Source of the DNA: an uncultured delta proteobacterium
GTDB taxonomy: Bacteria > Desulfobacterota > Syntrophorhabdia > Syntrophorhabdales > WCHB1-27
Length of the DNA: 64,000 nucleotides
Reading direction: 5' to 3'
NCBI GenBank assembly: GCA_963810935.1
Contig: CAWEPK010000017.1
Location: 160,001-224,000, forward strand
In this document: positions 1 through 64,000 of the stretch, piece after piece
Layout: each line of letters begins with the position of its first letter
Numbering within the stretch: the first letter of the stretch is position 1
Made by a program: the position numbers and the translations under genes
The notes under the pieces: generated by a model
Told to the model about the DNA's origin: nothing
The model's database searches: none
Seen by the model: the letters and a program-made list of their open reading frames with translations, nothing else

Positions 1-46
1 CGACGGAGGGGGCGCTGAGCCCCAATAATTGCCAAGGGGTGATGCC

Positions 47-1444
47 ATGTATCTGAATTACTACAACTTCAGGAGGGAGCCGTTCCAGATAACCCCAGAC
101 CCGGAATTCCTTTTCCTGAGCCCGAGCCATAAGGAGGCGATGGCGTCGATCATTTACGGCATCGAGGGGAAAAAGGGGTTCATAGCCATCGTCGGGGGGG
201 TCGGCGTCGGCAAGACCACCATTTTGCGCTCCTACCTCGAACAGGTCAACAGGGAGAAGACAAAAATCATCTATGTCTTCAACGCGAACCTTTCGTTCAA
301 GAGCCTTCTGACGACGATCTATCAGGAGCTCGGCATAACCCCCCGCACCGACGATATCTTCCTGATGGTGAACCAGTTGAGCGAGGTGCTGATCGAGGAG
401 TATAAAAACGGGTCCACCATAGTCCTGATCGTCGACGAGGCGCAGAACATGCCGGTGGAGACACTTGAAAACCTGCGCATGCTGTCGAACCTGGAGACGG
501 CGACGGACAAGCTGATCCAGATCGTGCTCATAGGACAGCCGGAATTCAACGACAAGCTGAACCTGTACGAGCTAAGGCAGCTCAAGCAGCGCATCGCGAT
601 ACGGACTACGATCCTGCCGCTCACCAAGATAGAAAGCGAAAGGTACATCCGGCACCGGCTTTCCAAAGTGATGATCAAGGACGAGCCCGTGCTTTCCAGA
701 CGGGCGATGAACGAGATCGTGCGCTATTCGAAAGGCATACCGAGGGTCATCAACGTCCTGTGCGACAACGCCTTCATCACGGGCTACGGATACCAGAAGA
801 AACCGGTAACGGCCAAGATCATCAGGGAGATCTGCACCGATTTCGATTCGAAGAGGAACAAGGAAAAAGAGCTGAAGACCGAGTATTTTTTCCGGTGGAA
901 GGTGGCGGCGGCCATCGCCCTCGCTTTCGCGGCGATAGTCGTCTTCTGGATATCACCGTACAGGGATGGAACATGGGACCGGCTGCTCACCCAGGTGCGC
1001 CAGTTTAAAGAGGCACAGGCGCCGTCCGCGGGCATACAGAGGGACGTGCAGGCGCAGCCTGCCGCAATAACGGCGCCGGCACTTGCAGCGTCCCCGGCCG
1101 TACCGGAGAATCAGGCTGCCTCCACGCTCCCGTCCGTCGTTGTGCCGGTCCGGCCGGATGGGCAAGGCGAGCCCGTCCGTGAGGTTGCCGTGCCGGCGGT
1201 TAACCCCGCGACGCCGCAAGCGGCCGCAGCCGTGCCGTCCGCAGCCGATATGGGGAGGCAGGTGTCCGTGACTGTGGAGAGGGGCGATACGCTGTCGAGG
1301 CTAATGATAGCCAAATACGGCGCCTACGATAACGACATGCTGCAAAAGATAAAGAACGGCAACCCGTCCATCAAGGACGTCAACCGCATCTATGCCGGGG
1401 AGACGATCCTCTTCCCCCAAAAGGACAAACGGGCAAGAAAATGA
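47..1444 (+). CDS. ExeA/GspA-family AAA ATPase with TM helix, Pro/Ala linker and C-terminal LysM domain (polysaccharide/PEP-CTERM-locus type)
   Basis: Typical ExeA N-terminus MYLNYYNFRREPFQITPDPEFLF; Walker A GGVGVGKTT; Walker B LIVDEAQN; LIGQPE; C-terminal LysM VTVERGDTLS...NPSIKDVNRIYAGETILFP. ATG at 47 preferred over TTG at 29. Confidence 0.85.
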   Translation: MYLNYYNFRREPFQITPDPEFLFLSPSHKEAMASIIYGIEGKKGFIAIVGGVGVGKTTILRSYLEQVNREKTKIIYVFNANLSFKSLLTTIYQELGITPRTDDIFLMVNQLSEVLIEEYKNGSTIVLIVDEAQNMPVETLENLRMLSNLETATDKLIQIVLIGQPEFNDKLNLYELRQLKQRIAIRTTILPLTKIESERYIRHRLSKVMIKDEPVLSRRAMNEIVRYSKGIPRVINVLCDNAFITGYGYQKKPVTAKIIREICTDFDSKRNKEKELKTEYFFRWKVAAAIALAFAAIVVFWISPYRDGTWDRLLTQVRQFKEAQAPSAGIQRDVQAQPAAITAPALAASPAVPENQAASTLPSVVVPVRPDGQGEPVREVAVPAVNPATPQAAAAVPSAADMGRQVSVTVERGDTLSRLMIAKYGAYDNDMLQKIKNGNPSIKDVNRIYAGETILFPQKDKRARK

Positions 1445-2606
1445 TGCGGCAACAGCAGAGGCCAATTCGCACACGGCAGCTCCGGTTCTCACCCCTTTTT
1501 GCAAGCCACCTTGCCAGCCGGGATTATGACTTTTACGGAGAAGCAGACTTCAACGCCCATATCCGCGTGGAAAGACGCAGGACGGAGCGCACGAAGAAGC
1601 CCCTTCTCCTGGTGCTCCTCGATATCAACGCCCTTGAAAAGGACAGGAGCAGGAAAAGGGCTATAGAGAGGATCGCCTATGCCCTCTGCTCCTGCTCGCG
1701 GAAGATCGATATAAAAGGCTGGTACAAGGCCAGCTCGGTCTTCGGCATCGTCTTCACCGAGCTTCCCGGCGGCGTCAGGGAGATAAGACAAAAGCTGGTC
1801 GAGAAGATCACGCGGACGCTGGCCGGCGCGCTGAGACCGGACGAGATGCAGAAGATAAAGATCACGCAGCACACCTACCCCGAAGAGGACAAAGACGACG
1901 GGACTGAACATAAGGTCCTGGACCTCTACCTTTACCCGGACGTGACGAAGAAGAACAGCGCCGGACGCCTTTCCCTCATCCTGAAGAGGATAACGGACCT
2001 GATAGGGAGCGCCGCCTGCCTTATCGCGTCGGCGCCGCTGTTTCTGGCTATCGCGGCAGCGGTGAAGCTCACGTCGCCGGGGCCGGTCCTTTTCAGGCAG
2101 CGCCGCATGGGATTTTCGGGAAAGGAATTCACCTGCCTCAAATTCAGGTCGATGCACGTTCACAATGACCCGCAAGACCATATCGATTACGTTACGAAAT
2201 TTATAAGCGGGGACCTGCATAACGGCGGGAGCGCGCAAACCGAGGAAGCCGTTTTTAAGATGACGGACGACCGCAGGGTAACGCCTTTCGGCCGGCTCCT
2301 CAGAAAGACGAGCCTGGACGAGCTGCCCAGCTCATCAACGTGATCAGGGGCGACATGTCGCTCGTCGGGCCGAGACCGCCCGTCTCCTACGAATACGAAC
2401 AGTACGATATCTGGCACAGGCGCAGGGTGCTGGAGGTGAAGCCCGGCATCACCGGCCTGTGGCAGGTGAAGGGACGCAGCGCCACGGCGTTCGACGAGAT
2501 GGTGCGGCTCGACCTGCAATACGCCAGGGAGCGGTCTTTCTGGCTCGACCTGAAGATACTGTTGCAGACACCCCGGACGATTATCGGGTGCAGGGGTGCG
2601 TATTAA
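1441..2606 (+). CDS. Priming phosphoglycosyl transferase (WcaJ/WbaP C-terminal Bac_transf domain) with N-terminal degenerate GGDEF-like domain; 1-nt frameshift near 2326-2328
   Basis: KRITDL, SPGPVLFRQRRMG, KFRSM, DDRRVTPFGRLLRKTSLDELP in ORF 1441-2343. Continues as QLINVIRGDMSLVGPRP...KPGITGLWQV...DLKILLQT in ORF 2340-2606 if one C is added to CTGCCCAG. Confidence 0.9.
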
Positions 2607-2659
2607 AACTTTTGCCGCCATGAGACGGACAATCTTGACTAGTAGTACAGGAGGCAATA

Positions 2660-3661
2660 ATGGTTCGCATCGGTGTGATCGGGTACGGTTACTGGGGCGT
2701 AAACATCGTAAGGAATTTCAGTAGTATAGAAAGCGGTAAGGTAGTTTCGATCTGTGATGTCAATCGAGAGGCCTTAGGGAAGGCGAGCAAGCTCTTCCCG
2801 GGGACGGAAGTCACTTCCGACTGCCGCGAGGTAGCGACGTCGCCCAACGTCGATGCGGTAGCTGTGGTAACGCCCGTCTCCACTCATTTCGAGCTCGCCA
2901 AACTCGCTCTCCAGAACGGCAAGCACATCTTCGTCGAAAAGCCCTTCACCGCGAACGTCCGCCAGGCAGAAGAGCTGCTGGAGCTGGCCGACAAGAAGGG
3001 CCTGCTGATAATGGTGGACCATACGTTCCTTTTTACGGGCGCGGTCCGGAAGATCAAGCAGTTCGTCGAGACCGACGTCCTGGGGAAGCTCTACTATTTC
3101 GACTCCGTCCGGGTTAACCTCGGGCTTTTCCAACATGACGTGAACGTCGTATGGGACCTGGCCCCCCACGACCTGGCGATCATGGATTACCTGATCGACG
3201 GGAAGCCTTCGGCCATTGTCGCTACGGGCGAGTCCCACGTGAACGGCCACGTGGACGTCGCTTATGTGACCGTCTATTTCTCCGACAAGATGATCGCCCA
3301 TCTCAACGTCAACTGGCTCTCCCCCGTCAAGTTGCGGACAACGCTCATCGGGGGCGACAAAAAGATGCTTGTCTGGAACGACCTCGACGCGGATGAAAAG
3401 ATCAGGATTTACGACAAGGGCGTAGAGGTGAAAAGCACCGAGGGCATCTACGACCTGCTCGTCAGTTATCGGTCCGGCGACATGTGGGTGCCGAAAGTAG
3501 AGCAGGCGGAGGCCCTGAAGCTCGAATCGCAGTATTTCGTCGATTGCATAATGAACAACACCGCCCCTATCAACGACGGCGTGACGGGTCTGCGGGTCGT
3601 GAGCATGCTGGAGGCTGCAGACAAGTCGTTGAACAAGAGGGGAGAGATGGTGTACTTATGA
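2660..3661 (+). CDS. Gfo/Idh/MocA-family NDP-sugar oxidoreductase (WbpB/WlbA-like)
   Basis: GVIGYGYWG Rossmann motif, VEKP, WDLAPHD; RBS GGAGG upstream. Confidence 0.85.
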   Translation: MVRIGVIGYGYWGVNIVRNFSSIESGKVVSICDVNREALGKASKLFPGTEVTSDCREVATSPNVDAVAVVTPVSTHFELAKLALQNGKHIFVEKPFTANVRQAEELLELADKKGLLIMVDHTFLFTGAVRKIKQFVETDVLGKLYYFDSVRVNLGLFQHDVNVVWDLAPHDLAIMDYLIDGKPSAIVATGESHVNGHVDVAYVTVYFSDKMIAHLNVNWLSPVKLRTTLIGGDKKMLVWNDLDADEKIRIYDKGVEVKSTEGIYDLLVSYRSGDMWVPKVEQAEALKLESQYFVDCIMNNTAPINDGVTGLRVVSMLEAADKSLNKRGEMVYL

Positions 3662-4263
3662 CGCATTTTATCTCTACGGACGTGCTGCTCGGAAAAGACG
3701 TGAAGCTCTCGAAGTTCCTGAACCTCTATGGGTGCTCGGTCGGCGACGATACCAAAATAGGCGCCTTCGTGGAGATCCAGAAAAACGCGAGGGTCGGGAG
3801 GAACTGCAAGATATCGAGCCACACGTTCATATGCGAAGGGGTGATTATCGAGGACGAGGTATTCATCGGCCACGGCGTCGTCTTCATCAACGACACGTAT
3901 CCCAGGGCGACGACGGGGGGCAAGCTCCAGACGGAGGACGACTGGTCCGTGGAGCCGACCGTTGTCAGAAGGGGGGCCAGCATAGGCTCCGGTGCGACGA
4001 TCCTCGCAAATGTAACTATAGGAGAGAACGCAATAGTGGGCGCGGGAAGCGTAGTGACGGCCGACGTGGCGCCCAATACTATCGTGGCCGGGAACCCGGC
4101 GAGGGTGCTCCGGAGGCTCAGGGAAAAAGTGGACAGGCCGCTGAAGACGGCGATCCCGAGCGTGGCGCTGATGCCGGAGAGCCGGCTGTCTACAGCGGAG
4201 TCAGTCGGAATGGCGGGTGACGCGGTCATTATGCATCTGGGATCAAGACAGGAGGAAGCATGA
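3658..4263 (+). CDS. Hexapeptide-repeat NDP-sugar N-acyltransferase (WbpD/WlbB-like)
   Basis: Left-handed beta-helix repeats (IGAFVEIQKNARVGRNCKISSHTFICEGV...GASIGSGATIL...VGAGSVVT...VAGNPAR). ATG at 3658 overlaps the upstream stop. Confidence 0.85.
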   Translation: MTHFISTDVLLGKDVKLSKFLNLYGCSVGDDTKIGAFVEIQKNARVGRNCKISSHTFICEGVIIEDEVFIGHGVVFINDTYPRATTGGKLQTEDDWSVEPTVVRRGASIGSGATILANVTIGENAIVGAGSVVTADVAPNTIVAGNPARVLRRLREKVDRPLKTAIPSVALMPESRLSTAESVGMAGDAVIMHLGSRQEEA

Positions 4264-5414
4264 AGGTACCTTTCGTCGATCTGAAAATCCAGTATGAAGC
4301 CATGAGGCAGGAGGTGGCGTCCGCCCTCCAGGAAGTGCTCGACCAGACGGCTTTCGCAGGCGGGCCTTTCGTCGCCCGGTTCGAGAAGAAGTTCGCCGAG
4401 TTCTGCGGCGCCCGTCACGCAGTCGGGGTAAGCAGCGGCACGGCGGCCTTATGGCTCGCCCTGCTCGCTTCCGGCATCGGCCCGGGCGACGAGGTAATCA
4501 CCGTGCCGAACACGTTTATCGCGACGGCCGAGGCCATAACTTTCACGGGGGCAAAGCCCGTCTTCATCGACGTGTGCGAGGACTCCTGCCTGATGGACCC
4601 TAACCTGATCGAAAGCGCGATAACGCCAAGGACCAGGGCGATCATACCCGTCCATCTCTTTGGGCAGGCGGCGGACATGGACCCCATCATGGAGATAGCG
4701 TCCGGCCGCGGCCTTGCCGTTATAGAGGACGCCTGCCAGGCCCACGGCGCAACCTACAAGGGCAGGAAGGCGGGCAGCATCGGCGACGCCGCAGCCTTCA
4801 GCTTCTATCCGGGGAAAAACCTCGGGGCATACGGCGAGGCGGGCGCTGTCGTGACGAACAACGACAAGCTGGCCGGAAAGGTCACCACCCTTCGCGACCA
4901 CGGGCAGAGCCGGAAATACTATCACTCCATGATCGGATGGAACGACAGAATGGACGGGTTCCAGGGAGCGATACTCGACGTAAAGCTCAAGTACCTGGAG
5001 GACTGGAACAAGGCGCGCAGGGCCCACGCAGCGCTCTACGACAGCCTGCTCCACGGCGAAGAGGGCATACGTTGCCCCACGGTCAAACCGTACGGCAAGC
5101 CCGTCTTCCACATATACGCGATCAGGACGGCGGACAGGGACGACCTCATGGCCTACCTCGGGGAAAACGGGGTCGCCTGCGGCATCCACTACCCCGTGCC
5201 CATACACCTTCAGGAGGCGTATAGCTTCCTTGGCCTGCCTGAAGGGAGTTTCCCTGCGGCTGAAGCTGCCGCATCGGAGATGGTCTCGCTCCCCATGTTC
5301 GCCGAGCTGACGGACGACCAGATCGCGTATGCGGCCGACAAAGTAAAGGCATTCATGGAGAGCAGGAGCGGAGCGCAGCGGGAAGCGGAGCAATTATCGG
5401 CGGCCACGGCGTAA
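4260..5414 (+). CDS. DegT/DnrJ/EryC1/StrS PLP-dependent sugar aminotransferase (WbpE/WlbC-like)
   Basis: VPFVDLK, GDEVIT, PVHLFGQ, IEDACQAHGA, SFYPGKNLGAYGEAG. Confidence 0.92.
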   Translation: MKVPFVDLKIQYEAMRQEVASALQEVLDQTAFAGGPFVARFEKKFAEFCGARHAVGVSSGTAALWLALLASGIGPGDEVITVPNTFIATAEAITFTGAKPVFIDVCEDSCLMDPNLIESAITPRTRAIIPVHLFGQAADMDPIMEIASGRGLAVIEDACQAHGATYKGRKAGSIGDAAAFSFYPGKNLGAYGEAGAVVTNNDKLAGKVTTLRDHGQSRKYYHSMIGWNDRMDGFQGAILDVKLKYLEDWNKARRAHAALYDSLLHGEEGIRCPTVKPYGKPVFHIYAIRTADRDDLMAYLGENGVACGIHYPVPIHLQEAYSFLGLPEGSFPAAEAAASEMVSLPMFAELTDDQIAYAADKVKAFMESRSGAQREAEQLSAATA

Positions 5415-5486
5415 AAGCGCGCCGGGCGATCATGCGCCCAGGCGGAATAAGCGGACGGCAGGCGGAACACAAGTGACGAGGAACCC

Positions 5487-6809
5487 ATGAGCTATCTCAA
5501 TCACGTCGTGAAGACCAAAGGGTTCATCCATTCAGTCGAGCGGTCCGCGCAGATCCTGAGGCGGTTTTACATGGGAAGGCGGAAATTCCTTCAAATGATC
5601 GCCTACCTCCAGAGGGATTTCGACGACGACGCAAAAATCACCTTCTGCGTAACCGCCTCCCTCCTGTCGGAGAACGCGGCCCTCTTCAGGAAGCTGCGAC
5701 AGATGGGTCACGACGTGGCCGCGCACGGATACATCCACACGAATATGAAGAACAAGAGCAGGAGAGAACAGATCGATATCATCCGCAAGTGCTCGCACGT
5801 CTTCGCCCGGTTCCAGATGCCGGTGAGCGGTTTTCGATGCCCCTACCTCAGCTACAATAACGATACACTGGACGTTTTGCAGCGCGGGGGTTTCGCCTGG
5901 ACGAGCAACAACATGATCCTCTGGCCCAACGGCCTAAGCGGCGGGAACGGCCGCGAGAGCAAGACCTTAAAAAAGATCAACAACCTCTACCACATAGATT
6001 TTGCCGACAGCCGCCCGGCGCTGCCGAGGTTCCGTGACGGGTGCCTGGACATCCCGATCACGGGGCCCGACGACGAGATGCTCGTCGAGCGCTTCAAGGT
6101 CAAACAGAAGTCGAAGATCGCGGAAACGTGGATGAACGTGCTTCGCAAGACGCACGAAAGCGGGGAGATGTTCCACCTCCTTTTCCACCCTGAGCGCTTC
6201 CCCCACATAAGGGAGAGCATGAAGGAGATAGTGGCCGGGCTTAAACAGTTCGACCAGCCTGTCTGGGTAGCCTCTTTGATGGAGATAACACAGTGGTGGA
6301 GGCAGCGGCAGACGCTCACCTTCGAGCACGAGAAGACAAGCGACGGGGGTTTGAGGACATGGGTAAAGGTGCCGGAGAAGGCCATGATGCTCGTGAAGCG
6401 GCAGGGCGACTCCGCCCCGCCCGGCAAGGCGGCCTTCTTCGGTAGCTACGCGGCTGCCGGTCCGCTCGTCAGGCGCAACGGCAGCCAGGCGTTTATCGAA
6501 GCCGGGCCGCGCAAGGCCACCATCGGCCTGTCCGTGCGGTGCCCCGCTGATATGGAGACCTTCCTCAAAGAAGAGGGGTTCCTCGTCGAGCGCTCGGCGC
6601 AACCGGACGAGCACGCCGTCTTCCTCGACGGCCCCCGCACGTTTTCGCGAAAAGACGAAGCCGCGACGTTGGCGCAGGTGGAAGACTCCCCTTTCCAGCT
6701 CCTCCGTCTGTGGCGATGGCCGGACGGCAAAAGGAGCAGCTTCACCATCTCCGCCGACGTCGATTCGGTCACCCTTATGGACTTCGTCCGCAGGGCGTTG
6801 AAATTCTAG
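5487..6809 (+). CDS. Polysaccharide deacetylase (CE4/NodB) family protein
   Basis: KITFCVT, HDVAAHGYIH (metal His pair), GFRCPY, LFHP; C-terminal WPDGKRSSFTISADVD. Confidence 0.75.
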   Translation: MSYLNHVVKTKGFIHSVERSAQILRRFYMGRRKFLQMIAYLQRDFDDDAKITFCVTASLLSENAALFRKLRQMGHDVAAHGYIHTNMKNKSRREQIDIIRKCSHVFARFQMPVSGFRCPYLSYNNDTLDVLQRGGFAWTSNNMILWPNGLSGGNGRESKTLKKINNLYHIDFADSRPALPRFRDGCLDIPITGPDDEMLVERFKVKQKSKIAETWMNVLRKTHESGEMFHLLFHPERFPHIRESMKEIVAGLKQFDQPVWVASLMEITQWWRQRQTLTFEHEKTSDGGLRTWVKVPEKAMMLVKRQGDSAPPGKAAFFGSYAAAGPLVRRNGSQAFIEAGPRKATIGLSVRCPADMETFLKEEGFLVERSAQPDEHAVFLDGPRTFSRKDEAATLAQVEDSPFQLLRLWRWPDGKRSSFTISADVDSVTLMDFVRRALKF

Positions 6810-6816
6810 GCATTCA

Positions 6817-7872
6817 ATGACAGCCCAAATCACGAGCATAGAGCAGATAGGGACAGAGAACTGGCGCCGCTTCATCGAGGGCCATCCGCTGTCAGGCGTC
6901 TACCATCACGAGGACTGGCACCGCGTCATTGAAAAAACATACGGGTACGAAACCCGTTACTGCGTCATCCAGGGCGAGAGGGGGATCGAGGCGGCGCTGC
7001 CCTTCGTCCGTGTCAACGGCCCCTTGAGGAAGCGCATTGTCTCCTACCCTTATTCAGACGCCTGCGACCCCCTGGTGAGGGACAGCCGCGAGCTGACGGC
7101 GATCATGCGGGAGGTCGAGGCATGGAGGAACGCACAGCACATCGCCTCGGCGGAGCTGCGGACCTACAGGCTCATGGATTACCTCACGGACACAACCTTC
7201 TCCGGCGAGACGGCCTATTGCAATTACGTGCTCGACATGTCTGCCGATCCAGGCCGGCTCTTCAAATCGTTCCACAAAGACTGCGTGCAGCGGGCTATAA
7301 GGAAGGCGCAGAAATCGCCGGTCGAGGTCGTATACGGGAGCACGGCCGCCGACCTTGCAGAATTTTACAGGCTCCACACGGATACGAGAAAAAGACTGGG
7401 CGCGCCGGTGCAGCCTTTCCGGTTTTTCAGCAACCTGTGGGAGATACTTTACCCGGCAGGCGTCGCCTCGCTCCTTCTTGCGCGGGAAGGCGGCGCGAAC
7501 ATAGCGGGCGTTGTGCAGCTCAAGTTTAAAGACACGGTCTATTACAAGTTTGCCGCATCCGACAGGCGCCGGCTCACGAATAAGCCAAACCACCTCATTA
7601 TCTGGAGAATGATCGAGGACGCTCAAAAAGAGGGCTATCGCTTCCTCGACTTCGGCCGCACGTTTACTGGAGACACCGGCCTGATGCAATGGAAGGCAAG
7701 GTGGGGTGCCGAGAAGCGCGATTTCCGGTACGTCTACCCTGCGGAAGCGGCGGGGATCAGGCTCAACCAGGAGGGCAACTGGGCAAACAGCATCCTGAGC
7801 GGCATCCTGAAGCGTATGCCGGCATTCATGGTGAGGGCGAGCGGGGAATTGTTTTACAAGTACCTGGCATAG
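6817..7872 (+). CDS. FemAB-related GNAT-family protein
   Basis: SYPYSD, RAIRKAQK, RLGAPVQP, PNHLIIWRMIE, FLDFGRT, WKARWGA. Confidence 0.8.
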   Translation: MTAQITSIEQIGTENWRRFIEGHPLSGVYHHEDWHRVIEKTYGYETRYCVIQGERGIEAALPFVRVNGPLRKRIVSYPYSDACDPLVRDSRELTAIMREVEAWRNAQHIASAELRTYRLMDYLTDTTFSGETAYCNYVLDMSADPGRLFKSFHKDCVQRAIRKAQKSPVEVVYGSTAADLAEFYRLHTDTRKRLGAPVQPFRFFSNLWEILYPAGVASLLLAREGGANIAGVVQLKFKDTVYYKFAASDRRRLTNKPNHLIIWRMIEDAQKEGYRFLDFGRTFTGDTGLMQWKARWGAEKRDFRYVYPAEAAGIRLNQEGNWANSILSGILKRMPAFMVRASGELFYKYLA

Positions 7873-7880
7873 TGATTTGG

Positions 7881-8945
7881 ATGAATAACGGCATAAAGAT
7901 CATAGACCCTGTGACCGACGCCCGGTGGGACGCATACATCGCCCGGGCCGACGGGGGGTCCGTATTCCACCATTCGGCCTGGAAGAGGGTGATCGAAAAG
8001 ACGTACCGCGCGAGACCCCTCTACCTCGCGGCGTGCAACGGCGCCGGCGACATCGGGTGCGGCATGCCTTTCTTTTTGACGAGCGGCATGCTTACAGGCA
8101 AGGCGCTGGTCTCGCTGCCCTTCTCCGACTACTGCGACGTGCTTACCCACGATGCCGGCGAATTCCGCGCCCTCTGGGAGAGCGCCCTCGACTGGGGCAG
8201 GGAGAAAGGTGCGCGCTACGTGGAGATACGCGCCCGCGACCGGGCAGGCATCGACTTTGCGCCTTATGCCCTGGAGAAAAGCAGGACCTACCTGAACCAC
8301 TTTTTGGAGATAAGAAACGACGTCGAGTTCATGGAAAAAAAGGTCATCGAGAAGAGCTACAAGTACGACATCAGGCAGGCAGTCAAAAACGGCGTTACCG
8401 TGAAGGCCGCGGAAAGCGAGCCGGAGATGCGCCGGTATTACGGGCTTTACCTTATGACGCGCAAGCGGCACGGCCTGCCGCCCACCCCTTACGCCTTCTT
8501 CAGGAACGTATGGGAGGTCCTATCTCCGGCGAAGATGGTGCACCTCTTTCTCGCGTACTGGCAGGGGCGGCCCATTGCGGGCATAATCTTCCTGCGCCAC
8601 AACGGCTGCCTCTACGCGCTCTCCGCCTCGTCGGACGGCGCCTTCCTCGACAAGAAGCCGAACCATCTCCTGTGGTGGAGGGGCATCCAGCTCGCCTTCG
8701 AGCTGGGCCTCACGGGTTTCGACTTCGGCAGGACGTCGCCGGACAACAAGGGCCTGCGGTTTTTCAAGACGAGATGGGGGGCCGGAGAGATCGGGATAAA
8801 CCACTACAGGTTCGCGATGGGCGGCGGCAACGGCGGAAGCGGGCGCAGCCGGGCCCTCCTCGAAAAGGCGCTGCCGCGCTTCCTCAAGGTGCTTCCGTCG
8901 GGCGTTTTAAAACTGATCGGGAACATAACGTACAGATACATGTGA
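7881..8945 (+). CDS. FemAB-related GNAT-family protein, second paralog
   Basis: SLPFSDYC, RHGLPP, PNHLLWW, FDFGRT, FKTRWGA. Start set at ATG 7881, just after the previous stop. Confidence 0.8.
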   Translation: MNNGIKIIDPVTDARWDAYIARADGGSVFHHSAWKRVIEKTYRARPLYLAACNGAGDIGCGMPFFLTSGMLTGKALVSLPFSDYCDVLTHDAGEFRALWESALDWGREKGARYVEIRARDRAGIDFAPYALEKSRTYLNHFLEIRNDVEFMEKKVIEKSYKYDIRQAVKNGVTVKAAESEPEMRRYYGLYLMTRKRHGLPPTPYAFFRNVWEVLSPAKMVHLFLAYWQGRPIAGIIFLRHNGCLYALSASSDGAFLDKKPNHLLWWRGIQLAFELGLTGFDFGRTSPDNKGLRFFKTRWGAGEIGINHYRFAMGGGNGGSGRSRALLEKALPRFLKVLPSGVLKLIGNITYRYM

Positions 8946-9051
8946 GTGCGTGACTCTGTTGGCGGCCGTCAGCGCGACGGGGACCATCCTTCGCAGGTTC
9001 TTTCGGTCCGCACCGTACAGGCTGTTCTCAAATCTTTCGACAGGTGGTCAT

Positions 9052-10014
9052 ATGGAACAGAGATGGATAAGCCATGCAGTCAAAGAGATAAGGTCCGTTA
9101 GGTCCTTAACCGGTCTCAAGAACCTGAACCGGAAGCTCCTCTTCCTCATGTTCAGGGCCAGGGGCGATTTTATGAGGGGCACGGAGGTCCCGCCGAGCCT
9201 CCAGATAGAGCCCACCAATAACTGCAACCTCAGGTGTATCTGCTGCTCCGGCTACAGCAACGAGCGCAAGCGCGGCTATATGGAGCTGCCGTTGTTCCGC
9301 AGCATCATCGATCAGGCCGCCGGGATCGGCGTGAGCCGCATCCACCTCTACCTCCACGGCGAGCCTTTGCTCCATCCGCGGATCGGAGAGATGCTGCGCC
9401 ATATCAAGTCGAGACGGCTGGCCGTGACGCTCGCCACGAACGCCATGCTCCTCGACGAGGACAAGATAGCGGATGTGATGGGCGCGGGGATGACGAACGC
9501 CGATTATATCCTCCTGTCGGTCCTCGGTTTCTCCAGGCAGACCCACGAGAGCATCCAGCGCGGCGTCGATCATGACCGGGTCGTGGCCAATATAGCGCGG
9601 CTGACAGGGTATAGGGACACCCGCAAGCTGGACGGGCCGATCATCGAGACGGTCTTTTACAGGATGCCGGAGAACCGCGGCGAAGAGGACGCGTATCGCG
9701 CGTACTGGCACAAGAAGGTGGACCACGCCCGCATTGCGCGCGAGTCGATGCAGTACGCCGAGCTGCGCGGAGGCGTTTCGAGCGCCCGCCCCCGCATGCG
9801 CACGTGCCACCACCTGTGGGAGAGGATGAGCATCCACTGGGACGGTAACGTCGCCCTGTGCGTCGGCGACATTGACGGAAAGCACCGGCTCGGCAACCTC
9901 GGGGAAAGCTCCATAAAGGACCTGTGGAACGGAAAGGAGATTTCGACGATAAGGGCGCTCCACAGGAAATCGGAATTCGCGGCAATACCCCTCTGCCGGA
10001 CCTGCGACTGGTAA
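9052..10014 (+). CDS. Radical SAM protein with C-terminal SPASM/Twitch domain
   Basis: IEPTNNCNLRCICC (CxxxCxxC), HGEPLLHP, TNA, CHHLWERMSIHWDGNVALC...CRTC. Start uncertain (GTG 8950 or ATG 9052). Confidence 0.88.
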   Translation: MEQRWISHAVKEIRSVRSLTGLKNLNRKLLFLMFRARGDFMRGTEVPPSLQIEPTNNCNLRCICCSGYSNERKRGYMELPLFRSIIDQAAGIGVSRIHLYLHGEPLLHPRIGEMLRHIKSRRLAVTLATNAMLLDEDKIADVMGAGMTNADYILLSVLGFSRQTHESIQRGVDHDRVVANIARLTGYRDTRKLDGPIIETVFYRMPENRGEEDAYRAYWHKKVDHARIARESMQYAELRGGVSSARPRMRTCHHLWERMSIHWDGNVALCVGDIDGKHRLGNLGESSIKDLWNGKEISTIRALHRKSEFAAIPLCRTCDW

Positions 10015-10043
10015 AGAAGCTTCGATTCGCCAAGGAGGTGATC

Positions 10044-10976
10044 GTGCTCCGATCGCTTCACGACATCAAGGGCCTGCAACGCAGGATGGGCCTTTTCGTG
10101 GTAAGGATGCGCGGACTTGCCACGCGCGCAAGGGTCCCGCGCTTCCTCCAGGTCGAGCCGACTAACGACTGCAATATCGGGTGCAGAAGGTGCCCCAATA
10201 AGAACCGTGAAAGGGAGAGGGGCTATATGAGCTTCCCGTTCTTCTGCCGCATCGTGGACGAGGCGGCGGACATCGGTGTGAGGCGCATATTCCTGTACCT
10301 GCGCGGAGAGCCGCTGCTCCACCACCGTATCGGCGACATGGTCCGCCATCTCAAATCGAGGGACCTGGCGGTCACCCTCGCAACCAACGGCATATTGATG
10401 GACAGGACGAAGGTCACGGAATTCATGGACGCGGGCATGACCGACGACGACTACGTGCATCTGCCGGCGGCCGGGCAGCCGGCGCGCATCCGCGTGCAGA
10501 CTGCGAAGCTGCCTTCGCCGGAAACCACCGGGAGCAACATCGCCGACCTCCTGGAATACCGGGCGGCACGCATGCGCTCCGGCGGGGAGGCGGGCACGCG
10601 CGCGGAGATGTGGCGCGGCCGCGCCGAGGCGGATGCGGGCGGCATGATGAACGCGACCCTGCCTTATCCGCTTTCCCCGGATGACGATTGTCCCACCCGC
10701 ATATGGCAGACCCGCTGCCAGGGCGCCGCGGGCGATCCCGCGCAGCGGCCCGGAGGCGCCGGCCGGTGCAGGCAGCCCTGGGAGAGGATGACGGTCCTCT
10801 GGAACGGGGACGTGGCGCTATGCACCGCGGACGTCGACGGCACGTACGTACTGGGAAGCCTGCGGAGACAATCGATCGCCGACATATGGAACGGGGAACA
10901 GTTCTCCACTATCAGGGGCATGCACAAACGCTCCGAATTCAAGACGCTTCCCATATGCGCAGTCTGCGGCCGGTGA
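10044..10976 (+). CDS. Radical SAM/SPASM protein, tandem paralog with diverged central region
   Basis: VEPTNDCNIGCRRC, RGEPLLH, TNG, CRQPWERMTVLWNGDVALC...CAVC; RBS AAGGAGG before GTG 10044. Confidence 0.8.
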   Translation: MLRSLHDIKGLQRRMGLFVVRMRGLATRARVPRFLQVEPTNDCNIGCRRCPNKNRERERGYMSFPFFCRIVDEAADIGVRRIFLYLRGEPLLHHRIGDMVRHLKSRDLAVTLATNGILMDRTKVTEFMDAGMTDDDYVHLPAAGQPARIRVQTAKLPSPETTGSNIADLLEYRAARMRSGGEAGTRAEMWRGRAEADAGGMMNATLPYPLSPDDDCPTRIWQTRCQGAAGDPAQRPGGAGRCRQPWERMTVLWNGDVALCTADVDGTYVLGSLRRQSIADIWNGEQFSTIRGMHKRSEFKTLPICAVCGR

Positions 10977-10996
10977 AAAAGAGAAAAGAGGGGTAC

Positions 10997-12251
10997 ATGT
11001 CCAGAGGCAAAAGCGTCCTTTCATACTTCGCCGGTTCATTCAAGAGGCTGTTCGCGAGAAATGGGAAGGGCGACCGGAAGACCGTATGCTTCGTCTATTA
11101 CCAGCACTTCAACGCCCTCATTTACAGGGAGGCGAAGGCGCTTCTGGACCAGGGCCTGCAGACCGACATCATCATCCTGCGCAGAACGCGGCGCGAAAAG
11201 ATATTTCAGAGCTATGGCGGCATGAACATCTATGCCATCCAGGCAAGGTCTTCCGCCGAGCGCAGCGCGATATCGTATTTCTGGCGTCTCTTGCTTTTCT
11301 ACATCAAGGCGACGCTGCTGCTCACCTACCTCATGCCGGAGCGGCGCTACAGCGTGGTCCACGTCACCGCCCCGCCCGATGTAATGGTCTTTTCCGCCAT
11401 CATCCCCAAGCTCCTGGGCGCCCGCATCATCCTCGACATCCACGATATAGGGCCGGAGCTTTTCATGAGGAAGCTGAACATAGGCGAGGACCGGTTCCTG
11501 GTGCGCGTCATCAAGCTGCTGGAGAGGCTCTCCGCCGCTTTTGCGGACCACGTGATAACCGTCACCGATTTCTGGAAAGACAAACTGGCCGAAAGATCGG
11601 TAAGACCGTCCAAGCTGACAATGCTCCTGAACGTGCCCGACAACGAGTTATTCAGGCCGGTGGGGCCGCGCCATGCGCGCAGCTCATTCAACCTCTTCTA
11701 CCACGGCTCGATCGAGGAGCATTTCGGCCTCGATACGCTTCTCGCGGCTATGCCCGCCATAAAGGACCATATCCCCCGCGTCCTGCTCCACCTTTATTGC
11801 GGCAAAAAAGGGAGGATCTACGCCGATTGCACGAGCCTGATAAAGAAGCTGAAGCTCGGCTCGTACGTGATGTTCCACGAAGCGGTCCCTTTTTACGAGC
11901 CTGCCCCGCACGCTCAGCAGCGCCGACTTGGGGATAGTCCCCACGAAAGGCTCGGTATTCTCCAACGAGGCGGTGAGCATGAAGGCGCTGGAGTACATCT
12001 CCATGGAGATACCGATTGTCATATCGAAGACAAAGGCCCACGCCTTTTACTACGACAACTCTATGGTCAAGTTCTTCGAGCCCTGCAACTCCGAGGAGCT
12101 GGCGAGGGCCGTGGTGGACCTCTTCGATAACGCGGAAGAAAGGGCCCTTCTCGTCAAGAACGCGTCGGCCTTCATGAAAGAACACGGCTGGAACAAGTCC
12201 AAAGAGGTCTATTCGAAAATAGTGAACGACCTGATCGCGGGCAAGCAATGA
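10997..12251 (+). CDS. GT4 glycosyltransferase; 1-nt frameshift at about 11900
   Basis: VHVTAPPD, ILDIHDIGPE, YHGSIEEHFGLD. Removing one C from GAGCCTG gives FYELPRTLSSADLGIVPTKG...KALEYISMEIPIV, joining ORFs 10688-12130 and 11928-12251. Confidence 0.85.
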
Positions 12252-13453
12252 CCTCATTTCTGCTGTCTATCCCTCTCTTCGCCGTTTCCCTGTACGTTGC
12301 CTGCGTGACGGCATACCTCCTCGTCGTTACGTCGGCCGCCTATTTCTTCAAAAAGAAGGTGGACTACACCGGCCGCCCCTTGCGGCTCGCGGTAGTCATC
12401 CCGGCGCATAACGAAGAAACCCACATAGCGTACACGGTCGAGCGGCTCCACGCGTCGAGTTATCCGAGCGGATCGTATGGGATATTCGTTATTGCGGACA
12501 ATTGCGAAGACAAGACCGAAGAGCTTGCCCGCCGCGCGGGGGCGCGCGTCTTTAAGCGCACGGACGCCGCCAGGCGCGGCAAGGGCCAGGCCCTCGACTG
12601 GTTCCTGCGCACCCGGCGTCAGGCTTACTCCGCGGCCGACGCTATCGTTATGATAGACGCGGACACGCAGGCCCATCCCGATTTCCTGAAAGAGATCGCT
12701 GCAAGCCTCAAGCACCCCGGCGTTCACGCGGCCCAGGGCTACTACGGGGTCTCCAACGCCTCGGCCCATTGGAGGAGCGGGCTCGTCTCCGCCGCCTTCC
12801 ACGTGTTCAACCACTTGAGACCTGCGGGCCATAACTGCCTTGGCGGTACGGCAAGCCTGCGCGGCAACGGCATGGGGTTCAGGAAAAGCCTGCTGCGCCA
12901 GGGATGGCCGGCCCATTCCATAGTGGAAGACTACGAGTTCTCCCTGAGGCTGCTCCTCGACGGCATAGTCGTCCACTACAACCCCGACGCAATGGTCTTA
13001 TCCGATATGCCGGTCGATGGGAAGGTCGCCGAAACGCAGCGGATGCGATGGGAAGGCGCGTCCCGCGGGATGAGGGGCACGTTCATACGCCTCATCTTCA
13101 AGCGGTTCATGAGGGAACCCCGCGCCTGCTACATTGACGCCCTCTTCAATTCCTTCGTGCCGCCCCTGGCGCTCCTCGTGATGGGCCAGGTCGGCTGTCT
13201 CGCTGCGGCGCTGGCCTTCCACTCGCGGCTCGCGCTCCCCCTTGCGTGCTGCTTCGCCGTGGACGTCTTTTACGTGCTTTCGGGGTTGGTCCTGAGGAGG
13301 GCCCGCGCAGTCGAATGGCGGAGCCTGCTCTGGGCGCCCTTTTACATCCTTTGGAAGATACCGCTTTATATCAAGATGAGGAAGGTAGACTCGACTGTCT
13401 GGAGACGGACGAAGAGACCGTCCGAGCTTACCGGGGAACAGCGGTCCTTATGA
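12248..13453 (+). CDS. GT2 glycosyltransferase (cellulose-synthase-like superfamily, membrane associated)
   Basis: VIPAHNEE, ADNCED, GKGQAL, IDAD, IVED, QRMRW. Confidence 0.88.
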   Translation: MTSFLLSIPLFAVSLYVACVTAYLLVVTSAAYFFKKKVDYTGRPLRLAVVIPAHNEETHIAYTVERLHASSYPSGSYGIFVIADNCEDKTEELARRAGARVFKRTDAARRGKGQALDWFLRTRRQAYSAADAIVMIDADTQAHPDFLKEIAASLKHPGVHAAQGYYGVSNASAHWRSGLVSAAFHVFNHLRPAGHNCLGGTASLRGNGMGFRKSLLRQGWPAHSIVEDYEFSLRLLLDGIVVHYNPDAMVLSDMPVDGKVAETQRMRWEGASRGMRGTFIRLIFKRFMREPRACYIDALFNSFVPPLALLVMGQVGCLAAALAFHSRLALPLACCFAVDVFYVLSGLVLRRARAVEWRSLLWAPFYILWKIPLYIKMRKVDSTVWRRTKRPSELTGEQRSL

Positions 13454-13534
13454 GTATTCAACAAAATCGCGCCGCCCGGGCTGCTCGCCCGCGCCTGAGC
13501 CGGCCGACATGTCAACGCATCGGCGGAGGAACGC

Positions 13535-14953
13535 ATGGAAGCCCTGAAGCTCGTTGTCCCGATATATTTATTGATTTTCATTTTGGGCGGTTTCCGCAAT
13601 ATCAAGATGTTCCTCCTTCTCACCGGGATCGTAACGATGCCCTTCAGGACCACGTACACGATTCTCGATGTAGGGCCTTATATCGGCTGGACGAACGGCA
13701 TTAATATATCCCTCTCGGACGTCTCGTTCATCTGCCTCTTTGCGTACCTCGTTTTCAAGGGGGTAAAATTCGAGGGGGTATCGCGGAGGCTCACCGCAGC
13801 CTGCATGCTGTTCCTCGGCTCGGTGCTCCTCTCGACCATAAACTCGACCTGGATACGCCTCTCGTTCTTCGAGGCGATACTGCTCGTCCAGGTGTTCTTC
13901 CTTTATTATATCGTCCTGACCGCGGCCATCGAGACGGAGAAGGAGCTGCGCATGGTGATGGTCATGCTGATGCTCTCTCTGATCCTCCAGGGGGCCCTCG
14001 GGACGGCCCAGTACCTTACGGGCAGGGACCTCGACGTGTTTGTCACGGGGACGCCCGTTACCGAGGAATCGGAGGAAGGGCTGGTCACGCGGGCCTTGGG
14101 GACGATAGGGAAACCTAACGGCCTGGCCATGTACGTAGCCCCCCTCATCCTGCTCGTAACGGCCATGATGATGAAAACAAGGGGCATTTACAGGAAACTG
14201 GGAATGTGTGCCGTGGCCCTCGGCGGATCCGCGCTGCTTTTCAGCTTTTCACGGGGCGGCTGGATGGCCTTTGCCATCGCCTTTCTCATGCTCCTTCTGG
14301 CCCTCTCGAAAGGAAAATACGTCAGGGCCAGGGGGCCGCTGCTGGCGCTGGCGGTCGGGGCGGTAGTGGTCTTCTTCTTTTTCAGCCAGATCGAGGGCCG
14401 CTTCGTCAGCCAGGAGGGCGCAGACGCTGCGCAGGACAGGATCTACCTCATCAAGATCGCATGGAACATGATAAAAGACAGCCCCATCCTGGGCGTCGGG
14501 GCGAACACGTTCATGTCGGTCATCGGCAGGTATACGCGCGGGCCCGACTTGCAGTACGTCTACCTGCATATGGTCCACAACCAGTACCTGCTCGTCTTCG
14601 CAGAGACGGGCCTCGTCGGCATACTCGCCTTCCTCTGGCTGATGCTCACCTGCTTCCGCGAGTCCCTCGACTGCACGCGCAGGAGGTCGAGCGAGCTGGC
14701 CCAGACGGTGGGCTTAAGCGCAGGTGCGGGCTTCATGGCGATGTCGATCCACATGATGGTCGACATGTACGCCTCTCCGCTGTGCCTGAGCCTGCTCTTC
14801 GTCTTTTGCAGCCTCTGCTCGGCAGTCAAGAAGATCAAATCGCCCCTTCCTGTCGAACAGCCCCGGACCGGCGGGCCGGCAATGACGAACCTTGTGAGGC
14901 CTGCTCCGGAAACCGCTTTCGCGGGTGCCGACCCGATCCCGCACCTCTCTTAA
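13535..14953 (+). CDS. O-antigen ligase/Wzy polymerase-family membrane protein
   Basis: Multi-TM; RALGTIGKPN, SFSRGGW, PILGVGANTF, VHNQYLLVFAETGLVG. Confidence 0.85.
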   Translation: MEALKLVVPIYLLIFILGGFRNIKMFLLLTGIVTMPFRTTYTILDVGPYIGWTNGINISLSDVSFICLFAYLVFKGVKFEGVSRRLTAACMLFLGSVLLSTINSTWIRLSFFEAILLVQVFFLYYIVLTAAIETEKELRMVMVMLMLSLILQGALGTAQYLTGRDLDVFVTGTPVTEESEEGLVTRALGTIGKPNGLAMYVAPLILLVTAMMMKTRGIYRKLGMCAVALGGSALLFSFSRGGWMAFAIAFLMLLLALSKGKYVRARGPLLALAVGAVVVFFFFSQIEGRFVSQEGADAAQDRIYLIKIAWNMIKDSPILGVGANTFMSVIGRYTRGPDLQYVYLHMVHNQYLLVFAETGLVGILAFLWLMLTCFRESLDCTRRRSSELAQTVGLSAGAGFMAMSIHMMVDMYASPLCLSLLFVFCSLCSAVKKIKSPLPVEQPRTGGPAMTNLVRPAPETAFAGADPIPHLS

Positions 14954-15021
14954 GGACCGCCCCGCCGACCCTTCCGCAGCGAAATAATCTTTAATCCATC
15001 CTCCGATAACAGTACGAGATA

Positions 15022-16467
15022 ATGCACCAGAGCCACACCTATAACCTGGTCTATAAAAACTCCGCGGTACTCACGTTCCTGAGGCTCGTCGAGCCTGGCT
15101 TAGCCATGGTGGTGATAGTGGCGGTGTCGAGGGTGATGGGGACCGAGGTGATGGGGGGTTACGCCTTTATCGTCACCTTCATCTCCATGTTCAGCGTTGT
15201 CGGCCAGATGGGGCTGCAAGCCCTGCTCACGCGGGAAGTGGCGGCAGACAGGGACAAGTCGTCCTCTTATCTTTCGGCGGCGCTGCTCCTCGGCCTCGGC
15301 AGCTCTATCGTCCTCGCCGTTGCAATGAACGGCCTCAAAGGCTATTTCCACCTATCCCCTTCCGTCAGCCGCGGCGTCTTCCTGATGAGCCTCAACCTAT
15401 TCCCCATCTTCGTCATTGCGACGTTCGAGGCCGTTTTCATGGGCTGGGAGCGGACCGACTACATCCTTTTCCAGAACGTGTCCGGCAACGTCCTTAGGGT
15501 GGCGCTCTCCCTTCTTTTCATCCACCTGGGCTTCGGCCTCGTCTCCCTCGTCGTCGCCATCGTCATCTCGACACTCTACTCGGCCGGGGTCTGCGCATTC
15601 ACGTACGCGAGGCGCCTCGGGGCCTTGAGCCTCAAGGTGGACACGGGCGTCGCCATGCGCCTCCTCAAGGCGTCTCCGACCTTTCTCCTCATTACGGTAG
15701 TCGCCATACTCTCCGCACGCCTCGACGTGCTCATCCTGACGAAGCTGACGGACATGACCCAGGTTGCGCTGTACGCTGCCGCCTACAAGCTGTTCGAGGC
15801 GACGCTGATCGTCCCGCAGTCGTATATGAAGGCAAGCTTCCCGTACCTTTCCGCGCTCTTCCGGTCAACGCCGGAGGCCCTAAGCCGGACGAACCGCGAC
15901 ATGCTGAAACACGTCCTCCTCTACGTCTTCCCCACTGCGGCTGCGACGGTCGCCCTGGCGCCCCTTCTGGTCTCGGTCCTTTACGGAGGCAAGTTCGCTT
16001 CTTCGGCGACGCTCCTGCGCATACTCGCGATAGGCCTCATACCCTGGACAATGGGCAGGACGACGGCCAACATACTGCTTGCCGTCAACCTCCAGAAATA
16101 CGACCTCCTGTGCGGGGCCTTCGCCGCCCTTACGAGCATCGCCCTCAACCTCTGGATGATACCGCTATACGGGGCGACGGGCGCCGCCTTTTCGAGCGCC
16201 GCAGCCTGGTCGGTCTTCTTCCTCTGCGAATTATATTTTGCCGGGCGGGCGGGCTATCGCATAGCCGTGGCCGGCGCTTTAGGCCGTCCGGTCCTCGTGG
16301 GGGCCGGGGTCTTCGCGGTCGCGTGGATCGGCACGCTCGGATGGGGCTATGCAGCCTGCGAGTCAGCGTGCCTCGCCGCCGCTGCCCTGCTCTACCTCAA
16401 AGACAACACGCACAGGCAAAAGCTCGCAAAACCCGTCAATCTGTTTATCCAGATATTAAAGGCGTAG
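15022..16467 (+). CDS. wzx: Wzx-type polysaccharide flippase
   Basis: Roughly 12-14 hydrophobic segments; GLQALLTREVA, RLDVLIL, VALYAAAYKL, IPLYGATGAA. Confidence 0.85.
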   Translation: MHQSHTYNLVYKNSAVLTFLRLVEPGLAMVVIVAVSRVMGTEVMGGYAFIVTFISMFSVVGQMGLQALLTREVAADRDKSSSYLSAALLLGLGSSIVLAVAMNGLKGYFHLSPSVSRGVFLMSLNLFPIFVIATFEAVFMGWERTDYILFQNVSGNVLRVALSLLFIHLGFGLVSLVVAIVISTLYSAGVCAFTYARRLGALSLKVDTGVAMRLLKASPTFLLITVVAILSARLDVLILTKLTDMTQVALYAAAYKLFEATLIVPQSYMKASFPYLSALFRSTPEALSRTNRDMLKHVLLYVFPTAAATVALAPLLVSVLYGGKFASSATLLRILAIGLIPWTMGRTTANILLAVNLQKYDLLCGAFAALTSIALNLWMIPLYGATGAAFSSAAAWSVFFLCELYFAGRAGYRIAVAGALGRPVLVGAGVFAVAWIGTLGWGYAACESACLAAAALLYLKDNTHRQKLAKPVNLFIQILKA

Positions 16468-16473
16468 CATTCC

Positions 16474-17706
16474 GTGAAGCTCGCTTACCTCAGCAACTAC
16501 TTCCCTTCCCTTACCGAGACCTTCATCTACCGCGAGGTCATCGAGCTTGCCCGCCGCGGCATCCCCGTCTCCATTTATTCCCTGCGCAAGCCGCCGCCCT
16601 CCTCGATCTCGCAGGAGTCCCGCGCACTGTCCGATGCCGCCTTCTACCTGCTGCCCGTTCCTTTACGCACGCTCGTCGCAAGCCATGCCCGGCTCTTCCT
16701 GCGCCACCCGCTCAGGTATACATCCACCCTTTTCAAGATGCTCGCCGGCAAACACGCCCGCGCCAGGGACCGCCTTCGCAGCCTCATGCATTTCGGCGAG
16801 GGCGCACCGCTGGCGGAAAAGATGCTCCGCGACGGGGTCGGCCACATACACGCGCATTTCGCCTCTCAATCCGCTTCCGTCGCCAGGGTGGTCCACCTCC
16901 TGACCCGCATCCCGTACAGCTTCACGGGGCACGCGCACGACATCTGGCAGGACCGCCTCCTGATGCCCGAAAAACTGGCCGAGGCGGCTTTTGTCGTCAC
17001 GTGCTCGGACAATGCCAGGCGCTCGCTCCTGGCCGATGCGCCGCGCGACGCGCAACCGAAAGTGCACCTCGTCTACCACGGCCTCGATGTGGACAACTTC
17101 CCCCACTGCAATGGGGACGGACGGGAGAAAAACCTTATCCTCTCCATAGGCCGCCTCACACAGACAAAGGGCTTCCCCGACCTTATAGCTGCCTGCGGCC
17201 TCCTTGCGGCCGGGGGCTTGCCTTTCCGGTGCGTGATCGTCGGGGAGGGAGAGGAGCGGCCGCGCCTCGAAGCCATGATCGACCAAAGCAATCTCTCCGG
17301 CAAGGTGAGTCTCGCGGGCGCCTTGCGACAGGAAGAGATACGCGCGTACTACAGGCGGGCCTGGGTCTTCGCTCTGCCCTGCGTTGACGCCCCCGACGGA
17401 AACCGCGACGGCATCCCGAACGTGCTCATGGAGGCCATGGCGAGCGGGGTGCCTGTAATCGCGACCGCAAATTCGGGACAGGCCGAGCTTATCAGGCACG
17501 GCACGGACGGCCTGCTCGTACCCGTCCATTCGCCGGACCGGCTCGCAGAAGCCATCGCAGCCGTCTGCTCCGGCGGCGGCTTGAGGGAGGCGCTTGCCGC
17601 ATCCGCAAGGAAGCGCATCCTGGATGATTTCGACAACAGGATAACGATAGAACCGCTGGTTGCGCTCCTACGACGCTTCGTCTTCGACGGACGAATAAAG
17701 GTTTAG
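16474..17706 (+). CDS. GT4 glycosyltransferase (WcaL-like)
   Basis: YFPSLTETFIYRE, HIHAHF, SFTGHAHD, GRLTQTKG, DGIPNVLMEAMASGVPV. Confidence 0.88.
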   Translation: MKLAYLSNYFPSLTETFIYREVIELARRGIPVSIYSLRKPPPSSISQESRALSDAAFYLLPVPLRTLVASHARLFLRHPLRYTSTLFKMLAGKHARARDRLRSLMHFGEGAPLAEKMLRDGVGHIHAHFASQSASVARVVHLLTRIPYSFTGHAHDIWQDRLLMPEKLAEAAFVVTCSDNARRSLLADAPRDAQPKVHLVYHGLDVDNFPHCNGDGREKNLILSIGRLTQTKGFPDLIAACGLLAAGGLPFRCVIVGEGEERPRLEAMIDQSNLSGKVSLAGALRQEEIRAYYRRAWVFALPCVDAPDGNRDGIPNVLMEAMASGVPVIATANSGQAELIRHGTDGLLVPVHSPDRLAEAIAAVCSGGGLREALAASARKRILDDFDNRITIEPLVALLRRFVFDGRIKV

Positions 17707-17746
17707 ATGGTAATGTAATTCAAGCCGGGAACAGTAAGACGCAGAT

Positions 17747-17779
17747 AAAAAAACAGGGGGCCTTTTCAGGCCCCCTGTT
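17747..17779 (-). terminator. Intrinsic terminator between convergent GT4 and porin genes
   Basis: Stem AACAGGGGGCC (17752-17762) / GGCCCCCTGTT (17769-17779); the A7 run gives a U-tract on the minus strand. Confidence 0.8.
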
Positions 17780-17810
17780 GTGTTGCAAGTGTTGCTGTCA
17801 GGCTCGCCTC

Positions 17811-19229
17811 TTAGAAGAAATAGAAGAGGGCTACCCTTGCCTGCTGTACGGAACCGACGTTGCTCAGAGGGACGCCATTGTAGCCGGTCATCTGGCCGTT
17901 GGCCGGTGCAGCGTTGCCGCCGTTGTTCAGGCCGTACTGGTCGAAGTTGGTCTTTATGTACGTATACTCGAAGGCCACCCTGACCGCCGGGTTCACGTCA
18001 TAGAAGAGGTTCCCGATATACTGCTGGTTAATCCTGATCTGGTTCGGGAACTGTCTCTGGTAAGCCTGGCTGACATAGTTATCCAGAATGCCGTATATGC
18101 CGTTGAAATAAAGCTTATCCGTGAAATAGTAGCTGATCTGGCCCCAGCCGCCGGCCGATACGGGCACTGCATAGTTTATAGGCGTAGTCGTTGAAGCAAG
18201 GCCGCCAATGTTCCCCTGGTTGTAGGAGATGAGGGAGCCGATGTTCCTGGCGCCGAGGAGCCAGTTGGAGAGGTTCTGGCCCGAAAAAACCTGGCCCGAC
18301 ACTGACAGAGCGCCGGCCTTGTTCAGGTTCTTCTCGGGAATGATGGGTATGTAGCCCTTGAAAACAGCCATCCACCTGTTAACGTTGCCAGTGGCGTAGG
18401 TGTTCTTCGATGTGGGATCCAGATAGATGACCTTGTCCTGCCCCCACATGCCGCCGACGCCGAACTGCAGGGCATTTACGCCGATCTTACCGCAGGCATC
18501 CGACTTGAAGCCGATCTCGCCTGTCACGTCGGGGATCTCGCTGGTCACCCTGACGGTCGCGGTATTCTGACCGACGGTGGTGTTTTGCGGGCCCTGGGCT
18601 GCGCCCAAGTTCGCGGAACCGCCTATCTGGTCCTTCATGTTGTACGGCTCCTGGATGCCGAACGAGGCATAGAAGCTCTTTGAGAAGTTCTGGATCAACG
18701 TGATCTGCGGGACGGTGTTGCCGCGGCCCGAGAGCAGCAGGTCATAGAGGCCTATGAAGTTGTAGGTAGGCAGGAAGCCCCACGACTGCCAGTTCTGGCC
18801 GACGATCAACTTCGTGTTCGCCCATGTGAAGTCCGCATACGCATGGGTCAGAGTGAATGTGCCGTACCTCGTGCCAGAGTAACCGTTGTTGTTCGTCTGG
18901 CCGACGAAGTTCCCCTGGATAAAAGCTGTGGTCTTGGCGCCCCACGTATCCGGGCCTTTGACCAGGAAGTTCAGCGCCGTCTGGCCGGTGGCCATGGCGA
19001 AGCTGCCGCCTTTGTTAGAGGCATTCTGGCTGCCCGTATTGTTGTTGCGGTCTGCGAAATACTCTTCGAGACCCGCCGGCGACGGGCCTGCCGCCTGGCT
19101 CGTGTAACCCGCATCCACCTTTACGTAGCCGCCGATGGTCAGGTCCCATCTGCTCGTCGCGCTTCCGGCGAAGCTGATGGCAGGAACTGCCAAAAGTAAA
19201 ACGAGAAAAAACAGTAACGCTTTCTTCAT
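17811..19229 (-). CDS. Outer-membrane beta-barrel porin (DcaP-like)
   Basis: Signal peptide MKKALLFFLVLLLAVPAISFA; TIGGYVKVDAGY; AYADF...LIVGQNW; Gly/Asn/Tyr-rich strands; C-terminal ...RVALFYFF; RBS AAGGAGG. Confidence 0.7.
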   Translation of the reverse strand: MKKALLFFLVLLLAVPAISFAGSATSRWDLTIGGYVKVDAGYTSQAAGPSPAGLEEYFADRNNNTGSQNASNKGGSFAMATGQTALNFLVKGPDTWGAKTTAFIQGNFVGQTNNNGYSGTRYGTFTLTHAYADFTWANTKLIVGQNWQSWGFLPTYNFIGLYDLLLSGRGNTVPQITLIQNFSKSFYASFGIQEPYNMKDQIGGSANLGAAQGPQNTTVGQNTATVRVTSEIPDVTGEIGFKSDACGKIGVNALQFGVGGMWGQDKVIYLDPTSKNTYATGNVNRWMAVFKGYIPIIPEKNLNKAGALSVSGQVFSGQNLSNWLLGARNIGSLISYNQGNIGGLASTTTPINYAVPVSAGGWGQISYYFTDKLYFNGIYGILDNYVSQAYQRQFPNQIRINQQYIGNLFYDVNPAVRVAFEYTYIKTNFDQYGLNNGGNAAPANGQMTGYNGVPLSNVGSVQQARVALFYFF

Positions 19230-19304
19230 GCTTCCCTCCTTGTCGATTGTTGTGAAACCTGTGCCTCCGCCAAAAAATAAGCCTCCTTTTCTTAACGGTT
19301 TTTA

Positions 19305-19334
19305 ATCTTACCGAGCATGTAAACCCCTTGTCAA
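19305..19334 (-). promoter_or_regulatory. Putative sigma70 promoter of the porin gene
   Basis: Minus strand TTGACA-N18-TAAGAT in an AT-rich intergenic region. Confidence 0.5.
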
Positions 19335-19443
19335 GAAAAAACGTTAAAAATTCTTAATCAGACTTAAAGTTTTTTAAGGCGCCTGAGGGCCGCTCTGCCG
19401 GGGGCTCCCCTCCGACAAGGCCAAGGTGAAGGCGGGCAGGGCC

Positions 19444-21636
19444 CTATTTACCCGGTGCCGGGCGTGTAAGCAGGCTCTTGGCCGGCTCGCTGCCGGCTGC
19501 TGCGGCCTGTCTCAGGTCATTAAGCATGCGGACCCCGTCGCCAAGGCATTTATAAGCCATCGCCCGGTTATAATAGGCGTCTGCGTATTGCGGGTCGATC
19601 TCGACGGCGCGATCGAAATCGGACACGGCCCGGGCGCAGTCGCCTGCCCCGCCGTAGGCCGCGCCCCTGCTGCCGTAAACATGGGCGTCCCCCGGATCGA
19701 TCTCCAGGGCACGGCCATAATCGCCGATGGCCCCCTTATAATCACCCGCAAGGGCACGGACGAGTCCTCTATTATAGTAGGCCTTCGCGAATTGAGGGTT
19801 AAGCGAGACGGCGGCGGCGAGGTCTTCCATCGCCCCTTTGTAATCGCCCATCGCGCCACGGATAATGCCGCGATTGTTGTATGCGTCCTCGTATTGCGGG
19901 TTAATCCTGATAGCCTCGGTGAAATCGGCCATCGCCCGCGGGTAGTCGCCGAGGGCGTTATAGACCACCCCCCTGTTATACAATGGGTCGGCGTATGCCG
20001 GGCTTATCTGTGCCGCCTTGTCGAAATCCTTCAGGGCGCGTTGGTAATCACCGCGTTTGCTGTATGCGCTGCCCCGATTGTTGAGGATCAGGCCGCTGGG
20101 GGCGGTGACGGCAAGGGCATGGTTATATACTGTTATATCATCCTTCCAGTACCCGACCTGCACCCACGTCGCGGCGAAGAAGCACACCAGGACCCCCGCG
20201 GACGCCGCGGTCAGGGCCTGTTTCCGCCATCGCCACGTTTTGAGAGCGTCCGGCGCACCCCATGCGACGATAATGAACAGTCCGACCAGGGGTATATATG
20301 TGAACCTGTCCGCCCTCGCCTGCAAGCCTGCCTGCACTATACCGATCACAGGCACAAGCGTCCCGCAGTACCAGAACCATCCCGAAGGCAGGTAAGGCCA
20401 TTTACGGCCTGCCCACATTACCGCAGCCGTTATAGCGACAAAGAGCAGCACGGCCGGGACAACGTAGTAAGCAGGCCATGACCCTGGGTGAGGGTAGAGG
20501 ATGGCAAGACCGCTCGGCCAGAACATTTTGCCTATATAGACCGCATAGGAGATAAAACTATTGGCAAGGCGTGCGGAGAGCGACAATACGTCGAGCGATT
20601 CGACCGCCCCTCCCTTCTGCTGGGCGACGTAAGTAATAATAGATGAAACCAGGGCTATCGCGAAAAGAGGGACTTTTTCACGGAGCAAGGGGATTACACG
20701 CGCCGGTCGAAAAGAATAACCGGCCCATGCTTCATGAGGCGGCTCGGTCTGCGGTGCAGCCCGACCGGCAGGTTTCCCTTTTTCCTTCCTATCCTTAGCG
20801 CTTTTGGGCTGCCGCTGCGGCATATCGACGGCCGGCCCTTCAGGGCGGAAGCGGCCCAACGGCCAGTAGTCGAGCAGGAGCAGGGCGAAGGGCAAGGTTA
20901 CGAGCATCGGTTTCGACATAAGGCCCAGCGTAAAACAGGCGAGAAGGGCGAGGTACCTCGCGAGCCGGGGGCCTTCGACGTAGCGGGCGTAAGCCCAGAT
21001 CGTGAGGAACCAGAAAAAAGTGGAGAGCACGTCTTTGCGCTCCGCCACCCAGGCGACGGACTCCACGTGGAGAGGGTGGAGGCCGAACAGGGCCGCCACG
21101 AACGCGCTTTGCCAGAACCCCTTCGTCATCCGCAACAGGACAAGAAAGAGCAGCACGGTATTGGCTATGTGGAGCAGTAGATTTGTGAGGTGATGCCATC
21201 CCGGGTTGAGGCCGAAGAGCTGGACGTCGAGCATGTGGGATATCCACGTAAGTGGATTCCAGTACATCCACGTCAGGGAGCGCCAATCCGCCCCGTAGCC
21301 GATCCTGAAAGCCCATCGCAGGCCCTCCGACGTAAGGCCGTTCCGGATATGGCTATTCCCGGTGACGTAGGACGGATCGTCCAGGTTGATAAAATCGCAA
21401 AAAAAGACCTGCCAGAGCGCGCACGCCACGACAACAGCCAGAAGAAGGCAGACCAGTATCGTCCGTTTCTTTCCCGGCGCGCCCGGCTCCACGGTCAACT
21501 TTTTCGCTCCCCGGCGTGTTTTCGCGCTCACGAAGCCCTGCTTATCGCCGCCCCCCGGGGCGGCTAATCGAAAGTCCGCAATCTTACAAACGGGGCTCGA
21601 CGTTGTCAAGCGGTTCTTGAATAATAAGGTTTTCAT
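19444..21636 (-). CDS. TMTC-like GT-C membrane glycosyltransferase with about 6 C-terminal TPR repeats
   Basis: NLDDPSYV after TM1, NPLTWIS, HLTNLLLH, HPLHVESVAWVAERKDVL, SKPMLVTLP, ADRFTYIP, then 34-aa TPRs. True start may be downstream, e.g. GTG at about 21531. Confidence 0.75.
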   Translation of the reverse strand: MKTLLFKNRLTTSSPVCKIADFRLAAPGGGDKQGFVSAKTRRGAKKLTVEPGAPGKKRTILVCLLLAVVVACALWQVFFCDFINLDDPSYVTGNSHIRNGLTSEGLRWAFRIGYGADWRSLTWMYWNPLTWISHMLDVQLFGLNPGWHHLTNLLLHIANTVLLFLVLLRMTKGFWQSAFVAALFGLHPLHVESVAWVAERKDVLSTFFWFLTIWAYARYVEGPRLARYLALLACFTLGLMSKPMLVTLPFALLLLDYWPLGRFRPEGPAVDMPQRQPKSAKDRKEKGKPAGRAAPQTEPPHEAWAGYSFRPARVIPLLREKVPLFAIALVSSIITYVAQQKGGAVESLDVLSLSARLANSFISYAVYIGKMFWPSGLAILYPHPGSWPAYYVVPAVLLFVAITAAVMWAGRKWPYLPSGWFWYCGTLVPVIGIVQAGLQARADRFTYIPLVGLFIIVAWGAPDALKTWRWRKQALTAASAGVLVCFFAATWVQVGYWKDDITVYNHALAVTAPSGLILNNRGSAYSKRGDYQRALKDFDKAAQISPAYADPLYNRGVVYNALGDYPRAMADFTEAIRINPQYEDAYNNRGIIRGAMGDYKGAMEDLAAAVSLNPQFAKAYYNRGLVRALAGDYKGAIGDYGRALEIDPGDAHVYGSRGAAYGGAGDCARAVSDFDRAVEIDPQYADAYYNRAMAYKCLGDGVRMLNDLRQAAAAGSEPAKSLLTRPAPGK
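19483..20094 (-). repeat. Six tandem TPR-coding repeats (about 102 nt period)
   Basis: Repeating YxNRG...GDYxxAxxDFxxAxxIxP units in the translation. Confidence 0.8.
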
Positions 21637-21665
21637 TTACTTGTCAAAGTGCTAATATAGGCCGC

Positions 21666-22376
21666 GTGGTGCTCTCCATTGTAATACCCGTATATAATGA
21701 AGCCTCGACCATCGGCGATATTTGCGAGAAGATACGCAGCGTTCAACTGTCCGCCTCGATAGGAAAGGAGGTCATCATAGTCGATGACGGCTCTACCGAC
21801 GGGACCGAAGAGGCGGTCATCCGGTACACGGAGAGGCACAGCGATTTCCGCGCCGCGTATTTGAGGCATAGCGTAAACAAAGGCAAGGGCGCGGCGATCC
21901 GGACAGGCATAAATAGCGCTTCAGGGGACTTCCTGCTGATACAGGACGCGGACCTGGAATACGACCCCCGGGAGTACGACCTCCTGCTGAAACCTGCCCT
22001 CGAAGGTTTCGCCGATGTCGTTTACGGTTCGCGTTTCGTGGGCGGGAACCCTCATCGTGTCCTTTTCTTTTCGCATACGATAGGCAACCGGCTCCTCACT
22101 TTCTTCTCAAACCTCTTCACGGGGTTGAACCTCACGGACATGGAGACTTGTTATAAGCTTTTCCGGACGGACATAATAAAATCGATCCCCTTAAAGGAAA
22201 ATCGTTTCGGCTTCGAGCCCGAAGTGACTGCAAAGATTGCAAGAATCCCGAATATACGTATCTACGAAGTCGGCATTTCTTATCACGGGAGGACGTACCG
22301 GGAGGGTAAAAAGATCAACTGGAAAGACGGCTTCAAGGCAATTTATTGCATCGTGAAATATAATCTTTTCAGATGA
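21666..22376 (+). CDS. GT2, polyprenol-phosphate glycosyltransferase (DPM1/GtrB-like)
   Basis: SIVIPVYNE, VDDGSTDGT, NKGKGAA, IQDADLEYDP, VYGSRF, TDMETCYK, FGFEPE, EGKKINWKDG. Confidence 0.85.
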   Translation: MVLSIVIPVYNEASTIGDICEKIRSVQLSASIGKEVIIVDDGSTDGTEEAVIRYTERHSDFRAAYLRHSVNKGKGAAIRTGINSASGDFLLIQDADLEYDPREYDLLLKPALEGFADVVYGSRFVGGNPHRVLFFSHTIGNRLLTFFSNLFTGLNLTDMETCYKLFRTDIIKSIPLKENRFGFEPEVTAKIARIPNIRIYEVGISYHGRTYREGKKINWKDGFKAIYCIVKYNLFR

Positions 22377-22831
22377 TCCGGATTATCCGGACCCACCCCG
22401 GAAGCAGCGGAGTCATCCGCCCGGCAGCGGTTTTCCCGCGACGACGCACCGGTTGATATACAAGTTGACTTTCCATGTGTTGGGCTGCGCGGCAAGCCCG
22501 GTCGGGATATGACGTGGTATATTGTTGTTACCACAATATTACCTCATCTATTGTCGAATTTTGTTGACAGAATCAGCCCAATTGTTAAAAATAGAGTGTA
22601 AATAAACCAAAGATGCGTTTGCTTTGAGGGCCGCTGGGAGCTTGGGCCCCGCGCCTGCTCTCAGGAATTGTTGGGTTACGGGGGCGAAAAAGGAGGTGGG
22701 CTGTCGGCAGGATTGACCGGACAGAAGCATAGTTTCAAGGTTTCGCGCGAATAACGGCGAAGCCCGTCTCAAGCCCACGAACGACACGTGGCAAATGCGG
22801 TACAAGCGAAAAAGGAGGAGGAGGAGAAAAA

Positions 22832-24655
22832 ATGTACCACCAGAACTACAACCCTCTGGGTAATGTACTGCTCTCTACTATTGCGGCGGCAATTCCGATT
22901 CTGGTCCTTCTTTACTTCATAGCGCTCCATCCCCACAGGGATAAGACAGGCGTGAAGCACCTGGGCATAAGCGCCCCATATGCGGCCTTCTACGGCGTGA
23001 TAGCGGCATTCGTTGTATCCTGCGTGGTCTTTGCCATGCCCTTCAAGTCTGCTATCTCGGCGTTCGCCTATGGGTCTCTCTCGGGCTTCCTGGGGATCAT
23101 ATGGATCGTTCTGGCAGCCATGTTCCTTTACACGATGACGGTCATAACGGGCAAGTTTGAGATCGTCAAGGAATCGATCATCCATATCTCGTTCGACCGG
23201 CGCTTGCAGGTGCTGCTCATCGCGTTCTCCTTCGGCGCCATCATCGAGGGCACGTCAGGCTTCGGCACGCCCGTCGCCATCGCCGGCGCGGTCATGGTGG
23301 GCCTCGGGTTCGCGCCCTTCGAGGCGTGCGTGCTCAACCTGATTGCCAACACGGCGCCGGTCGCCTTCGGCGCTATCGGCACACCCATCGTCACGCTCGC
23401 GCAGGTCAGCGGCCTCGACCAGTTGACCCTGTCGTCGATGGCCGGGCGGCAGCTTCCCTTCGTCTCTGTTATCGTGCCCTTCTGGCTCGTGGCTACCTTT
23501 GTATTCATGCACAAGGGCAAATGGAAAGATGTCTGGGAGGTCTGGCCTGCCACGCTCTGCTCCGGCCTTTCCTTCGCCCTCATGCAGTTTGCGGCGTCGC
23601 AGACGAACGCATTCCACCTGATGACGGACGTCGTCGCGGGCGTCTTCTCGGTTGTCTGCACCGCCCTCTTCCTGCGCTTCGTCTGGCGTCCGAAGACGCG
23701 CTTCCTCCTTGCCGGGGAAAAAGACGTTGAAGTCCCCGCGGCCGCTGCTCCGGGCGCGAAAAAGACCCCGGTGAAGGCGCCGGTCGGCGAGTGGAAGTAT
23801 CCTTACACCATCGGCCAGACGGCATATGCCTGGGTACCTTGGGGCATCCTCATCTGCTGCTGCGCCGTCTGGGGTATGCCGGCCTGGAAGGCGTACCTCG
23901 ATCAGCTTCTAAACGGCATAAAGATCCAGACGACTTTCCTCGGCTCGACCTTCGCCGGGACGCTCTCTCTGCCTAAATGGAGCATGCCCGCGCTCCATCA
24001 GATGGTCCAGAGGATGCCGCCGGTAGCTCCTATCAACGCGAAGCCGGAAGGCGCCATATTCGCGATCAACTGGCTGTCCGCCGCAGGCACGGGCGTTTTC
24101 GTGGCGGCGCTTTTGACGGGTATCACCCTCGGTCTTGGCGGCAAACAGTGGGGCGAGGCCATAGCCCGGACCTTCAGGCGTATGAAGATCCCCGTACTGG
24201 TTATCGGGCAGGTGCTCGGCCTCGGATACCTTACCCGTTACGCCGGGACAGACGCTGTACTCGGCCTTGCCTTTACGGGGGCCGGCGTCCTTTACCCGTT
24301 CTTCTCGCCCTTTCTCGGCTGGCTGGGCGTCTTTTTGACCGGCTCGGACACGGCGGCGAACGCCCTGTTCGGCAGCCTCCAGAGGATTACGGCGCAGCAG
24401 TTGCACCTGAACGAGGTACTGATCGTGGCGTCGAACTCGACGGGCGGCGTCATGGGCAAGATGATCGACGCCCAGTCCATTATGGTCGCCTGCGCGGCCT
24501 GCTACGAAGACCCGTACGAGCGCAGCCATGCGCTCGGGCCTATCTTCAGGAAGGTCTTCTGGCACTCCATTGCGCTGGCTGCCATCATGGGCATTATAGT
24601 GATATTGCAGGCATACGTCTTCCCGTGGATGATACCCAGTCTGCCTCCGAAGTGA
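22832..24655 (+). CDS. lctP: L-lactate/glycolate permease (LctP family)
   Basis: EGTSGFGTPVAI, ANTAPVAFGAIGTP, GWLGVFLTGSDTAANALFG, GGVMGKMIDAQS; strong RBS. Confidence 0.93.
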   Translation: MYHQNYNPLGNVLLSTIAAAIPILVLLYFIALHPHRDKTGVKHLGISAPYAAFYGVIAAFVVSCVVFAMPFKSAISAFAYGSLSGFLGIIWIVLAAMFLYTMTVITGKFEIVKESIIHISFDRRLQVLLIAFSFGAIIEGTSGFGTPVAIAGAVMVGLGFAPFEACVLNLIANTAPVAFGAIGTPIVTLAQVSGLDQLTLSSMAGRQLPFVSVIVPFWLVATFVFMHKGKWKDVWEVWPATLCSGLSFALMQFAASQTNAFHLMTDVVAGVFSVVCTALFLRFVWRPKTRFLLAGEKDVEVPAAAAPGAKKTPVKAPVGEWKYPYTIGQTAYAWVPWGILICCCAVWGMPAWKAYLDQLLNGIKIQTTFLGSTFAGTLSLPKWSMPALHQMVQRMPPVAPINAKPEGAIFAINWLSAAGTGVFVAALLTGITLGLGGKQWGEAIARTFRRMKIPVLVIGQVLGLGYLTRYAGTDAVLGLAFTGAGVLYPFFSPFLGWLGVFLTGSDTAANALFGSLQRITAQQLHLNEVLIVASNSTGGVMGKMIDAQSIMVACAACYEDPYERSHALGPIFRKVFWHSIALAAIMGIIVILQAYVFPWMIPSLPPK

Positions 24656-24748
24656 GTCTGACTGTATAGCAAGCAATGAAGGGGAGGAAGGGCTTGCAGC
24701 AATGCCCGACTTCCCCTTCTTAATTCTTACCTGAAGGAGGCTTGAGGC

Positions 24749-26149
24749 ATGAACGGAAAGATGGAGCAGCTCATCGGCCAATACCGCGCATTTTTGAAAG
24801 ACGAGCAGATCGTGACGGACAAGGAAGGTATGGCCCACTATTGTTATGACGCCACGGAGATGCGGTTCATGCCGGATGTGGTCGTCCTGCCCTTCTCGAC
24901 TGAAGAGGTCTCCCGGATTATGAAGCCGGCCTACGAGGCCGACATACCACTCACTCCGCAGGGAGGGCGAACGGGCCTGTCAGGAGGCGCGCTCCCTGTT
25001 GCCGGGGGCGTTCTCCTCTCCCTGATGCGGATGAACAAGGTGCTCGAGATCGACGAGAAAAACATGCAGGTGGTCGTCGAACCGGGCGTCGTGGCGGCAG
25101 ACCTGCAGGCAACGTTGACAAAGCATAACCTCTTCTTCCCGCCCGACCCTTCGAGCACCATCGAGAGCACCCTGGGCGGCAACGTGGCTGAAAACGCCGG
25201 CTATACCCGCGCCGTGAAATACGGCGTGACCAGGGACTATATCCTGGGCCTGGAGGCGGTCCTGCCCAACGGCGACATCATAAACGTGGGCGGCAGGACG
25301 GTGAAGAACGTCACGGGGTACGACCTCGTCTCCCTTATCGTAGGGTCCGAAGGCACGCTGGCGGTAGTGACGAAGATCATCGCGAAGCTGCTGCCGAAAC
25401 CGGCGCTGCGCCGAACCTGCATCTTCTACCTGGACGACCTCGTCGCGGCGGCAGACCTCGTCGTCGGCATCTTCGGAAGCGGCATCGTGCCGTGCGCAAT
25501 CGAGTTCATGGATAATACGAGCATCAACTGCGTGGCCGACTACCTCTCCGCCTCGGCGGACCTCCGCAGAGACGCCGCCGTCATGGTGCTCGTGGAAGTT
25601 GACGGAAACCACCAGGCAGCGGTAGACGGGGACGTGAACAATGTGTTCGAGCTGGCCCGGAAGTCCAAAGGCGTCATCGAGTCGAAGCTCGCCAAAGACG
25701 ACGAGGAGGCGGACCGCCTGTGGCGCATCAGGCGGGAGACGCTGCCCGCGCTCAAGGCACTCGGCAAGGACCACCTGGAGGCCGACGTCGTTGTACCCCG
25801 GTACAGGCTGCCCTACCTGGCGGGCTCGATAAAAGAGAGCGGGGAAGGAAAGAAGGTCAACATAGCGACTTACGGCCACGCGGGCGACGGCAACCTGCAC
25901 GTCACCATCCAGTACAGGAGGCGCAACTTCGCGGAAACGTCAGAGGCCCACGAGCTGCTCGGCGAGATATACAAGAAGGCCGTCGAGATGCAGGGCAAGC
26001 TATCGGGCGAGCACGGGATCGGCCTTACTGCCAAAGATTATATGTTCATGCAGATGGGGCCCATCGAGATAGCGCTGATGAAGCGGGTCAAGCAGGCATT
26101 CGATCCGAAGGGGCTACTAAACCCAGGCAAAATCTTCCCCTCCGAATAG
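24749..26149 (+). CDS. FAD-linked 2-hydroxy-acid dehydrogenase (GlcD/Dld/LctD-like)
   Basis: GGRTGLSGG, FPPDPSS, GGNVAENAG, VKYGVTRDY, GSEGTL, GHAGDGNLH, SGEHGIG, FDPKGLLNPGK. Confidence 0.9.
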   Translation: MNGKMEQLIGQYRAFLKDEQIVTDKEGMAHYCYDATEMRFMPDVVVLPFSTEEVSRIMKPAYEADIPLTPQGGRTGLSGGALPVAGGVLLSLMRMNKVLEIDEKNMQVVVEPGVVAADLQATLTKHNLFFPPDPSSTIESTLGGNVAENAGYTRAVKYGVTRDYILGLEAVLPNGDIINVGGRTVKNVTGYDLVSLIVGSEGTLAVVTKIIAKLLPKPALRRTCIFYLDDLVAAADLVVGIFGSGIVPCAIEFMDNTSINCVADYLSASADLRRDAAVMVLVEVDGNHQAAVDGDVNNVFELARKSKGVIESKLAKDDEEADRLWRIRRETLPALKALGKDHLEADVVVPRYRLPYLAGSIKESGEGKKVNIATYGHAGDGNLHVTIQYRRRNFAETSEAHELLGEIYKKAVEMQGKLSGEHGIGLTAKDYMFMQMGPIEIALMKRVKQAFDPKGLLNPGKIFPSE

Positions 26150-26317
26150 GAGGGTGGTTGGGGCCGTCGAAAATCTCCCGGCCCCTTTCCATACGCGTTT
26201 AATGTTTCTTGGGACAGAAGGCTACGTTCACATCCCTGAAAGCGTAGTTAGTTATAAGAAAAATGTCCACATAATCCGGCCAGCCAGTTATTATTGGCGT
26301 ACTTCTTCAGGCTGGCC

Positions 26318-26346
26318 TTGCTCAGCAGGCGTTCGCCGATTATAAT
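26318..26346 (+). promoter_or_regulatory. Putative sigma70 promoter of sodC
   Basis: TTGCTC-N17-TATAAT. Confidence 0.6.
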
Positions 26347-26400
26347 TAGGCAACAGGCGAAATCGAATCGTCCGCCATTACCGGTTCACAGGAGGACTCC

Positions 26401-26940
26401 ATGAAATATGCTGCACTGCTGTTTACTGTTTGTTCTCTTTTGATTCTTGGACCGGCACAATCATTCGGCCAGGCTGCAGGCGGCCAGCAGGCAACAAAGG
26501 CCGTTGCGGTCCTCAACCCCGTTTCCGGTAGCTCGGTTACCGGCGTTGTAACATTCACCCGGGTCGATAACGGCATCAAGGTGGTTGCCGACGTGCAAGG
26601 CTTAACTCCCGGCAAGCACGGTTTCCACGTACACCAGTACGGGGATTGCACAGCGACGAACGGGGATTCCGCAGGCGGCCACTTCAACCCGGAAGGCAAA
26701 CCGCACGGGGCGCCCATCAGCGGTGAGCGCCACGCGGGCGATTTTGGCAACATTACGGCAGGCGCCGACGGTAAGGCCCACTACGAGTGGACGGACCCGA
26801 TGATCGCCTTCGAAGGACGCGATTCCATCATGGGCCGGGGACTTATCGTCCACGCGAACGCCGACGATCTTACGTCGCAGCCGGCCGGTAATTCAGGCCC
26901 CAAGGTGGCCTGCGGCGTGATCGGCATCGCCGCAAAGTAA
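26401..26940 (+). CDS. sodC: Periplasmic Cu/Zn superoxide dismutase
   Basis: Signal peptide; HGFHVH, DC...SAGGHFNP, HG...RHAGDFGNI, GRGLIVH, ACGVI; RBS CAGGAGG. Confidence 0.93.
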   Translation: MKYAALLFTVCSLLILGPAQSFGQAAGGQQATKAVAVLNPVSGSSVTGVVTFTRVDNGIKVVADVQGLTPGKHGFHVHQYGDCTATNGDSAGGHFNPEGKPHGAPISGERHAGDFGNITAGADGKAHYEWTDPMIAFEGRDSIMGRGLIVHANADDLTSQPAGNSGPKVACGVIGIAAK

Positions 26941-26956
26941 GCGCCCTTGGATCAGC

Positions 26957-26996
26957 AATAGAAAAGGGGAGCCGGTTTCGGCTCCCCTTTTCTATT
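26957..26996. terminator. Bidirectional intrinsic terminator
   Basis: Perfect 18-bp inverted repeat AATAGAAAAGGGGAGCCG-GTTT-CGGCTCCCCTTTTCTATT between convergent units. Confidence 0.9.
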
Positions 26997-27002
26997 ATTC
27001 GA

Positions 27003-27101
27003 TCACTTAACCGGCAGGCTGGGTGTCATCCACGGGAAGACATGCGCCTGCAACAGCAATATCAATCCCACGACACCGGCCGGCACTATCGAGTGCCAGA
27101 A
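27003..27101 (-). pseudogene. Remnant 3' end of a second lactate/glycolate permease gene
   Basis: Minus strand reads FWHSIVPAGVVGLILLLQAHVFPWMTPSLPVK*, 21/32 identical by manual count to the LctP C-terminus FWHSIALAAIMGIIVILQAYVFPWMIPSLPPK* (24557-24655). Confidence 0.85.
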
Positions 27102-27176
27102 ACGGCCGGGATGCCAGGCGCCACGGTCCGGACCACGCCGGAGACAATGCGCCAAATATCCCGGCCGCCCTTCGCC

Positions 27177-28439
27177 TTACTTGCTTGCTTCCTTTATCAG
27201 CTCACTGATGTGGATCACCTTTGTGGACAGGCCGGCCTTCTTTACGCCGTAGGTCAACTGTATCACGCAGCCCGGACATTCCGTCGTCAGTATGTCGGCC
27301 CCTGTTTTCTTGAGAAACTCCATCTTCTTTTCAAGGACCTTCATCGACTGCTCGTAGTGCATGATGTTGTAGCTGCCCGCCGCGCCGCAGCACCGGTCCG
27401 CTTCCTGCATCTCCACGAAGTTTATGCCGGGTATCTTCTTTATAAGCTCCCTGGGCTGCTTCGTAATATTCTGGTAGCGGCTCATGTGGCACGGGTCGTG
27501 ATACGTAACTTTCTTCCCGGCCAGGCTCTTACCGTTAAGCTCTCCGATCTGGGTCACCATGAACTCGCTGAAGGCCTTTACCTTTTTGGCGATGTCCTGC
27601 GCGCGCTTCTTCCAAACCGGGTCCTCTTCGAATAGCTCCGGGTACTCTTTCAGGAATGCAGAGCAGCTACCGCACTCCGTGACTATCACGGGGGTATCCA
27701 GCTTCTCCAGCACCTCGATGTTCTTGCGCGCCATCTTACGCGCCGCCTCGACGTCGCCGTAGCCGAAGGCCGGAAGCCCGCAGCAGCAGTTGTCTGCGAT
27801 CTTGACCTTTGCCCCCTGGCTGACCAGGACGCCGACCGTCGACTCGCTCACCTGCGGCAGCATATAATTGAAGCCGCAGCCGACGAAGTAGCTGACTTCC
27901 GTCTTCACTTTTGTCGGCTCCAGGCGAAGGTTGCGGACCCTCTCACGGAAGAAAGGCGTCGGTATCTTCTCTATGAGACCTTCGGCCTTGTCCATGTCTT
28001 TGCCGAACCAGCTTAAGATGCCCATGGCCCTGGCGAGCTTTGAGAGGCCCGTGTTCTTGCCGATGGCGAGCAGGCGGACATACTTGCCCATCTTCTGCGG
28101 GTTGGGCAGCAGGTCGTTGAAGAGCATCTTCATCACCTTCGGCTGCCCCACGCGCTTCATATACTCGGCCCTTCCTGCGACTACGGCCTTGTCCGTGCGC
28201 ACTGCGGGAAAGCAGTTGGCCACGCACGCCTTGCAGAGCAGGCACTCGAAGAGCGGGTCCTTGAAGTCCGCGCTGATCTCCATCTTGCCTTCGGCCAGGC
28301 CGCGCACGTGGGCATTGTGCCCGCGCGCCACGTTCTTCTCGACGCCGGTGACCGCGAATATCGGGCAGTGCGCCTGACAGAAGCCGCAACGGTTGCATTT
28401 TGAGACTTCTTCGTATACTTGCTTATATTGTTCGTTCAT
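27177..28439 (-). CDS. glcF: GlcF-like Fe-S subunit (2x[4Fe-4S] plus two CCG domains)
   Basis: CNRCGFCQAHCP, CLLCKACVANC, CCCG, ECGSC, YHDPCH, RCCG, ECPGC. Confidence 0.88.
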   Translation of the reverse strand: MNEQYKQVYEEVSKCNRCGFCQAHCPIFAVTGVEKNVARGHNAHVRGLAEGKMEISADFKDPLFECLLCKACVANCFPAVRTDKAVVAGRAEYMKRVGQPKVMKMLFNDLLPNPQKMGKYVRLLAIGKNTGLSKLARAMGILSWFGKDMDKAEGLIEKIPTPFFRERVRNLRLEPTKVKTEVSYFVGCGFNYMLPQVSESTVGVLVSQGAKVKIADNCCCGLPAFGYGDVEAARKMARKNIEVLEKLDTPVIVTECGSCSAFLKEYPELFEEDPVWKKRAQDIAKKVKAFSEFMVTQIGELNGKSLAGKKVTYHDPCHMSRYQNITKQPRELIKKIPGINFVEMQEADRCCGAAGSYNIMHYEQSMKVLEKKMEFLKKTGADILTTECPGCVIQLTYGVKKAGLSTKVIHISELIKEASK

Positions 28440-28451
28440 TGTTATTCCCCT

Positions 28452-29652
28452 CTATATGATCGGCGGAAAGACCCCGGTCGGGTCAAGCTGCTCCTTGACA
28501 GGCCGCAGCACTAGCTGCTCGATGGTGCCGTTCACTCTCGGCCCCCACTTCGCAAGCAGCGTCCGGTTGAGATTCAAGGGGAGCTGCGAAGCCGTTTGCA
28601 GCCAGGCTCTTTGCCCCTTCGATGATCCGCTCGTCCGCCCCGTACACCAAGACTACGCCGTTCCCCGCAAAGAGTACGGTCTTCGCAGACCCTGCAAGCG
28701 CGGTCAGGCCGGCCAGCACGCGGGGCCCTTCCGAAATAGGCACCGTGACCTTTATCGCCATGGCCTCTCCCTGGGGCTCGATTGCAGCCCGGATCGCCTG
28801 CCGCATGGCCTCCCGGCCCATCTTCGCGTCCCCTTTGCCGCCGAAGTTGCCCGCCAACACCATAAGGTCCTTGTTCTCGCGCTCTACTGCGAGCGGATGG
28901 CCTTCGAATGCCGCCAGGACTTTGAAGCCGCTTTTTGCAGGCTCGACAGTCACAGCCGTGGGGACAAGCACCGACGACCGCAGCGCCTGGAGGAACTTCT
29001 CAAGCTCACTTAAGCCCGGGATTGCGACCTCACAGACCGAAGAGGCCTCGGGCAGCGGAAAGATGCGCATGACGGCAGCCGTGATGAGAGCGAGGCTGCC
29101 CGCCGAGCCAATGAGGAACTTCGTCATGTCGTATCCGGAGACGTTCTTGACCGTCTTGCCTCCGAAAGCTACTAAGGCCCCCTTCGCGTCGATGCCCCGC
29201 ACGCCCAGGGCCTGGTCGCGCACGGTGCCGTAACGGAGACGGCACGGGCCGCTCCCGTTCGCGGCAAAGACGCCTCCCATGGTAGCCCTGTTCGAGAACG
29301 GCGGATCGAGCGGAAGGAAGAAGCCCTTACCCTTGCCCGCCAGGACATCGTTGACGCTGTCTATCGTCGTTCCCGCGAGGACCACCATGTTAAGGTTGGA
29401 TATGTCCAATTCGTTGATGCCCGACATCCCCGTCATATCAAGTAAGATATCGACCCGCTCGGGCAGTGTGCCGGCCGATGGTGTGGTTGCGGCGCCCATA
29501 GGCAGTACGGTCAGCTTTTCCTTGAAGGCCCCGGCGAGTACCTGCTGCGCCTCGCTCTCCTTCGTAGGCCGCTCCACGTGCTTCGCGGCAACTCCAAGGG
29601 ACTCTACGGTCCGAAGGGGCGCGCCGTCATTGCTACCTGTCTGCTTGTCCAT
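28452..29652 (-). CDS. glcE: GlcE-like FAD-binding subunit; 1-nt frameshift at about 28578-28581
   Basis: LPLDPP, ATMGG, GPCRLRYG, GGKTVKNVSGYD, GSAGSL. Removing one C restores the C-terminus ...KWGP...LVLRPVKEQLDPTGVFPPII* with stop at 28452-28454, just before the glcF RBS. Confidence 0.82.
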
Positions 29653-31043
29653 CACGCCCTCGCCTCCTCTTTAGGTATGACCTTCCCAGGATTGCAGAGC
29701 GCCTTGGGGTCGATACCCTGCTTGACGCCGCGCATCATCCTGACATCGCCTTCCTTGAACACGAAAAACATCTCGCGGAGCTTCTCCGTACCGATGCCGT
29801 GCTCGCCGCTGATCGTGCCGCCTAAATCGGCGCAGACCTGCAATATCTCGCTTCCCGCCTTGTGCACGCGGGCAAGCTCGTCCGGGTCGCGGTCATCGAA
29901 CATGATGAGGGGGTGGAGGTTGCCGTCTCCCGCGTGGAAGACGTTGCCGATGGGCACGTTGTATTTCTTGCTTATCCTCTTGACCTCCGACAGCGCTTTA
30001 GGCAGCTCCGTGCGGGGCACGGTGCCGTCGCAGACGAGGTAGGCCGGCCTTACCCTGGCGACCGCGCCGAACGCGCCCCTGCGCCCTGCCCAGAGGATAT
30101 TGCGCTCGTTCGCGTCCTTCGCCAGCCTGTGGCTCGTCGCCCCGTCCTTCTCGCAGACCTCGCTGATCCGCTTCGCCTGCTCGTCCATGCCGTCGGTGAG
30201 GCCGTCGAGCTCGATAAGGAGGACCGCTTCGGCGTCGAGGGGATAGCCCGCGTGCACCGAATCCTCGACCGCCCTTATGACGGCGTTGTCCATGATCTCG
30301 AGCGTTGCGGGGATGATGCCCTCCGCTATGATGTCGGAAACAGTCTGTCCCGCCGCCTCGACGGAGTTATAGATGGCAAGCATCGTGACGACCCGCTCGG
30401 GGCTTTTCATGATGCGGCAGATAATTTTCGTGACGATCCCTAGCGTGCCTTCCGCGCCGACGAGAAGTCCCATCAGGTCGGGACCGGGCGCGTCGAGCGC
30501 CTTGCCGCCTATCCAGGTCACTTCCCCGTTCGGAAGCACGACCTCGGCGCCGAGCACGTGGTTGCTGGTCACGCCGTATTTAAGGCAATGGGGGCCCCCC
30601 GCGTTCTCGCCGAGGTTGCCCCCCATCGAGGCAGCCTTCTGGCTGGCGGGGTCCGGCGCGTAGTAGTAGCCCTTTTCTGCGAGGGCGGACTGGACCGTAA
30701 GATTATAGATACCCGGCTCCACCGTGATCCTCTCGTTTTCGAGGTCGATCTCCAGGATGTGGTTCATGCGCGCGAACTCTATGACGACGCCGCCGTCCAT
30801 GGGTACCGTGCCCCCGGTAAGGTTCGTACCGGAGCCTCGCGCAACGTAGCTCATCCCTTCCTTGTAAAGGAGCTTGACGATCTGCGCAACCTGGTCGACG
30901 TTGTCGACGAAGGCGACCATGCCCGCCCTCCCCTTGACCAGCCCTGCGTCGTAGCTGTAGACCGTCAGGTCGACGTCTTTCCAGAGGACGTTGTCTTTCC
31001 CCACGATGCGCTGCAGGGCGTCACGGACTTGCTCTTTCTCCAT
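29652..31043 (-). CDS. glcD: GlcD glycolate oxidase/dehydrogenase FAD subunit
   Basis: RGSGTNLTGG, YAPDPASQ, ENAGGPHCLKYGVT, FHAGDGNLHP, SGEHGIG, NPGKV. Confidence 0.92.
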   Translation of the reverse strand: MEKEQVRDALQRIVGKDNVLWKDVDLTVYSYDAGLVKGRAGMVAFVDNVDQVAQIVKLLYKEGMSYVARGSGTNLTGGTVPMDGGVVIEFARMNHILEIDLENERITVEPGIYNLTVQSALAEKGYYYAPDPASQKAASMGGNLGENAGGPHCLKYGVTSNHVLGAEVVLPNGEVTWIGGKALDAPGPDLMGLLVGAEGTLGIVTKIICRIMKSPERVVTMLAIYNSVEAAGQTVSDIIAEGIIPATLEIMDNAVIRAVEDSVHAGYPLDAEAVLLIELDGLTDGMDEQAKRISEVCEKDGATSHRLAKDANERNILWAGRRGAFGAVARVRPAYLVCDGTVPRTELPKALSEVKRISKKYNVPIGNVFHAGDGNLHPLIMFDDRDPDELARVHKAGSEILQVCADLGGTISGEHGIGTEKLREMFFVFKEGDVRMMRGVKQGIDPKALCNPGKVIPKEEARA

Positions 31044-31081
31044 AAATACCTCCCGTCTTTAGAGCATCCTCTTTCTATTCC

Positions 31082-34000
31082 CTAGCCCTTCGGGGACCAG
31101 GCAGCCAGATGCTTCAAGTACTTCCATCTTCTCGTGACCGCTTCTTCCGCTTGCTTCAGCAACTCAGCCGCCACCTGCGGATTGCTCCTTTTGAGCGACT
31201 TGAACCGGTTTTCCCTGTATAGAAACTCGGCATAGGGTATGCTCGGGTCCTGACAATCGAGGGTAACCGGGTTTTTGCCCTCATCCTCGAGCATCGGGTT
31301 ATAACGGAAGAGCGGCCAGTGGCCCGAGGCCACCGCCTTCTTTTGCTCCTCCAACCCGAGCGACATGTCATCGATGCCCTGGCCGATGCAGTGCGAGTAC
31401 GCGACGATCAATGAAGGCCCGTTGAAGGCCTCCGCCTCCTGGAAGGCCCTTACCGTCTGCGCCGGGTTTGCGGCGAACGCGACGTGGGCCACGTAGACGT
31501 GCCCGTACGGTATCATCATCGAGGCGATATTCTTCTTGGGCATATGCTTCCCGGCCGCCGCGAACTGCGCTACGGCGCCGAGCGGCGTCGATTTCGACAT
31601 TTGCCCGCCCGTATTGGAGTAAACTTCCGTATCGAGGATCAACAAATTGACGTTCTGGCCGGAGGCCATGACCTGATCGACCCCGCCGTAGCCGATATCG
31701 TATCCCCATCCGTCGCCGCCCAGGCCGAACACCGCCTTTTTTACGAGGTAATCGGCGAAGGAGGCGAGGTCGACCGCATCGGCCGACTTATCGGCGGCGA
31801 GCAGCTTCTTCAGCTCCTCCACACGGGCGCGCTGCTGCTCGATGCCGCCCTGGTTGGACTGATCGGCGCTCACGAGCGCCTCGAACAGTACAGCAGCCCC
31901 TGCGTACTTCTCCTGTTTGGAGAGGCGCTCAACGATCTCGCGGGCCTGCGCGTTGAACTTATCCACCGTCTGCCTCATGCCGAAGGCAAACTCCGCCGCA
32001 TCCTCGAACAGGGAGTTGGACCAGGCAGGGCCCCTCCCGTCAGCCCGCTTCGCATACGGCGTAGTCGGCAGGTTGCCTCCATAAATGGAGGAGCAGCCCG
32101 TAGCGTTGCCGACGAGGAGCCTGTCGCCGAAAAGCTGCGTGAGGAGCTTCACGTAAGGCGTCTCGCCGCAGCCCGCGCACGCGCCGCTATATTCGAAAAG
32201 CGGCCTCACGAACTGGCTCCCCTTTACGCTCATGCGGTTGTATCTGGCAGGGTCCGTGTCCGGCAGGTCGAGGAAGAACGCGTAGTTCTCCGCCTCCTGG
32301 CTGCGAAGCGGCTCCTGTAGGTGCATGTTGATGGCCTTTTCGCCGGTCTTGTTCCCTTCCGCGTCTTTTTTCTGCGCAGGGCACATATTGACGCAGAGCT
32401 TGCAGCCCGTGCAGTCTTCCGGTGCGACCTGCACGGTGAACTTAAGGCCTTTAAGCTCCTTGGCGCCCTTCGCATCGGCCGACTTGAACGTCCCCGGCGC
32501 GCCTTTAAGCAACTCCGGCTCGTAAGCCTTGATCCTGATCGAGGCGTGGGGACAAACGAAGGAGCACGAGCCGCACTGGATGCAGACATCCGGCTCCCAG
32601 ACAGGGATGTGCACCGCTATGTTCCGTTTCTCGTACTGGGTAGTCGCGGTAGGCCACGTGCCGTCGTCAGGCATCGCCGAGACCGGCAGCGAATCGCCCT
32701 TCCCTTCTATCATGACCGCTGTGACGTCCTTGACGAACGCCGGCGCGTAATCGGGGACCGGCGGGCGCATGTCCAGGCTTGACGTGGCTTTCGCAGGTAT
32801 CGGCACCTCAACCAGGTTTTGGAGGGCCGTATCGACTGCGGCGTAGTTCATTCGCAGGACCTCATCGCCCTTCTTGCCGTATGTCTTCAGTATTTCCTTC
32901 TTGATCGCCTTGACCGCCTCGTCCTTCCCGACGATGCCCGATATGACGAAGAAGGCCGTCTGCATGATCATGTTTATGCGGGCGCCCAGGCCGATTTCCT
33001 CGGCCAGAGAGATGGCGTCGATGATATAGAGGCGCATCTTCTTGGCTATAAGCTGTTTCTGGACGGCTGCGGGCAGGGCATCCCACACCTCGTCCTTGCC
33101 TTTAGCCGTCGTGAGCAGGAAGACGGCGCCTTCTTCCGCCTGGGCGAGCATGTCGTATTTTTCGAGGAACGTCTCGTTGTGGCAGGCAACGAAGTTCGCG
33201 TCCGACAGCAAATACGGGCTGCGTATCGCGTCCTTGCCGAACCGCAGGTGCGAGACCGTCATCGAGCCCGATTTCTTCGAATCGTAAGCGAAGTAGCCCT
33301 GCGCGTAATTCTCCGTCTCTCCGCCGATGATCTTGATCGTGTTCTTGTTGGCCCCGACCGTACCGTCCGCCCCGAGGCCGTAAAAGAGGGCGCGGAACGC
33401 CTTGTCGTGCAGCCTGAACGATTCGTCTACCGGCAGGCTCGCGCCGGTCACGTCATCGTTGATGCCTACCGTGAAATGGTTCTTCGGGGCAGCGGAAGAG
33501 AGGTTGTCGAAAACCGCCTTCACCATGGCAGGGGTGAAATCTTTGGAGCCGAGACCATAGCGGCCGCCTACGACCTTAGGATAGGAGCCCCAGTGCGCGA
33601 GGCCCGTATCATGCGCCTCGCCGAGCGCTGCCCGCACGTCGAGATAGAGCGGCTCGCCGATTGCGCCGGGCTCCTTCGTGCGGTCGAGGACCGCGATCGA
33701 TTTGACCGTCGAAGGCAGCGCCTTTGCAAAAGCCTCTACGTCGAACGGCCTGTAAAGAACGACCTGGAGAAGGCCTACCTTCTCGCCCGTGGCGTTGAGG
33801 GCATCGATCGTGGAGAGGACCGTTTCTCCGCCCGATGCCATGACGACGACGACACGCTCGGCGTCGGCCGGACCGAAGTAGTCGAAAAGCTTGTACCTGC
33901 GTCCCGTAAGACCGGCGAACTTCTCCATCGCCTTCTCTAATATGGCCGGGATCGCCAGGTAGTACTTGTTCACTGTCTCCCTTCCCTGAAAGTAAACATC

Positions 34001-34666
34001 GGGGTTCTGGGAGGTGCCGCGGATCATGGGACGGTCAGGGGTGAGACCCCTCTTCCGGTGGGCCATGATGAGCCCGTTGTCGATCATCGCCCGCATGTCG
34101 TCGAAGCTAAGCTCTTCGATCTTCTGGATCTCGTGAGACGTCCTGAAGCCGTCGAAAAAGTGGAGGAAAGGCACCCTCGCCTCGAAGGTGGCTGCCTGGG
34201 CGATAAGGGCAAAATCCATTGCCTCCTGTACGTTTTTCGACGCGAGCATCGCAAACCCGGTCTGGCGGACGGCCATTACGTCGCCGTGGTCCCCGAAGAT
34301 GGAAAGCGCCTGTGCGGCCAGCGCCCTCGCGGTAACGTGAAAAACCGTGGGTATCAGCTCGCCGGCAATCTTATACATGTTCGGGATGAAGAGAAGCAGC
34401 CCCTGTGAAGCGGTAATGGTGCTCGTCACGGCGCCTGTGGTCAGCGACCCATGGACGGCCCCTGCTGCCCCTGCTTCCGACTGCATCTGCCCTATCATCG
34501 GCACGGAGCCCCAGATGTTCTTCTGTCCCGCGGCCGATTTGGCGTCGCAAATCTCCGCTATGGGCGAAGAAGGCGTTATAGGGTAGATAGTGATGATCTC
34601 ATTTGTCGCATGGACAACGTGCGCGCATGCCGTACATCCGTCGACCGTTACCATTTTTCTGCTCAC
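31082..34666 (-). CDS. nifJ: Pyruvate:ferredoxin (flavodoxin) oxidoreductase, single-chain
   Basis: YPITPSS, QSEAGAAG, DGFRTSHE, GLGADGTVGANKN, YDSKKSG, CIQCGSCSFVCP, CTGCKLCVNMCP, ACAGCGE, GGDGWGYDIG, YSNTGGQ. Confidence 0.96.
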   Translation of the reverse strand: MSRKMVTVDGCTACAHVVHATNEIITIYPITPSSPIAEICDAKSAAGQKNIWGSVPMIGQMQSEAGAAGAVHGSLTTGAVTSTITASQGLLLFIPNMYKIAGELIPTVFHVTARALAAQALSIFGDHGDVMAVRQTGFAMLASKNVQEAMDFALIAQAATFEARVPFLHFFDGFRTSHEIQKIEELSFDDMRAMIDNGLIMAHRKRGLTPDRPMIRGTSQNPDVYFQGRETVNKYYLAIPAILEKAMEKFAGLTGRRYKLFDYFGPADAERVVVVMASGGETVLSTIDALNATGEKVGLLQVVLYRPFDVEAFAKALPSTVKSIAVLDRTKEPGAIGEPLYLDVRAALGEAHDTGLAHWGSYPKVVGGRYGLGSKDFTPAMVKAVFDNLSSAAPKNHFTVGINDDVTGASLPVDESFRLHDKAFRALFYGLGADGTVGANKNTIKIIGGETENYAQGYFAYDSKKSGSMTVSHLRFGKDAIRSPYLLSDANFVACHNETFLEKYDMLAQAEEGAVFLLTTAKGKDEVWDALPAAVQKQLIAKKMRLYIIDAISLAEEIGLGARINMIMQTAFFVISGIVGKDEAVKAIKKEILKTYGKKGDEVLRMNYAAVDTALQNLVEVPIPAKATSSLDMRPPVPDYAPAFVKDVTAVMIEGKGDSLPVSAMPDDGTWPTATTQYEKRNIAVHIPVWEPDVCIQCGSCSFVCPHASIRIKAYEPELLKGAPGTFKSADAKGAKELKGLKFTVQVAPEDCTGCKLCVNMCPAQKKDAEGNKTGEKAINMHLQEPLRSQEAENYAFFLDLPDTDPARYNRMSVKGSQFVRPLFEYSGACAGCGETPYVKLLTQLFGDRLLVGNATGCSSIYGGNLPTTPYAKRADGRGPAWSNSLFEDAAEFAFGMRQTVDKFNAQAREIVERLSKQEKYAGAAVLFEALVSADQSNQGGIEQQRARVEELKKLLAADKSADAVDLASFADYLVKKAVFGLGGDGWGYDIGYGGVDQVMASGQNVNLLILDTEVYSNTGGQMSKSTPLGAVAQFAAAGKHMPKKNIASMMIPYGHVYVAHVAFAANPAQTVRAFQEAEAFNGPSLIVAYSHCIGQGIDDMSLGLEEQKKAVASGHWPLFRYNPMLEDEGKNPVTLDCQDPSIPYAEFLYRENRFKSLKRSNPQVAAELLKQAEEAVTRRWKYLKHLAAWSPKG

Positions 34667-34702
34667 GGGTCCTTTCCTCCTGATACTGAAGTTTCAAAAC
34701 AG

Positions 34703-34742
34703 ACGGTGGGGTGCTCTCCCGAAAGAGGCGTACCCCACCGCT
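34703..34742. other. Intercistronic stem-loop between the lyase and PFOR genes
   Basis: CGGTGGGGT...ACCCCACCG stem with inner CTCT/AGAG pairing; no clear U-tract. Confidence 0.5.
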
Positions 34743-34758
34743 CTTTCGTCATATAGTT

Positions 34759-35655
34759 CTACTTGCCTTTGCGCGCCTTGTCAAAGGCTTCTATCTCGGC
34801 AAGGGTCAAAAGAATAGTCCTTGCGTTGTCGTAAACCGGCGTATCGACCATCTTGCCCTTATAGGAGACGGCCGCCTTACCCTTGGCGAGGCCCTCTTCC
34901 TCGAAGGTCTTGACTACGCCGCGCGCCCACTCCACGTCGTCGGGCGCCGGGGCATAGAGCCTGTTGGAGGGCTCGATCTGGCTCGGATGGATGAGCATCC
35001 TGCCCTCATAGCCCATCTGCCTGCCCTGCTGGACGCTCTTCTCGAAGCCTACCGTATCCTGGAATGCTACATACGGGCAGTCGATGGCGATCTTGCCGGC
35101 CGCCCTCGCTGCGCATGCGATATGGAAACGGGCATAAAGCTGCTCGTCGCCTTCGCTCGTGATCTTTACCCGCATATCCTTCGTATAGTCGACTGCGCCG
35201 AAGATGAGGGAGTTGACCCTGGGTGACGCCATGGCCGAATAATACGCGTTGATGGCGCCTTTCGCCGTCTCGCAGAGAAGCTGGATGGCGACGGTGCCGA
35301 CGGGGATGCCGCGCCGTCTTTCGAGCTCTTCGAGCTTCCAGTCGAGGCGTTTCACGTCGTCCGGGTGGCCGGCCTTCGCGAGGCAGACGCCTGAGAGGCC
35401 CGGGTGGACGATGGCTTCGAGGTCATCGTTGGTCATCAGGGTTTCCCAGTTGTTGATGCGAGAATAGACCACCGAGCCGCCCGATCCGGCCAGCTTCAAG
35501 TTTTGCCGGACCAGCTCACGCGCTTTTTCCTTCTCGGCCGGGGGGACGGAATCCTCGAGGTCGAGGGTAACGATGTCAGCCGGCAGCGAAGGCGCTTTGT
35601 CGATAAAGCTCTGGTTGTTTCCCGGAACGTAAAACACCGATCTCATTACAGGCAT
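34759..35655 (-). CDS. CitE/HpcH-family acyl-CoA lyase (malyl-/citramalyl-/citryl-CoA lyase-like)
   Basis: RSVFYVPG, LDLEDSV, RIN, ETAKG, FGAVDY, IHPSQI, GKMVDTP. Confidence 0.88.
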   Translation of the reverse strand: MPVMRSVFYVPGNNQSFIDKAPSLPADIVTLDLEDSVPPAEKEKARELVRQNLKLAGSGGSVVYSRINNWETLMTNDDLEAIVHPGLSGVCLAKAGHPDDVKRLDWKLEELERRRGIPVGTVAIQLLCETAKGAINAYYSAMASPRVNSLIFGAVDYTKDMRVKITSEGDEQLYARFHIACAARAAGKIAIDCPYVAFQDTVGFEKSVQQGRQMGYEGRMLIHPSQIEPSNRLYAPAPDDVEWARGVVKTFEEEGLAKGKAAVSYKGKMVDTPVYDNARTILLTLAEIEAFDKARKGK

Positions 35656-35666
35656 GTCGTACCTCC

Positions 35667-36566
35667 TTAGTGGTTTTCGATTAACCGTTTAATCGTGGGC
35701 GCCAGCTCGTCGGGCCGGTCGACCACGTGCACTCCCGCTTCCTTGAGTGACTCCACCTTGCTCTTCGCGGAGCCTTTACCCCTTTCGATGATGCTGCTCG
35801 CGTGGGAGAAACGCATCCCTTCCGGCGCCCATGCGCCCGCCACGAAGATTACGAGGGGCTTGGTGAACTGGCCCTTCCGGACGCAGTCGGCAGCCTCTTC
35901 CTCATGGGGCCCGCCTATCTCGCCGAAGACGGCCACGCCCTTCGTTTCGGCGTCCTTCTCGAAAAGGGGCAGTATCTCCCCCATCGATATGCCGGTCACG
36001 GGCTCGGTGCCTACGTGGACGACCGTGCTCATGCCGAGGCCGGCGCAGTTAAGCGCCCACGGCACCGTCGCCGACTGGCCGCCGCTTCTCGAAATAACGC
36101 CGACCGGGCCGGGTATGAAGACTTTCCGCGCAAAATCCGGGGTCCCGCCCAGCCAGCCTGCCGCCGCTATGCCCGGGCTGATGATGCCTATGGAGCCGGG
36201 GCCTAAGATGCGGGCGCCGTTCAGCTTCGCGTAGGCCACCATCTCCATAATGTCGTACAGGGGGACGCGCTCGACGGGGCTGACAATAAACTTGATCCCC
36301 GAATCGATCGCCTCGTAGACTGCGTCCTTGAGGCCGGGGCCGGGTACGAAGGTGACGCTCGCGGCGATAGGGCCTTTGGCACGGACCGCCTCCGCCACCG
36401 TGTTATAGACCGGAATGCCGGAGACTTCCTCGCCTCCCCTGCCGGGTGTTACCCCTGCCAGGACTTTCGTCCCATATCCCTTCATGAAAGCGGCGCGGGC
36501 AGACCCCTCTCGACCGGTGATCCCTTGCACCACAATCGTCGTATCTTTCGTCAAAAGAATTGCCAT
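35667..36566 (-). CDS. Divergent ADP-forming acyl-CoA synthetase alpha subunit (SucD/MtkB-like)
   Basis: VQGITGREG, GVTPG, SRSG, GEIGG, phospho-His loop RFSHASSII. Confidence 0.88.
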   Translation of the reverse strand: MAILLTKDTTIVVQGITGREGSARAAFMKGYGTKVLAGVTPGRGGEEVSGIPVYNTVAEAVRAKGPIAASVTFVPGPGLKDAVYEAIDSGIKFIVSPVERVPLYDIMEMVAYAKLNGARILGPGSIGIISPGIAAAGWLGGTPDFARKVFIPGPVGVISRSGGQSATVPWALNCAGLGMSTVVHVGTEPVTGISMGEILPLFEKDAETKGVAVFGEIGGPHEEEAADCVRKGQFTKPLVIFVAGAWAPEGMRFSHASSIIERGKGSAKSKVESLKEAGVHVVDRPDELAPTIKRLIENH

Positions 36567-36584
36567 ATGCTCACCGCCTTTTCG

Positions 36585-36869
36585 TTATGCTATTCCGCGT
36601 TTCTTCTTGTACTCTTCCAGGCCGGGGATCGGCGCCTCTATGTTAATGGCGCTGTTGCCCCGGAACCAACACTCATACTCGCACGCAAGGCACTCGGTGC
36701 CGCGGAGCTTCGCGAATTCCGCGTCGCCCCCAAGGGCCGGCTTGCCGTCCTTCAACACCAGGATGCCCCTTGCGAATTTCTTGCACGCGTCAACGCATGC
36801 GTGCGTCTTGCACCCAAGGCACTTCTCGTCATCTATAATGACCTTGATGGTCCTCTCGTCGAACTCCAT
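36585..36869 (-). CDS. Small ferredoxin-like protein (7 Cys)
   Basis: CLGCKTHACVDAC and GTECLACEYEC; RBS AGGAGG; ATG abuts the upstream TAG. Confidence 0.8.
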   Translation of the reverse strand: MEFDERTIKVIIDDEKCLGCKTHACVDACKKFARGILVLKDGKPALGGDAEFAKLRGTECLACEYECWFRGNSAINIEAPIPGLEEYKKKRGIA

Positions 36870-38132
36870 CTATCCCTCCTTTATGCCCCTCTTCGCCCTG
36901 TAGTCCATGATCATCGCCTTGAGCCGCGTGGCCAAGAACGTCGTCTCATAAACCTTGTCGCCGCCGTAAATCTCGATGGGCGACTTCGCGCTGAGGTCCT
37001 TCGTCCCTTCGTGGAGGATCTTCAGCGACTCCTCCTCCTTGTTGCCGCAAAGCAGCAGCAGGCATGGGAAGTCGGGCCTCTTGGGCAGCTCCTCACGCAG
37101 GATCTTCACGATGCCGTGGGCATGGTGCCATTGCTCCTGGTTGGCGTACATGAACCCGCCCAGGAAATAGGCCTCAATGCCGGGCTGGGCAAAAATGACC
37201 TTTGCCGCCCTGTAGACCTTGGAGGCAGGCGGGTTGCCGCTGGTGTCCGCATAGTTTGCGATCTTGAGGCCCTGGCGCGTGATGGCGTCTACGCCCAAAA
37301 TGGCGCCGCCGCCGCCTAAGCCGTGGTAGCCCACGTAGCCGAGCCCCTTGATCTCCGGGACCATCTGGGCAATGTACGCTGTGCCGCGCAGGTCCCCTTC
37401 CTCGATGCCCCATGCGATCTTGTCGAGCTCCGTAGGCGCCGTCGTTGCCTCACGGGCGACTTCGATGCCGAACTCGGGATGGCGGAAAACGGAGGAATCG
37501 TCTATGGCGATGCGGCAGTCGGCCGCCAGTACCTTGCCTTCCTTGGTAAGTACCAGGGGGTTGATCTCGGCGATCCTGCAATGGTACTTCACGAAGGTCT
37601 GGTACAGACCCATGATGGCCTGTCCGACGGCGGGGAGTATCTTGGTCGGCACATTCAGGCCGACAGCGAGGTTGTAAGCATCAAAAAGCTTGAAGCCCCG
37701 CAGGACGTCCACCTTTACCGTCCTGATCTTGTCCTCGGGCACCGATTCGATGTCCATACCGCCTTCCGTGCTGAACATGACGACCGGACACCGGGAATCC
37801 TTGGACGGGTCGATGATGATGCCGACGTAGTATTCCGTCTCGATGGCCAGCTTTTCCTCGACCAGGACCTTCTCGACCTTCCACGACTTCAGCTCCGTGC
37901 CCAGAAGGCCCGCTGCAGCGCCTTCCGCATCCTTCGGGCTGTCGGCGAACTTGATGCCGCCCGCCTTGCCCCTGCCGCCGGCCCACACCTGGGCCTTCAC
38001 GGCCACGGGCTTGCCGATCGTCCCGGCGATGCGGCCCGCCTCTTCGGCGGACGTAGCGACCTCGCCTTTCGGCGTCGCCACCTTGGCCTCCCTGAGGATC
38101 TGCTTGCCCTGAAATTCATATAACCGAGCCAT
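36870..38132 (-). CDS. Divergent ADP-forming acyl-CoA synthetase beta subunit (ATP-grasp; SucC/MtkA/ACL-like)
   Basis: MARLYEFQGK, KAQVWAGGRGKAGGI, VLVEE, GGMDIE, EINPL; ligase domain GLGGGGA...ANYADTSGNP; RBS AGGAGGTG before ATG 38132. Confidence 0.88.
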   Translation of the reverse strand: MARLYEFQGKQILREAKVATPKGEVATSAEEAGRIAGTIGKPVAVKAQVWAGGRGKAGGIKFADSPKDAEGAAAGLLGTELKSWKVEKVLVEEKLAIETEYYVGIIIDPSKDSRCPVVMFSTEGGMDIESVPEDKIRTVKVDVLRGFKLFDAYNLAVGLNVPTKILPAVGQAIMGLYQTFVKYHCRIAEINPLVLTKEGKVLAADCRIAIDDSSVFRHPEFGIEVAREATTAPTELDKIAWGIEEGDLRGTAYIAQMVPEIKGLGYVGYHGLGGGGAILGVDAITRQGLKIANYADTSGNPPASKVYRAAKVIFAQPGIEAYFLGGFMYANQEQWHHAHGIVKILREELPKRPDFPCLLLLCGNKEEESLKILHEGTKDLSAKSPIEIYGGDKVYETTFLATRLKAMIMDYRAKRGIKEG

Positions 38133-38242
38133 TATCACCTCCTGAATGGTGTCACACGTCTTTATGAGAACGCAGGACGGACCGACACGGCCCCGAAACG
38201 CCGGCCAAATCATCGGTCCCGAAACATCTCGCTAATGTTATT

Positions 38243-38278
38243 GTATAAGTATACCAAACCATAGGGGGGGCCTGTCAA
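38243..38278 (-). promoter_or_regulatory. Promoter of the CoA-ligase operon, overlapped by a palindromic operator candidate
   Basis: Minus strand TTGACA-N19-TATACT with TG extended -10 (TGgTATACT); palindrome GTATA-AG-TATAC at 38243-38254. Confidence 0.55.
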
Positions 38279-38353
38279 GCACAATCTCTACAGCCTTTTG
38301 TTAATTTAATATTGACATAAAGTTGTAAGGTTGTTATATAAATTAGGCACAAC

Positions 38354-39097
38354 ATGTTCAGACAAATCAAGATACGCCACGTAGCGGAAGAAGTCTTCGA
38401 CCAGATCAAGTCCGCCATCGAGACCGGCAAGCTGAAACCGGGCGAGAAGCTGCCTGCCGAGAGGGAGCTTATGGGCCAGCTCGGGGTCAGCCGCGTTCCG
38501 ATCCGGGAGGCCCTGAAGCTGCTTTCGAACATGGGCCTGATCGAGACGAGGCAGGGCGGGGGCAGCTACGTCCGCGCGCTCCTCTCGGACCGCTTGCTCG
38601 ACCCTCTGGGCGCCATCATAGCCGACAGCGCGGAGAAGCTCTTCGAGCTGGTCGAGGTGCGCAGGGAAATCGAGACATGGTCGGCATGCTACGCCGCGAA
38701 AGAGGCGAGCCCGGTGGAAATCGCCGACATCGGCCGCGTGCTCCGGGAAATGAAGATGCATGTCGATTCCGGCTCCAGGGTGCCGGTCAGCCTCGATATA
38801 GAATTTCACCGCGCCATTGCCCAGGCCAGCTCCAATACGATACGGGCGCACCTGTTCCATACCATCCTGGCCATATTTTCCGATTATTTCAGGCTTACCA
38901 TAGAGACCATCTGCCCGCACGAAGACGACCAGCGCCGCCTCTACGATCAGCACGTGGAGATATTCAACGCCATTAAAGACCGCGACGCCAAGCAGGCCCG
39001 CGACGCCATAACCCAGCACCTTACGTTCGTTGCGGAGGAATTGAAAAAACAGATGCCGATGGCCGGCCTGAAAACGGTTGCGCCGGCAGAAGAGTAA
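38354..39097 (+). CDS. GntR/FadR-family regulator (GlcC/LldR/PdhR-like)
   Basis: LKPGEKLPAERELMGQLGVSRVPIREAL, RQGGGSYV, DIEFHRAIA, H...H in the FCD domain; TTGACA at 38312. Confidence 0.92.
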   Translation: MFRQIKIRHVAEEVFDQIKSAIETGKLKPGEKLPAERELMGQLGVSRVPIREALKLLSNMGLIETRQGGGSYVRALLSDRLLDPLGAIIADSAEKLFELVEVRREIETWSACYAAKEASPVEIADIGRVLREMKMHVDSGSRVPVSLDIEFHRAIAQASSNTIRAHLFHTILAIFSDYFRLTIETICPHEDDQRRLYDQHVEIFNAIKDRDAKQARDAITQHLTFVAEELKKQMPMAGLKTVAPAEE

Positions 39098-39201
39098 GAC
39101 TTAAAAAAAACACGCCAGGGAGCCTTTCCGGGCCGGCCCGGCTCCCGCTTCAGCTACCATGGGGCGGCGAAAACGATAAAAAAGCCGCAGGAAAAAAATC
39201 C

Positions 39202-39230
39202 TTGACAGGATGATCCTCTTATCCTAATCT
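39202..39230 (+). promoter_or_regulatory. Putative sigma70 promoter with operator-like palindrome in the spacer
   Basis: TTGACA-N17-TAATCT ending 9 nt before ATG 39240 (near-leaderless); AGGAT-G-ATCCT palindrome. Confidence 0.55.
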
Positions 39231-39239
39231 GCATATCAT

Positions 39240-39935
39240 ATGAAGATTATAAGATCGAGCGACGTCGTGGTGAAACGACTGCTCGAGCTGATAATGAAAG
39301 GCGAGATAACGCCCGGCGATAAGCTTCCCGCGACCGAGAACCTGGCAAAGACGATGGGGACCAGCGTCATATCCGCCAGGGAAGCGATGAAGAACCTCGA
39401 GGTGATCGGGATCGTCGAGATCAGCCACGGCAGGGGCATTTTCCTGACGAGGGGCGCGCCGGTCATGGAGGAGCTGCTGGAGGCCCGGAAGGTGATCGAG
39501 TCCTACAGCGCGGTTGCGGCTGCGCAGAAGAAGGACGCCTGCGCCATCGGCCGGATAGAGCAGCTTTTGCGCGAGATGGACAGGGCGAGCGCCGAGGGCG
39601 ACATCGATTCGTACAGCGAGATGGACTACGAGTTCCATCTGGCCATAGGCAAGGCGGCCGGGAATCGCATCATGTTCAAGATGCTGGAGAACATCAGGGA
39701 GCTGCTGCGGTACCAGCAAACGACCGTCAACAGGATCCCGGACATCATGCACACCTCCTCGGTGCGCCATCACGAGATATTCAAGGCCATCGCGAAGGGG
39801 GACGGCGCAAAAGCCGGCTCCATAATGGAGAAGCACCTCAGCGAAGTCATCGATTCCTGGAAAAAGCATATACGCCCGCAAGGGCAGAAGACTGTGAACA
39901 AGAATCCCATCGATCAAGGAGGACGATATGCGTAG
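39240..39935 (+). CDS. GntR/FadR-family regulator
   Basis: PGDKLPATENLAK, AREAMKNLE, HGRGIF, DYEFHLAI, HHEIFKAI. Confidence 0.9.
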   Translation: MKIIRSSDVVVKRLLELIMKGEITPGDKLPATENLAKTMGTSVISAREAMKNLEVIGIVEISHGRGIFLTRGAPVMEELLEARKVIESYSAVAAAQKKDACAIGRIEQLLREMDRASAEGDIDSYSEMDYEFHLAIGKAAGNRIMFKMLENIRELLRYQQTTVNRIPDIMHTSSVRHHEIFKAIAKGDGAKAGSIMEKHLSEVIDSWKKHIRPQGQKTVNKNPIDQGGRYA

Positions 39936-41196
39936 CGGGCGACTCTCCATTGTCTGTGCGGCTTTTCTGGTTGTGCTTCTGGCGTTGAGCGGCGCGGCCT
40001 TCGCGCAGCAGAAGGTTATAAAAATAGGGGCGGTCTATCCGCTCACGGGCAATATCGCGTCTACGGGGCTTGATTGCAGGCGCGGCGCGGAGCTAGCCGT
40101 AGATATCATAAACGGCAAGTACAACCTCAGCCTGCCGCTTGCAAAAGAGGAAGGCCTGCCCAACCTCGGAGGGGCAAAGCTGGAGCTTATCTTCGCCGAC
40201 ACCAAGGGAGACCCGAAGAACGGCATGTCGGAGGCGGAGAGGCTCGTGTCGCAGGAAAAGGTGGTCGCCATGATCGGGGCGTACCAGAGCTCCGTGACGA
40301 AGACCGCAAGCCAGGCAACGGAAAGGCTGAAGATCCCGTACGTTTGCTCCGACTCTTCTTCCCCCACCCTGACCGAGAGGAATTTCAAGTACTTCTTCAG
40401 GGTCAGCCCGCATGACGGCGGCTTTGCGATGGACCAGTTCCAGTTCCTTAGGGACCTCGAAAAGAAGAAGGGCCAGAAGGTGTCGACCATCGCCCTCCTC
40501 TATGAGAACACCGAGTTCGGCTCGAACGTGGGCAAGGCGGCCAACCAGTACGCCAAAGAGTTCCGCTACAAGGTCGTAGCGGACATCTCGTACGCGGCCA
40601 ACGCGACGGACGTGACGAGCGAGGTGGGCGCCCTCATCAAGGCGAAGCCCGACGTACTGATGCACGCATCGTATATCACCGACGCGATCCTTTTCACGAA
40701 GACCTTCAAAGAGATGAACTTCGCACCCAAGGGCATCATGACGTTTGCCGGCTACATTGAGCCGGGCTACCTGCCGGCAGTTAAGGCGGACGGCAATGAT
40801 ATCATCGTAAGATCGACTTTCGCCCTCGACCTTGCCAAGGGGAAGCCTTTAGTCGGGCAGGTCAACGAGCTGTTCAAAAAGAAATACGGCATCGAGATGA
40901 GCGAGAACGCGGCCCGCAGCTTCGCGGCGCCTTTCGTGCTCGCGGACGCGATCAACAGGGCCAAATCGACGAAGAGCGAAGACATAGTCAAGGCGCTTCT
41001 GGCAACGAATATCCCCGGCGACCAGATGATCTACCCGTGGAAAGGCATCAAGTTCGATCCGAAGACGCACCAGAACATATACGCCAGGGGCACGCTCGTG
41101 CAGATACAGAACCAGGAGTATTCGACTATCTGGCCCTTCGACGCAGCCGCGAAGGACGTCATATGGCCGTTCCCCGGATGGCAGGGGAGGAAATAA
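39928..41196 (+). CDS. ABC transporter substrate-binding protein (Liv/HAAT family)
   Basis: Signal peptide; IKIGAVYPLTG, GAYQSSVT, YENTEFG, LADAINRA. Confidence 0.9.
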   Translation: MRSGRLSIVCAAFLVVLLALSGAAFAQQKVIKIGAVYPLTGNIASTGLDCRRGAELAVDIINGKYNLSLPLAKEEGLPNLGGAKLELIFADTKGDPKNGMSEAERLVSQEKVVAMIGAYQSSVTKTASQATERLKIPYVCSDSSSPTLTERNFKYFFRVSPHDGGFAMDQFQFLRDLEKKKGQKVSTIALLYENTEFGSNVGKAANQYAKEFRYKVVADISYAANATDVTSEVGALIKAKPDVLMHASYITDAILFTKTFKEMNFAPKGIMTFAGYIEPGYLPAVKADGNDIIVRSTFALDLAKGKPLVGQVNELFKKKYGIEMSENAARSFAAPFVLADAINRAKSTKSEDIVKALLATNIPGDQMIYPWKGIKFDPKTHQNIYARGTLVQIQNQEYSTIWPFDAAAKDVIWPFPGWQGRK

Positions 41197-42057
41197 GTGC
41201 CTGAGCAGCTACTCCAGCAAATCATAAACGGCCTCCTGATCGGGTTCATGTACTCCCTGATCGCGATCGGGCTGACCCTCATATGGGGCGTCATGAACAT
41301 CATCAATTTCGCGCACGGCGATTTCCTGATGGTGGGCATGTTCGCCTCTTTCTGGCTCTATACGCTCTACGGTATAGACCCCCTCTTCTCGATCCCCCTC
41401 TGCGCCTTGCTGCTGTTCGTAATGGGGGTCATCATCTATCGTTTCGTCGTGAGCAAGGTAATGCGCGGGCCGATGCTGGCGCAGCTCGTCGTCACGTTCG
41501 GCATCAGCATCTTTATCGCCAACCTCGCCGTCTACCTGTGGACGCCCGACTTCCGGCTCATCGACAAGACGCTGCTTTCCGGCACCTGGCACATCGGCAA
41601 CATACAGTTGAGCATCCCGAAAACGGTCGCCTCCATCGGCAGCATCATCACCTCCGGCGCCCTTTTCCTCTTTTTGAAGAAGACGCGCACCGGCAAGGCA
41701 ATCCTCGCGACGGAGATGGACAGGGAGGCGGCCCTCCTCATGGGCATCAACACCGAGCGCATAAATTCTTTTTCCTTCGGGTTGGGCGCGTCCCTGGTCG
41801 GCATAGCGGGGGCGTTCCTCTCCACCTACTATTACATCTATCCGCAGGTAGGGGGCCTTTTCGGCACCATCGCCTTTTCCATAGTGGCTTTAGGCGGCTT
41901 CGGCAGCATATCGGGTGCCTTCATCGCGGGCATCCTCGTCGGTCTCGTTCAAACCCTGGGCGGGTTCTTTTTCGACCCCGCTTACAAATACGCCATCGTG
42001 TTCATGATCTACCTTATCACCGTATGGATCAGACCACAGGGGCTTTTAGGCTGGTAG
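41197..42057 (+). CDS. livH: HAAT ABC permease (LivH-like)
   Basis: GLTLIWGVMNIINFAHG, LMGIN, LGGFGSISGA, IRPQGLLG. Confidence 0.9.
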   Translation: MPEQLLQQIINGLLIGFMYSLIAIGLTLIWGVMNIINFAHGDFLMVGMFASFWLYTLYGIDPLFSIPLCALLLFVMGVIIYRFVVSKVMRGPMLAQLVVTFGISIFIANLAVYLWTPDFRLIDKTLLSGTWHIGNIQLSIPKTVASIGSIITSGALFLFLKKTRTGKAILATEMDREAALLMGINTERINSFSFGLGASLVGIAGAFLSTYYYIYPQVGGLFGTIAFSIVALGGFGSISGAFIAGILVGLVQTLGGFFFDPAYKYAIVFMIYLITVWIRPQGLLGW

Positions 42058-42061
42058 CGGC

Positions 42062-43027
42062 ATGAGAGGCTTCACTCATAGGCAAATCCTGATCGGCGCG
42101 CTCGCGCTGGCCTTCCTTATCGCGCTGCCCCTGTTCATGACGAATACCTTCTTCCAGCACATTATGATCCTCGTCTTCATGTTCGGCGTAATGGGCGTGG
42201 CGTGGAACATCATGGGCGGATACGCGGGCATGTTCTCCTTCGGCCAGGTCGCCTTCTTCGGCATAGGGGCGTATACGTCGTCCTTCCTTCTGATCACCTA
42301 CGGCGTCAACCCCTGGATAGGGCTCGTCGCCGGGGGGCTCGTCTCGGCAGGCGTTGCCGCGGCCTTAGGGTATCCCTGCTCGAACCTGCGGGGCCATTAC
42401 TTCGCGATAGCGAGCATAGCCTTCGGCGAGATCGTCCGTACGCATTTCAACAACTGGAAGCTCGTGGGAGCGGCGGAGGGGCTGTCGCTGCCCATGCTCG
42501 AAGGGGGCATGAAAAACTTCATGTTCCACACCTCTAAGCTCCCCTATTATTACATAATACTGGCGTTCCTGGTCCTCGCCGTCGTTGTCTGCCGGCTGGT
42601 GAGCACGTCGAAGATGGGGTACTATTTCCGCGCCATCAAGGAGAGCCACGAGGTGGCGCAGGTCCTCGGCATCAACGTCGCCTGGTACCGGCTGATCGCC
42701 ATTATGGTGAGCGCCTTCCTGACCGCCATGGCAGGCACCTTCTACGCCCAGTATATCCTTTACATCGACCCGGACAGCGTTATGATCCTGCCCGTCTCCG
42801 TGCAGGTCGTCCTCATATCGATGCTCGGCGGCGCAGGCACGGTGATAGGCCCGGTCATAGGCGCGCTGATCCTGGTCCCTATCTCCGAGGTGACGCGCGT
42901 CTGGCTCGGCAATAAAGGGACAGGCATCGACATGCTCGTTTACGGGTTCCTCATCACCATGATATCGGTTTACCAGCCGAAGGGCGTCTGGGGGTTTTTA
43001 GTAAGCACGGGGAAGAGGGTGCGATGA
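42062..43027 (+). CDS. livM: HAAT ABC permease (LivM-like)
   Basis: WNIMGGYAGMFSFGQVAFFGIGAY, LRGHYFAIAS, LGGAGTVIGP, PKGVWG. Confidence 0.9.
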   Translation: MRGFTHRQILIGALALAFLIALPLFMTNTFFQHIMILVFMFGVMGVAWNIMGGYAGMFSFGQVAFFGIGAYTSSFLLITYGVNPWIGLVAGGLVSAGVAAALGYPCSNLRGHYFAIASIAFGEIVRTHFNNWKLVGAAEGLSLPMLEGGMKNFMFHTSKLPYYYIILAFLVLAVVVCRLVSTSKMGYYFRAIKESHEVAQVLGINVAWYRLIAIMVSAFLTAMAGTFYAQYILYIDPDSVMILPVSVQVVLISMLGGAGTVIGPVIGALILVPISEVTRVWLGNKGTGIDMLVYGFLITMISVYQPKGVWGFLVSTGKRVR

Positions 43028-43764
43028 GTAAAGCGGTCTGTCTGGACGTGCGGGGCGTAACGAAGCTGTTCGGCGGCCTGAAGGCCAACGAAGACGTCAG
43101 CTTCTCCGTTGAGGAAGGTGAGATAGTCAGCGTCATCGGGCCGAACGGCGCGGGGAAATCGACGCTCTTCAACTGCATCACGGGCTTCTATAAGCCGAGC
43201 GCGGGCACCGTCCTTTTCTTCGGCAAGAATATAACACGCTTCCGGGCGGACAAAGTGGTCGCGATGGGGATAGCGCGCACCTTCCAGGTTGTCCAGGTGA
43301 TCGGTGAGATGACCGTCCTCGAAAACGTTATGACGGGGGCGCTCCTCCATTACGTCAAGGTAGCCGGCGCCAGGGAGAAGGCCGAAGAGGTGCTCTCCTT
43401 CACGGGCCTTCTCGAAAAGAAGGACCGCCTGGGCGCCGAGCTTACCATAGCAGACAAAAAGCGGCTGGAAGTCTCGATGGCGCTCGCCACCAAGCCCAGG
43501 CTGCTCATGCTCGACGAATCGATGGCCGGGCTGACCGTCGTGGAGCTGCGGGGCATGATCGATCTTATCAAGGCCGTCAGGGGAAGCGGGATTACACTCG
43601 TGGTCGTCGAACACGTCATGGAGGCGGTCATGGAGATCTCCGACCGCGTCGTCGTGCTCAACTCGGGCAAAAAAATCATGGAGGGGGCGCCCAAAGAGGT
43701 CGTCTCACATCCGGAAGTCATACAGGCATATCTGGGGGACAGGTACCGTGCTGTCGGTCGATAA
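43024..43764 (+). CDS. livG: HAAT ABC ATPase (LivG-like)
   Basis: GPNGAGKST, GIARTFQ, LMLDE, VEH, VIQAYLG. Confidence 0.9.
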   Translation: MSKAVCLDVRGVTKLFGGLKANEDVSFSVEEGEIVSVIGPNGAGKSTLFNCITGFYKPSAGTVLFFGKNITRFRADKVVAMGIARTFQVVQVIGEMTVLENVMTGALLHYVKVAGAREKAEEVLSFTGLLEKKDRLGAELTIADKKRLEVSMALATKPRLLMLDESMAGLTVVELRGMIDLIKAVRGSGITLVVVEHVMEAVMEISDRVVVLNSGKKIMEGAPKEVVSHPEVIQAYLGDRYRAVGR

Positions 43765-44452
43765 CATAACCGTAGGATACAGGGGCCTCATGGCAGTGCA
43801 GGACGTCTCCTTCCACGTCGAGAAGGGTGAAATCGTCAGTCTGGTCGGCTCCAACGGGGCCGGAAAATCAACGTTGCTGAAGACGATTGCGGGCCTCATC
43901 CATCCGCAGGCAGGCCATATCACCTTCGACGGCAAGGCCATCGGCCATACGCCAGCCTACGACATAGTCAAGAAGGGCATATCGATGATACCGGAGGGCA
44001 GGCGGCTTTTCGGGAGGCTCTCCGTCCTCGACAACCTCCTCCTCGGCGCGTACGTCGCAGGCGGAAAAGCCGAGGTCGCACAGAGGCTCGAAAGCGTCTT
44101 CTCACTCTTCCCGATCCTCGCGGACAGGAAGGGACAGAGAGCCGATACCTTCAGCGGCGGGGAACAGCAGCAGCTCGCCATCGCGCGCGGCCTTATGTCG
44201 GGGCCGTCGCTTCTTATGCTCGACGAGCCTTCGCTCGGGCTCATGCCCAAGCTCGTTTCCGAGATATTCAAGGTCATCCGGGAGATCGCCAAAAAGGGCG
44301 TAACCGTGCTGCTCGTCGAGCAGAACGTCTTCGAGGCCTTAGAGACATCGGACCGCGCCTACGTGCTCCAGACGGGACGCATCGTCCTAGAAGGCAAAGG
44401 CGCGGAGCTTATTCAATCGGACCTGGTGCGCAAGGCCTATCTCGGCATGTAG
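43748..44452 (+). CDS. livF: HAAT ABC ATPase (LivF-like)
   Basis: GSNGAGKST, PEGRRLF, FSGGEQQ, LDEPSLGL, VEQN, VRKAYLG. Confidence 0.9.
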   Translation: MLSVDNITVGYRGLMAVQDVSFHVEKGEIVSLVGSNGAGKSTLLKTIAGLIHPQAGHITFDGKAIGHTPAYDIVKKGISMIPEGRRLFGRLSVLDNLLLGAYVAGGKAEVAQRLESVFSLFPILADRKGQRADTFSGGEQQQLAIARGLMSGPSLLMLDEPSLGLMPKLVSEIFKVIREIAKKGVTVLLVEQNVFEALETSDRAYVLQTGRIVLEGKGAELIQSDLVRKAYLGM

Positions 44453-44499
44453 CCATGGTATAATAACCTGAGGGACCACAGGCCGGACAGGAGGTACAT

Positions 44500-45777
44500 A
44501 TGCGCGTTGCCATGAGGTACGGGAAGAAGGGGCTGGAACTTGATCTGCCCGACGACATCGAGGCAACGGTCATACACAAGAAGCATATGCCGGTTGCCCC
44601 TGACAAAGAGGGGGCCGTGCGTGAGGCGCTCTCCAACCCCGTCGGGTGCAGGCCGCTTTCCGAAGAGGCCAAAGGCTGCAAAAATGTCTGCATCTGCATC
44701 TGCGACGTGACGCGGCCCGTCCCGAACGGCATCGTGCTGCCCCCGCTCGTGGACCAGTTGATTGAGGCAGGCGTGGCGCCTGAGGCGATCACCATCCTCG
44801 TCGCCACCGGACTGCACAGGCCGAACGAAGGCAGCGAGCTGCGTGAGATCGTGGGGAGCGACCGGGTCCTTGAGACGGTGCAGGCGGTCAACCATTTCGC
44901 AAAGAACGACGCGGACCACGTTTTTCTCGGCACTACCTCGTGCGGCATGCCGGTCAGGCTCGACAGGCGCTTCGTCGCCGCTGACATGCGCATAGTGGTC
45001 GGCCTTGTAGAGCCCCATTTCATGGCGGGTTACTCCGGCGGCAGGAAGGTCGTGATCCCCGGCGTCGCCCACGAAAAGACCATAGGGAACCTCCACTCTA
45101 CGCGTATGCTGCTCCAGGACATGGTCGACAATACAATCGTGGACAGCAACCCGCTGCATCAGGCGCAGATCGAGGGGACGCGCATGGTCGGACGGATCTA
45201 CGCAGTCAATACAGTCATCGACGAGGAGCGCCGCCTCTCTTACGTCACTTTCGGCGACATGGAGCAAAGCCACCTCAAGGCGGTCGCCTTCGCGCGGCCG
45301 TACTTCGAGATATCGATGGACCGCCGCTTCACCACGGTCGTCACTACCTCCGCCGGCTACCCGCTGGACAGGAACTATTACCAGACGGTCAAGGGGATGG
45401 TCGGCGTTACGGGCATAACCGCGCCCGGCGGCGATATCTTCATCGCCTCCGAGTGCTCGGAAGGGCTGGGCGCGCCCGAGTTCGCCGTCTCTCAGAAGCG
45501 CTTCATAGCCGAGGGCGCCAAGGCGTTCGTCGACGCCACGATGAAGCAGCCCTGCGCGGCAGTCGATGAATGGGAAACGATAATGCTTATTAAGGCGATG
45601 AACGCGGGCGCCGTCCACCTGTACAGCGACCGCCTCAGTGCCGAAGACAAGGCCCTCACCGGCGTCGACTGCGTGAAGTCCCTTTCGGAAGCCGTAATTG
45701 CTTGCCTCCGGAAGAAGGGCGACAAGCAGATAGCCATCGTGCCGGAAGGGCCTTACGTGATACCGAAGGCCGGATAG
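44500..45777 (+). CDS. larA: LarA-family nickel-pincer 2-hydroxy-acid racemase/epimerase
   Basis: DVTRPVP, ATGLHRP, EPHFMAGYSGGRK, IGNLH, GYPLDRNYYQTVKG, ECSEGLG, PEGPY. Confidence 0.88.
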   Translation: MRVAMRYGKKGLELDLPDDIEATVIHKKHMPVAPDKEGAVREALSNPVGCRPLSEEAKGCKNVCICICDVTRPVPNGIVLPPLVDQLIEAGVAPEAITILVATGLHRPNEGSELREIVGSDRVLETVQAVNHFAKNDADHVFLGTTSCGMPVRLDRRFVAADMRIVVGLVEPHFMAGYSGGRKVVIPGVAHEKTIGNLHSTRMLLQDMVDNTIVDSNPLHQAQIEGTRMVGRIYAVNTVIDEERRLSYVTFGDMEQSHLKAVAFARPYFEISMDRRFTTVVTTSAGYPLDRNYYQTVKGMVGVTGITAPGGDIFIASECSEGLGAPEFAVSQKRFIAEGAKAFVDATMKQPCAAVDEWETIMLIKAMNAGAVHLYSDRLSAEDKALTGVDCVKSLSEAVIACLRKKGDKQIAIVPEGPYVIPKAG

Positions 45778-45794
45778 GCCCCGCCTTCTATCAA

Positions 45795-46586
45795 ATGGCC
45801 GCCTCTCTGCCCGTCTACGAGATATATGCGCTCAAGTACGCCGGCCCCTTCACCGGCAAGCTCGCAATGCTGCTCTGGATGGAAGGGTGGGATGAGGAGA
45901 TCGAGCGCAATTATTACATCTGGGCGATCAAGGGACAGAAGGAAGTGATTGTCGTAGATGCGGGGATGCGCGTCGCCCTCGCGGAAGAAAGGAAGCTCGC
46001 CAACTTTGAAGACCCGGTAGTCCTATTGGAGCGTGTCGGCGGCTTCGCGGCCAATATCAGGAAAGTGGTCCTGACGCACCTCCACGTGGACCACGCGGGA
46101 TGCGTAGAGCGCTTTTCGCAAACTTTCCCCGATGCCCGATTCTTCGTCCAGCAAAGAGAGATGGACTTCTGGTTCCATAACCCCATCGCGAAACGGCCCG
46201 CCTTCGCAAGATGGAGCGACGGGCAGGCAAACCGCGACCTTGCGCGGCTGCGTGAATTGGGGCGCGTAACTGCCGTGGCGGGCGACGCCGCGATCGCACC
46301 GGGCATAGAGCTGCTTCTCGCCCCCGGCCACACGCCGGGGCTCCAGGCGGTCGCAGTCAACACAGCGGGCGGTACGGCCATCCTCGGCTCCGATTGCGCA
46401 CACCTTTTTAGAAGCTACAGGGAGGATACGCCCAGCGCCTTCATCACCGATATGGCGGCATGGCTCGAAAGCTACGACAAGCTGCGCGCTCGCGCCTCGT
46501 CCATCGACCTTATCTTTCCCGGCCATGACGCCTTAATGCTGAGTGCGTACCCCAAGGTCGCAGACAACGTCACCAGGCTGGCATAG
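45795..46586 (+). CDS. Metallo-beta-lactamase-fold hydrolase (AHL-lactonase-like family)
   Basis: THLHVDHAG, APGHTPG, GSD, FPGHD. Confidence 0.85.
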   Translation: MAASLPVYEIYALKYAGPFTGKLAMLLWMEGWDEEIERNYYIWAIKGQKEVIVVDAGMRVALAEERKLANFEDPVVLLERVGGFAANIRKVVLTHLHVDHAGCVERFSQTFPDARFFVQQREMDFWFHNPIAKRPAFARWSDGQANRDLARLRELGRVTAVAGDAAIAPGIELLLAPGHTPGLQAVAVNTAGGTAILGSDCAHLFRSYREDTPSAFITDMAAWLESYDKLRARASSIDLIFPGHDALMLSAYPKVADNVTRLA

Positions 46587-46615
46587 CGGGCACAGGCAAA
46601 AACAGCGCCGACAAG

Positions 46616-47416
46616 TTACGACCTGATAACGATAAAGGCCATTATGAGGACGGCAAGGCCCACGCGGTAGTAAGCGAACACGTCGAGGGTGTGTTTCTTC
46701 AGGTAGTGGATCAGGAAGGTCAGGCTCGCCAGGCCCGCAATGAAGGCTGAAAACGTCCCCGCCGCAAAGACCGTGCTCTCGTCCCCCTCGAAGAGGGGCA
46801 TGTGGTGCATCTCCAGCAGCGCAACGCCGATGACGACGGGTATGGACAAAAGAAAAGCAAAATCCACCGCCTCCCTCCTCCGCAGGCCCAGCATTATGCC
46901 CATCGTTATCGTGATGCCGCTGCGCGATACTCCGGGGACAAGGGCGACGGCCTGGGCCAGGCCGATAGCGAGAGCGAAGGTGTAGGTTATTTTGTGCTCG
47001 CCCAGGTGAAGCCTCTCCGCGAGGATCATAAAGATGGAGACGACCACCAGGCTGAAGACGGAGACAAGCGGCGTCCTCACATAATACTCGATGAGGTCTT
47101 TGAAAAGGAGCCCGAAGACGACCGCAGGCACGGTCCCGAGCGCAATCTTCATCACCATTGAATCGCGCAGCGAGCGCGACTCCGTTACCTTGCGCAAGTC
47201 CTCCCGGCACATCTGGACGATCTTCCCCGTGTATATAGAGAGAAGGGCGAAGGCCGTGCCGAAGTGGACCATCACGTCATAATCGAGCTTGTCCACGTTG
47301 CCCGAGCTGACTTTGAAGAGCCACGGCACGGCTATCAGGTGGGCGCTCGAGCTTACAGGCAGGAACTCCGTAACACCCTGCATCGCTCCCACAAGGACGC
47401 TCTCTACTACGGTCAT
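46616..47416 (-). CDS. uppP: Undecaprenyl-diphosphatase (BacA)
   Basis: QGVTEFLPVSSSAH, VHFGT, PGVSRSGIT, FLLSIP, FAYYR. Confidence 0.95.
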   Translation of the reverse strand: MTVVESVLVGAMQGVTEFLPVSSSAHLIAVPWLFKVSSGNVDKLDYDVMVHFGTAFALLSIYTGKIVQMCREDLRKVTESRSLRDSMVMKIALGTVPAVVFGLLFKDLIEYYVRTPLVSVFSLVVVSIFMILAERLHLGEHKITYTFALAIGLAQAVALVPGVSRSGITITMGIMLGLRRREAVDFAFLLSIPVVIGVALLEMHHMPLFEGDESTVFAAGTFSAFIAGLASLTFLIHYLKKHTLDVFAYYRVGLAVLIMAFIVIRS

Positions 47417-47598
47417 CTTGTAACATTACCTCCGTGGAGACGCGAGCCGGCAGCCGATCCGCAAGCCGGCACGGTCAGAGTATATCGCCGTTCGAAACGG
47501 CAATCAACCGTTGCGGCGCAGGCCGCCTCGCAGACGTGTAAATCCTGTCGTTCCGTGGTAATATTACTTACGGACATGGACTCAAGGAGAGACAGGCC

Positions 47599-47871
47599 AT
47601 GACATTGAAGGAAAGGATCGAGCAGACCCTGACAGGCCTCAATCCGAGGCTCGAAAGCCTGGCAAACGGGTACGTCGAGCTGATGGACACCGACGAGGCC
47701 AAAAAAACGGTCACCCTGAAATCGTTCGGCGGCAGGCTTCACTGATGCGGGATGAACGCCCTCAGTTTGTGGGCGGAAAAGCTGCTCAAGGAAGAGGTGC
47801 CGGAGATCGCGGAGGTCAATATCGTCGACGTCTGCCAGTGCGGCGTCGATGAGCCCTTGCGCCCGGCTTGA
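47599..47871 (+). CDS. Small Nfu/NifU-C-like protein with in-frame TGA (probable selenocysteine at codon 49); not in the ORF track
   Basis: RBS AAGGAGA; MTLKERIEQTLTGLNPRLESLANGYVELMDTDEAKKTVTLKSFGGRLH-TGA-CGMNALSLWAEKLLKEEVPEIAEVNIVDVCQCGVDEPLRPA*. The Nfu-like pattern continues across the TGA (47743-47745). Confidence 0.7.
47757..47775 (+). promoter_or_regulatory. Candidate bacterial SECIS element
   Basis: CGCCC-T-CA-GTT-TG-T-GGGCG hairpin starting 11 nt after the TGA, with G first in the loop. Confidence 0.55.
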
Positions 47872-47933
47872 TTTCCCACAACTTCATTTAATAAGCAAAC
47901 TTTGCCGGGTGGGATATATGGCTCGCCCATCTG

Positions 47934-48536
47934 CTATGGACGGTTGATTAGCTCCGCAAGCGCCTCGTAAGGCTGAAAGCCGACAAGCTTGCGATTGCCA
48001 AAGATGAAGGTCGGAACTGCTTCTATGCCCAAGGCGCGGGACCGTGTCCAATCGGCATCCACGGCCTGTTTGAATCTCCTGGATAAGATAACTTGTCCGG
48101 CTTCCTCCTCAGGGAGACCGACGGATTCAGCAAGACGTATAAGTTCGCTCACCATGGCAATGTTCTTTCCTTCAACGAAATAGGCCCTGAAAACAGCGTG
48201 GTGGAACTCTTCTCCTTTGCCTTCCGACTCCGCCCACTTCGCAAGCTCCTGGGCGAGGCGGCTGTTGAATGTCATTGTGCGGCCGGATAAAGGCAGGGAG
48301 AGGTATTCCGCCACTTCCCTGAGGCGTTTCTGCATGGCGGAGATGTCCACATCCCTGCCGGCGAAGAGCTCTTCAAGGGCCAGTCCTCTTTCCGGCGTTT
48401 CAGGATGCAGAGGAAAGGCAAGCCATTTTACTTCTACGTCGTATTCCTTGATCAAGCGATCGGTACGGACCGTACTGAAATAGCACCACGGTCAGACGTA
48501 GTCGGAGAATACTTCAAGAATCGGGCGTTTTTCCAT
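47934..48536 (-). CDS. DsbA/FrnE-like thioredoxin-fold selenoprotein (UPWC)
   Basis: ATG 48536: MEKRPILEVFSDYV-TGA-PWCYFSTVRTDRLIKEYDVEV..., in frame with ORF 47934-48455 (FPLHPETP, NSRLAQ, FRAYFVEG, AVPTF). TGA at 48492-48494 takes the first Cys position of CPWC. Confidence 0.88.
48463..48475 (-). promoter_or_regulatory. Candidate bacterial SECIS element
   Basis: Minus strand GTACG-GTC-CGTAC hairpin; the loop starts with G, 21 nt after the TGA. Confidence 0.5.
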
Positions 48537-48546
48537 ATGTCCCTGC

Positions 48547-48975
48547 CTATCCTATCCTGATCTCGCCTTTGTCCGCGTCGACCGTCACGTGGTCTCCATC
48601 CGACAGAAGGGCCAGCGAGTCGCCGTCTATGTTGTCGACCACCGGTATCGTGGTCCGGTAGAACTTCTCAGCCAGTATCGCCCCGGTGGCCAGTATCGGC
48701 TCCGTGAGCCGGTTGACGATTGCGGCAGGGGCTGTACCGCACCGCGCAAGCTCCAGCATGTAGACGGCGCCGCCGGTGGAGCCTCTCCCCTCGGGAAAGA
48801 CCAGGACGGCGCCCGCTATCTTTCTGCCGTACAACTCGTGCCTCTTGTCGCTCACGATGCCCGTCCGGGGGTCGACTGCCCCGTAAAAGCCGAACGCCGA
48901 TTTTGACACAACCGCCGGGCCGCTCGCCTTCCCGCGGGTGATGCCCCTTCCTTTCAAGACCCTTTGCCGTGGCAC
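48547..48975 (-). CDS. Aconitase X small (swiveling, DUF126) subunit
   Basis: LKGRGITRGKASG, FGFYGAVDPRTG, HELYG, VFPEGRGSTGG, APAAIV; RBS GGAGG before GTG 48975. Confidence 0.85.
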   Translation of the reverse strand: MPRQRVLKGRGITRGKASGPAVVSKSAFGFYGAVDPRTGIVSDKRHELYGRKIAGAVLVFPEGRGSTGGAVYMLELARCGTAPAAIVNRLTEPILATGAILAEKFYRTTIPVVDNIDGDSLALLSDGDHVTVDADKGEIRIG

Positions 48976-48998
48976 GGGACCGCCTCCGTTATGCAGCT

Positions 48999-50225
48999 TT
49001 ACTTGGACGCCCGGGCCGCTGCGTCCACGCATTCCTGTATCGACCCGAAGATCACGTCCGATTGCACTTGCGACGGGGCATAGTAGGCGAACTTGCCCGA
49101 GTCCGTCATGATCGTCCTGAACTGCCATAGCTCCGTCGGGGATATCATCATGCACGTGTCGGAGGTGATCGTGGCCCCGGCAGCTTCTATGATCGATTTG
49201 TACCCCATCCGCCCGGCGAGCAGCTCCACGCTCTTATACGTGTATATCCAGAAATGGACGCCGTCTTTGACCCGCTTTCCTTCAAGCAGCTCCGCGACCC
49301 TTTTTACGTCCGTGATGCTGTAGTGGGGACAGCCCACCATGACCGCCTCGACATCGCCGCCGGCCACCGTGCACATCTCCCCCTTCGTCAGGTCCCTCTC
49401 CTCCCCGGAGAAGCTGAACGTTTCTTCCGGCGTATTCCCTCCGAACGCCTGCTCCACCGTCTGCGCTTCCGGCGTGATGCCCGCTATGTGATAAAGGGCG
49501 ACGCCTCCGCTGGCTGCTGCGGCCGCACCCATGGCGATATAATCTTCTACGACGGCCGTCTTCCTGAGCCCCGTTATCACAGGGATCCTCGTCCCCGCCC
49601 GCTTGCCCAGGAAATAGCCGAAGATGCGATAATCTTCGGGGGTCATCTTCTCCATCCGGACCTCAACGAGGATATTCCCCCTCCTGTTCTCAGAGACGTG
49701 GAGGCCGTGATAGGGCGTCCGTCCGCAGATAGCGGCAGCGAGATCGATGAAGGCCGTCTCCCTGTTGGACCTTGCCCCGAGAATCGAATTGGCAAAGACC
49801 ACTGCCGACGATTCGGTCCATGCCAGATGGTCGCCCTTCCGTGGCAGCAGGCCGCACAGGTAAGGCGTGCACGTCCAGCACGGTATCAGGCCGAGGTCGT
49901 TGACCGCCTTCACGATGCGGAACTGTTTCGCGGCGTATGCTTCCGGGACCTTGAACTCCCGCCACCTTTCGAGGTCCATGCCCGCGGGGTCGGTCGTAGT
50001 GGGGACGGACACTTTTGCCCCGAGGCCCGCAAACCGTTCCAGCACCTCGACGCCTGCATCGAGGATACCCTTGTATGTCGAAAGAATGGTGTGGCCGCTC
50101 TGGACAGGCACCATCCGCTCGGCCCGGAAGGCCTCCCCCACCGCCACGAGGATCTCCATCGCGAGCTTGCAACCCTCCCCCTGTTTCCCGTCCAGCATCC
50201 GCTGTTCTTCTTCGCTCAGGTACAT
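48999..50225 (-). CDS. Aconitase X catalytic (DUF521) subunit
   Basis: MYLSEEEQRMLDG, TTTDP, TCTPY, WTESSAVVFANSILGARSNRE, LYHIAGITPE, GCPH, DTC, TDSGK. Confidence 0.88.
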   Translation of the reverse strand: MYLSEEEQRMLDGKQGEGCKLAMEILVAVGEAFRAERMVPVQSGHTILSTYKGILDAGVEVLERFAGLGAKVSVPTTTDPAGMDLERWREFKVPEAYAAKQFRIVKAVNDLGLIPCWTCTPYLCGLLPRKGDHLAWTESSAVVFANSILGARSNRETAFIDLAAAICGRTPYHGLHVSENRRGNILVEVRMEKMTPEDYRIFGYFLGKRAGTRIPVITGLRKTAVVEDYIAMGAAAAASGGVALYHIAGITPEAQTVEQAFGGNTPEETFSFSGEERDLTKGEMCTVAGGDVEAVMVGCPHYSITDVKRVAELLEGKRVKDGVHFWIYTYKSVELLAGRMGYKSIIEAAGATITSDTCMMISPTELWQFRTIMTDSGKFAYYAPSQVQSDVIFGSIQECVDAAARASK

Positions 50226-50253
50226 TGCAGCCTCGCTTGTCCGTTCAAATGGA

Positions 50254-50282
50254 ATGCTATACGTCGCGCACGTGGTTGTCAA
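50254..50282 (-). promoter_or_regulatory. Putative sigma70 promoter of the acnX unit
   Basis: Minus strand TTGACA-N17-TAGCAT. Confidence 0.55.
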
Positions 50283-50467
50283 GGAGTGGGGTCTATACTC
50301 ACACGATAAGGCAGACGGTTTCTCCCCATCGGCCCATCACATTTTGAATTATTCCATCGGGAAGTAAATAATCGTCAAATAATCACCGAAAATTTCAGTT
50401 GACAAAAAAGACGGTACTGAGGTACTGAATACCGTAGGGTACAAAGGTAAACGACCAAGGAGAGGAC

Positions 50468-51163
50468 ATGACCGGGCACCTGAAAAATTTTGTTATAGAA
50501 AACCCTACGCTTATCAGGGGCCAGGTATACGAAAGGGTTAAGCAGCAAATCCTTTCCGGCGGGATACCTCCCGGCTCCCGGCTCCTTGAGGGACGGCTGG
50601 CCGAAGAGCTCAAGGTTTCACGGACGCCTGTCAGGGAAGCTATGCACGTGCTGGAAATGGAAGGTTTTCTGGAATCGTTTCCCAGGATAGGCTACCGCGT
50701 GCGGCGCATCACGTGGGAAGAAGCAGTGGAGATCCACGAGATCAGGGCCGTCCTCGATCCTCTGGCCGCCCGCAAGGCTATGGAAAACAAAAACCACGCC
50801 TATCTTGTCCTTTTAGAGGAGGTCATCAGGCAATCGGAGAAGGCCGCCAGAGAGGACAGGCCGGGCTCCTTCCATCACTATGACGCGGCGTTTGATGAGG
50901 CCATAGTCAAGGCTGCGGGCATAAAGACGCTCCTTGATGTCTGGGCCACGCTTCGGCAGCGGTTGAGTCTTTACAGGATGCAGGCCCAGTATTCCCTCGA
51001 TTCAAAATTCCGGGCCATCAGGGGGCACCGCGCAATACTGGCGTGCCTCAGAGATAAGGACAAGAACGGCGTGGAGACCGCCATAAAGCACCACCTGGCG
51101 GATTCAAGGAAGGACATAAAGCGCATTGCGTTCGACCGGATGAAAAACGGCATCATAGCATAA
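50468..51163 (+). CDS. GntR-family regulator (FCD domain)
   Basis: PGSRLLEGRLAEELKVSRTPVREAM. Upstream: TTGACA at 50399, ACGGTA...TACCGT inverted repeat and GGTACTGA direct repeat (50411-50435). Confidence 0.9.
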   Translation: MTGHLKNFVIENPTLIRGQVYERVKQQILSGGIPPGSRLLEGRLAEELKVSRTPVREAMHVLEMEGFLESFPRIGYRVRRITWEEAVEIHEIRAVLDPLAARKAMENKNHAYLVLLEEVIRQSEKAAREDRPGSFHHYDAAFDEAIVKAAGIKTLLDVWATLRQRLSLYRMQAQYSLDSKFRAIRGHRAILACLRDKDKNGVETAIKHHLADSRKDIKRIAFDRMKNGIIA

Positions 51164-51176
51164 GACAGGAGGCATT

Positions 51177-51659
51177 ATGAGACGGTTCGTTGCCCTGACG
51201 CTCCGCCTTAGCGGGTGGTTGGGCGGAGTGGGCGGAGTCATTCTCGTTTCCCTTATGCTCATCACGGTATTCGACATCTTCATGCGCTGCATCGGGAAGC
51301 CCATGTCGGGCGTGTACGATATTGTGGCCCTCGGCGGAGCCCTCGTCATCGGTCTATCCGTCCCCTACACCACAATGAAGAAGGGGCACATCCTCGTTGA
51401 CGTGCTTGTCCAGAGCCTTTCAAAAAAATGGCAGAGAGTCTTCAACGTATCCACCCGCGCGATCTGCGTGGGCATCTGTTTTATGATCGCCTGGCACTTG
51501 ATAAAACTGGGGTTCGATTATTACGATAAGCATGAAGGCTCGCAGACGCTCCAGTTGTCGTATTACCCCATTGTTTTCGCGCTGGCCCTTGGGTTCTTCA
51601 TTCAGTGCATGGCCAATATAGCGGAAATTTTCCAGGCCTTCCTGGGAGGCGAGAAATGA
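51177..51659 (+). CDS. dctQ: TRAP transporter small permease
   Basis: Four TM segments; GHILVD motif. Confidence 0.85.
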   Translation: MRRFVALTLRLSGWLGGVGGVILVSLMLITVFDIFMRCIGKPMSGVYDIVALGGALVIGLSVPYTTMKKGHILVDVLVQSLSKKWQRVFNVSTRAICVGICFMIAWHLIKLGFDYYDKHEGSQTLQLSYYPIVFALALGFFIQCMANIAEIFQAFLGGEK

Positions 51660-52957
51660 GCGAAATCCTCGTCGGGGTCATCGGTCTTACCGTCCTGCTG
51701 CTATTCTTCCTGACCGGAATCGAGCTTGCTTTCGCCATGATCCTGGTCGGGTTTTTCGGGTTCGGCTACCTCGTTTCCTTTGAAGCCGCTTACAACATGA
51801 CGGCGAAAGACGTCTTCGACACCTTCGAGTCATACGGCCTCACGGTGGTGCCTCTCTTTATCCTGATGGGCCAGGTCGCATTCAACGCGGGGATAGCACG
51901 GAGGCTCTACGATGCAGCGCACAAGTTCGTCGGCCATATCCCCGGCGGCCTCGCCATCGCCACCGTTGCCGGCGCCACCATCTTCAAGGCTATTTCCGGC
52001 TCGACCGTTGCAACGGCAGTCACGTTCGCCAGCGTCGCGGTCCCCGAGATGGACCGGTTCGGCTACAGTAAGAAGCTGTCGACGGGCATCGTCGCGACCG
52101 TCGGGACACTCGGCATCCTTCTCCCGCCGAGCGTCGTGCTGATCATCTTCGGCGTAATCACCCAGCAATCCATCGGAAAGCTGTTCATTGCCGGCATCGT
52201 CCCCGGGCTGCTGATCGCGTTCTTTTTTGTCCTTATTATCGTAGGGTGGTGCAAAATCGACCCGTCGGTCGGGCCGGTGGGAGAAAGGTTCTCCTGGAAG
52301 GCGAGGTTCGCGGCCCTGCCCGAGGTCATCTGGCCCGTCGTCATTTTCCTCGTAATCATCGTCGGGCTTCTGAAGGGTTTCTTCACGCCGACCGAAGCGG
52401 GCAGCGTAGGGACGTTCGCCGTAATCGTGCTCTCCTTCGCGAAGAAAGACATCGACCTGAAGAAAATGGCCAAATCGGTGATGGAGAGCCTTGTAACCGC
52501 CACGATGGTCCTCCTGCTGCTCGCCGGCTCTGCCGTCCTGGGCCACTTTCTCGCAGTGACGAAGATCCCGATGATGGTGTCCGACTGGGTGGTCCAACTG
52601 CCCGTCAACCGGTCGGTGATAATGCTCTTTATCACCTTCGTCTACCTGCTCGGCGGGTCGTTTATCGACGACCTCGCCTTTATGATCCTGGCGACCCCCG
52701 TGTTCTACCCGGCAGTGCTGAAGCTTGGCTACGATCCCTTATGGTTCGGCATGATGATAGCGGTCACGGTCATGATCGGCGTCGTAATCCCGCCCGTCGC
52801 GATCAATGTCTTCGTCGTCAAGAATATTACAAAGGTCCCGATAGGAGTTGTCTATAAGGGTGTTTATCCGTTCCTTATCTCGCTTGTGTTCTGCGGGGCC
52901 CTTTTATTTATCTTCCCGCAGCTCGCCACGTACGTGCCGAGTCTTTTTTACAGGTGA
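51656..52957 (+). CDS. dctM: TRAP transporter large permease
   Basis: PLFILMG, PGGLA, SGSTVAT, GTLGILLPPS, FTPTEAG, IPPVA. Confidence 0.9.
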   Translation: MSEILVGVIGLTVLLLFFLTGIELAFAMILVGFFGFGYLVSFEAAYNMTAKDVFDTFESYGLTVVPLFILMGQVAFNAGIARRLYDAAHKFVGHIPGGLAIATVAGATIFKAISGSTVATAVTFASVAVPEMDRFGYSKKLSTGIVATVGTLGILLPPSVVLIIFGVITQQSIGKLFIAGIVPGLLIAFFFVLIIVGWCKIDPSVGPVGERFSWKARFAALPEVIWPVVIFLVIIVGLLKGFFTPTEAGSVGTFAVIVLSFAKKDIDLKKMAKSVMESLVTATMVLLLLAGSAVLGHFLAVTKIPMMVSDWVVQLPVNRSVIMLFITFVYLLGGSFIDDLAFMILATPVFYPAVLKLGYDPLWFGMMIAVTVMIGVVIPPVAINVFVVKNITKVPIGVVYKGVYPFLISLVFCGALLFIFPQLATYVPSLFYR

Positions 52958-53002
52958 TCGCGTGCAAAGAAAGACATGTCAGACCGAACAAGGAGGATCC
53001 GA

Positions 53003-54031
53003 ATGAAAGGTCAGGCAAGGTTTGCGGCTTTTGTCGTCGCGGTGGCGCTCGTCGTCGTTTTCACATCGCCTGCCCGCGCCACTTCGCAGAAGACGTTCAA
53101 CCTCAATTATGCGGATTACTTCCCTGCTACCCACAAACAGGCCGTCCTCGCGGAGCAGTGGTGCAAGGAGCTGGAGAAAAGGACGGGCGGAAGGATCAAG
53201 GTCACGTCTTTTCATGGCTCCACGCTGACGCCTGCGCATATGATTTATGACAGCGTCACCAAGGGGATAGCCGCTATAGGGATGGGCACCCTGGGCTACA
53301 GCAGGGGCAGGTTCCCGTTAAGCGAGTTCACCGACCATCCCCTCGGTTACCCCAGCTCCCGCGTAGCGACAAAACTCTTTAACGAGTACTACAGGAAATT
53401 CAAGCCGAAGGAGCTGGATGAGGTAAAGGTCCTCTACCTGCAGGGGATCGGTCCCGCCCTGCTTCACATGGCCAAAAAACCCGTCTCGAAGCTGGAAGAC
53501 ATCAAAGGGATGAAGATACGTGCGAGCGGGCTCCAGGTCGCGCCTGCCCGGGCCCTGGGCGCTGCTCCTGTGGGTATGCCTATCAGCGACGTCTACGATT
53601 CCCTGTCCAAGGGAGTGGCGGACGGCGGCTTCTTTCCGTATGAGGCCCTGGACGGATGGAAATTGGGAGAAGTAGTGAAGTACACCACCGAGTCGTACCC
53701 CAGCGCCATGTCGAGCGGGTTGTTCGTCGTCATGAATAAGAAGGTGTGGGAGTCCCTGCCCCCCGACCTTCAGAAGATCGTGGATGGGCTGGACCAGGAA
53801 TGGGTAGACAAAGTGGCATATACCTGGGACGAGGTCGACAAAGAAGGAAAAGAGTTCGCGATGAAGAGAGGGAACAAAACTATTCCCCTGTCAAAAGAAG
53901 AGGGGGAGCGCTGGAAGAAGGCCGTCCAGCCCGTGCTCGACAATTACGTAAAGATGACGAAGGAAAAAGGACTGCCGGGCGACCAAGTGCTCAAATTTGC
54001 TCAGGACTACCTGAAGGAACATCAGAAATAG
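53003..54031 (+). CDS. dctP: TRAP transporter substrate-binding protein
   Basis: Signal peptide; GRFPL, DIKGMKIR (carboxylate-binding Arg), LGAAPV, MNKKVWESLPPDLQ. Confidence 0.9.
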   Translation: MKGQARFAAFVVAVALVVVFTSPARATSQKTFNLNYADYFPATHKQAVLAEQWCKELEKRTGGRIKVTSFHGSTLTPAHMIYDSVTKGIAAIGMGTLGYSRGRFPLSEFTDHPLGYPSSRVATKLFNEYYRKFKPKELDEVKVLYLQGIGPALLHMAKKPVSKLEDIKGMKIRASGLQVAPARALGAAPVGMPISDVYDSLSKGVADGGFFPYEALDGWKLGEVVKYTTESYPSAMSSGLFVVMNKKVWESLPPDLQKIVDGLDQEWVDKVAYTWDEVDKEGKEFAMKRGNKTIPLSKEEGERWKKAVQPVLDNYVKMTKEKGLPGDQVLKFAQDYLKEHQK

Positions 54032-54089
54032 CGGCCTGAGGCGAAGGACCGGGGGCGGGTTTTGCTTTACTGCCCAAGGGGGTGGTGTT

Positions 54090-54872
54090 TTGAAGCTCAA
54101 ACATAAAGTGGCGATTGTCACCGGCGGCGGCAAAGGCATAGGCAAGGCCATCTCACTCGCCTTCGCCAAGGAAGGGGCGGTCGTCGTAATGGCCGCCAGG
54201 GACACGGCAAGCATGGAGGCGACGGCCGCGGAGATAAAAGCCGCCGGAGGCGCAGCCGACTGCGTGCAGACGGACATGCTCCGCCCGGACCAGATCGGGC
54301 GCATGGCGACATATACCATAGATAAGTACGGCAAGATCGATATACTGGTGAACAACGCCGCCGTCGGGGGACCGACCGCCGGCCTGACGGACATCGACCT
54401 CGAAACCTGGAACGAAGTGATCGCGACAAACCTCACGGGCCCGATGCTCTGCCTGAAGGAGGTGCTGAAGCCGATGACGGCCGCCCGGCAAGGCGTAGTC
54501 ATCAATATCAGCTCCGAAGGAGGCAGGTCGGGTTTTCCGATGAGAAGCCCTTACGCAGTCACGAAGCGGGCAATCATAGCCCTTACTGAAACGATAGCGA
54601 TAGAGGCCGGGCCGTATGGCGTCCGGGTCAACTGCATCAGCCCGGGAAGGGTCCGGGGAGAGCGCGTAGAGAACGTGGCCCGGGACAAAGCGAAGGCGCT
54701 GGGCCTTGCGTACGCGGACGTAATGGGGTCGATGACCGCCGACTGCTCGCTTGGAAGGTTCGTGGAGGCGGCAGAGGTGGCCGCCGCAGCGGTTTTCCTG
54801 GCATCGGACGATGCGAGCGGCATAACCGGCGAGACCCTTGTGGTAAGCTGCGGCAAGCACATCATGCATTGA
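54090..54872 (+). CDS. Classical short-chain dehydrogenase/reductase
   Basis: TGGGKGIG, VNNAA, NISS, YAVTK, ITGETL. Confidence 0.9.
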   Translation: MKLKHKVAIVTGGGKGIGKAISLAFAKEGAVVVMAARDTASMEATAAEIKAAGGAADCVQTDMLRPDQIGRMATYTIDKYGKIDILVNNAAVGGPTAGLTDIDLETWNEVIATNLTGPMLCLKEVLKPMTAARQGVVINISSEGGRSGFPMRSPYAVTKRAIIALTETIAIEAGPYGVRVNCISPGRVRGERVENVARDKAKALGLAYADVMGSMTADCSLGRFVEAAEVAAAAVFLASDDASGITGETLVVSCGKHIMH

Positions 54873-54923
54873 GGCATAGCCTTTAGATTTGGGAAAAATC
54901 TCTTATAGATAAAGGAGTCTGCC

Positions 54924-56141
54924 ATGAAAAAACTGCTCTTTGTTCTATCACTTGCGGTTGGCCTGTGTCCCTTCCTCTTTTCCCATTCATCGTATGCGGG
55001 GAACACGATCAAGGTGGGCATCGTCGATACGTACTCCGGCCCAGCCGCAACCATGAGCCAGGACGTCCTCGACGGGTTCAAGATGGTGGTTGCCGAGATC
55101 AATGCAAAGGGCGGCATCAAGGGAAAGAAGATCGAGTTCTTAACGCGTGACGAAAAGTTCCGGGCGGACATAGGGCTGAGCATGGCCAAAGAGCTGGTCA
55201 TGAAAGAGAAGGTCGATATCCTGATGGGCACCATAAGCAGCTCCACGGCCCTGGCCATATCGGACTACGCCAGAAAGGAAAAAATCCCCTTCATCTGCTC
55301 GAATTCGAGAAGCGAGAAACTGACCGGGGAGAAAGGGCACCGCTACATCTTCACTCTGGCGGAAAGCACGCTGATGGCGGGCAGAGCGGCAGCCGTGGCA
55401 CTGGCGAAAAAGCCCTACGTCAAATACTGGATTGCAGGGGACGACTACGAATACGGCCATTCGATAGCGGACGCGGTCTGGCACAACCTTAAAAAAGCGC
55501 GTCCGGACGTCCAGCTTGTTGGGCAGTCCTGGTGGAAGGTCGGCGAGGCCGATTTCACGCCCTATATCACACAGGTCATGACCGCGAAGCCCGATTTTCT
55601 CATAGCGGCGACCGGCGGGGCCAGCATGATAACCTTTGCGAAGGCGGCGAAGGCAACGGGGTTGATCTCGAAGGTCCCGGTTTACCAGCATACGGTGATC
55701 GACTACGGCATACTCGGTCCTCTCGGGTTGGACGGCCCTGCAGGTGTCTACGGGACCGCGCCCTACCTCTTTTACTATCCCGAGACGCCCGCGAACACGG
55801 AATACGTTAACAATTTCAGGAAGACCTATGGAAGGTACCCGCAGATGTTCGCCCTTTTCGGCTACTCGGCGGGCCGTCTGATCGAAAAGGCCTATGAGAA
55901 GGCAGGGTCATTCGATACGGAGAAGTTCGTGACTGCGATGGAGGGCCTCGTGATCGACAGCCCGGTCGGCAAGCTGGAAATGCGCGCCTGCGACCACCAG
56001 CTCCAGGTGCCGATGATGTGGGGCGTGGTAGGTAAGAGCCCTAAGTTCAAGGACTTTCTTGTCGCGAACGATATAGTAACCATCCCTTCGAAGGACTATA
56101 TGCCCTCTTGCGAAGAGGTGCTGAAGACGCGCAAGAAATAG
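54924..56141 (+). CDS. Orphan HAAT/Liv-type substrate-binding protein
   Basis: Signal peptide; EINAKGGIKG, RDEK, DYEYG, MRACDHQ. Confidence 0.85.
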   Translation: MKKLLFVLSLAVGLCPFLFSHSSYAGNTIKVGIVDTYSGPAATMSQDVLDGFKMVVAEINAKGGIKGKKIEFLTRDEKFRADIGLSMAKELVMKEKVDILMGTISSSTALAISDYARKEKIPFICSNSRSEKLTGEKGHRYIFTLAESTLMAGRAAAVALAKKPYVKYWIAGDDYEYGHSIADAVWHNLKKARPDVQLVGQSWWKVGEADFTPYITQVMTAKPDFLIAATGGASMITFAKAAKATGLISKVPVYQHTVIDYGILGPLGLDGPAGVYGTAPYLFYYPETPANTEYVNNFRKTYGRYPQMFALFGYSAGRLIEKAYEKAGSFDTEKFVTAMEGLVIDSPVGKLEMRACDHQLQVPMMWGVVGKSPKFKDFLVANDIVTIPSKDYMPSCEEVLKTRKK

Positions 56142-56378
56142 GTCCGGCGGAGATCGCCCGGCGCATAAGTTACCACAGGAGGGTTGCTGTGCCTGGGCGA
56201 TCTCTGCCGAGCAACCCGGCCTTCTGCAACACGGAAGGCCGGCCGGTCAACTTCACACCACTATAGCCTCCGAACGAACGTGTGCCCAACCGGGTTATCA
56301 CAAATTTACACAACGAGGCAGCGACGCGCCGGACTTTTCGACGTTAAAACCGCGGAAATATGTTGATATTACTTAGAA

Positions 56379-56460
56379 TGCGAGAGAGGGGACTCGAACC
56401 CCTATGGTTTAACCCGCTGGATCCTAAGTCCAGTGCGTCTGCCAGTTCCGCCACTCTCGC
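56379..56460 (-). tRNA. tRNA-Leu (anticodon TAG), CCA not encoded
   Basis: GCGAGAG acceptor stem; D-arm TGGCGGAACTGGCAGACGC; anticodon arm CTGGA-CTTAGGA-TCCAG; long variable arm; T-arm GGGG-TTCGAGT-CCCC; discriminator A. Confidence 0.95.
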
Positions 56461-56467
56461 ATGCCTT

Positions 56468-56497
56468 ATTTTACAAGGGTATTTGATCGGGTGTCAA
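56468..56497 (-). promoter_or_regulatory. Putative sigma70 promoter of tRNA-Leu
   Basis: Minus strand TTGACA-N18-TAAAAT ending 7 nt before the tRNA. Confidence 0.6.
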
Positions 56498-56620
56498 ACC
56501 TTCAGTGACATTGTTGCGGCAAAATCCGCACCGCCGGCATGGAATTTCCCTCCAAATCTTTGTATACTGCCCGGACAGAATAACATGGTATGCAAAACGG
56601 GTCGCCGGGATGAAAACAGC

Positions 56621-57811
56621 ATGAAGGCAGGGCCAAAAACCGGCGCGGTCTATCCGGTCCTTGCGTCGACCGGTCTGTGCCATCTGCTCAATGACTCCAT
56701 GGCGTCGCTCCTGCCTGCGGTCTACCCCATGTTTAAGTCCCTGCTCCATCTGAATTTCACCCAGGTAGGACTGATGGCGCTCACCTTTCAGCTTTCCGCC
56801 TCCCTTCTGCAGCCGGTCGTCGGCCTTTACACGGACCGCCATCCAAAGCCTTTTTCCCTGCCCGCAGGGTTCGCGTCGAGCTTTTTCGGGCTGCTCCTGC
56901 TTGCCTCTTCGCACAGCTTCCTCTCGGTCATCGTTGCCATCGCCCTCATCGGAGTAGGCTCCTCCGTTTTCCATCCGGAAGGGTCCAGAGTGGCCAGGAT
57001 GGCCGCGGGCGGCCGCTACGGCCTTGCCCAGTCGATCTTCCAGGTCGGCGGGAACATCGGTATGTCTACCGGGCCCCTGGTCGTTGCCTTTATCGTCCTG
57101 TCGAGGGGGCAGTGGGCCATAGCCTGGTACGGCGTCGTCCCCCTTGTGGCGACGGGCCTCATCATCCCCGTAAGCCTCTGGTACAAATCGCACCTGCGGC
57201 CGAGGTCGGCTGCCGGCCCCGTTCACCTCGACGGCTCGTCCGTATCGCCCGCGAAAGTCAGGCTCTCCATAGCGGTGCTGGTCGCGCTCGTCTTCTCCAA
57301 GTACCTCTACATATCGAGCATCCAGAACTACCTGATCTTCTACCTGATCGGCAAGTTTCACATCTCGATCAGGGACGCCCAGATACATCTCTTCCTGTTC
57401 CTCGTCTCCGTCGCCCTCGGCACGGTCCTCGGCGGCCCCATAGGCGACCGTGTCGGCCGCAAGTACGTGATATGGGTCTCCATCCTCGGGGTCCTGCCGT
57501 TTACGCTGCTTTTACCCCACGCGGACCTTTATTGGAGCACCGTTCTCATCGTCATCATCGGCACGGTCCTCGCATCGGCCTTTTCGGCGATCGTCGTTTA
57601 CGCGCAGGAGCTGCTGCCCGGCAAGGTCGGCATGATCGCCGGTCTCTTTTTCGGCCTCGCTTTCGGGACAGCCGGACTGGGCGCCGCCGTCTTCGGCCGG
57701 CTCGCCGACGTGACGAGCATCGATTTCGTTTACAACCTGTGCGCTTACCTGCCGGCAATGGGCCTTTTGACGGTCTTCCTGCCAAATCTCCAGGAAAAAA
57801 GGGTCAGATGA
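56621..57811 (+). CDS. fsr: MFS transporter, fosmidomycin-resistance (Fsr) family
   Basis: HLLND, LQPVVG, FHPEGSR, AQSIFQVGGN, SKYLY, GGPIGDRVGRK, FFGLAFG. Confidence 0.88.
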   Translation: MKAGPKTGAVYPVLASTGLCHLLNDSMASLLPAVYPMFKSLLHLNFTQVGLMALTFQLSASLLQPVVGLYTDRHPKPFSLPAGFASSFFGLLLLASSHSFLSVIVAIALIGVGSSVFHPEGSRVARMAAGGRYGLAQSIFQVGGNIGMSTGPLVVAFIVLSRGQWAIAWYGVVPLVATGLIIPVSLWYKSHLRPRSAAGPVHLDGSSVSPAKVRLSIAVLVALVFSKYLYISSIQNYLIFYLIGKFHISIRDAQIHLFLFLVSVALGTVLGGPIGDRVGRKYVIWVSILGVLPFTLLLPHADLYWSTVLIVIIGTVLASAFSAIVVYAQELLPGKVGMIAGLFFGLAFGTAGLGAAVFGRLADVTSIDFVYNLCAYLPAMGLLTVFLPNLQEKRVR

Positions 57812-57995
57812 CCTGCTGCCTGTAACATTTTGACACGCATCGGCGACTTATGCTGTAATGGGGTTCGTAAGTGGCGCAGGCCGTCCGTGACGCCAACCGA
57901 CAAACAAATGTAATTTTAATGCCTTTTCCTTTTTATGAGGGGGAGGCTCGACGAGCTTCGCTCGTGGAGGGGGCGACGATAGCCCCGGTAATTGT

Positions 57996-59279
57996 ATGCG
58001 ACGAACAAGCGTACTCGTGATCGTGATCCTCGCCGTGCTGGCCGCAAGCGCGGGCGCCTGGTCCTTTTGGCACGGGGCGGAGAAGGCCTCAAGCCTGCGC
58101 TCGGCCCCTATCAAACGGGGGGATCTGGTCGCGACCATCAACGCCACGGGGACGCTGGAGCCCGTAGCCGCAATCGACATCGGCGCGCAGGTAGCCGGCA
58201 TGATCGTCTCCTTCGGCACGGATACGCTGGGCAAGCTCGTCAACTGGAGCTCACCGGTCGATAAAGGCACCATACTGGCAAAGATCGACGATTCACTCTA
58301 TATAGCAGCCGTCAAAAGCGCCGAGGGGCAGGTCCAGCAAGCGGAGGCGTCCGTGGTGGTAAGCAAAGCAAACGTGCTCCAACAAAAGGCAAGCCTTCTT
58401 CTGGCCACGCAGAACTGGGAAAGGGCAAAAAGGCTCGGCCCCAGCGACGCCCTCTCCCAGAGCGCCTACGATCAGTACAGGGAGACCTTCAATGCGGCCA
58501 CCGCAAATCTGGCGTCGGCGGAAGCCTCCGTCGAGCAGGCGCTCGCCTCCGTGGACGCGGCCCGTGCGACCCTTCACACAGCCAGGCTGAACCTCGACTA
58601 CTGCACGATCAGGTCCCCCGTCAGGGGCATTGTGATCGACAGGCGGGTAAACATAGGACAGACGGTCATGGCCACAGTGACCGCCCCCAGCCTCTTCCTC
58701 GTCGCGGACGACGTGAGGCGCATACAGGCATGGATCAATGTATATGAATCGGACGTCGGGAATATCGCCGTTGGACAACCCGTCAAGTTCACGGTGGACG
58801 CGTACCCCGGCCGCATCTTCCAGGGCGTGGTGCGCGAAGTCCGCCTCAACGCGACGATGACGCAGAACGTCGTCACTTATACAATAGCGGTTGACGTCGA
58901 TAATTCGGACGGCAAGCTCCTGCCCTACCTGACGACCCACGCACAGTTCGAGGTAGGCCGCCGCAAGGGGGTTCTCCTGGTACCGAACGCGGCCTTGCGC
59001 TTCAGGCCGCGCTCAAATGAGATCGCGCCCGACGCAAGGCAAGGGCCGCGCGAAGGCGGCGGCGGCCGGGCGGGCGGCAACGGGAAGGGCGAGAAGCGCG
59101 CTGTGATCTGGATAGAGGAAGGCGGCTCGGTGCGGCCGATGCCTGTGACGCTCGGTCTTACGGACGGCTCCTTTACCGAAATCGACGGCAAGGGGCTCAC
59201 CGAGGGCCTGCGTGTAGCCATGGGTAACGGCGCCGCCGCGGCAGGAGCAGGCCAGGCGGGCCCCGCCAACGGAAGATAG
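57996..59279 (+). CDS. macA: MacA-like periplasmic adaptor (MFP)
   Basis: RGDLVATINATGTLEP, GAQVAG, coiled hairpin, IRSPVRG, FTVDAYP, NVVTY, VPNAALRF. Confidence 0.88.
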   Translation: MRRTSVLVIVILAVLAASAGAWSFWHGAEKASSLRSAPIKRGDLVATINATGTLEPVAAIDIGAQVAGMIVSFGTDTLGKLVNWSSPVDKGTILAKIDDSLYIAAVKSAEGQVQQAEASVVVSKANVLQQKASLLLATQNWERAKRLGPSDALSQSAYDQYRETFNAATANLASAEASVEQALASVDAARATLHTARLNLDYCTIRSPVRGIVIDRRVNIGQTVMATVTAPSLFLVADDVRRIQAWINVYESDVGNIAVGQPVKFTVDAYPGRIFQGVVREVRLNATMTQNVVTYTIAVDVDNSDGKLLPYLTTHAQFEVGRRKGVLLVPNAALRFRPRSNEIAPDARQGPREGGGGRAGGNGKGEKRAVIWIEEGGSVRPMPVTLGLTDGSFTEIDGKGLTEGLRVAMGNGAAAAGAGQAGPANGR

Positions 59280-59292
59280 GGGGAGACCGGTG

Positions 59293-59979
59293 ATGGAGAA
59301 CCTCATCCGACTGCGCGACATCAACAAAACGTACCACCTGGGCGAGATCGACCTCCCCGTGCTCAAGGGCATATCCATGGAGATCGAAAAGGGCGAGATG
59401 GTAGCGCTCATGGGAGCTAGCGGCTCGGGGAAGAGCACACTCATGAATATCCTCGGGTGTCTCGACCGCCCAACGTCGGGTGAGTACTGGCTGGAAGGGC
59501 GGGACATATCCCGGTTCGATGCAAAGGGGCGGGCCAGGCTGCGGAATCGCACCCTCGGGTTCGTCTTCCAGAATTTCAACCTTCTGCCCAGGACGAGCGC
59601 CCTGGACAACGTGATGATGCCATTAAACTACGGCAAGGAGGGTCTCACGGAGCACCAGAAGAAAGAACGGGCCGTCTCGATGCTGGAGAAAGTCGGCCTG
59701 GTGGACAGATCGGATCACCATCCCAGCCAGCTCTCGGGCGGCGAACAGCAGCGCGTTGCCATAGCGCGCTCCCTCATCAACCGCCCACAGGTGCTTTTCG
59801 CCGACGAGCCGACGGGGAACCTCGATTCGCGCACCAGCGAGGAGATCCTTCAAATGTTCCAGGGGCTCAACAAGGAGGAGGGCATCACGATCATCCTCGT
59901 CACGCACGATCCGGGCGTGGGGCGCCACGCGGACCGGGTCGTCCGGATCAAGGACGGCCTCGTCGATGGGCCGGCATAG
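59293..59979 (+). CDS. MacB/LolD-type ABC ATPase
   Basis: [36 protein letters not shown]. Confidence 0.92.
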
Positions 59980-59988
59980 GGGTACGGC

Positions 59989-61362
59989 ATGAGAATGGCA
60001 GGCATACTTAATACTGCATCCGGCGCCCTCAGGCGCAACGTCATGCGCACGCTGCTCACGACGCTCGGCATCGTAATCGGCGTAGGGGCGGTGATAACGA
60101 TGATGGAGATAGGCAACGGCGCGACCCTCGCAATCCAGCGCACCCTGACCGCGATCGGCGCAAACACGCTCGTGGTCATACCCGGCGCCCAGTTCGTCGG
60201 AGGGATTAACTACGGCATAGGCAGCATGACAACCCTCACTCCGCAGGATGCGGACGCTATTTCAAGGGAGTGCCCGGCTGTCGCCAGTGTCGCCCCGATC
60301 GTGCGCGCCCGGACCCAGATCGTCTACGGGAACCGGAACTGGGTCCCCACGTACGTGTACGGCTCCACGCCGTCTTTCCTCCAGGTGCGCGACTGGGCCG
60401 AGATGGCCGAGGGCGACGCGTTCACCGAGCACGACGTCCGCAACGCCAGCAAGGTCTGCGTCGTGGGCAAAACCATCGTTAGAGAGCTTTTTTCCGGGCA
60501 ATCGCCCATCGGCAAGGAGATCCGCGTCCGGAACGTCGCGTTCAAGGTGATAGGCGTCCTGCAGCAGAAAGGGGCGAACATGATGGGTCAGGACCAGGAT
60601 GACATCGTGCTGGCCCCTTGGACGACGGTCAAGTACCGCGTGGTGGCCACCTTCCTTTCAGGCGGCAACCAGAGCACAACCAACACGTCGAACGTGACCG
60701 AGGTCAACTCCCTCACCATGGCGTATCCCAACATCTCGACGAACCTCTATCCGACCCAGTCGACTAACGAGGCGGCGGACCTGCCCCAGCCGATCAGGTT
60801 CGCCAACGTCGATCAGATCCTCACTGCGGCGCGGGGACCGGAATTCATACAACCGGCCATCGACCAGATCACCGAAGTGATTCGGGAGAACCATCACCTC
60901 CGGCCTACTGCGCCGAACGATTTCACCGTCCGGGATATGACCGAGATCACGAAGGCGATGAGCTCGACCACCGACCTCATAACGAGGCTGCTCCTTTACG
61001 TGGCCATGATCTCCCTGATGGTCGGCGGCGTAGGCATCATGAACATCATGCTTGTCTCCGTGACGGAGAGGACGCGCGAGATCGGCCTGCGGATGGCGGT
61101 AGGCGCAGAGCCGAACGATATCCTCCGCCAGTTCCTCACGGAGGCGATAGTGCTCTGCCTGGCGGGAGGCATCATGGGAATCATAGTCGGGCGCGGGGCG
61201 TCCATGATCGTATCGAAGGTGCTCCACTGGCCTACAGCGCCTTCGTTGGGCGCCGTTATAGCGGCGGTCGTCGTATCGGCAAGCGTTGGCGTCATCTTCG
61301 GTTTCTATCCGGCATGGAAGGGGTCGCGCCTCGACCCCATCGACGCCCTCAGGTATGAGTGA
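59989..61362 (+). CDS. macB: MacB-type ABC permease
   Basis: RTLLTTLGIVIGV, VGGVGIMNIMLVSVTERTREIG, GFYPAWK...DPIDALRYE. Confidence 0.92.
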   Translation: MRMAGILNTASGALRRNVMRTLLTTLGIVIGVGAVITMMEIGNGATLAIQRTLTAIGANTLVVIPGAQFVGGINYGIGSMTTLTPQDADAISRECPAVASVAPIVRARTQIVYGNRNWVPTYVYGSTPSFLQVRDWAEMAEGDAFTEHDVRNASKVCVVGKTIVRELFSGQSPIGKEIRVRNVAFKVIGVLQQKGANMMGQDQDDIVLAPWTTVKYRVVATFLSGGNQSTTNTSNVTEVNSLTMAYPNISTNLYPTQSTNEAADLPQPIRFANVDQILTAARGPEFIQPAIDQITEVIRENHHLRPTAPNDFTVRDMTEITKAMSSTTDLITRLLLYVAMISLMVGGVGIMNIMLVSVTERTREIGLRMAVGAEPNDILRQFLTEAIVLCLAGGIMGIIVGRGASMIVSKVLHWPTAPSLGAVIAAVVVSASVGVIFGFYPAWKGSRLDPIDALRYE

Positions 61363-61368
61363 GGCGTG

Positions 61369-62787
61369 ATGAAGGTAAGCGCGCTCGCCTGTCTGCTGTT
61401 CATCCTCGCCAGCGGCTGCATGGTCGGCCCCGATTTCAAACGCCCGGAGCCGCCTATGCCGGATTCCTTCCTCGGCGTCAAGGAGGCAAAGCAGCCGAAC
61501 GCAAAATCGGTCGCGACGGACCGGTCCGCCAACCTCGCTTTATGGTGGCGGCAGTTCGAGGACCCGATGCTGAACAGGCTGGTCGACGAGGCGCTGAAAG
61601 CGAACCTGAGCCTCGCCCTGGCGGAGGCCAACCTGCGGCAGGCCAGGGCGCTGCGGGGCATCGCTGTCGCGGGCCTCTTTCCGTCCGCGACCGCCTCGGG
61701 CGCTTACCAACGCCAGTCAGGCCCGTTATACGGCACGAACGGGAACCCCCGCAACTTCTACCTGGCGACAGTGGACGCGGCCTGGGAGCTCGACTTTTTC
61801 GGCGGCGTCCGGAGGAACGTTGAATCGGCAACCGCCAACGTCCTCGCTGCCGTCGAAAACCTCCGGGACGTTCAGGTGAGCCTCATCGCCGAGGTAGCGC
61901 TCTATTATGTGCAGCTCCGGGGATACCAGCAGCAGATAGTCACCGCGAACAACAACCTGAAAGTGCAGCTGCATACGGCCGACATAACCCGCAAGCTCTA
62001 CAAGGCGGGGTTCGACTCCGGCCTGGATGTGGCGAACGCGGAAAGCGTAGTTGCCTCGACGGAGGCCCAGATACCCGTCTACGAGACGGGCGCGCGCCAA
62101 TCGATCTATGCCCTGAGCGTGCTCCTCGGCCGCCACCCGGAAGACCTCGTCGAGCTTCTGTCCCCGACCGGCGATTTCCCCGCCGTGCCGACAGACATAC
62201 CCGCGGGGCTTCCCTCCGAGCTGCTCCGGCGCAGGCCTGACATCCGCATGGCGGAGGCACAGCTCCACAGCGCCACCGCGCAGATAGGCGTGGCGACCGC
62301 CCAGCTTTTTCCTCAATTCTCCCTGACGGGCGGGGCGAACTGGCAGAGCGGCATGTCGAGCATGTGGCTCCATAATATGAGCCGCTCGCTCTTCATCGGA
62401 CCCGCGGCCTCCTGGCCCATCTTCCAGGGCGGCGCCATCATTTCGAACATTCACGCGCAGGAGGCCCTGCGCGACCAGGCGTTCGTTGTATACAAGCAGA
62501 CTGTGCTGACGGCCCTACAGGACGTGGAGAACGCCCTAGTCGCCTTTACTAAGGAGCAGCAGCACCATAAGTCATTGAGCGAAGCCGTCAAGTACGACCG
62601 CAGGGCCGTGGAGCTTTCATCAAAGCTCTTTCAGGAAGGGCAGACGGACTTCCTGAGCGTGCTCGTCGCGGAGCGCCAGCAATATACGGACGAAAGCGCC
62701 CTTACCGCGAGCAAGCAGAACATAGCGGCCGACCTCATCGCCCTTTACAAGGCACTGGGGGGCGGCTGGGAGGTAGGCAAGCAATGA
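61369..62787 (+). CDS. Outer-membrane efflux lipoprotein (NodT/OprM family)
   Basis: Lipobox LASGC-MVGPDF, WWRQFEDP, WELDFFG, PSELLRRRPDI, LYKALGGGW. Confidence 0.92.
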   Translation: MKVSALACLLFILASGCMVGPDFKRPEPPMPDSFLGVKEAKQPNAKSVATDRSANLALWWRQFEDPMLNRLVDEALKANLSLALAEANLRQARALRGIAVAGLFPSATASGAYQRQSGPLYGTNGNPRNFYLATVDAAWELDFFGGVRRNVESATANVLAAVENLRDVQVSLIAEVALYYVQLRGYQQQIVTANNNLKVQLHTADITRKLYKAGFDSGLDVANAESVVASTEAQIPVYETGARQSIYALSVLLGRHPEDLVELLSPTGDFPAVPTDIPAGLPSELLRRRPDIRMAEAQLHSATAQIGVATAQLFPQFSLTGGANWQSGMSSMWLHNMSRSLFIGPAASWPIFQGGAIISNIHAQEALRDQAFVVYKQTVLTALQDVENALVAFTKEQQHHKSLSEAVKYDRRAVELSSKLFQEGQTDFLSVLVAERQQYTDESALTASKQNIAADLIALYKALGGGWEVGKQ

Positions 62788-64000
62788 CGGTCGCGAACAA
62801 ATTGGGGTCATTTTTTATGAGACGATTTATCATAGCCGCAATCGTCGTTGCCGCCGCGCTGGCCGTAGGCGCGGTCGTCTGGGCCGTGCGGTCCGGGGTG
62901 GACAAAGGCCCGGCGTTACGCACCGCGCAGGTGAAACGGGGCGACCTGGTTGCGACGATCACGGCAACGGGCGTAACCGAGCCGGTGGCGGTGGTCCAGA
63001 TAGGCGCACAGGTTGCGGGCATCGTCGTAGCCTTCGGCACGGATAAGGAAGGCCGGGAAATCCGCTGGGGCTCCGAGGTGGAGAAAGGCATGGTCCTGGC
63101 GAAGATCGACGATTCCCTGTATGTGGCTGCTGTGAAGACCGCGGAGGGCCAGTTGAAGCAGGCCGAGGCCACCGTTGTCGTAGCCAGGGCCAACGTGGCC
63201 CAGCAAAAGGCAAACCTCACCCTGGCCACGCAAAACTGGGAAAGGGCGAAAAAGCTCGGGCCCAGCGATGCCCTTGCCCAGAGCACATATGACCAGTACA
63301 AGCAGGCTTTCGAGGCGGCAACCGCGAACCTTGCTTCCGCCGAGGCGGCTGTCGAACAAGCCCTCGCCTCGGTGGCGCAAAACAAGGCCACCCTCCTCAC
63401 TGCGCAAATAAACCTCAATTACTGCACGATCAAGTCTCCGGTGAAGGGCGTCATCGTCGACAGGCAGGTGAACATAGGACAGACAGTAGTCTCCTCCCTC
63501 TCCGCCCCCAGCCTATTCCTCATCGCAAACGACCTCAAGCACATCCAGGCATGGGTGAGCGTCAACGAGGCGGACGTGGGGCACATAGTCGAGGGGCAGC
63601 CGGTGGCCTTCACGGTCGACGCCTACCCCGGCCGCACCTTCCATGGCGTAGTCGGCCAGGTGCGCCTCAACGCTACCATGACGCAGAACGTAGTCACCTA
63701 TACCATAGCGGTAGACGTCGATAACCGGGACGGCAAGCTGCTGCCCTACCTGACCACCAACGCGCAATTCGAGATAGGTAAGCGTAAGGGCGTGCTCCTT
63801 GTGCCGAACGCGGCCCTGCGCTTTACACCTAAGTCCGCCGACGTCGCCCCGGGGGCGAGGCAGAAGACGGGCGAAAAGATATCCCGCCGGGCGCGCGCGG
63901 CAGAGGGAGGCGAAAAGCCCGTGGTCGTCTGGGTGGAGGAAGGCAGGTTCGTCAAACCCGTGCCTGTCACGGTGGGGCTTACGGACGGCTCCTTTACGGA
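62784..64000 (+). CDS. Second MacA-like adaptor, truncated by the window end; not in the ORF track
   Basis: Open frame from ATG 62784 (or 62817): ...KRGDLVATITATGVTEP...GAQVAG...FTVDAYPGR...NVVTY...VPNAALRF; colinear with 57996-59279. Confidence 0.88.
   Translation, partial: MTVANKLGSFFMRRFIIAAIVVAAALAVGAVVWAVRSGVDKGPALRTAQVKRGDLVATITATGVTEPVAVVQIGAQVAGIVVAFGTDKEGREIRWGSEVEKGMVLAKIDDSLYVAAVKTAEGQLKQAEATVVVARANVAQQKANLTLATQNWERAKKLGPSDALAQSTYDQYKQAFEAATANLASAEAAVEQALASVAQNKATLLTAQINLNYCTIKSPVKGVIVDRQVNIGQTVVSSLSAPSLFLIANDLKHIQAWVSVNEADVGHIVEGQPVAFTVDAYPGRTFHGVVGQVRLNATMTQNVVTYTIAVDVDNRDGKLLPYLTTNAQFEIGKRKGVLLVPNAALRFTPKSADVAPGARQKTGEKISRRARAAEGGEKPVVVWVEEGRFVKPVPVTVGLTDGSFT

What the first reader, a model, noticed from the sequence alone, without database searches (positions are those of the whole stretch)
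27177..38132. One operon joins a divergent acyl-CoA synthetase with embedded ferredoxin, a CitE lyase, PFOR and GlcDEF: candidate anaerobic 2-hydroxy-acid pathway with substrate-level phosphorylation
Seen: eight closely spaced minus-strand genes (beta, ferredoxin, alpha, CitE-like, PFOR, glcD, glcE, glcF), then an lctP remnant and terminator, with a divergent GlcC/LldR-like regulator. Known: GlcDEF interconverts glycolate and glyoxylate (or oxidises lactate). CitE-family malyl-CoA lyase links acetyl-CoA + glyoxylate with malyl-CoA. Malate thiokinase, an SCS homolog, can conserve the thioester as ATP, and PFOR regenerates acetyl-CoA. From memory, a malyl-CoA route was described biochemically in anaerobic glyoxylate/glycolate fermenters. 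Inference: this is the gene cassette for such a cycle, or for an analogous cleavage such as citramalyl-CoA to pyruvate + acetyl-CoA, using a non-canonical ligase. The malate-to-pyruvate step is not encoded in this window.
Basis: partly seen in the sequence, partly recalled or inferred. Interest (0 to 1): 0.85.

Follow-up and report, generated by a model that had tools for sequence, protein, structure and literature searches.

The report
Iron-sulfur thiokinase-lyase operon for glycolate
An uncultured anaerobe carries a widely conserved but uncharacterised operon that probably burns glycolate through malyl-CoA while saving one ATP, using a succinyl-CoA-synthetase relative with an extra iron-sulfur subunit.

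Summary
Eight close-packed minus-strand genes (SCS-like beta, a 94-aa Fe-S protein, SCS-like alpha, a CitE/CLYBL-like lyase, PFOR, GlcD/E/F-like) end in a 3' remnant of lctP and a hairpin. A GntR/FCD regulator is divergent.

The gene order is not chance. beta-fdx-alpha-citE is almost invariant in 80 genome loci of anaerobic Thermodesulfobacteriota, and glcDEF follows in most long loci. por has joined the operon at two different positions in two distant lineages.

The small Fe-S protein is a real third subunit. It is fused to beta in several relatives, and a complex model places it on beta (score 0.82, best control 0.00), against a family-specific His-rich motif beside the acid-binding loop.

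beta fails the equivalog cut-offs for both SucC and MtkA. Its C-terminal half resembles citryl-CoA synthetase.

Best reading (about 0.5): an ATP-conserving substitute for malate synthase. Glycolate goes to glyoxylate, then with acetyl-CoA to malyl-CoA, then to malate plus ATP, then to pyruvate, and PFOR regenerates acetyl-CoA.

Citramalyl-CoA, citryl-CoA and the reverse direction remain possible. No biochemistry or expression data exist. I found no paper assigning these genes.

The parts
36870..38132 (-). beta subunit of an ADP-forming acyl-CoA synthetase. It has an SCS-type ATP-grasp domain and a CCS/ACL-like ligase half.
   Evidence: PF08442 at 179.1 bits. SucC equivalog 242.5 (<370); MtkA equivalog 175.8 (<604). 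PDB: 3ufx_B 200 bits, citryl-CoA synthetase 6hxq_B 147 bits. SD-supported start at 38132. The near clade (loci whose Fe-S protein is >=60% identical to the window's) is monophyletic and lies apart from SucC-like representatives.
36585..36869 (-). 94-aa ferredoxin-like Fe-S protein with 7 invariant Cys, predicted to be a third subunit bound to beta
   Evidence: C17, C20, C25, C29, C60, C63 and C67 are invariant in 22 sequences. It is fused to the C-terminus of beta in relatives. Complex model ipSAE 0.82, best control 0.00. 284 cluster representatives, none with a functional name.
35667..36566 (-). alpha subunit (CoA-binding domain and phosphohistidine-loop domain)
   Evidence: PF02629 at 73.5 bits. 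SucD equivalog 272.3 (<336). PDB 2yv2_A at 262.8 bits. F253-S254-H255-A256-S257 invariant in 27 sequences.
34759..35655 (-). CitE/CLYBL-type acyl-CoA C-C lyase, proposed to act as malyl-CoA lyase
   Evidence: PF03328 at 129.7 bits. citE equivalog 199.5 (<443). PDB 1sgj 131.7, Mcl 5ugr 128.2, CLYBL 5vxc 120.8 bits. The query's residues align with matching residues of the solved lyases at the LDLEDSV, ET, FGAxDY, IHP and MVD positions. The Mcl-type insertion is absent.
31082..34666 (-). single-polypeptide pyruvate:ferredoxin oxidoreductase
   Evidence: TIGR02176 at 1778.7 bits (cut-off 911). A second copy, 72% identical, lies elsewhere in the genome.
29652..31043 (-). GlcD-like FAD-linked 2-hydroxyacid dehydrogenase subunit
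   Evidence: PF02913 and PF01565. TIGR00387 at 515 bits (cut-off 567.9).
28483..29655 (-). GlcE-like FAD-binding subunit
   Evidence: PF01565 at 82 bits. GlcE equivalog 121.3 (<284). The start overlaps the glcD stop by 4 nt.
27177..28439 (-). GlcF-like Fe-S subunit (two 4Fe-4S motifs and two CCG domains)
   Evidence: PF02754 at 126.4 bits, PF13183. Best NCBIfam hit is the LdhH C-terminal half at 286.5 bits; GlcF 157.9 (<333).
27005..27092 (-). 3' remnant of an lctP/glcA-type permease gene (last ~30 codons plus stop)
   Evidence: tblastn against the window's intact LctP, residues 577-607. In relatives L024-L026 an intact lctP follows glcF on the same strand.
26960..26993 (.). G+C-rich hairpin with flanking A/T runs. 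It is a likely bidirectional terminator shared with the convergent sodC.
   Evidence: Read directly. Not found by the pattern scan.
38354..39097 (+). divergent GntR/FCD regulator (LldR/PdhR/GlcC-like)
   Evidence: PF00392 and PF07729. LldR 153.1, PdhR 132.5, GlcC 122 bits, all below their cut-offs. A gntR homologue lies within 4.5 kb upstream in 24 of 63 loci.
38243..38254 (.). 12-bp palindrome in the divergent intergenic region, a candidate GntR-type operator
   Evidence: Read directly. Not tested further.
22832..26149 (+). context: intact LctP-family permease (22832-24655) and a second GlcD-like dehydrogenase (24749-26149), convergent with the operon
   Evidence: PF02652 at 461.6 bits. The LctP and GlcA equivalogs score 460 and 456 bits. 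PF02913 and PF01565.
39240..45777 (+). context: second GntR/FCD gene, a LivKHMGF-type ABC transporter and a LarA-family 2-hydroxyacid racemase homologue
   Evidence: LarA 337 bits and malate racemase LarAH6 312 bits, both below their cut-offs. The same block is present in L022 and L023.

Best explanation
The operon encodes an anaerobic glycolate/glyoxylate oxidation cycle in which malate synthase is replaced by two enzymes that keep the thioester energy as ATP.

The proposed steps are all inferred:
1. Glycolate enters through an LctP/GlcA-type permease. The in-operon copy has decayed here and an intact copy lies 2.5 kb away.
2. The GlcDEF-like flavo-iron-sulfur dehydrogenase oxidises glycolate to glyoxylate.
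3. The CitE/CLYBL-type lyase condenses glyoxylate with acetyl-CoA to malyl-CoA.
4. A three-subunit ADP-forming ligase (beta, a ferredoxin-like subunit bound to beta, and alpha) converts malyl-CoA + ADP + Pi to malate + ATP + CoA.
5. Malate is decarboxylated to pyruvate by malic enzyme encoded elsewhere. In some relatives this could instead run through malate dehydrogenase and a Na+-pumping oxaloacetate decarboxylase.
6. The in-operon PFOR regenerates acetyl-CoA and gives CO2 and reduced ferredoxin.

The net reaction is glycolate to 2 CO2 + 6 [H] + 1 ATP. A divergent GntR/FCD regulator controls the operon, as GlcC does for the E. coli glc operon.

What is shown: the gene content, the conserved gene order, the fusion of the Fe-S protein to beta and its predicted binding there, and the distinct clade of the ligase.

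What is inferred: the substrates, the direction and the role of the Fe-S cluster. I take the cluster to be structural or regulatory, placed next to the acid-binding loop.
For: (1) Synteny over 80 genome loci: beta 69/71, alpha 75/76, citE 71/72, glcD 42/53, glcD plus glcF 34/45, and any GlcD-like gene in 34/37 loci with 9 kb or more on both sides. In 80 metagenome loci, the near clade (Fe-S protein >=60% identical to the window's) has alpha 34/34, citE 24/25 and glcD 13/16.

(2) por lies in the operon in two distant lineages at different positions. It sits between citE and glcD here and in L023 (shown). It sits after glcF in 7 of 42 long loci of the Desulfocapsaceae type. This argues for independent recruitment.

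(3) The layout mirrors the E. coli layout of glcC divergent from glcDEFGBA (recalled). The parallel elements are an FCD regulator, three dehydrogenase subunits, a permease after glcF in L024-L026, and the lyase plus ligase where malate synthase would be.

(4) Neighbours in relatives are glyoxylate-linked: a glyoxylate-reductase-like dehydrogenase (352 bits on NF009714) and a BhcA-like aminotransferase. GlcD scores 515-540 bits on TIGR00387.

(5) No malate synthase (PF01274) was found in the own genome, which is 93.47% complete. The operon's lyase is the only strong HpcH/CitE member: 130.5 bits against 32 bits or less for the others. Malic-enzyme homologues exist at two places.

(6) In a more distant clade of the same four-gene cassette, the neighbours in 8 long loci are class-I fumarase subunits, PrpD-family proteins and fumarate-reductase-type flavoproteins. 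This fits a C4/C5 hydroxy-dicarboxylate as the family's acid substrate.

(7) The malyl-CoA route with glycolate or glyoxylate is described biochemically for Syntrophobotulus glycolicus and Moorella sp. HUC22-1 (passages of PMC8092247). The beta protein occurs in Desulfofustis MAGs and in the isolate Desulfofustis limnaeus. That genus contains the glycolate oxidiser D. glycolicus (recalled, and cited in PMC8092247).
Against: beta and alpha score below every curated equivalog cut-off. beta scores lower on malate-CoA ligase (175.8 of 604) than on SucC (242.5 of 370).

The ligase half of beta shares the GGGG, GNPPA and D-x-RG elements with citryl-CoA synthetase. It also nearly reaches the Pfam citrate-binding model (26.7 against 26.8).

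The lyase is of the CitE/CLYBL type and lacks the Mcl insertion. CLYBL-type enzymes also handle citramalyl-CoA (recalled).

In the closest sister genera the cassette lies beside lctP-larA-glcD2, which looks like lactate utilisation, and beside a CitF equivalog (651.8 bits against a cut-off of 501), with no glcDEF.

Na+-oxaloacetate decarboxylase genes lie in or beside the cassette in L058, L092, L125 and L169.

Most non-Syntrophorhabdales loci carry a formyltransferase-like gene between citE and glcD (36 of 63). The pathway does not explain it.

Both malic-enzyme places in this genome read in two frames, which means either assembly indels or pseudogenes.

There are no expression or enzyme data.
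Confidence: 0.5

Rival explanations
1. Citramalyl-CoA version. The 2-oxoacid is pyruvate. The ligase activates (S)-citramalate, or makes ATP from citramalyl-CoA. The CLYBL-like lyase interconverts citramalyl-CoA with pyruvate plus acetyl-CoA. PFOR oxidises the pyruvate. The GlcD-type enzymes serve D-lactate oxidation.
For: The lyase is as close to CLYBL (120.8 bits) as to Mcl (128.2 bits) and lacks the Mcl insertion. In sister genera the cassette lies beside lctP-larA-glcD2. PFOR is in the operon. In the distant clade, class-I fumarase-type hydratases (a family that includes mesaconases; recalled) and PrpD-family proteins flank the cassette.
Against: No mesaconate, itaconate or citramalate hydratase is in the window or in near-clade loci. 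The three-subunit GlcDEF with glyoxylate reductase and glyoxylate aminotransferase neighbours fits glyoxylate better. Making citramalate from lactate has no obvious catabolic purpose.
Confidence: 0.15
2. Citryl-CoA version. beta/Fe-S/alpha is a citryl-CoA synthetase and the CitE-type protein a citryl-CoA lyase. Together they would form an ATP-citrate lyase of a new composition. It would run towards oxaloacetate plus acetyl-CoA, or in reverse as an ATP-yielding citrate synthase.
For: beta's ligase half shares motifs with Hydrogenobacter citryl-CoA synthetase (6hxq_B, 147 bits, alignment). The Citrate_bind model scores 26.7 against 26.8. The best NCBIfam hit of the lyase is citE (199.5 bits). 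A CitF equivalog lies next to the cassette in L028-L031 and L034. Na+-oxaloacetate decarboxylase genes lie in or beside the cassette in L058, L092, L125 and L169.
Against: No citrate carrier or aconitase was seen in any locus examined. This reading does not explain the near-constant link to glcDEF. The citE score is far below its cut-off of 443. The distant-clade neighbours are C4/C5 enzymes.
Confidence: 0.12
3. Same enzymes in the opposite direction. Malate, possibly after racemisation by the LarA homologue and uptake by the adjacent ABC transporter, is activated at the cost of ATP and cleaved to acetyl-CoA plus glyoxylate. Glyoxylate is then reduced by GlcDEF as an electron sink ('glyoxylate respiration') or transaminated to glycine.
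For: A LarA homologue scores 312 bits on the malate-racemase model, and an ABC transporter follows the regulator here and in L022 and L023. In the distant clade, fumarase and fumarate-reductase-type genes lie upstream of the cassette. Aminotransferase and glyoxylate reductase genes lie nearby. Glyoxylate respiration in S. glycolicus is in the title of reference 58 of PMC8092247.
Against: The LarA score is below its cut-off and scores higher on lactate racemase (337 bits). This route costs ATP where direct malic-enzyme oxidation is available. The permease after glcF in L024-L026 fits uptake of the GlcDEF substrate.
Confidence: 0.12
4. Ordinary succinyl-CoA synthetase, with unrelated genes that only happen to be neighbours.
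For: Public annotations call beta 'succinyl-CoA synthetase beta subunit'. SucC and SucD are the best NCBIfam hits.
Against: The genome has two further SucC-like genes at 34-35% identity. The clade is separate from SucC-like representatives. The gene order is kept across orders. The Fe-S partner and the lyase are almost never absent.
Confidence: 0.03

Closest known systems
Malate thiokinase MtkAB plus malyl-CoA lyase Mcl of the methylotroph serine cycle
   Same: A two-subunit SCS-family ligase encoded next to a CitE-superfamily lyase that links malate, malyl-CoA, glyoxylate and acetyl-CoA. It has the same ATP-grasp, CoA-binding and phosphohistidine-loop architecture.
   Different: beta scores only 175.8 bits on the MtkA equivalog (cut-off 604). 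There is an obligatory third Fe-S subunit. The ligase half is CCS/ACL-like. The lyase lacks the Mcl insertion. The proposed direction is ATP-yielding. The hosts are strict anaerobes.
E. coli glycolate operon, glcC divergent from glcDEFGBA (layout recalled)
   Same: A divergent FCD-type regulator, three dehydrogenase subunits with the same domains, and an LctP/GlcA-family permease after the dehydrogenase genes in relatives.
   Different: Malate synthase G is replaced by the lyase plus the ligase. PFOR is added. The GlcD/E/F proteins are below the equivalog cut-offs.
Citryl-CoA synthetase CcsAB / citryl-CoA lyase and ATP-citrate lyase
   Same: beta shares the GGGG, GNPPA, D-x-RG and A-N loop elements with 6hxq_B. 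The logic is the same: a ligase paired with a lyase that releases acetyl-CoA.
   Different: The lyase partner is CitE-type and not citrate-synthase-type. The N-terminal ATP-grasp domain is closer to SucC (3ufx_B, 200 bits). An Fe-S subunit is present. The context is glycolate dehydrogenase and not the reductive TCA cycle.
Biochemically described malyl-CoA pathway of glycolate/glyoxylate fermentation (Syntrophobotulus glycolicus, Moorella sp. HUC22-1)
   Same: The same proposed sequence of reactions, also in strict anaerobes (passages of PMC8092247).
   Different: That pathway rests on enzyme activities. I found no paper assigning genes to it. The S. glycolicus genome paper has none of the searched terms. 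Whether those strains carry this cassette could not be checked here.
Human CLYBL / bacterial CitE-like lyases
   Same: Similar length, no Mcl insertion, and the query's residues align with matching residues of the solved lyases at the LDLED, ET, FGAxDY, IHP and MVD positions.
   Different: About 120-130 bits only. This lyase is always encoded with the three-subunit ligase.

Membership tests
Succinyl-CoA synthetase superfamily (ADP-forming acyl-CoA synthetases) | beta: ATP-grasp domain followed by a ligase/CoA domain | tested here: met
   PF08442 at 179.1 bits over residues 30-221. The SucC models align over residues 30-408.
Succinyl-CoA synthetase superfamily (ADP-forming acyl-CoA synthetases) | alpha: CoA-binding Rossmann domain and a conserved His loop (the phosphohistidine role is recalled) | tested here: met
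   PF02629 at 73.5 bits and PF00549 at 37.2 bits. S254-H255-A256 invariant in 27 sequences. Phosphorylation was not tested.
SucCD proper (succinate-CoA ligase equivalogs) | score above the NCBIfam equivalog cut-off | tested here: not met
   NF001913 at 242.5 (<370). NF004230 at 272.3 (<336). The clade is separate from SucC-like representatives.
Malate thiokinase MtkA | score above the NCBIfam equivalog cut-off NF010647 | tested here: not met
   175.8 bits against a cut-off of 604.
Citryl-CoA synthetase / ATP-citrate lyase ligase module | citrate-binding domain and CCS/ACL-type motifs | tested here: inconclusive
   PF16114 at 26.7 against 26.8. PF24948 at 52.8 against 83. 6hxq_B at 147 bits with shared motifs. 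No curated CCS equivalog appeared among the NCBIfam hits.
CitE / HpcH-HpaI lyase superfamily | HpcH_HpaI TIM-barrel domain, with residues matching those of solved lyases at the conserved motif positions | tested here: met
   PF03328 at 129.7 bits (cut-off 25). The query's residues align with matching residues in 1sgj, 5ugr, 5vxc and 4l9y. Which of these residues bind metal or act as base is recalled, not tested.
Citrate lyase beta subunit CitE (equivalog) | score above the TIGR01588 cut-off | tested here: not met
   199.5 bits against 443.4. No citD or citF in the window.
Canonical malyl-CoA lyase (Mcl1 type) | Mcl-type ~20-residue insertion after the second metal-binding motif; equivalog score | tested here: not met
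   The insertion present in 5ugr and 4l9y is absent from the query. NF041626 at 77.3 (<500).
Glycolate oxidase/dehydrogenase GlcDEF | three subunits: FAD PCMH plus FAD-oxidase_C; FAD PCMH only; two 4Fe-4S motifs plus two CCG domains | tested here: met
   Domain architecture.
Glycolate oxidase/dehydrogenase GlcDEF | equivalog scores for GlcD, GlcE and GlcF | tested here: not met
   515 (<567.9), 121.3 (<284) and 157.9 (<333). Substrate not testable here.
Pyruvate:ferredoxin oxidoreductase (single-chain) | score above the TIGR02176 cut-off with all domains | tested here: met
   1778.7 bits against 911.35. POR_N, PFOR_II, POR, EKR, Fer4 and TPP_enzyme_C all present.
2x[4Fe-4S] bacterial-type ferredoxins | two CxxCxxCxxxC(P) motifs (8 Cys) | tested here: not met
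   The near clade has CxxCxxxxCxxxC plus GxxCxxCxxxC. That gives 7 invariant Cys, with Gly57 invariant where the first Cys of motif II should be. The fused distant forms keep 8 Cys. Pfam Fer4_2 at 21.5 (<24.5). The fold model gives only weak ferredoxin-like matches.

The most novel reading that the evidence does not exclude
The ligase is a new three-subunit kind of SCS/ACL-family enzyme. In it an iron-sulfur cluster sits at the beta/Fe-S-subunit interface, directly against the acid-binding loop. The near-clade cluster has lost one Cys ligand and faces the invariant beta motif W-H-H-A-H.

On this reading the cluster is not decoration. It either takes part in binding the 2-hydroxy-dicarboxylate or gates substrate-level phosphorylation by redox state. 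Gating would tie ATP synthesis from malyl-CoA to the electron flow of GlcDEF and PFOR.

Together with the CitE-type lyase, this enzyme would supply the long-missing genes of the anaerobic malyl-CoA pathway of glycolate oxidation, spread over hundreds of uncultured sediment and soil anaerobes.
Probability: 0.25. Interest if true: 0.85.

Novelty: new variant of a known kind. Interest (0 to 1): 0.68.

Why it matters
Glycolate is a major exudate of algae and plants (recalled), and how it is consumed without oxygen is known only from enzyme assays in a few isolates. This cassette gives a concrete, widely distributed gene set for that process. In the genome scan, 210 candidate stretches encode a relative of the Fe-S protein, with up to 100 genes read per genome window, and 21 of 301 genomes sampled from the phylum carry it, clustered in a few families.

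It also shows how an anaerobe could gain one ATP where aerobes waste a thioester in malate synthase.

An SCS-family ligase with a dedicated Fe-S subunit has, to my knowledge, not been described. If the cluster has a catalytic or regulatory role, it would add a new principle to a textbook enzyme family. It might also offer an ATP-conserving module for synthetic glyoxylate and malyl-CoA pathways.

The gene set would let metagenome surveys recognise anaerobic glycolate oxidisers.

Tried and rejected
- The search of earlier findings was not open.
- Expression: no RNA holder was listed for window 29000-38300. The four holders with most of the stretch are soil-metagenome DNA runs of one study. Co-transcription was therefore not tested and read laying was not used.
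- The terminator and promoter pattern scan of 26000-39500 gave counts at the shuffle expectation (14 against 12.7; 6 against 4.4). It missed the hairpin after the lctP remnant.
- An inverted-repeat search of the intergenic region gave only an A/T-rich palindrome.
- The fold of the Fe-S protein alone was mediocre (pLDDT 69.3). Foldseek gave no match at E <= 0.001. The best rows were the Fe-S domain of archaeal RNA polymerase subunit D and ferredoxin domains.
- PDB neighbours of a TRAP binding protein gave no usable ligand clue.
- The first maximum-likelihood tree (139 rows) did not finish. A FastTree of 72 rows was used instead, keeping every second near-clade row and every third distant representative.
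- I could not check by name whether Syntrophobotulus glycolicus, Desulfofustis glycolicus or Moorella HUC22-1 carry the cassette. The one genome-contig scan kept only the best 80 of 210 loci, all of them MAGs.
- The species description of D. limnaeus is not in the library.
- Literature searches for a gene assignment found nothing relevant.
- I considered that the formyltransferase-like neighbour might be the housekeeping fmt. I rejected this because it scores below the fmt cut-off (175.5 against 201.5) and matches the 10-formyl-THF dehydrogenase N-domain better (228 bits against 160).

Full report
**What is in the window**

The window is contig C17:160001-224000 of a 4.06-Mb MAG (93.47% complete, 7.06% contamination). 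Its closest public relatives are MAGs titled Syntrophorhabdales, Syntrophaceae or 'uncultured delta proteobacterium'.

Eight minus-strand ORFs fill 27177-38213. Pfam and NCBIfam give:
- an SCS-type beta subunit: ATP-grasp_2 at 179.1 bits, SucC equivalog at 242.5 bits (cut-off 370), MtkA equivalog at 175.8 bits (cut-off 604)
- a 94-aa protein with only a sub-threshold Fer4_2 hit
- an SCS-type alpha subunit: CoA_binding at 73.5 bits, SucD equivalog at 272.3 bits (cut-off 336)
- an HpcH/CitE lyase: 129.7 bits, citE equivalog at 199.5 bits (cut-off 443)
- a bona fide single-chain PFOR: 1778.7 bits (cut-off 911)
- three proteins with the GlcD, GlcE and GlcF domain architectures, each below its equivalog cut-off

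The gaps between the genes are 0, 18, 11, 92, 38, -4 and 43 nt. The beta ORF as listed begins at 38213.

Downstream of glcF, the last ~30 codons of an lctP gene survive at ~27005-27092. A strong hairpin follows at ~26960-26993 and faces the convergent Cu/Zn superoxide dismutase gene.

Upstream and divergent are a GntR/FCD regulator, a second GntR/FCD gene, a LivKHMGF-type ABC transporter and a LarA-family racemase homologue. An intact LctP-family permease and a further GlcD-like gene lie at 22832-26149.

**The cassette is conserved**

Among 41 related genomes, 15 hold a beta at 77% identity or more. In all the others the best match is 41% or less, which is ordinary SucC. The window's own genome has two such paralogues at 34-35%. 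In 8 regions fetched from relatives, beta-fdx-alpha-citE was present 8 of 8 times, while the flanking genes varied.

The small Fe-S protein is the most specific marker. It has 284 cluster representatives in the large protein collection. The 120 listed are 68-91% identical, and all are named hypothetical or generically Fe-S.

A pattern scan of the species-representative genomes with its alignment found 225 stretches, of which 210 encode a relative. The best 80 loci are all MAGs. Their titles are Syntrophorhabdales, Syntrophaceae/Syntrophales, Syntrophobacterales, Desulfocapsaceae, Desulfobulbaceae, Desulfobacterales, an Olavius symbiont, and one each labelled Chloroflexi and Myxococcota.

On these 80 loci, counting only loci long enough to show each gene:
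- beta precedes the Fe-S gene in 69 of 71
- alpha follows in 75 of 76
- citE follows in 71 of 72
- an orthologous glcD follows on the same strand in 42 of 53
- glcD plus glcF follow in 34 of 45
- por follows in 7 of 42
- a gntR homologue lies upstream in 24 of 63
- some GlcD-like gene is present in 34 of 37 loci with 9 kb or more on both sides

The 11 long loci without glcD downstream are mostly the sister genera of the window's own family. There the cassette sits beside lctP-larA-glcD2 and a CitF equivalog.

In a sample of 301 genomes of the phylum, 21 carry the Fe-S gene. They are concentrated in a few families (9/9, 7/7 and 2/2).

por is inside the operon in two distant lineages, but at different positions. 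It lies between citE and glcD here and in L023, and after glcF in the Desulfocapsaceae-type loci. I read this as independent recruitment and hence as a functional link.

**The Fe-S protein is a subunit of the ligase**

Three lines of evidence agree.

1. Profile-free scoring against 1.84 billion representatives returned relatives of beta of 491-541 aa. The four whose sequences I read (P0126, P0128, P0129, P0136) carry the ferredoxin-like domain at the C-terminus. Cys motifs found by script show the same for P0137, P0145 and P0153. In 80 metagenome loci, 3 have beta and the Fe-S domain in one frame without a stop (L111, L134, L137).

2. A three-chain complex prediction (beta, alpha and the Fe-S protein as partner, each with its own alignment) gave a median ipSAE of 0.82 over three runs (0.79, 0.82, 0.83), against a best control of 0.00. 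The runs agree in at least 97% of contacts and the partner's pLDDT is at least 85. That mark was reached by 116 of 157 solved complexes and by 2 of 215 mismatched pairs. The counts hold only roughly here, because my own alignments and three chains were used. This supports binding but does not show it.

3. The predicted interface is on beta only, at residues 235-247, 302-317, 335-343 and 351-376. It meets Fe-S protein residues 5-8, 58-65 and 77-94.

Beta residues 335-339 are the motif W-H-H-A-H, invariant in 31 sequences. It immediately follows the G-G-x-x-x-A-N loop. That loop aligns with the loop which in citryl-CoA synthetase and ATP-citrate lyase binds the acid; the alignment is and the role of the loop is recalled.

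Fe-S protein residues 58-65 carry Cys60 and Cys63.

The near clade has 7 invariant Cys and an invariant Gly57 where the first Cys of the second motif should be. The fused distant forms keep all 8 Cys. So one cluster is probably [3Fe-4S], or uses a non-Cys ligand, and it is modelled next to the His-rich motif and the substrate loop. This last step is inference: the model has no cofactors, and the His motif is not strictly kept in the distant clade.

**What kind of ligase and lyase**

In a FastTree of 72 rows the near clade is monophyletic (support 99). It lies inside a 45-row group (support 99) that holds the fused forms and is separate from 27 SucC-like representatives. I left out every second near-clade row and two of every three distant representatives.

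Against solved structures, beta's best match is Thermus SCS-beta (200 bits), then Hydrogenobacter citryl-CoA synthetase (147 bits), ahead of E. coli SucC (126 bits). The residue alignments show that the second half of beta shares with citryl-CoA synthetase, and not with SucC, a GGGG stretch, a G-N-P-P-A stretch and an insertion with D-x-R-G. That same insertion forms part of the predicted Fe-S interface.

The lyase is about equally distant from:
- a Deinococcus CitE-like protein (131.7 bits)
- Methylobacterium malyl-CoA lyase (128.2 bits)
- human CLYBL (120.8 bits)

At the conserved motif positions its residues match those of the solved lyases. It lacks the ~20-residue insertion of the two true malyl-CoA lyases.

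Both enzymes are therefore members of their superfamilies but not of any characterised family.

**Which substrate**

Several findings favour glyoxylate and malyl-CoA.
- There is a near-constant link to a three-subunit GlcDEF whose D subunit scores 515-540 bits on the glycolate-oxidase model (cut-off 568).
- An LctP/GlcA-type permease lies after glcF in L024-L026, and its remnant lies in the window.
- The FCD regulator is divergent, as in the E. coli glc operon (recalled).
- Recurrent neighbours include a glyoxylate-reductase-like dehydrogenase (352 bits), BhcA-like aminotransferases and TRAP transporters.
- No malate synthase was found in this genome.
- PFOR, present in the operon, would close the cycle.
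- Malic-enzyme homologues exist at two places. Both read in two frames, as does the second PFOR copy, so assembly indels are likely.

A more distant clade has beta at 48-60% identity, citE at 34-50% and the Fe-S protein below 60%. It keeps the four-gene core (alpha 23 of 23, citE 18 of 20) but never has glcD downstream (0 of 11). In 8 long loci of this clade the neighbours are:
- class-I fumarase subunits (L122 twice, L148)
- PrpD-family proteins (L115, L122, L127, L187)
- fumarate-reductase-type flavoproteins (L115, L122, L187)
- 2-oxoacid:ferredoxin oxidoreductases (L118, L135)

This points to a C4/C5 hydroxy-dicarboxylate, malate or citramalate, as the family's acid.

The malyl-CoA route of glyoxylate and glycolate fermentation is reported for S. 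glycolicus and Moorella sp. HUC22-1 in passages of PMC8092247. The S. glycolicus genome paper contains none of the terms malyl, malic enzyme, glycolate dehydrogenase or lyase. Relatives of a Desulfocapsaceae-type beta (L099, 54% identical to the window's) occur in Desulfofustis MAGs and in the isolate Desulfofustis limnaeus, everywhere under generic names.

Other findings count against a firm call.
- beta has citryl-CoA-synthetase-like features.
- The lyase is of the CLYBL type.
- A CitF equivalog (651.8 bits, cut-off 501) lies beside the cassette in the sister genera.
- Na+-oxaloacetate decarboxylase genes lie in or beside four loci.
- The sister genera have lctP-larA-glcD2 (lactate-type) neighbours.

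I therefore put the malyl-CoA cycle at about 0.5. Citramalyl-CoA, citryl-CoA and the reverse (cleavage) direction share most of the rest.

**An unexplained companion**

Most loci outside the window's own order carry a ~303-aa Formyl_trans_N+C protein between citE and glcD (36 of 63). Some carry it upstream instead. It is not an fmt equivalog (175.5 bits against 201.5). Its best match is the N-terminal domain of 10-formyl-THF dehydrogenase (228 bits), ahead of Met-tRNA formyltransferase (160 bits). The window's genome has only 32-33% paralogues.

From memory, that domain and HypX pass a formyl group to a pantetheine thiol. A guess is that this protein interconverts formyl-CoA and 10-formyl-THF, and that formyl-CoA could arise if PFOR acts on glyoxylate. 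None of this was tested.

**Prior knowledge and novelty**

Six full-text searches found no paper that assigns genes to the anaerobic malyl-CoA pathway or describes an SCS-family ligase with an Fe-S subunit. Subscription journals are not covered.

I rate the finding a new variant of a known kind. The reactions are known, but the enzyme clade, its third subunit and the operon are uncharacterised.

**Verdict**

Interest is 0.68.

Noticed in passing
L063:12191-13105 and equivalents in 36 of 63 related loci; absent from the window: A formyltransferase-like gene sits between citE and glcD. It is closest to the N-terminal domain of 10-formyl-THF dehydrogenase (228 bits) and not to fmt. Its role in a glycolate operon is unexplained. 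It may interconvert formyl-CoA and formyl-THF.
   Followed up: partly
L028-L031, L034 (e.g. L029:14130-15671): In the sister genera of the window's family, a stand-alone CitF equivalog (citrate lyase alpha, 651.8 bits) lies next to the cassette on the other strand. No citD was seen among the genes examined. An Nramp-like carrier follows citE in L029 and L033.
   Followed up: partly
L058:13409-16415; also L092, L125, L169: Na+-translocating oxaloacetate decarboxylase alpha and beta genes lie inside or beside the cassette in a few loci. An MTH1187-type 'thiamine-binding' protein and a class-I methyltransferase recur between citE and glcD in Desulfocapsaceae-type loci.
   Followed up: partly
L115, L118, L122, L127, L135, L138, L148, L187 (metagenome contigs): A distant clade of the beta-Fe-S-alpha-citE cassette, some members with beta and the Fe-S domain fused, lies among class-I fumarase, PrpD-family and fumarate-reductase-type genes and B12-mutase/CoA-transferase genes. 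This suggests a second, different pathway using the same module.
   Followed up: partly
window 44500-45777 (+), after 39928-44452: A LarA-family nickel-pincer racemase homologue (337 bits on lactate racemase, 312 bits on malate racemase, both below their cut-offs) follows a LivKHMGF-type ABC transporter and two GntR/FCD genes. The same block occurs in L022 and L023.
   Followed up: partly
G000:C1:146083-149675; G000:C12:151854-152391 and C12:19968-20366: The second PFOR copy (72% identical) reads in three frames, and both malic-enzyme places read in two frames. The cause is either assembly indel errors or decayed genes.
   Followed up: partly
window 48999-54872: An aconitase-X family gene (494 bits) lies divergent from a GntR/FCD regulator, a TRAP transporter (DctQMP) and a short-chain dehydrogenase. 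This is a separate small-acid utilisation cluster.
   Followed up: no
window 29-22376: A large polysaccharide or O-antigen-type biosynthesis region. It contains a sugar transferase, a DegT aminotransferase, a radical-SAM/SPASM protein, glycosyltransferases, Wzy- and Wzx-like proteins and a TPR/PMT_2 protein.
   Followed up: no
window 26401-26940 (+): A periplasmic Cu/Zn superoxide dismutase gene in a strict-anaerobe-type genome, wedged between the two 2-hydroxyacid gene groups. It shares the hairpin terminator with the operon.
   Followed up: no
window 57996-62787: A MacAB-type efflux system: HlyD-family adaptor, ABC ATPase, MacB/FtsX permease and an outer-membrane factor.
   Followed up: no

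Follow-up and report, generated by a model that had tools for sequence, protein, structure and literature searches.

The locus considered here raises the question whether a TGA codon in the middle of a short, otherwise open reading frame is a genuine stop or encodes selenocysteine (Sec) and, if it is decoded as Sec, what this residue could do in a protein resembling the Nfu carriers of iron-sulfur (Fe-S) clusters. The frame is located in a segment of 64,000 nucleotides from an uncultured delta proteobacterium, referred to below as the window. In the original prediction, made from the DNA letters alone, it was taken for a hidden selenoprotein gene. The elements on which that proposal was built are all present: the ribosome binding site, the ATG at 47599, the 90-codon frame and its single TGA at codon 49 lie where they were said to lie, the Nfu-like peptide strings quoted from both sides of the TGA are all found in the translation, and the hairpin announced 11 nt after the TGA does begin there, at 47757, with an apical loop GUU. 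Under translation table 11 the gene is reduced to a 48-residue ORF (47599-47745). The whole frame (47599-47871, +) very probably encodes a 90-residue selenoprotein of Nfu fold, in which UGA49 would be decoded as Sec with the help of a SECIS hairpin lying within the coding sequence, 11 nt downstream (Table 1). The site motif of this protein reads R-L-H-U-C; the CxxC motif is absent, its first cysteine being lost. GGAG-type sites precede the start codon in most of 21 relatives. The C-terminal CQC that had also been pointed out exists in the window's protein but is not a feature of the family, since CxC occurs in some sequences of its own and a sister genus only.

Table 1. Parts of the predicted selenoprotein gene (feature, positions in the window, strand, remark)
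Shine-Dalgarno-like AAGGAG	47584..47589	+	9 nt ahead of the ATG
Whole coding sequence of the predicted Nfu-like selenoprotein, 90 aa plus terminal TGA (47869-47871)	47599..47871	+	ATG at 47599
Arg46 codon, column of the first Cys of CxxC	47734..47736	+	HMMER and hhalign alignments
In-frame TGA, codon 49, predicted Sec49, column of the second Cys of CxxC	47743..47745	+	TGA kept at this column among relatives' loci
Cys50 codon TGC, immediately 3' of the Sec codon	47746..47748	+	Cys precedes Sec instead in the sister group
SECIS-like hairpin CGCCC-U-CA / GUU loop / UG-U-GGGCG	47757..47775	+	folding, pairing across relatives, synonymous sites
C-terminal Cys-Gln-Cys (CQC)	47833..47841	+	some subgroups only, not family-wide

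Contigs assembled from other samples keep the TGA: two of them (X2 record 1 and X4 record 6) show no differences and another (X3 record 4) carries the whole stretch with one synonymous difference, at 47868. Among 61 related genomes, a set that includes the window's own, a six-frame search found 30 in which a strong match (E <= 4e-14) contains the TGA in frame; the remaining matches were weak and correspond to ordinary Nfu genes. All 20 of the relatives' loci that were fetched read GGR[LI][HNL]-TGA-Cys-Gly at the identical column, with a start codon upstream, and a conserved NALSLWAEKLLKE..PE stretch lies 3' of the TGA. The same column holds TGA in 12 of 12 loci L081-L092 and in all 31 true matches (L047-L077) from named MAGs, labelled Syntrophorhabdales, Syntrophorhabdaceae, Syntrophorhabdus or 'delta proteobacterium'. 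The two other loci of this genome collection (L078 and L079, of 33) match the typed-over motif GGRLHCCG merely by chance, in frames unrelated to the family. A scan of metagenomes was performed with the peptide pattern 3' of the Sec codon as the query, which is blind to that codon, so that Cys forms could have surfaced. It found 80 loci, with TGA at the Sec column in 78, TAA in two and a Cys codon in none. The codon of the homologues is TGA, not one for Trp, Arg or Gly, and the alignment of relatives shows that in-frame conservation continues 3' of it. The two TAA cases (L166, at 2645-2647, and L167, at the same position) are one sequence found twice (GGRLY-TAA-CGDF...), in which the frame after the TAA is intact and the hairpin slightly weaker; the sequence may represent a pseudogene or an error, or else a stop codon other than TGA may be decoded as Sec.

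Two irregular loci deserve mention. In L046/L077 (G018:C83) the N-terminal half lies in another frame, through a frameshift or an assembly indel, and the same broken form is found as database protein P0025. A second TGA in genome G027 (L045/L081) was considered as a Sec codon and rejected: it is a true stop, at which close relatives terminate with TAA or TAG.

The bacterial SECIS element (bSECIS) is a hairpin located shortly 3' of the UGA and carrying a G in its apical loop. The hairpin of the window is closely downstream of the UGA and its loop begins with G. It comprises a stem (47757-47761 / 47771-47775), two inner pairs (47763-47764 / 47768-47769) and the apical loop (47765-47767), which reads GUY across the family. 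For a 43-nt piece the folding energy is -14.9 kcal/mol (z = -2.37), a stability matched by 3 of 200 shuffles; the fold energy of a longer, 68-nt piece is by itself not unusual (z = -0.69). Among 38 sequences of both subtypes described below, standard pairs occupy 95.5% of 266 cells. Neither the observed pairing nor the covariation score was reached by any of 500 shuffles, and slid registers pair in 25-54% of cells. Three of the seven pairs are invariant, two show one-sided variation and two show compensatory changes, namely C-G to U-A in the inner stem, brought about in two sequences by a switch between Leu codons, and CG/UA/GC at the base of the stem. Compensatory changes are few because most stem columns are invariant. 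Moreover, in 31 genes of the Sec-Cys type the third positions of Ala+5 (GCC, 31/31), Leu+6 (CTC, 31/31) and Leu+8 (YTG, 31/31) have an entropy of 0 bits, against 0.77-1.93 bits for 19 other conserved codons of the same genes. Synonymous sites frozen in this way reveal selection acting on the RNA, and they lie where a bacterial SECIS is to be expected. The hairpin of the Cys-Sec subtype is the same but one codon farther off, its stem starting 14 nt after the UGA instead of 11 nt. Short contigs of relatives from other runs reach at least 90% identity to the window over 47691-47783 only, that is, over the region of the TGA and the hairpin. Comparison of the hairpin with Rfam gave chance-level matches only and no matching family.

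The genome of the window contains genes of the machinery for Sec insertion: tRNA-Sec, selA (568.6 bits) and selD (386.4 bits, with no internal stop) were all found. The tRNA-Sec genes number three, each with anticodon TCA and scoring 71 bits (G000:C4:30323-30414, C6:4921-5012 and C11:126664-126755). The selB-like matches are split over three frames (G000:C5:224288-226169, locus L009). Since selB is intact in four of five close relatives, the split is probably an assembly defect caused by indels; a truly broken selB would be the less likely alternative. TGA also terminates 19 of the 56 ORFs of at least 300 aa in the window, a set which includes some spurious ORFs; as an ordinary terminator, it is therefore not reassigned genome-wide.

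Two side observations concern these genes. Each of the three tRNA-Sec genes is on a different contig, and one is located at the end of its contig; either the copy number is unusual or a repeat or contamination (7% by the quality figure) is responsible. A second selD copy (G000:C9:199342-200256) has one in-frame TGA, as in a Sec-containing SelD.

The claim that this is a Sec protein thus draws strong support from the conservation of the TGA, the downstream frame, the frozen sites of the hairpin and the Sec genes, and the readings that deny Sec insertion jointly retain little probability. One of them, which takes the TGA for a true stop (with a pseudogene or a product of 48 residues) or for a sequencing error and the frame 3' of it for untranslated, would agree with the behaviour of gene callers, which terminate the ORF at this codon, with the pieces of selB in the window's assembly and with the TAA of the two metagenome contigs. 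It is nevertheless very improbable: the 41 codons downstream are kept in frame in every relative and under constraint at the amino-acid level, they have neither a start codon nor a ribosome site that would make a separate ORF of them, the 48 N-terminal residues by themselves amount to half an Nfu fold, and the contigs from other samples have the same TGA. Decoding of the TGA as an ordinary amino acid (Trp, Cys or Gly) might be suggested by two database proteins with W at the Sec column (P0003 and P0005), although these are most simply translations made under a table in which TGA is Trp, P0005 being nearly identical to loci with TGA. With TGA serving as an ordinary stop in this genome, including as the terminator of the gene itself, with a SECIS-like element under apparent selection at the right place and with Sec machinery in the genome, such a readthrough is exceedingly improbable.

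In databases the family is largely hidden. When 1.84 billion representative proteins were searched exhaustively with a profile, 102 matched, and 34 of these were fetched. Twenty-one of the fetched proteins are N-terminal fragments ending exactly ahead of the TGA, which bears out the expectation that standard gene callers miss the gene. The others comprise two C-terminal fragments, the two proteins with W at the Sec column, one frameshifted copy and one paralogue in which Ala-Asn takes the place of Sec-Cys; the remaining proteins are canonical or unrelated. Annotation pipelines thus leave of the family N-terminal fragments of 46-95 residues, many of exactly 48 aa, which are called 'hypothetical protein' where they are named. 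Because the database entries are truncated, a word-indexed protein search returned one 68-residue fragment and nothing else. No orthologue with Cys in place of Sec was present among the 34 proteins fetched from the 102 representative matches or in the 80 metagenome loci; canonical Nfu proteins, for their part, have the second Cys of CxxC (Cys2) at the Sec column. Absence of a Cys orthologue from such searches is rare among selenoproteins.

The relationship with Nfu extends over both sides of the TGA. The Pfam NifU model (PF01106) matches residues 7-73, hence across the TGA, at a marginal 27.1 bits against a cut-off of 27.0, and a scan of NCBIfam gave TIGR03341 (NfuA, 21.2 bits) as its sole match. 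Comparison by hhalign of the family profile with a profile of 19 canonical Nfu proteins gave a probability of 99.5% with E 1.4e-22 over 79 columns. In the AF2 model (pLDDT 77.4) a helix and two strands are followed by the loop with the dyad and then by another helix and a strand; its Foldseek ranks 1-5 are 2z51, 2m5o, 1th5, 1xhj and 2jnv, all of them Nfu domains (TM 0.56-0.61). On these grounds the protein is a clear Nfu homologue, with a predicted fold matching that of Nfu domains. Three independent alignments place Arg46 on Cys1 and Sec49 on Cys2 of CxxC; the manual alignment of the original prediction, with Arg for the first Cys, TGA for the second and an extra Cys following, agrees with HMMER (against CnfU 2z51 and 1xhj) and with hhalign. 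The Arg46 column is nearly invariant (Arg in at least 90% of 21 aligned rows), with Lys, Ser or Thr in some further relatives.

Canonical carriers with the Nfu/NifU C-terminal domain (PF01106; for example Arabidopsis CnfU 2z51, the C-domain of human NFU1 2m5o and S. epidermidis SE0630 1xhj) are of the same size and share the helix-strand-strand-loop-helix-strand order, with the reactive residues in the same loop ahead of helix 2. In the new family, however, CxxC is changed to R-x-x-U-C (or x-x-C-U), Sec is obligatory, and a motif of its own, ALSLWAEKLL, is found 3' of the site. These genomes also have an ordinary GACxxC Nfu, so that the new protein is an additional, probably specialised paralogue and not a replacement. 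Ten canonical Nfu matches flagged with '1 TGA' in the scan of the phylum were set aside, being CxxC proteins with a terminal TGA stop and not CxxU forms; CD81 'CCG' matches in a PDB search were due to chance. A tandem paralogue in which Ala-Asn replaces Sec-Cys (RGILIANGINACSLW) was observed upstream of one Sec gene (L036, minus strand) and as database protein P0004; it is reminiscent of the second domain of CnfU, which has no CxxC.

Of 401 genomes sampled across the phylum, 13 have the family. Outside the order it is found in three further families, where the site reads GGRLC-U-[GA]GPDVALSLW, with one case of RGC-U-NTGE. In this Cys-Sec subtype the Sec column is unchanged and the neighbouring Cys is 5' of the Sec. 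The 80 metagenome loci include 65 of Sec-Cys and 13 of Cys-Sec type. The conserved feature is Sec with one adjacent Cys, on either side. In all 13 Cys-Sec loci tested the gene directly follows one for a fusion protein of about 330 aa, in which an FMN-reductase domain is joined to an ArsC-like LMWP domain. The former has an invariant CxxCxxCx5C motif, which we take to be the 4Fe-4S-type motif of iron-sulfur flavoproteins (Isf). The latter combines a CX5R loop with two other invariant Cys residues and scores below the NCBIfam cut-offs for arsenate reductases. A histidine kinase gene with a rubrerythrin-like N-domain is often located 3' of the Cys-Sec gene, forming a conserved three-gene unit (L085-L091, L172, L173, L176, L180, L187 and L189); L085 also has a DUF166 gene upstream.

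Gene contexts vary among subgroups. The gene of the window is solitary, with a divergent uppP/bacA gene (46616-47416, -) on one side and a convergent DsbA-like gene (47934-48536, -) on the other. Elsewhere, in some subgroups, a radical SAM gene is found directly upstream. In L034, L035, L038-L040, L138, L140 and L148 it is closest to TIGR03960 among the NCBIfam models, with a score of 259.6 bits that remains under the cut-off of 462.3 bits, the frame being cut by the locus end. In L083 and L069 it is of the AmmeMemoRadiSam kind (TIGR04337, above cut-off), as is probably that of L084, by its size and Pfam domain, and in L168 and L154 it is of no assigned family. An AIRS-domain gene lies downstream in L041 and in seven of the eight unique GRLLUCGHN metagenome loci, the eighth ending with its contig. 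The identification of this neighbour with SelD was rejected, its match being a weak purM-like one (88 bits against a cut-off of 236). Nramp adjoins three loci of the AIRS type (L041, L150 and L155), a SufB/SmsB-like gene is directly upstream in L092 and a ferritin gene directly downstream in L091. No transporter or regulator genes of the ars, mer or cop kinds occur beside any examined locus.

What the Sec and its neighbouring Cys might do can be approached from the fold, from these contexts and from known dyads. The reading that we tentatively prefer is that the protein carries or repairs Fe-S clusters in a specialised role, ligating them through Sec and Cys; this reading is favoured, circumstantially, by the two chalcogen ligands that each protomer would have, as in Nfu, and by neighbours that are mostly concerned with Fe-S clusters or iron handling. 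According to this scheme, the ancestral CxxC would have been rebuilt, with Cys1 changed to Arg, Cys2 to Sec and a new Cys placed beside the Sec. With Sec at the position of Cys2 and a vicinal Cys (Sec-Cys here, Cys-Sec in the sister group), each protomer would still have two chalcogen ligands, and two protomers could hold a labile Fe-S cluster between them, as in canonical Nfu. The cluster might then be passed to, or repaired in, particular clients such as radical SAM enzymes and Isf-like flavoproteins. Sec in a family of Fe-S carriers has a precedent in the HesB/IscA-like selenoprotein, and 4Fe-4S clusters ligated by tandem Cys-Cys are also known. The scheme is weakened by the loss of the first Cys of CxxC and by the unusual ligand geometry of a vicinal pair. 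It is also weakened by the Cys-Sec genes, which always follow the gene for the ArsC-like thiol-reductase fusion and which a redox relay would suit at least as well; the window's own context, a gene alone between uppP and the DsbA-like gene, is silent on the matter.

Indeed, Sec serves redox catalysis in most known selenoproteins, and adjacent Cys and Sec form the redox motif of thioredoxin reductase. It is thus a serious possibility, albeit not the preferred one, that the Sec-Cys or Cys-Sec dyad works like that of thioredoxin reductase, closing to an eight-membered selenenylsulfide ring and reopening to selenolate/thiol, and that the protein, small and thioredoxin-like, relays electrons for partner reductases. 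The usual role of Sec, the requirement for a Cys adjacent to it on either side, and the closeness of L-C-U-G/A-G in the sister group to the GCUG of thioredoxin reductase would all agree with this. So would the position of the Cys-Sec genes directly after the FMN-reductase/ArsC-like fusion (13/13 tested), with its CX5R and two invariant Cys, thioredoxin-type ArsC enzymes requiring a dithiol reductant; the convergence of the window's gene on that of a DsbA-like UxxC selenoprotein; and the absence of a Cys orthologue from the searches, which is expected if selenol chemistry is essential. On the other hand, the fold and the position of the Sec are those of the cluster ligand of Nfu, and radical SAM, SufB-like, ferritin and Nramp neighbours need no thiol relay. 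The flavoprotein partner, which carries a 4Fe-4S-type motif, could itself be a cluster client. The dyad, moreover, lies in an internal loop and not in a flexible C-terminal tail. The Gly-Cys-Sec-Gly centre of thioredoxin reductase likewise has adjacent Cys and Sec, and the sister group reads C-U-G, but that centre belongs to the C-terminal tail of a large flavoenzyme, whereas here the pair is part of an internal loop in an Nfu domain of 76-98 residues. For the same reason the C-terminal Cys-Sec of pyridine-nucleotide disulfide oxidoreductases finds no counterpart in the window's protein, where the pair is internal. Vicinal thiol pairs are also classical binders of As(III) and Hg, as in ArsD. 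A chaperone that binds or delivers a soft metal or metalloid or S/Se species (As(III), Hg, Cu, persulfide or perselenide) by means of its Sec/Cys pair could therefore be imagined, all the more so with an ArsC-like neighbour in the Cys-Sec subgroup. CU/UC dipeptides are found in selenoproteins of organometallic chemistry, according to a preprint (bioRxiv 10.1101/2022.07.06.499078), which would point in the same direction. Such a chaperone seems unlikely in view of the lack of ars, mer or cop genes, the scores of the ArsC-like domains below the arsenate reductase cut-offs and the mostly Fe- or Fe-S-related contexts. Between a ligand and a redox role of the Sec/Cys pair the data do not decide, and the atypical chemistry evoked in the original prediction is one that we infer.

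If the Fe-S carrier scheme is followed further, the family might constitute an obligately selenium-dependent branch of Nfu, where CxxC has given way to a vicinal Sec/Cys pair whose selenium ligates the cluster to be transferred. It would then be the first Fe-S carrier with a selenolate ligand, with radical SAM and Isf-type proteins as its clients in strictly anaerobic Desulfobacterota. In this extended form the proposal is doubtful. Were it true, selenium ligation may tune the lability or oxygen tolerance of the cluster beyond what Cys allows, and a tuning unattainable with Cys would explain why Cys orthologues were not encountered. In any case, the family places selenium within the Fe-S biogenesis toolkit, with the predicted Sec exactly at the position of a cluster-ligating Cys. 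The flip between Sec-Cys and Cys-Sec in sister groups represents a natural experiment on the needs of the dyad, and the conserved partners (radical SAM enzymes and the Isf-ArsC-like fusion) provide concrete, testable candidate clients.

The predicted selenoprotein family is new to current catalogues, as judged from their named families, tables and listed sequences. NifU and Nfu are missing from the 87 prokaryotic selenoprotein families in Table 1 of a 2022 review (PMC9312934), a table presented there as 'a complete list'. No mention of NifU or Nfu was found in the passages searched of the 2007 Olavius paper (PMC1976440), the 2022 Haft preprint (bioRxiv 10.1101/2022.07.06.499078) or the 2025 deep-Sep paper (PMC12013277). 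The sequence supplement of the latter contains no member of the family, and that of PMC5029168 no such sequence or name. A search of the literature, full text included, for links of NifU, Nfu or COG0694 with selenoproteins returned nothing relevant, and NCBIfam has no model for the family. The HesB-like (IscA-type) selenoprotein TIGR01911, which is listed in Table 1 of the review (PMC9312934), is likewise a selenoprotein within an Fe-S carrier family; its fold and family are unrelated, however, and the window's protein has no NCBIfam match to it.

Two further observations concern the neighbours in the window. The convergent DsbA-like gene (47934-48536, -) has the form of a UxxC selenoprotein gene, with a TGA at 48492-48494 and the site MEKRPILEVFSDYV-U-PWCYF...; table 11 leaves 173 aa of it. 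From its close resemblance to the 'DsbA-like protein' entries of the deep-Sep supplement (PMC12013277), its product can be assigned to a known family. Beyond it, two adjoining ORFs (48547-50282, -) correspond to the two parts, small (DUF126) and large, of an enzyme of the aconitase X type resembling cis-3-hydroxy-L-proline dehydratase, with matches below the NCBIfam cut-off.
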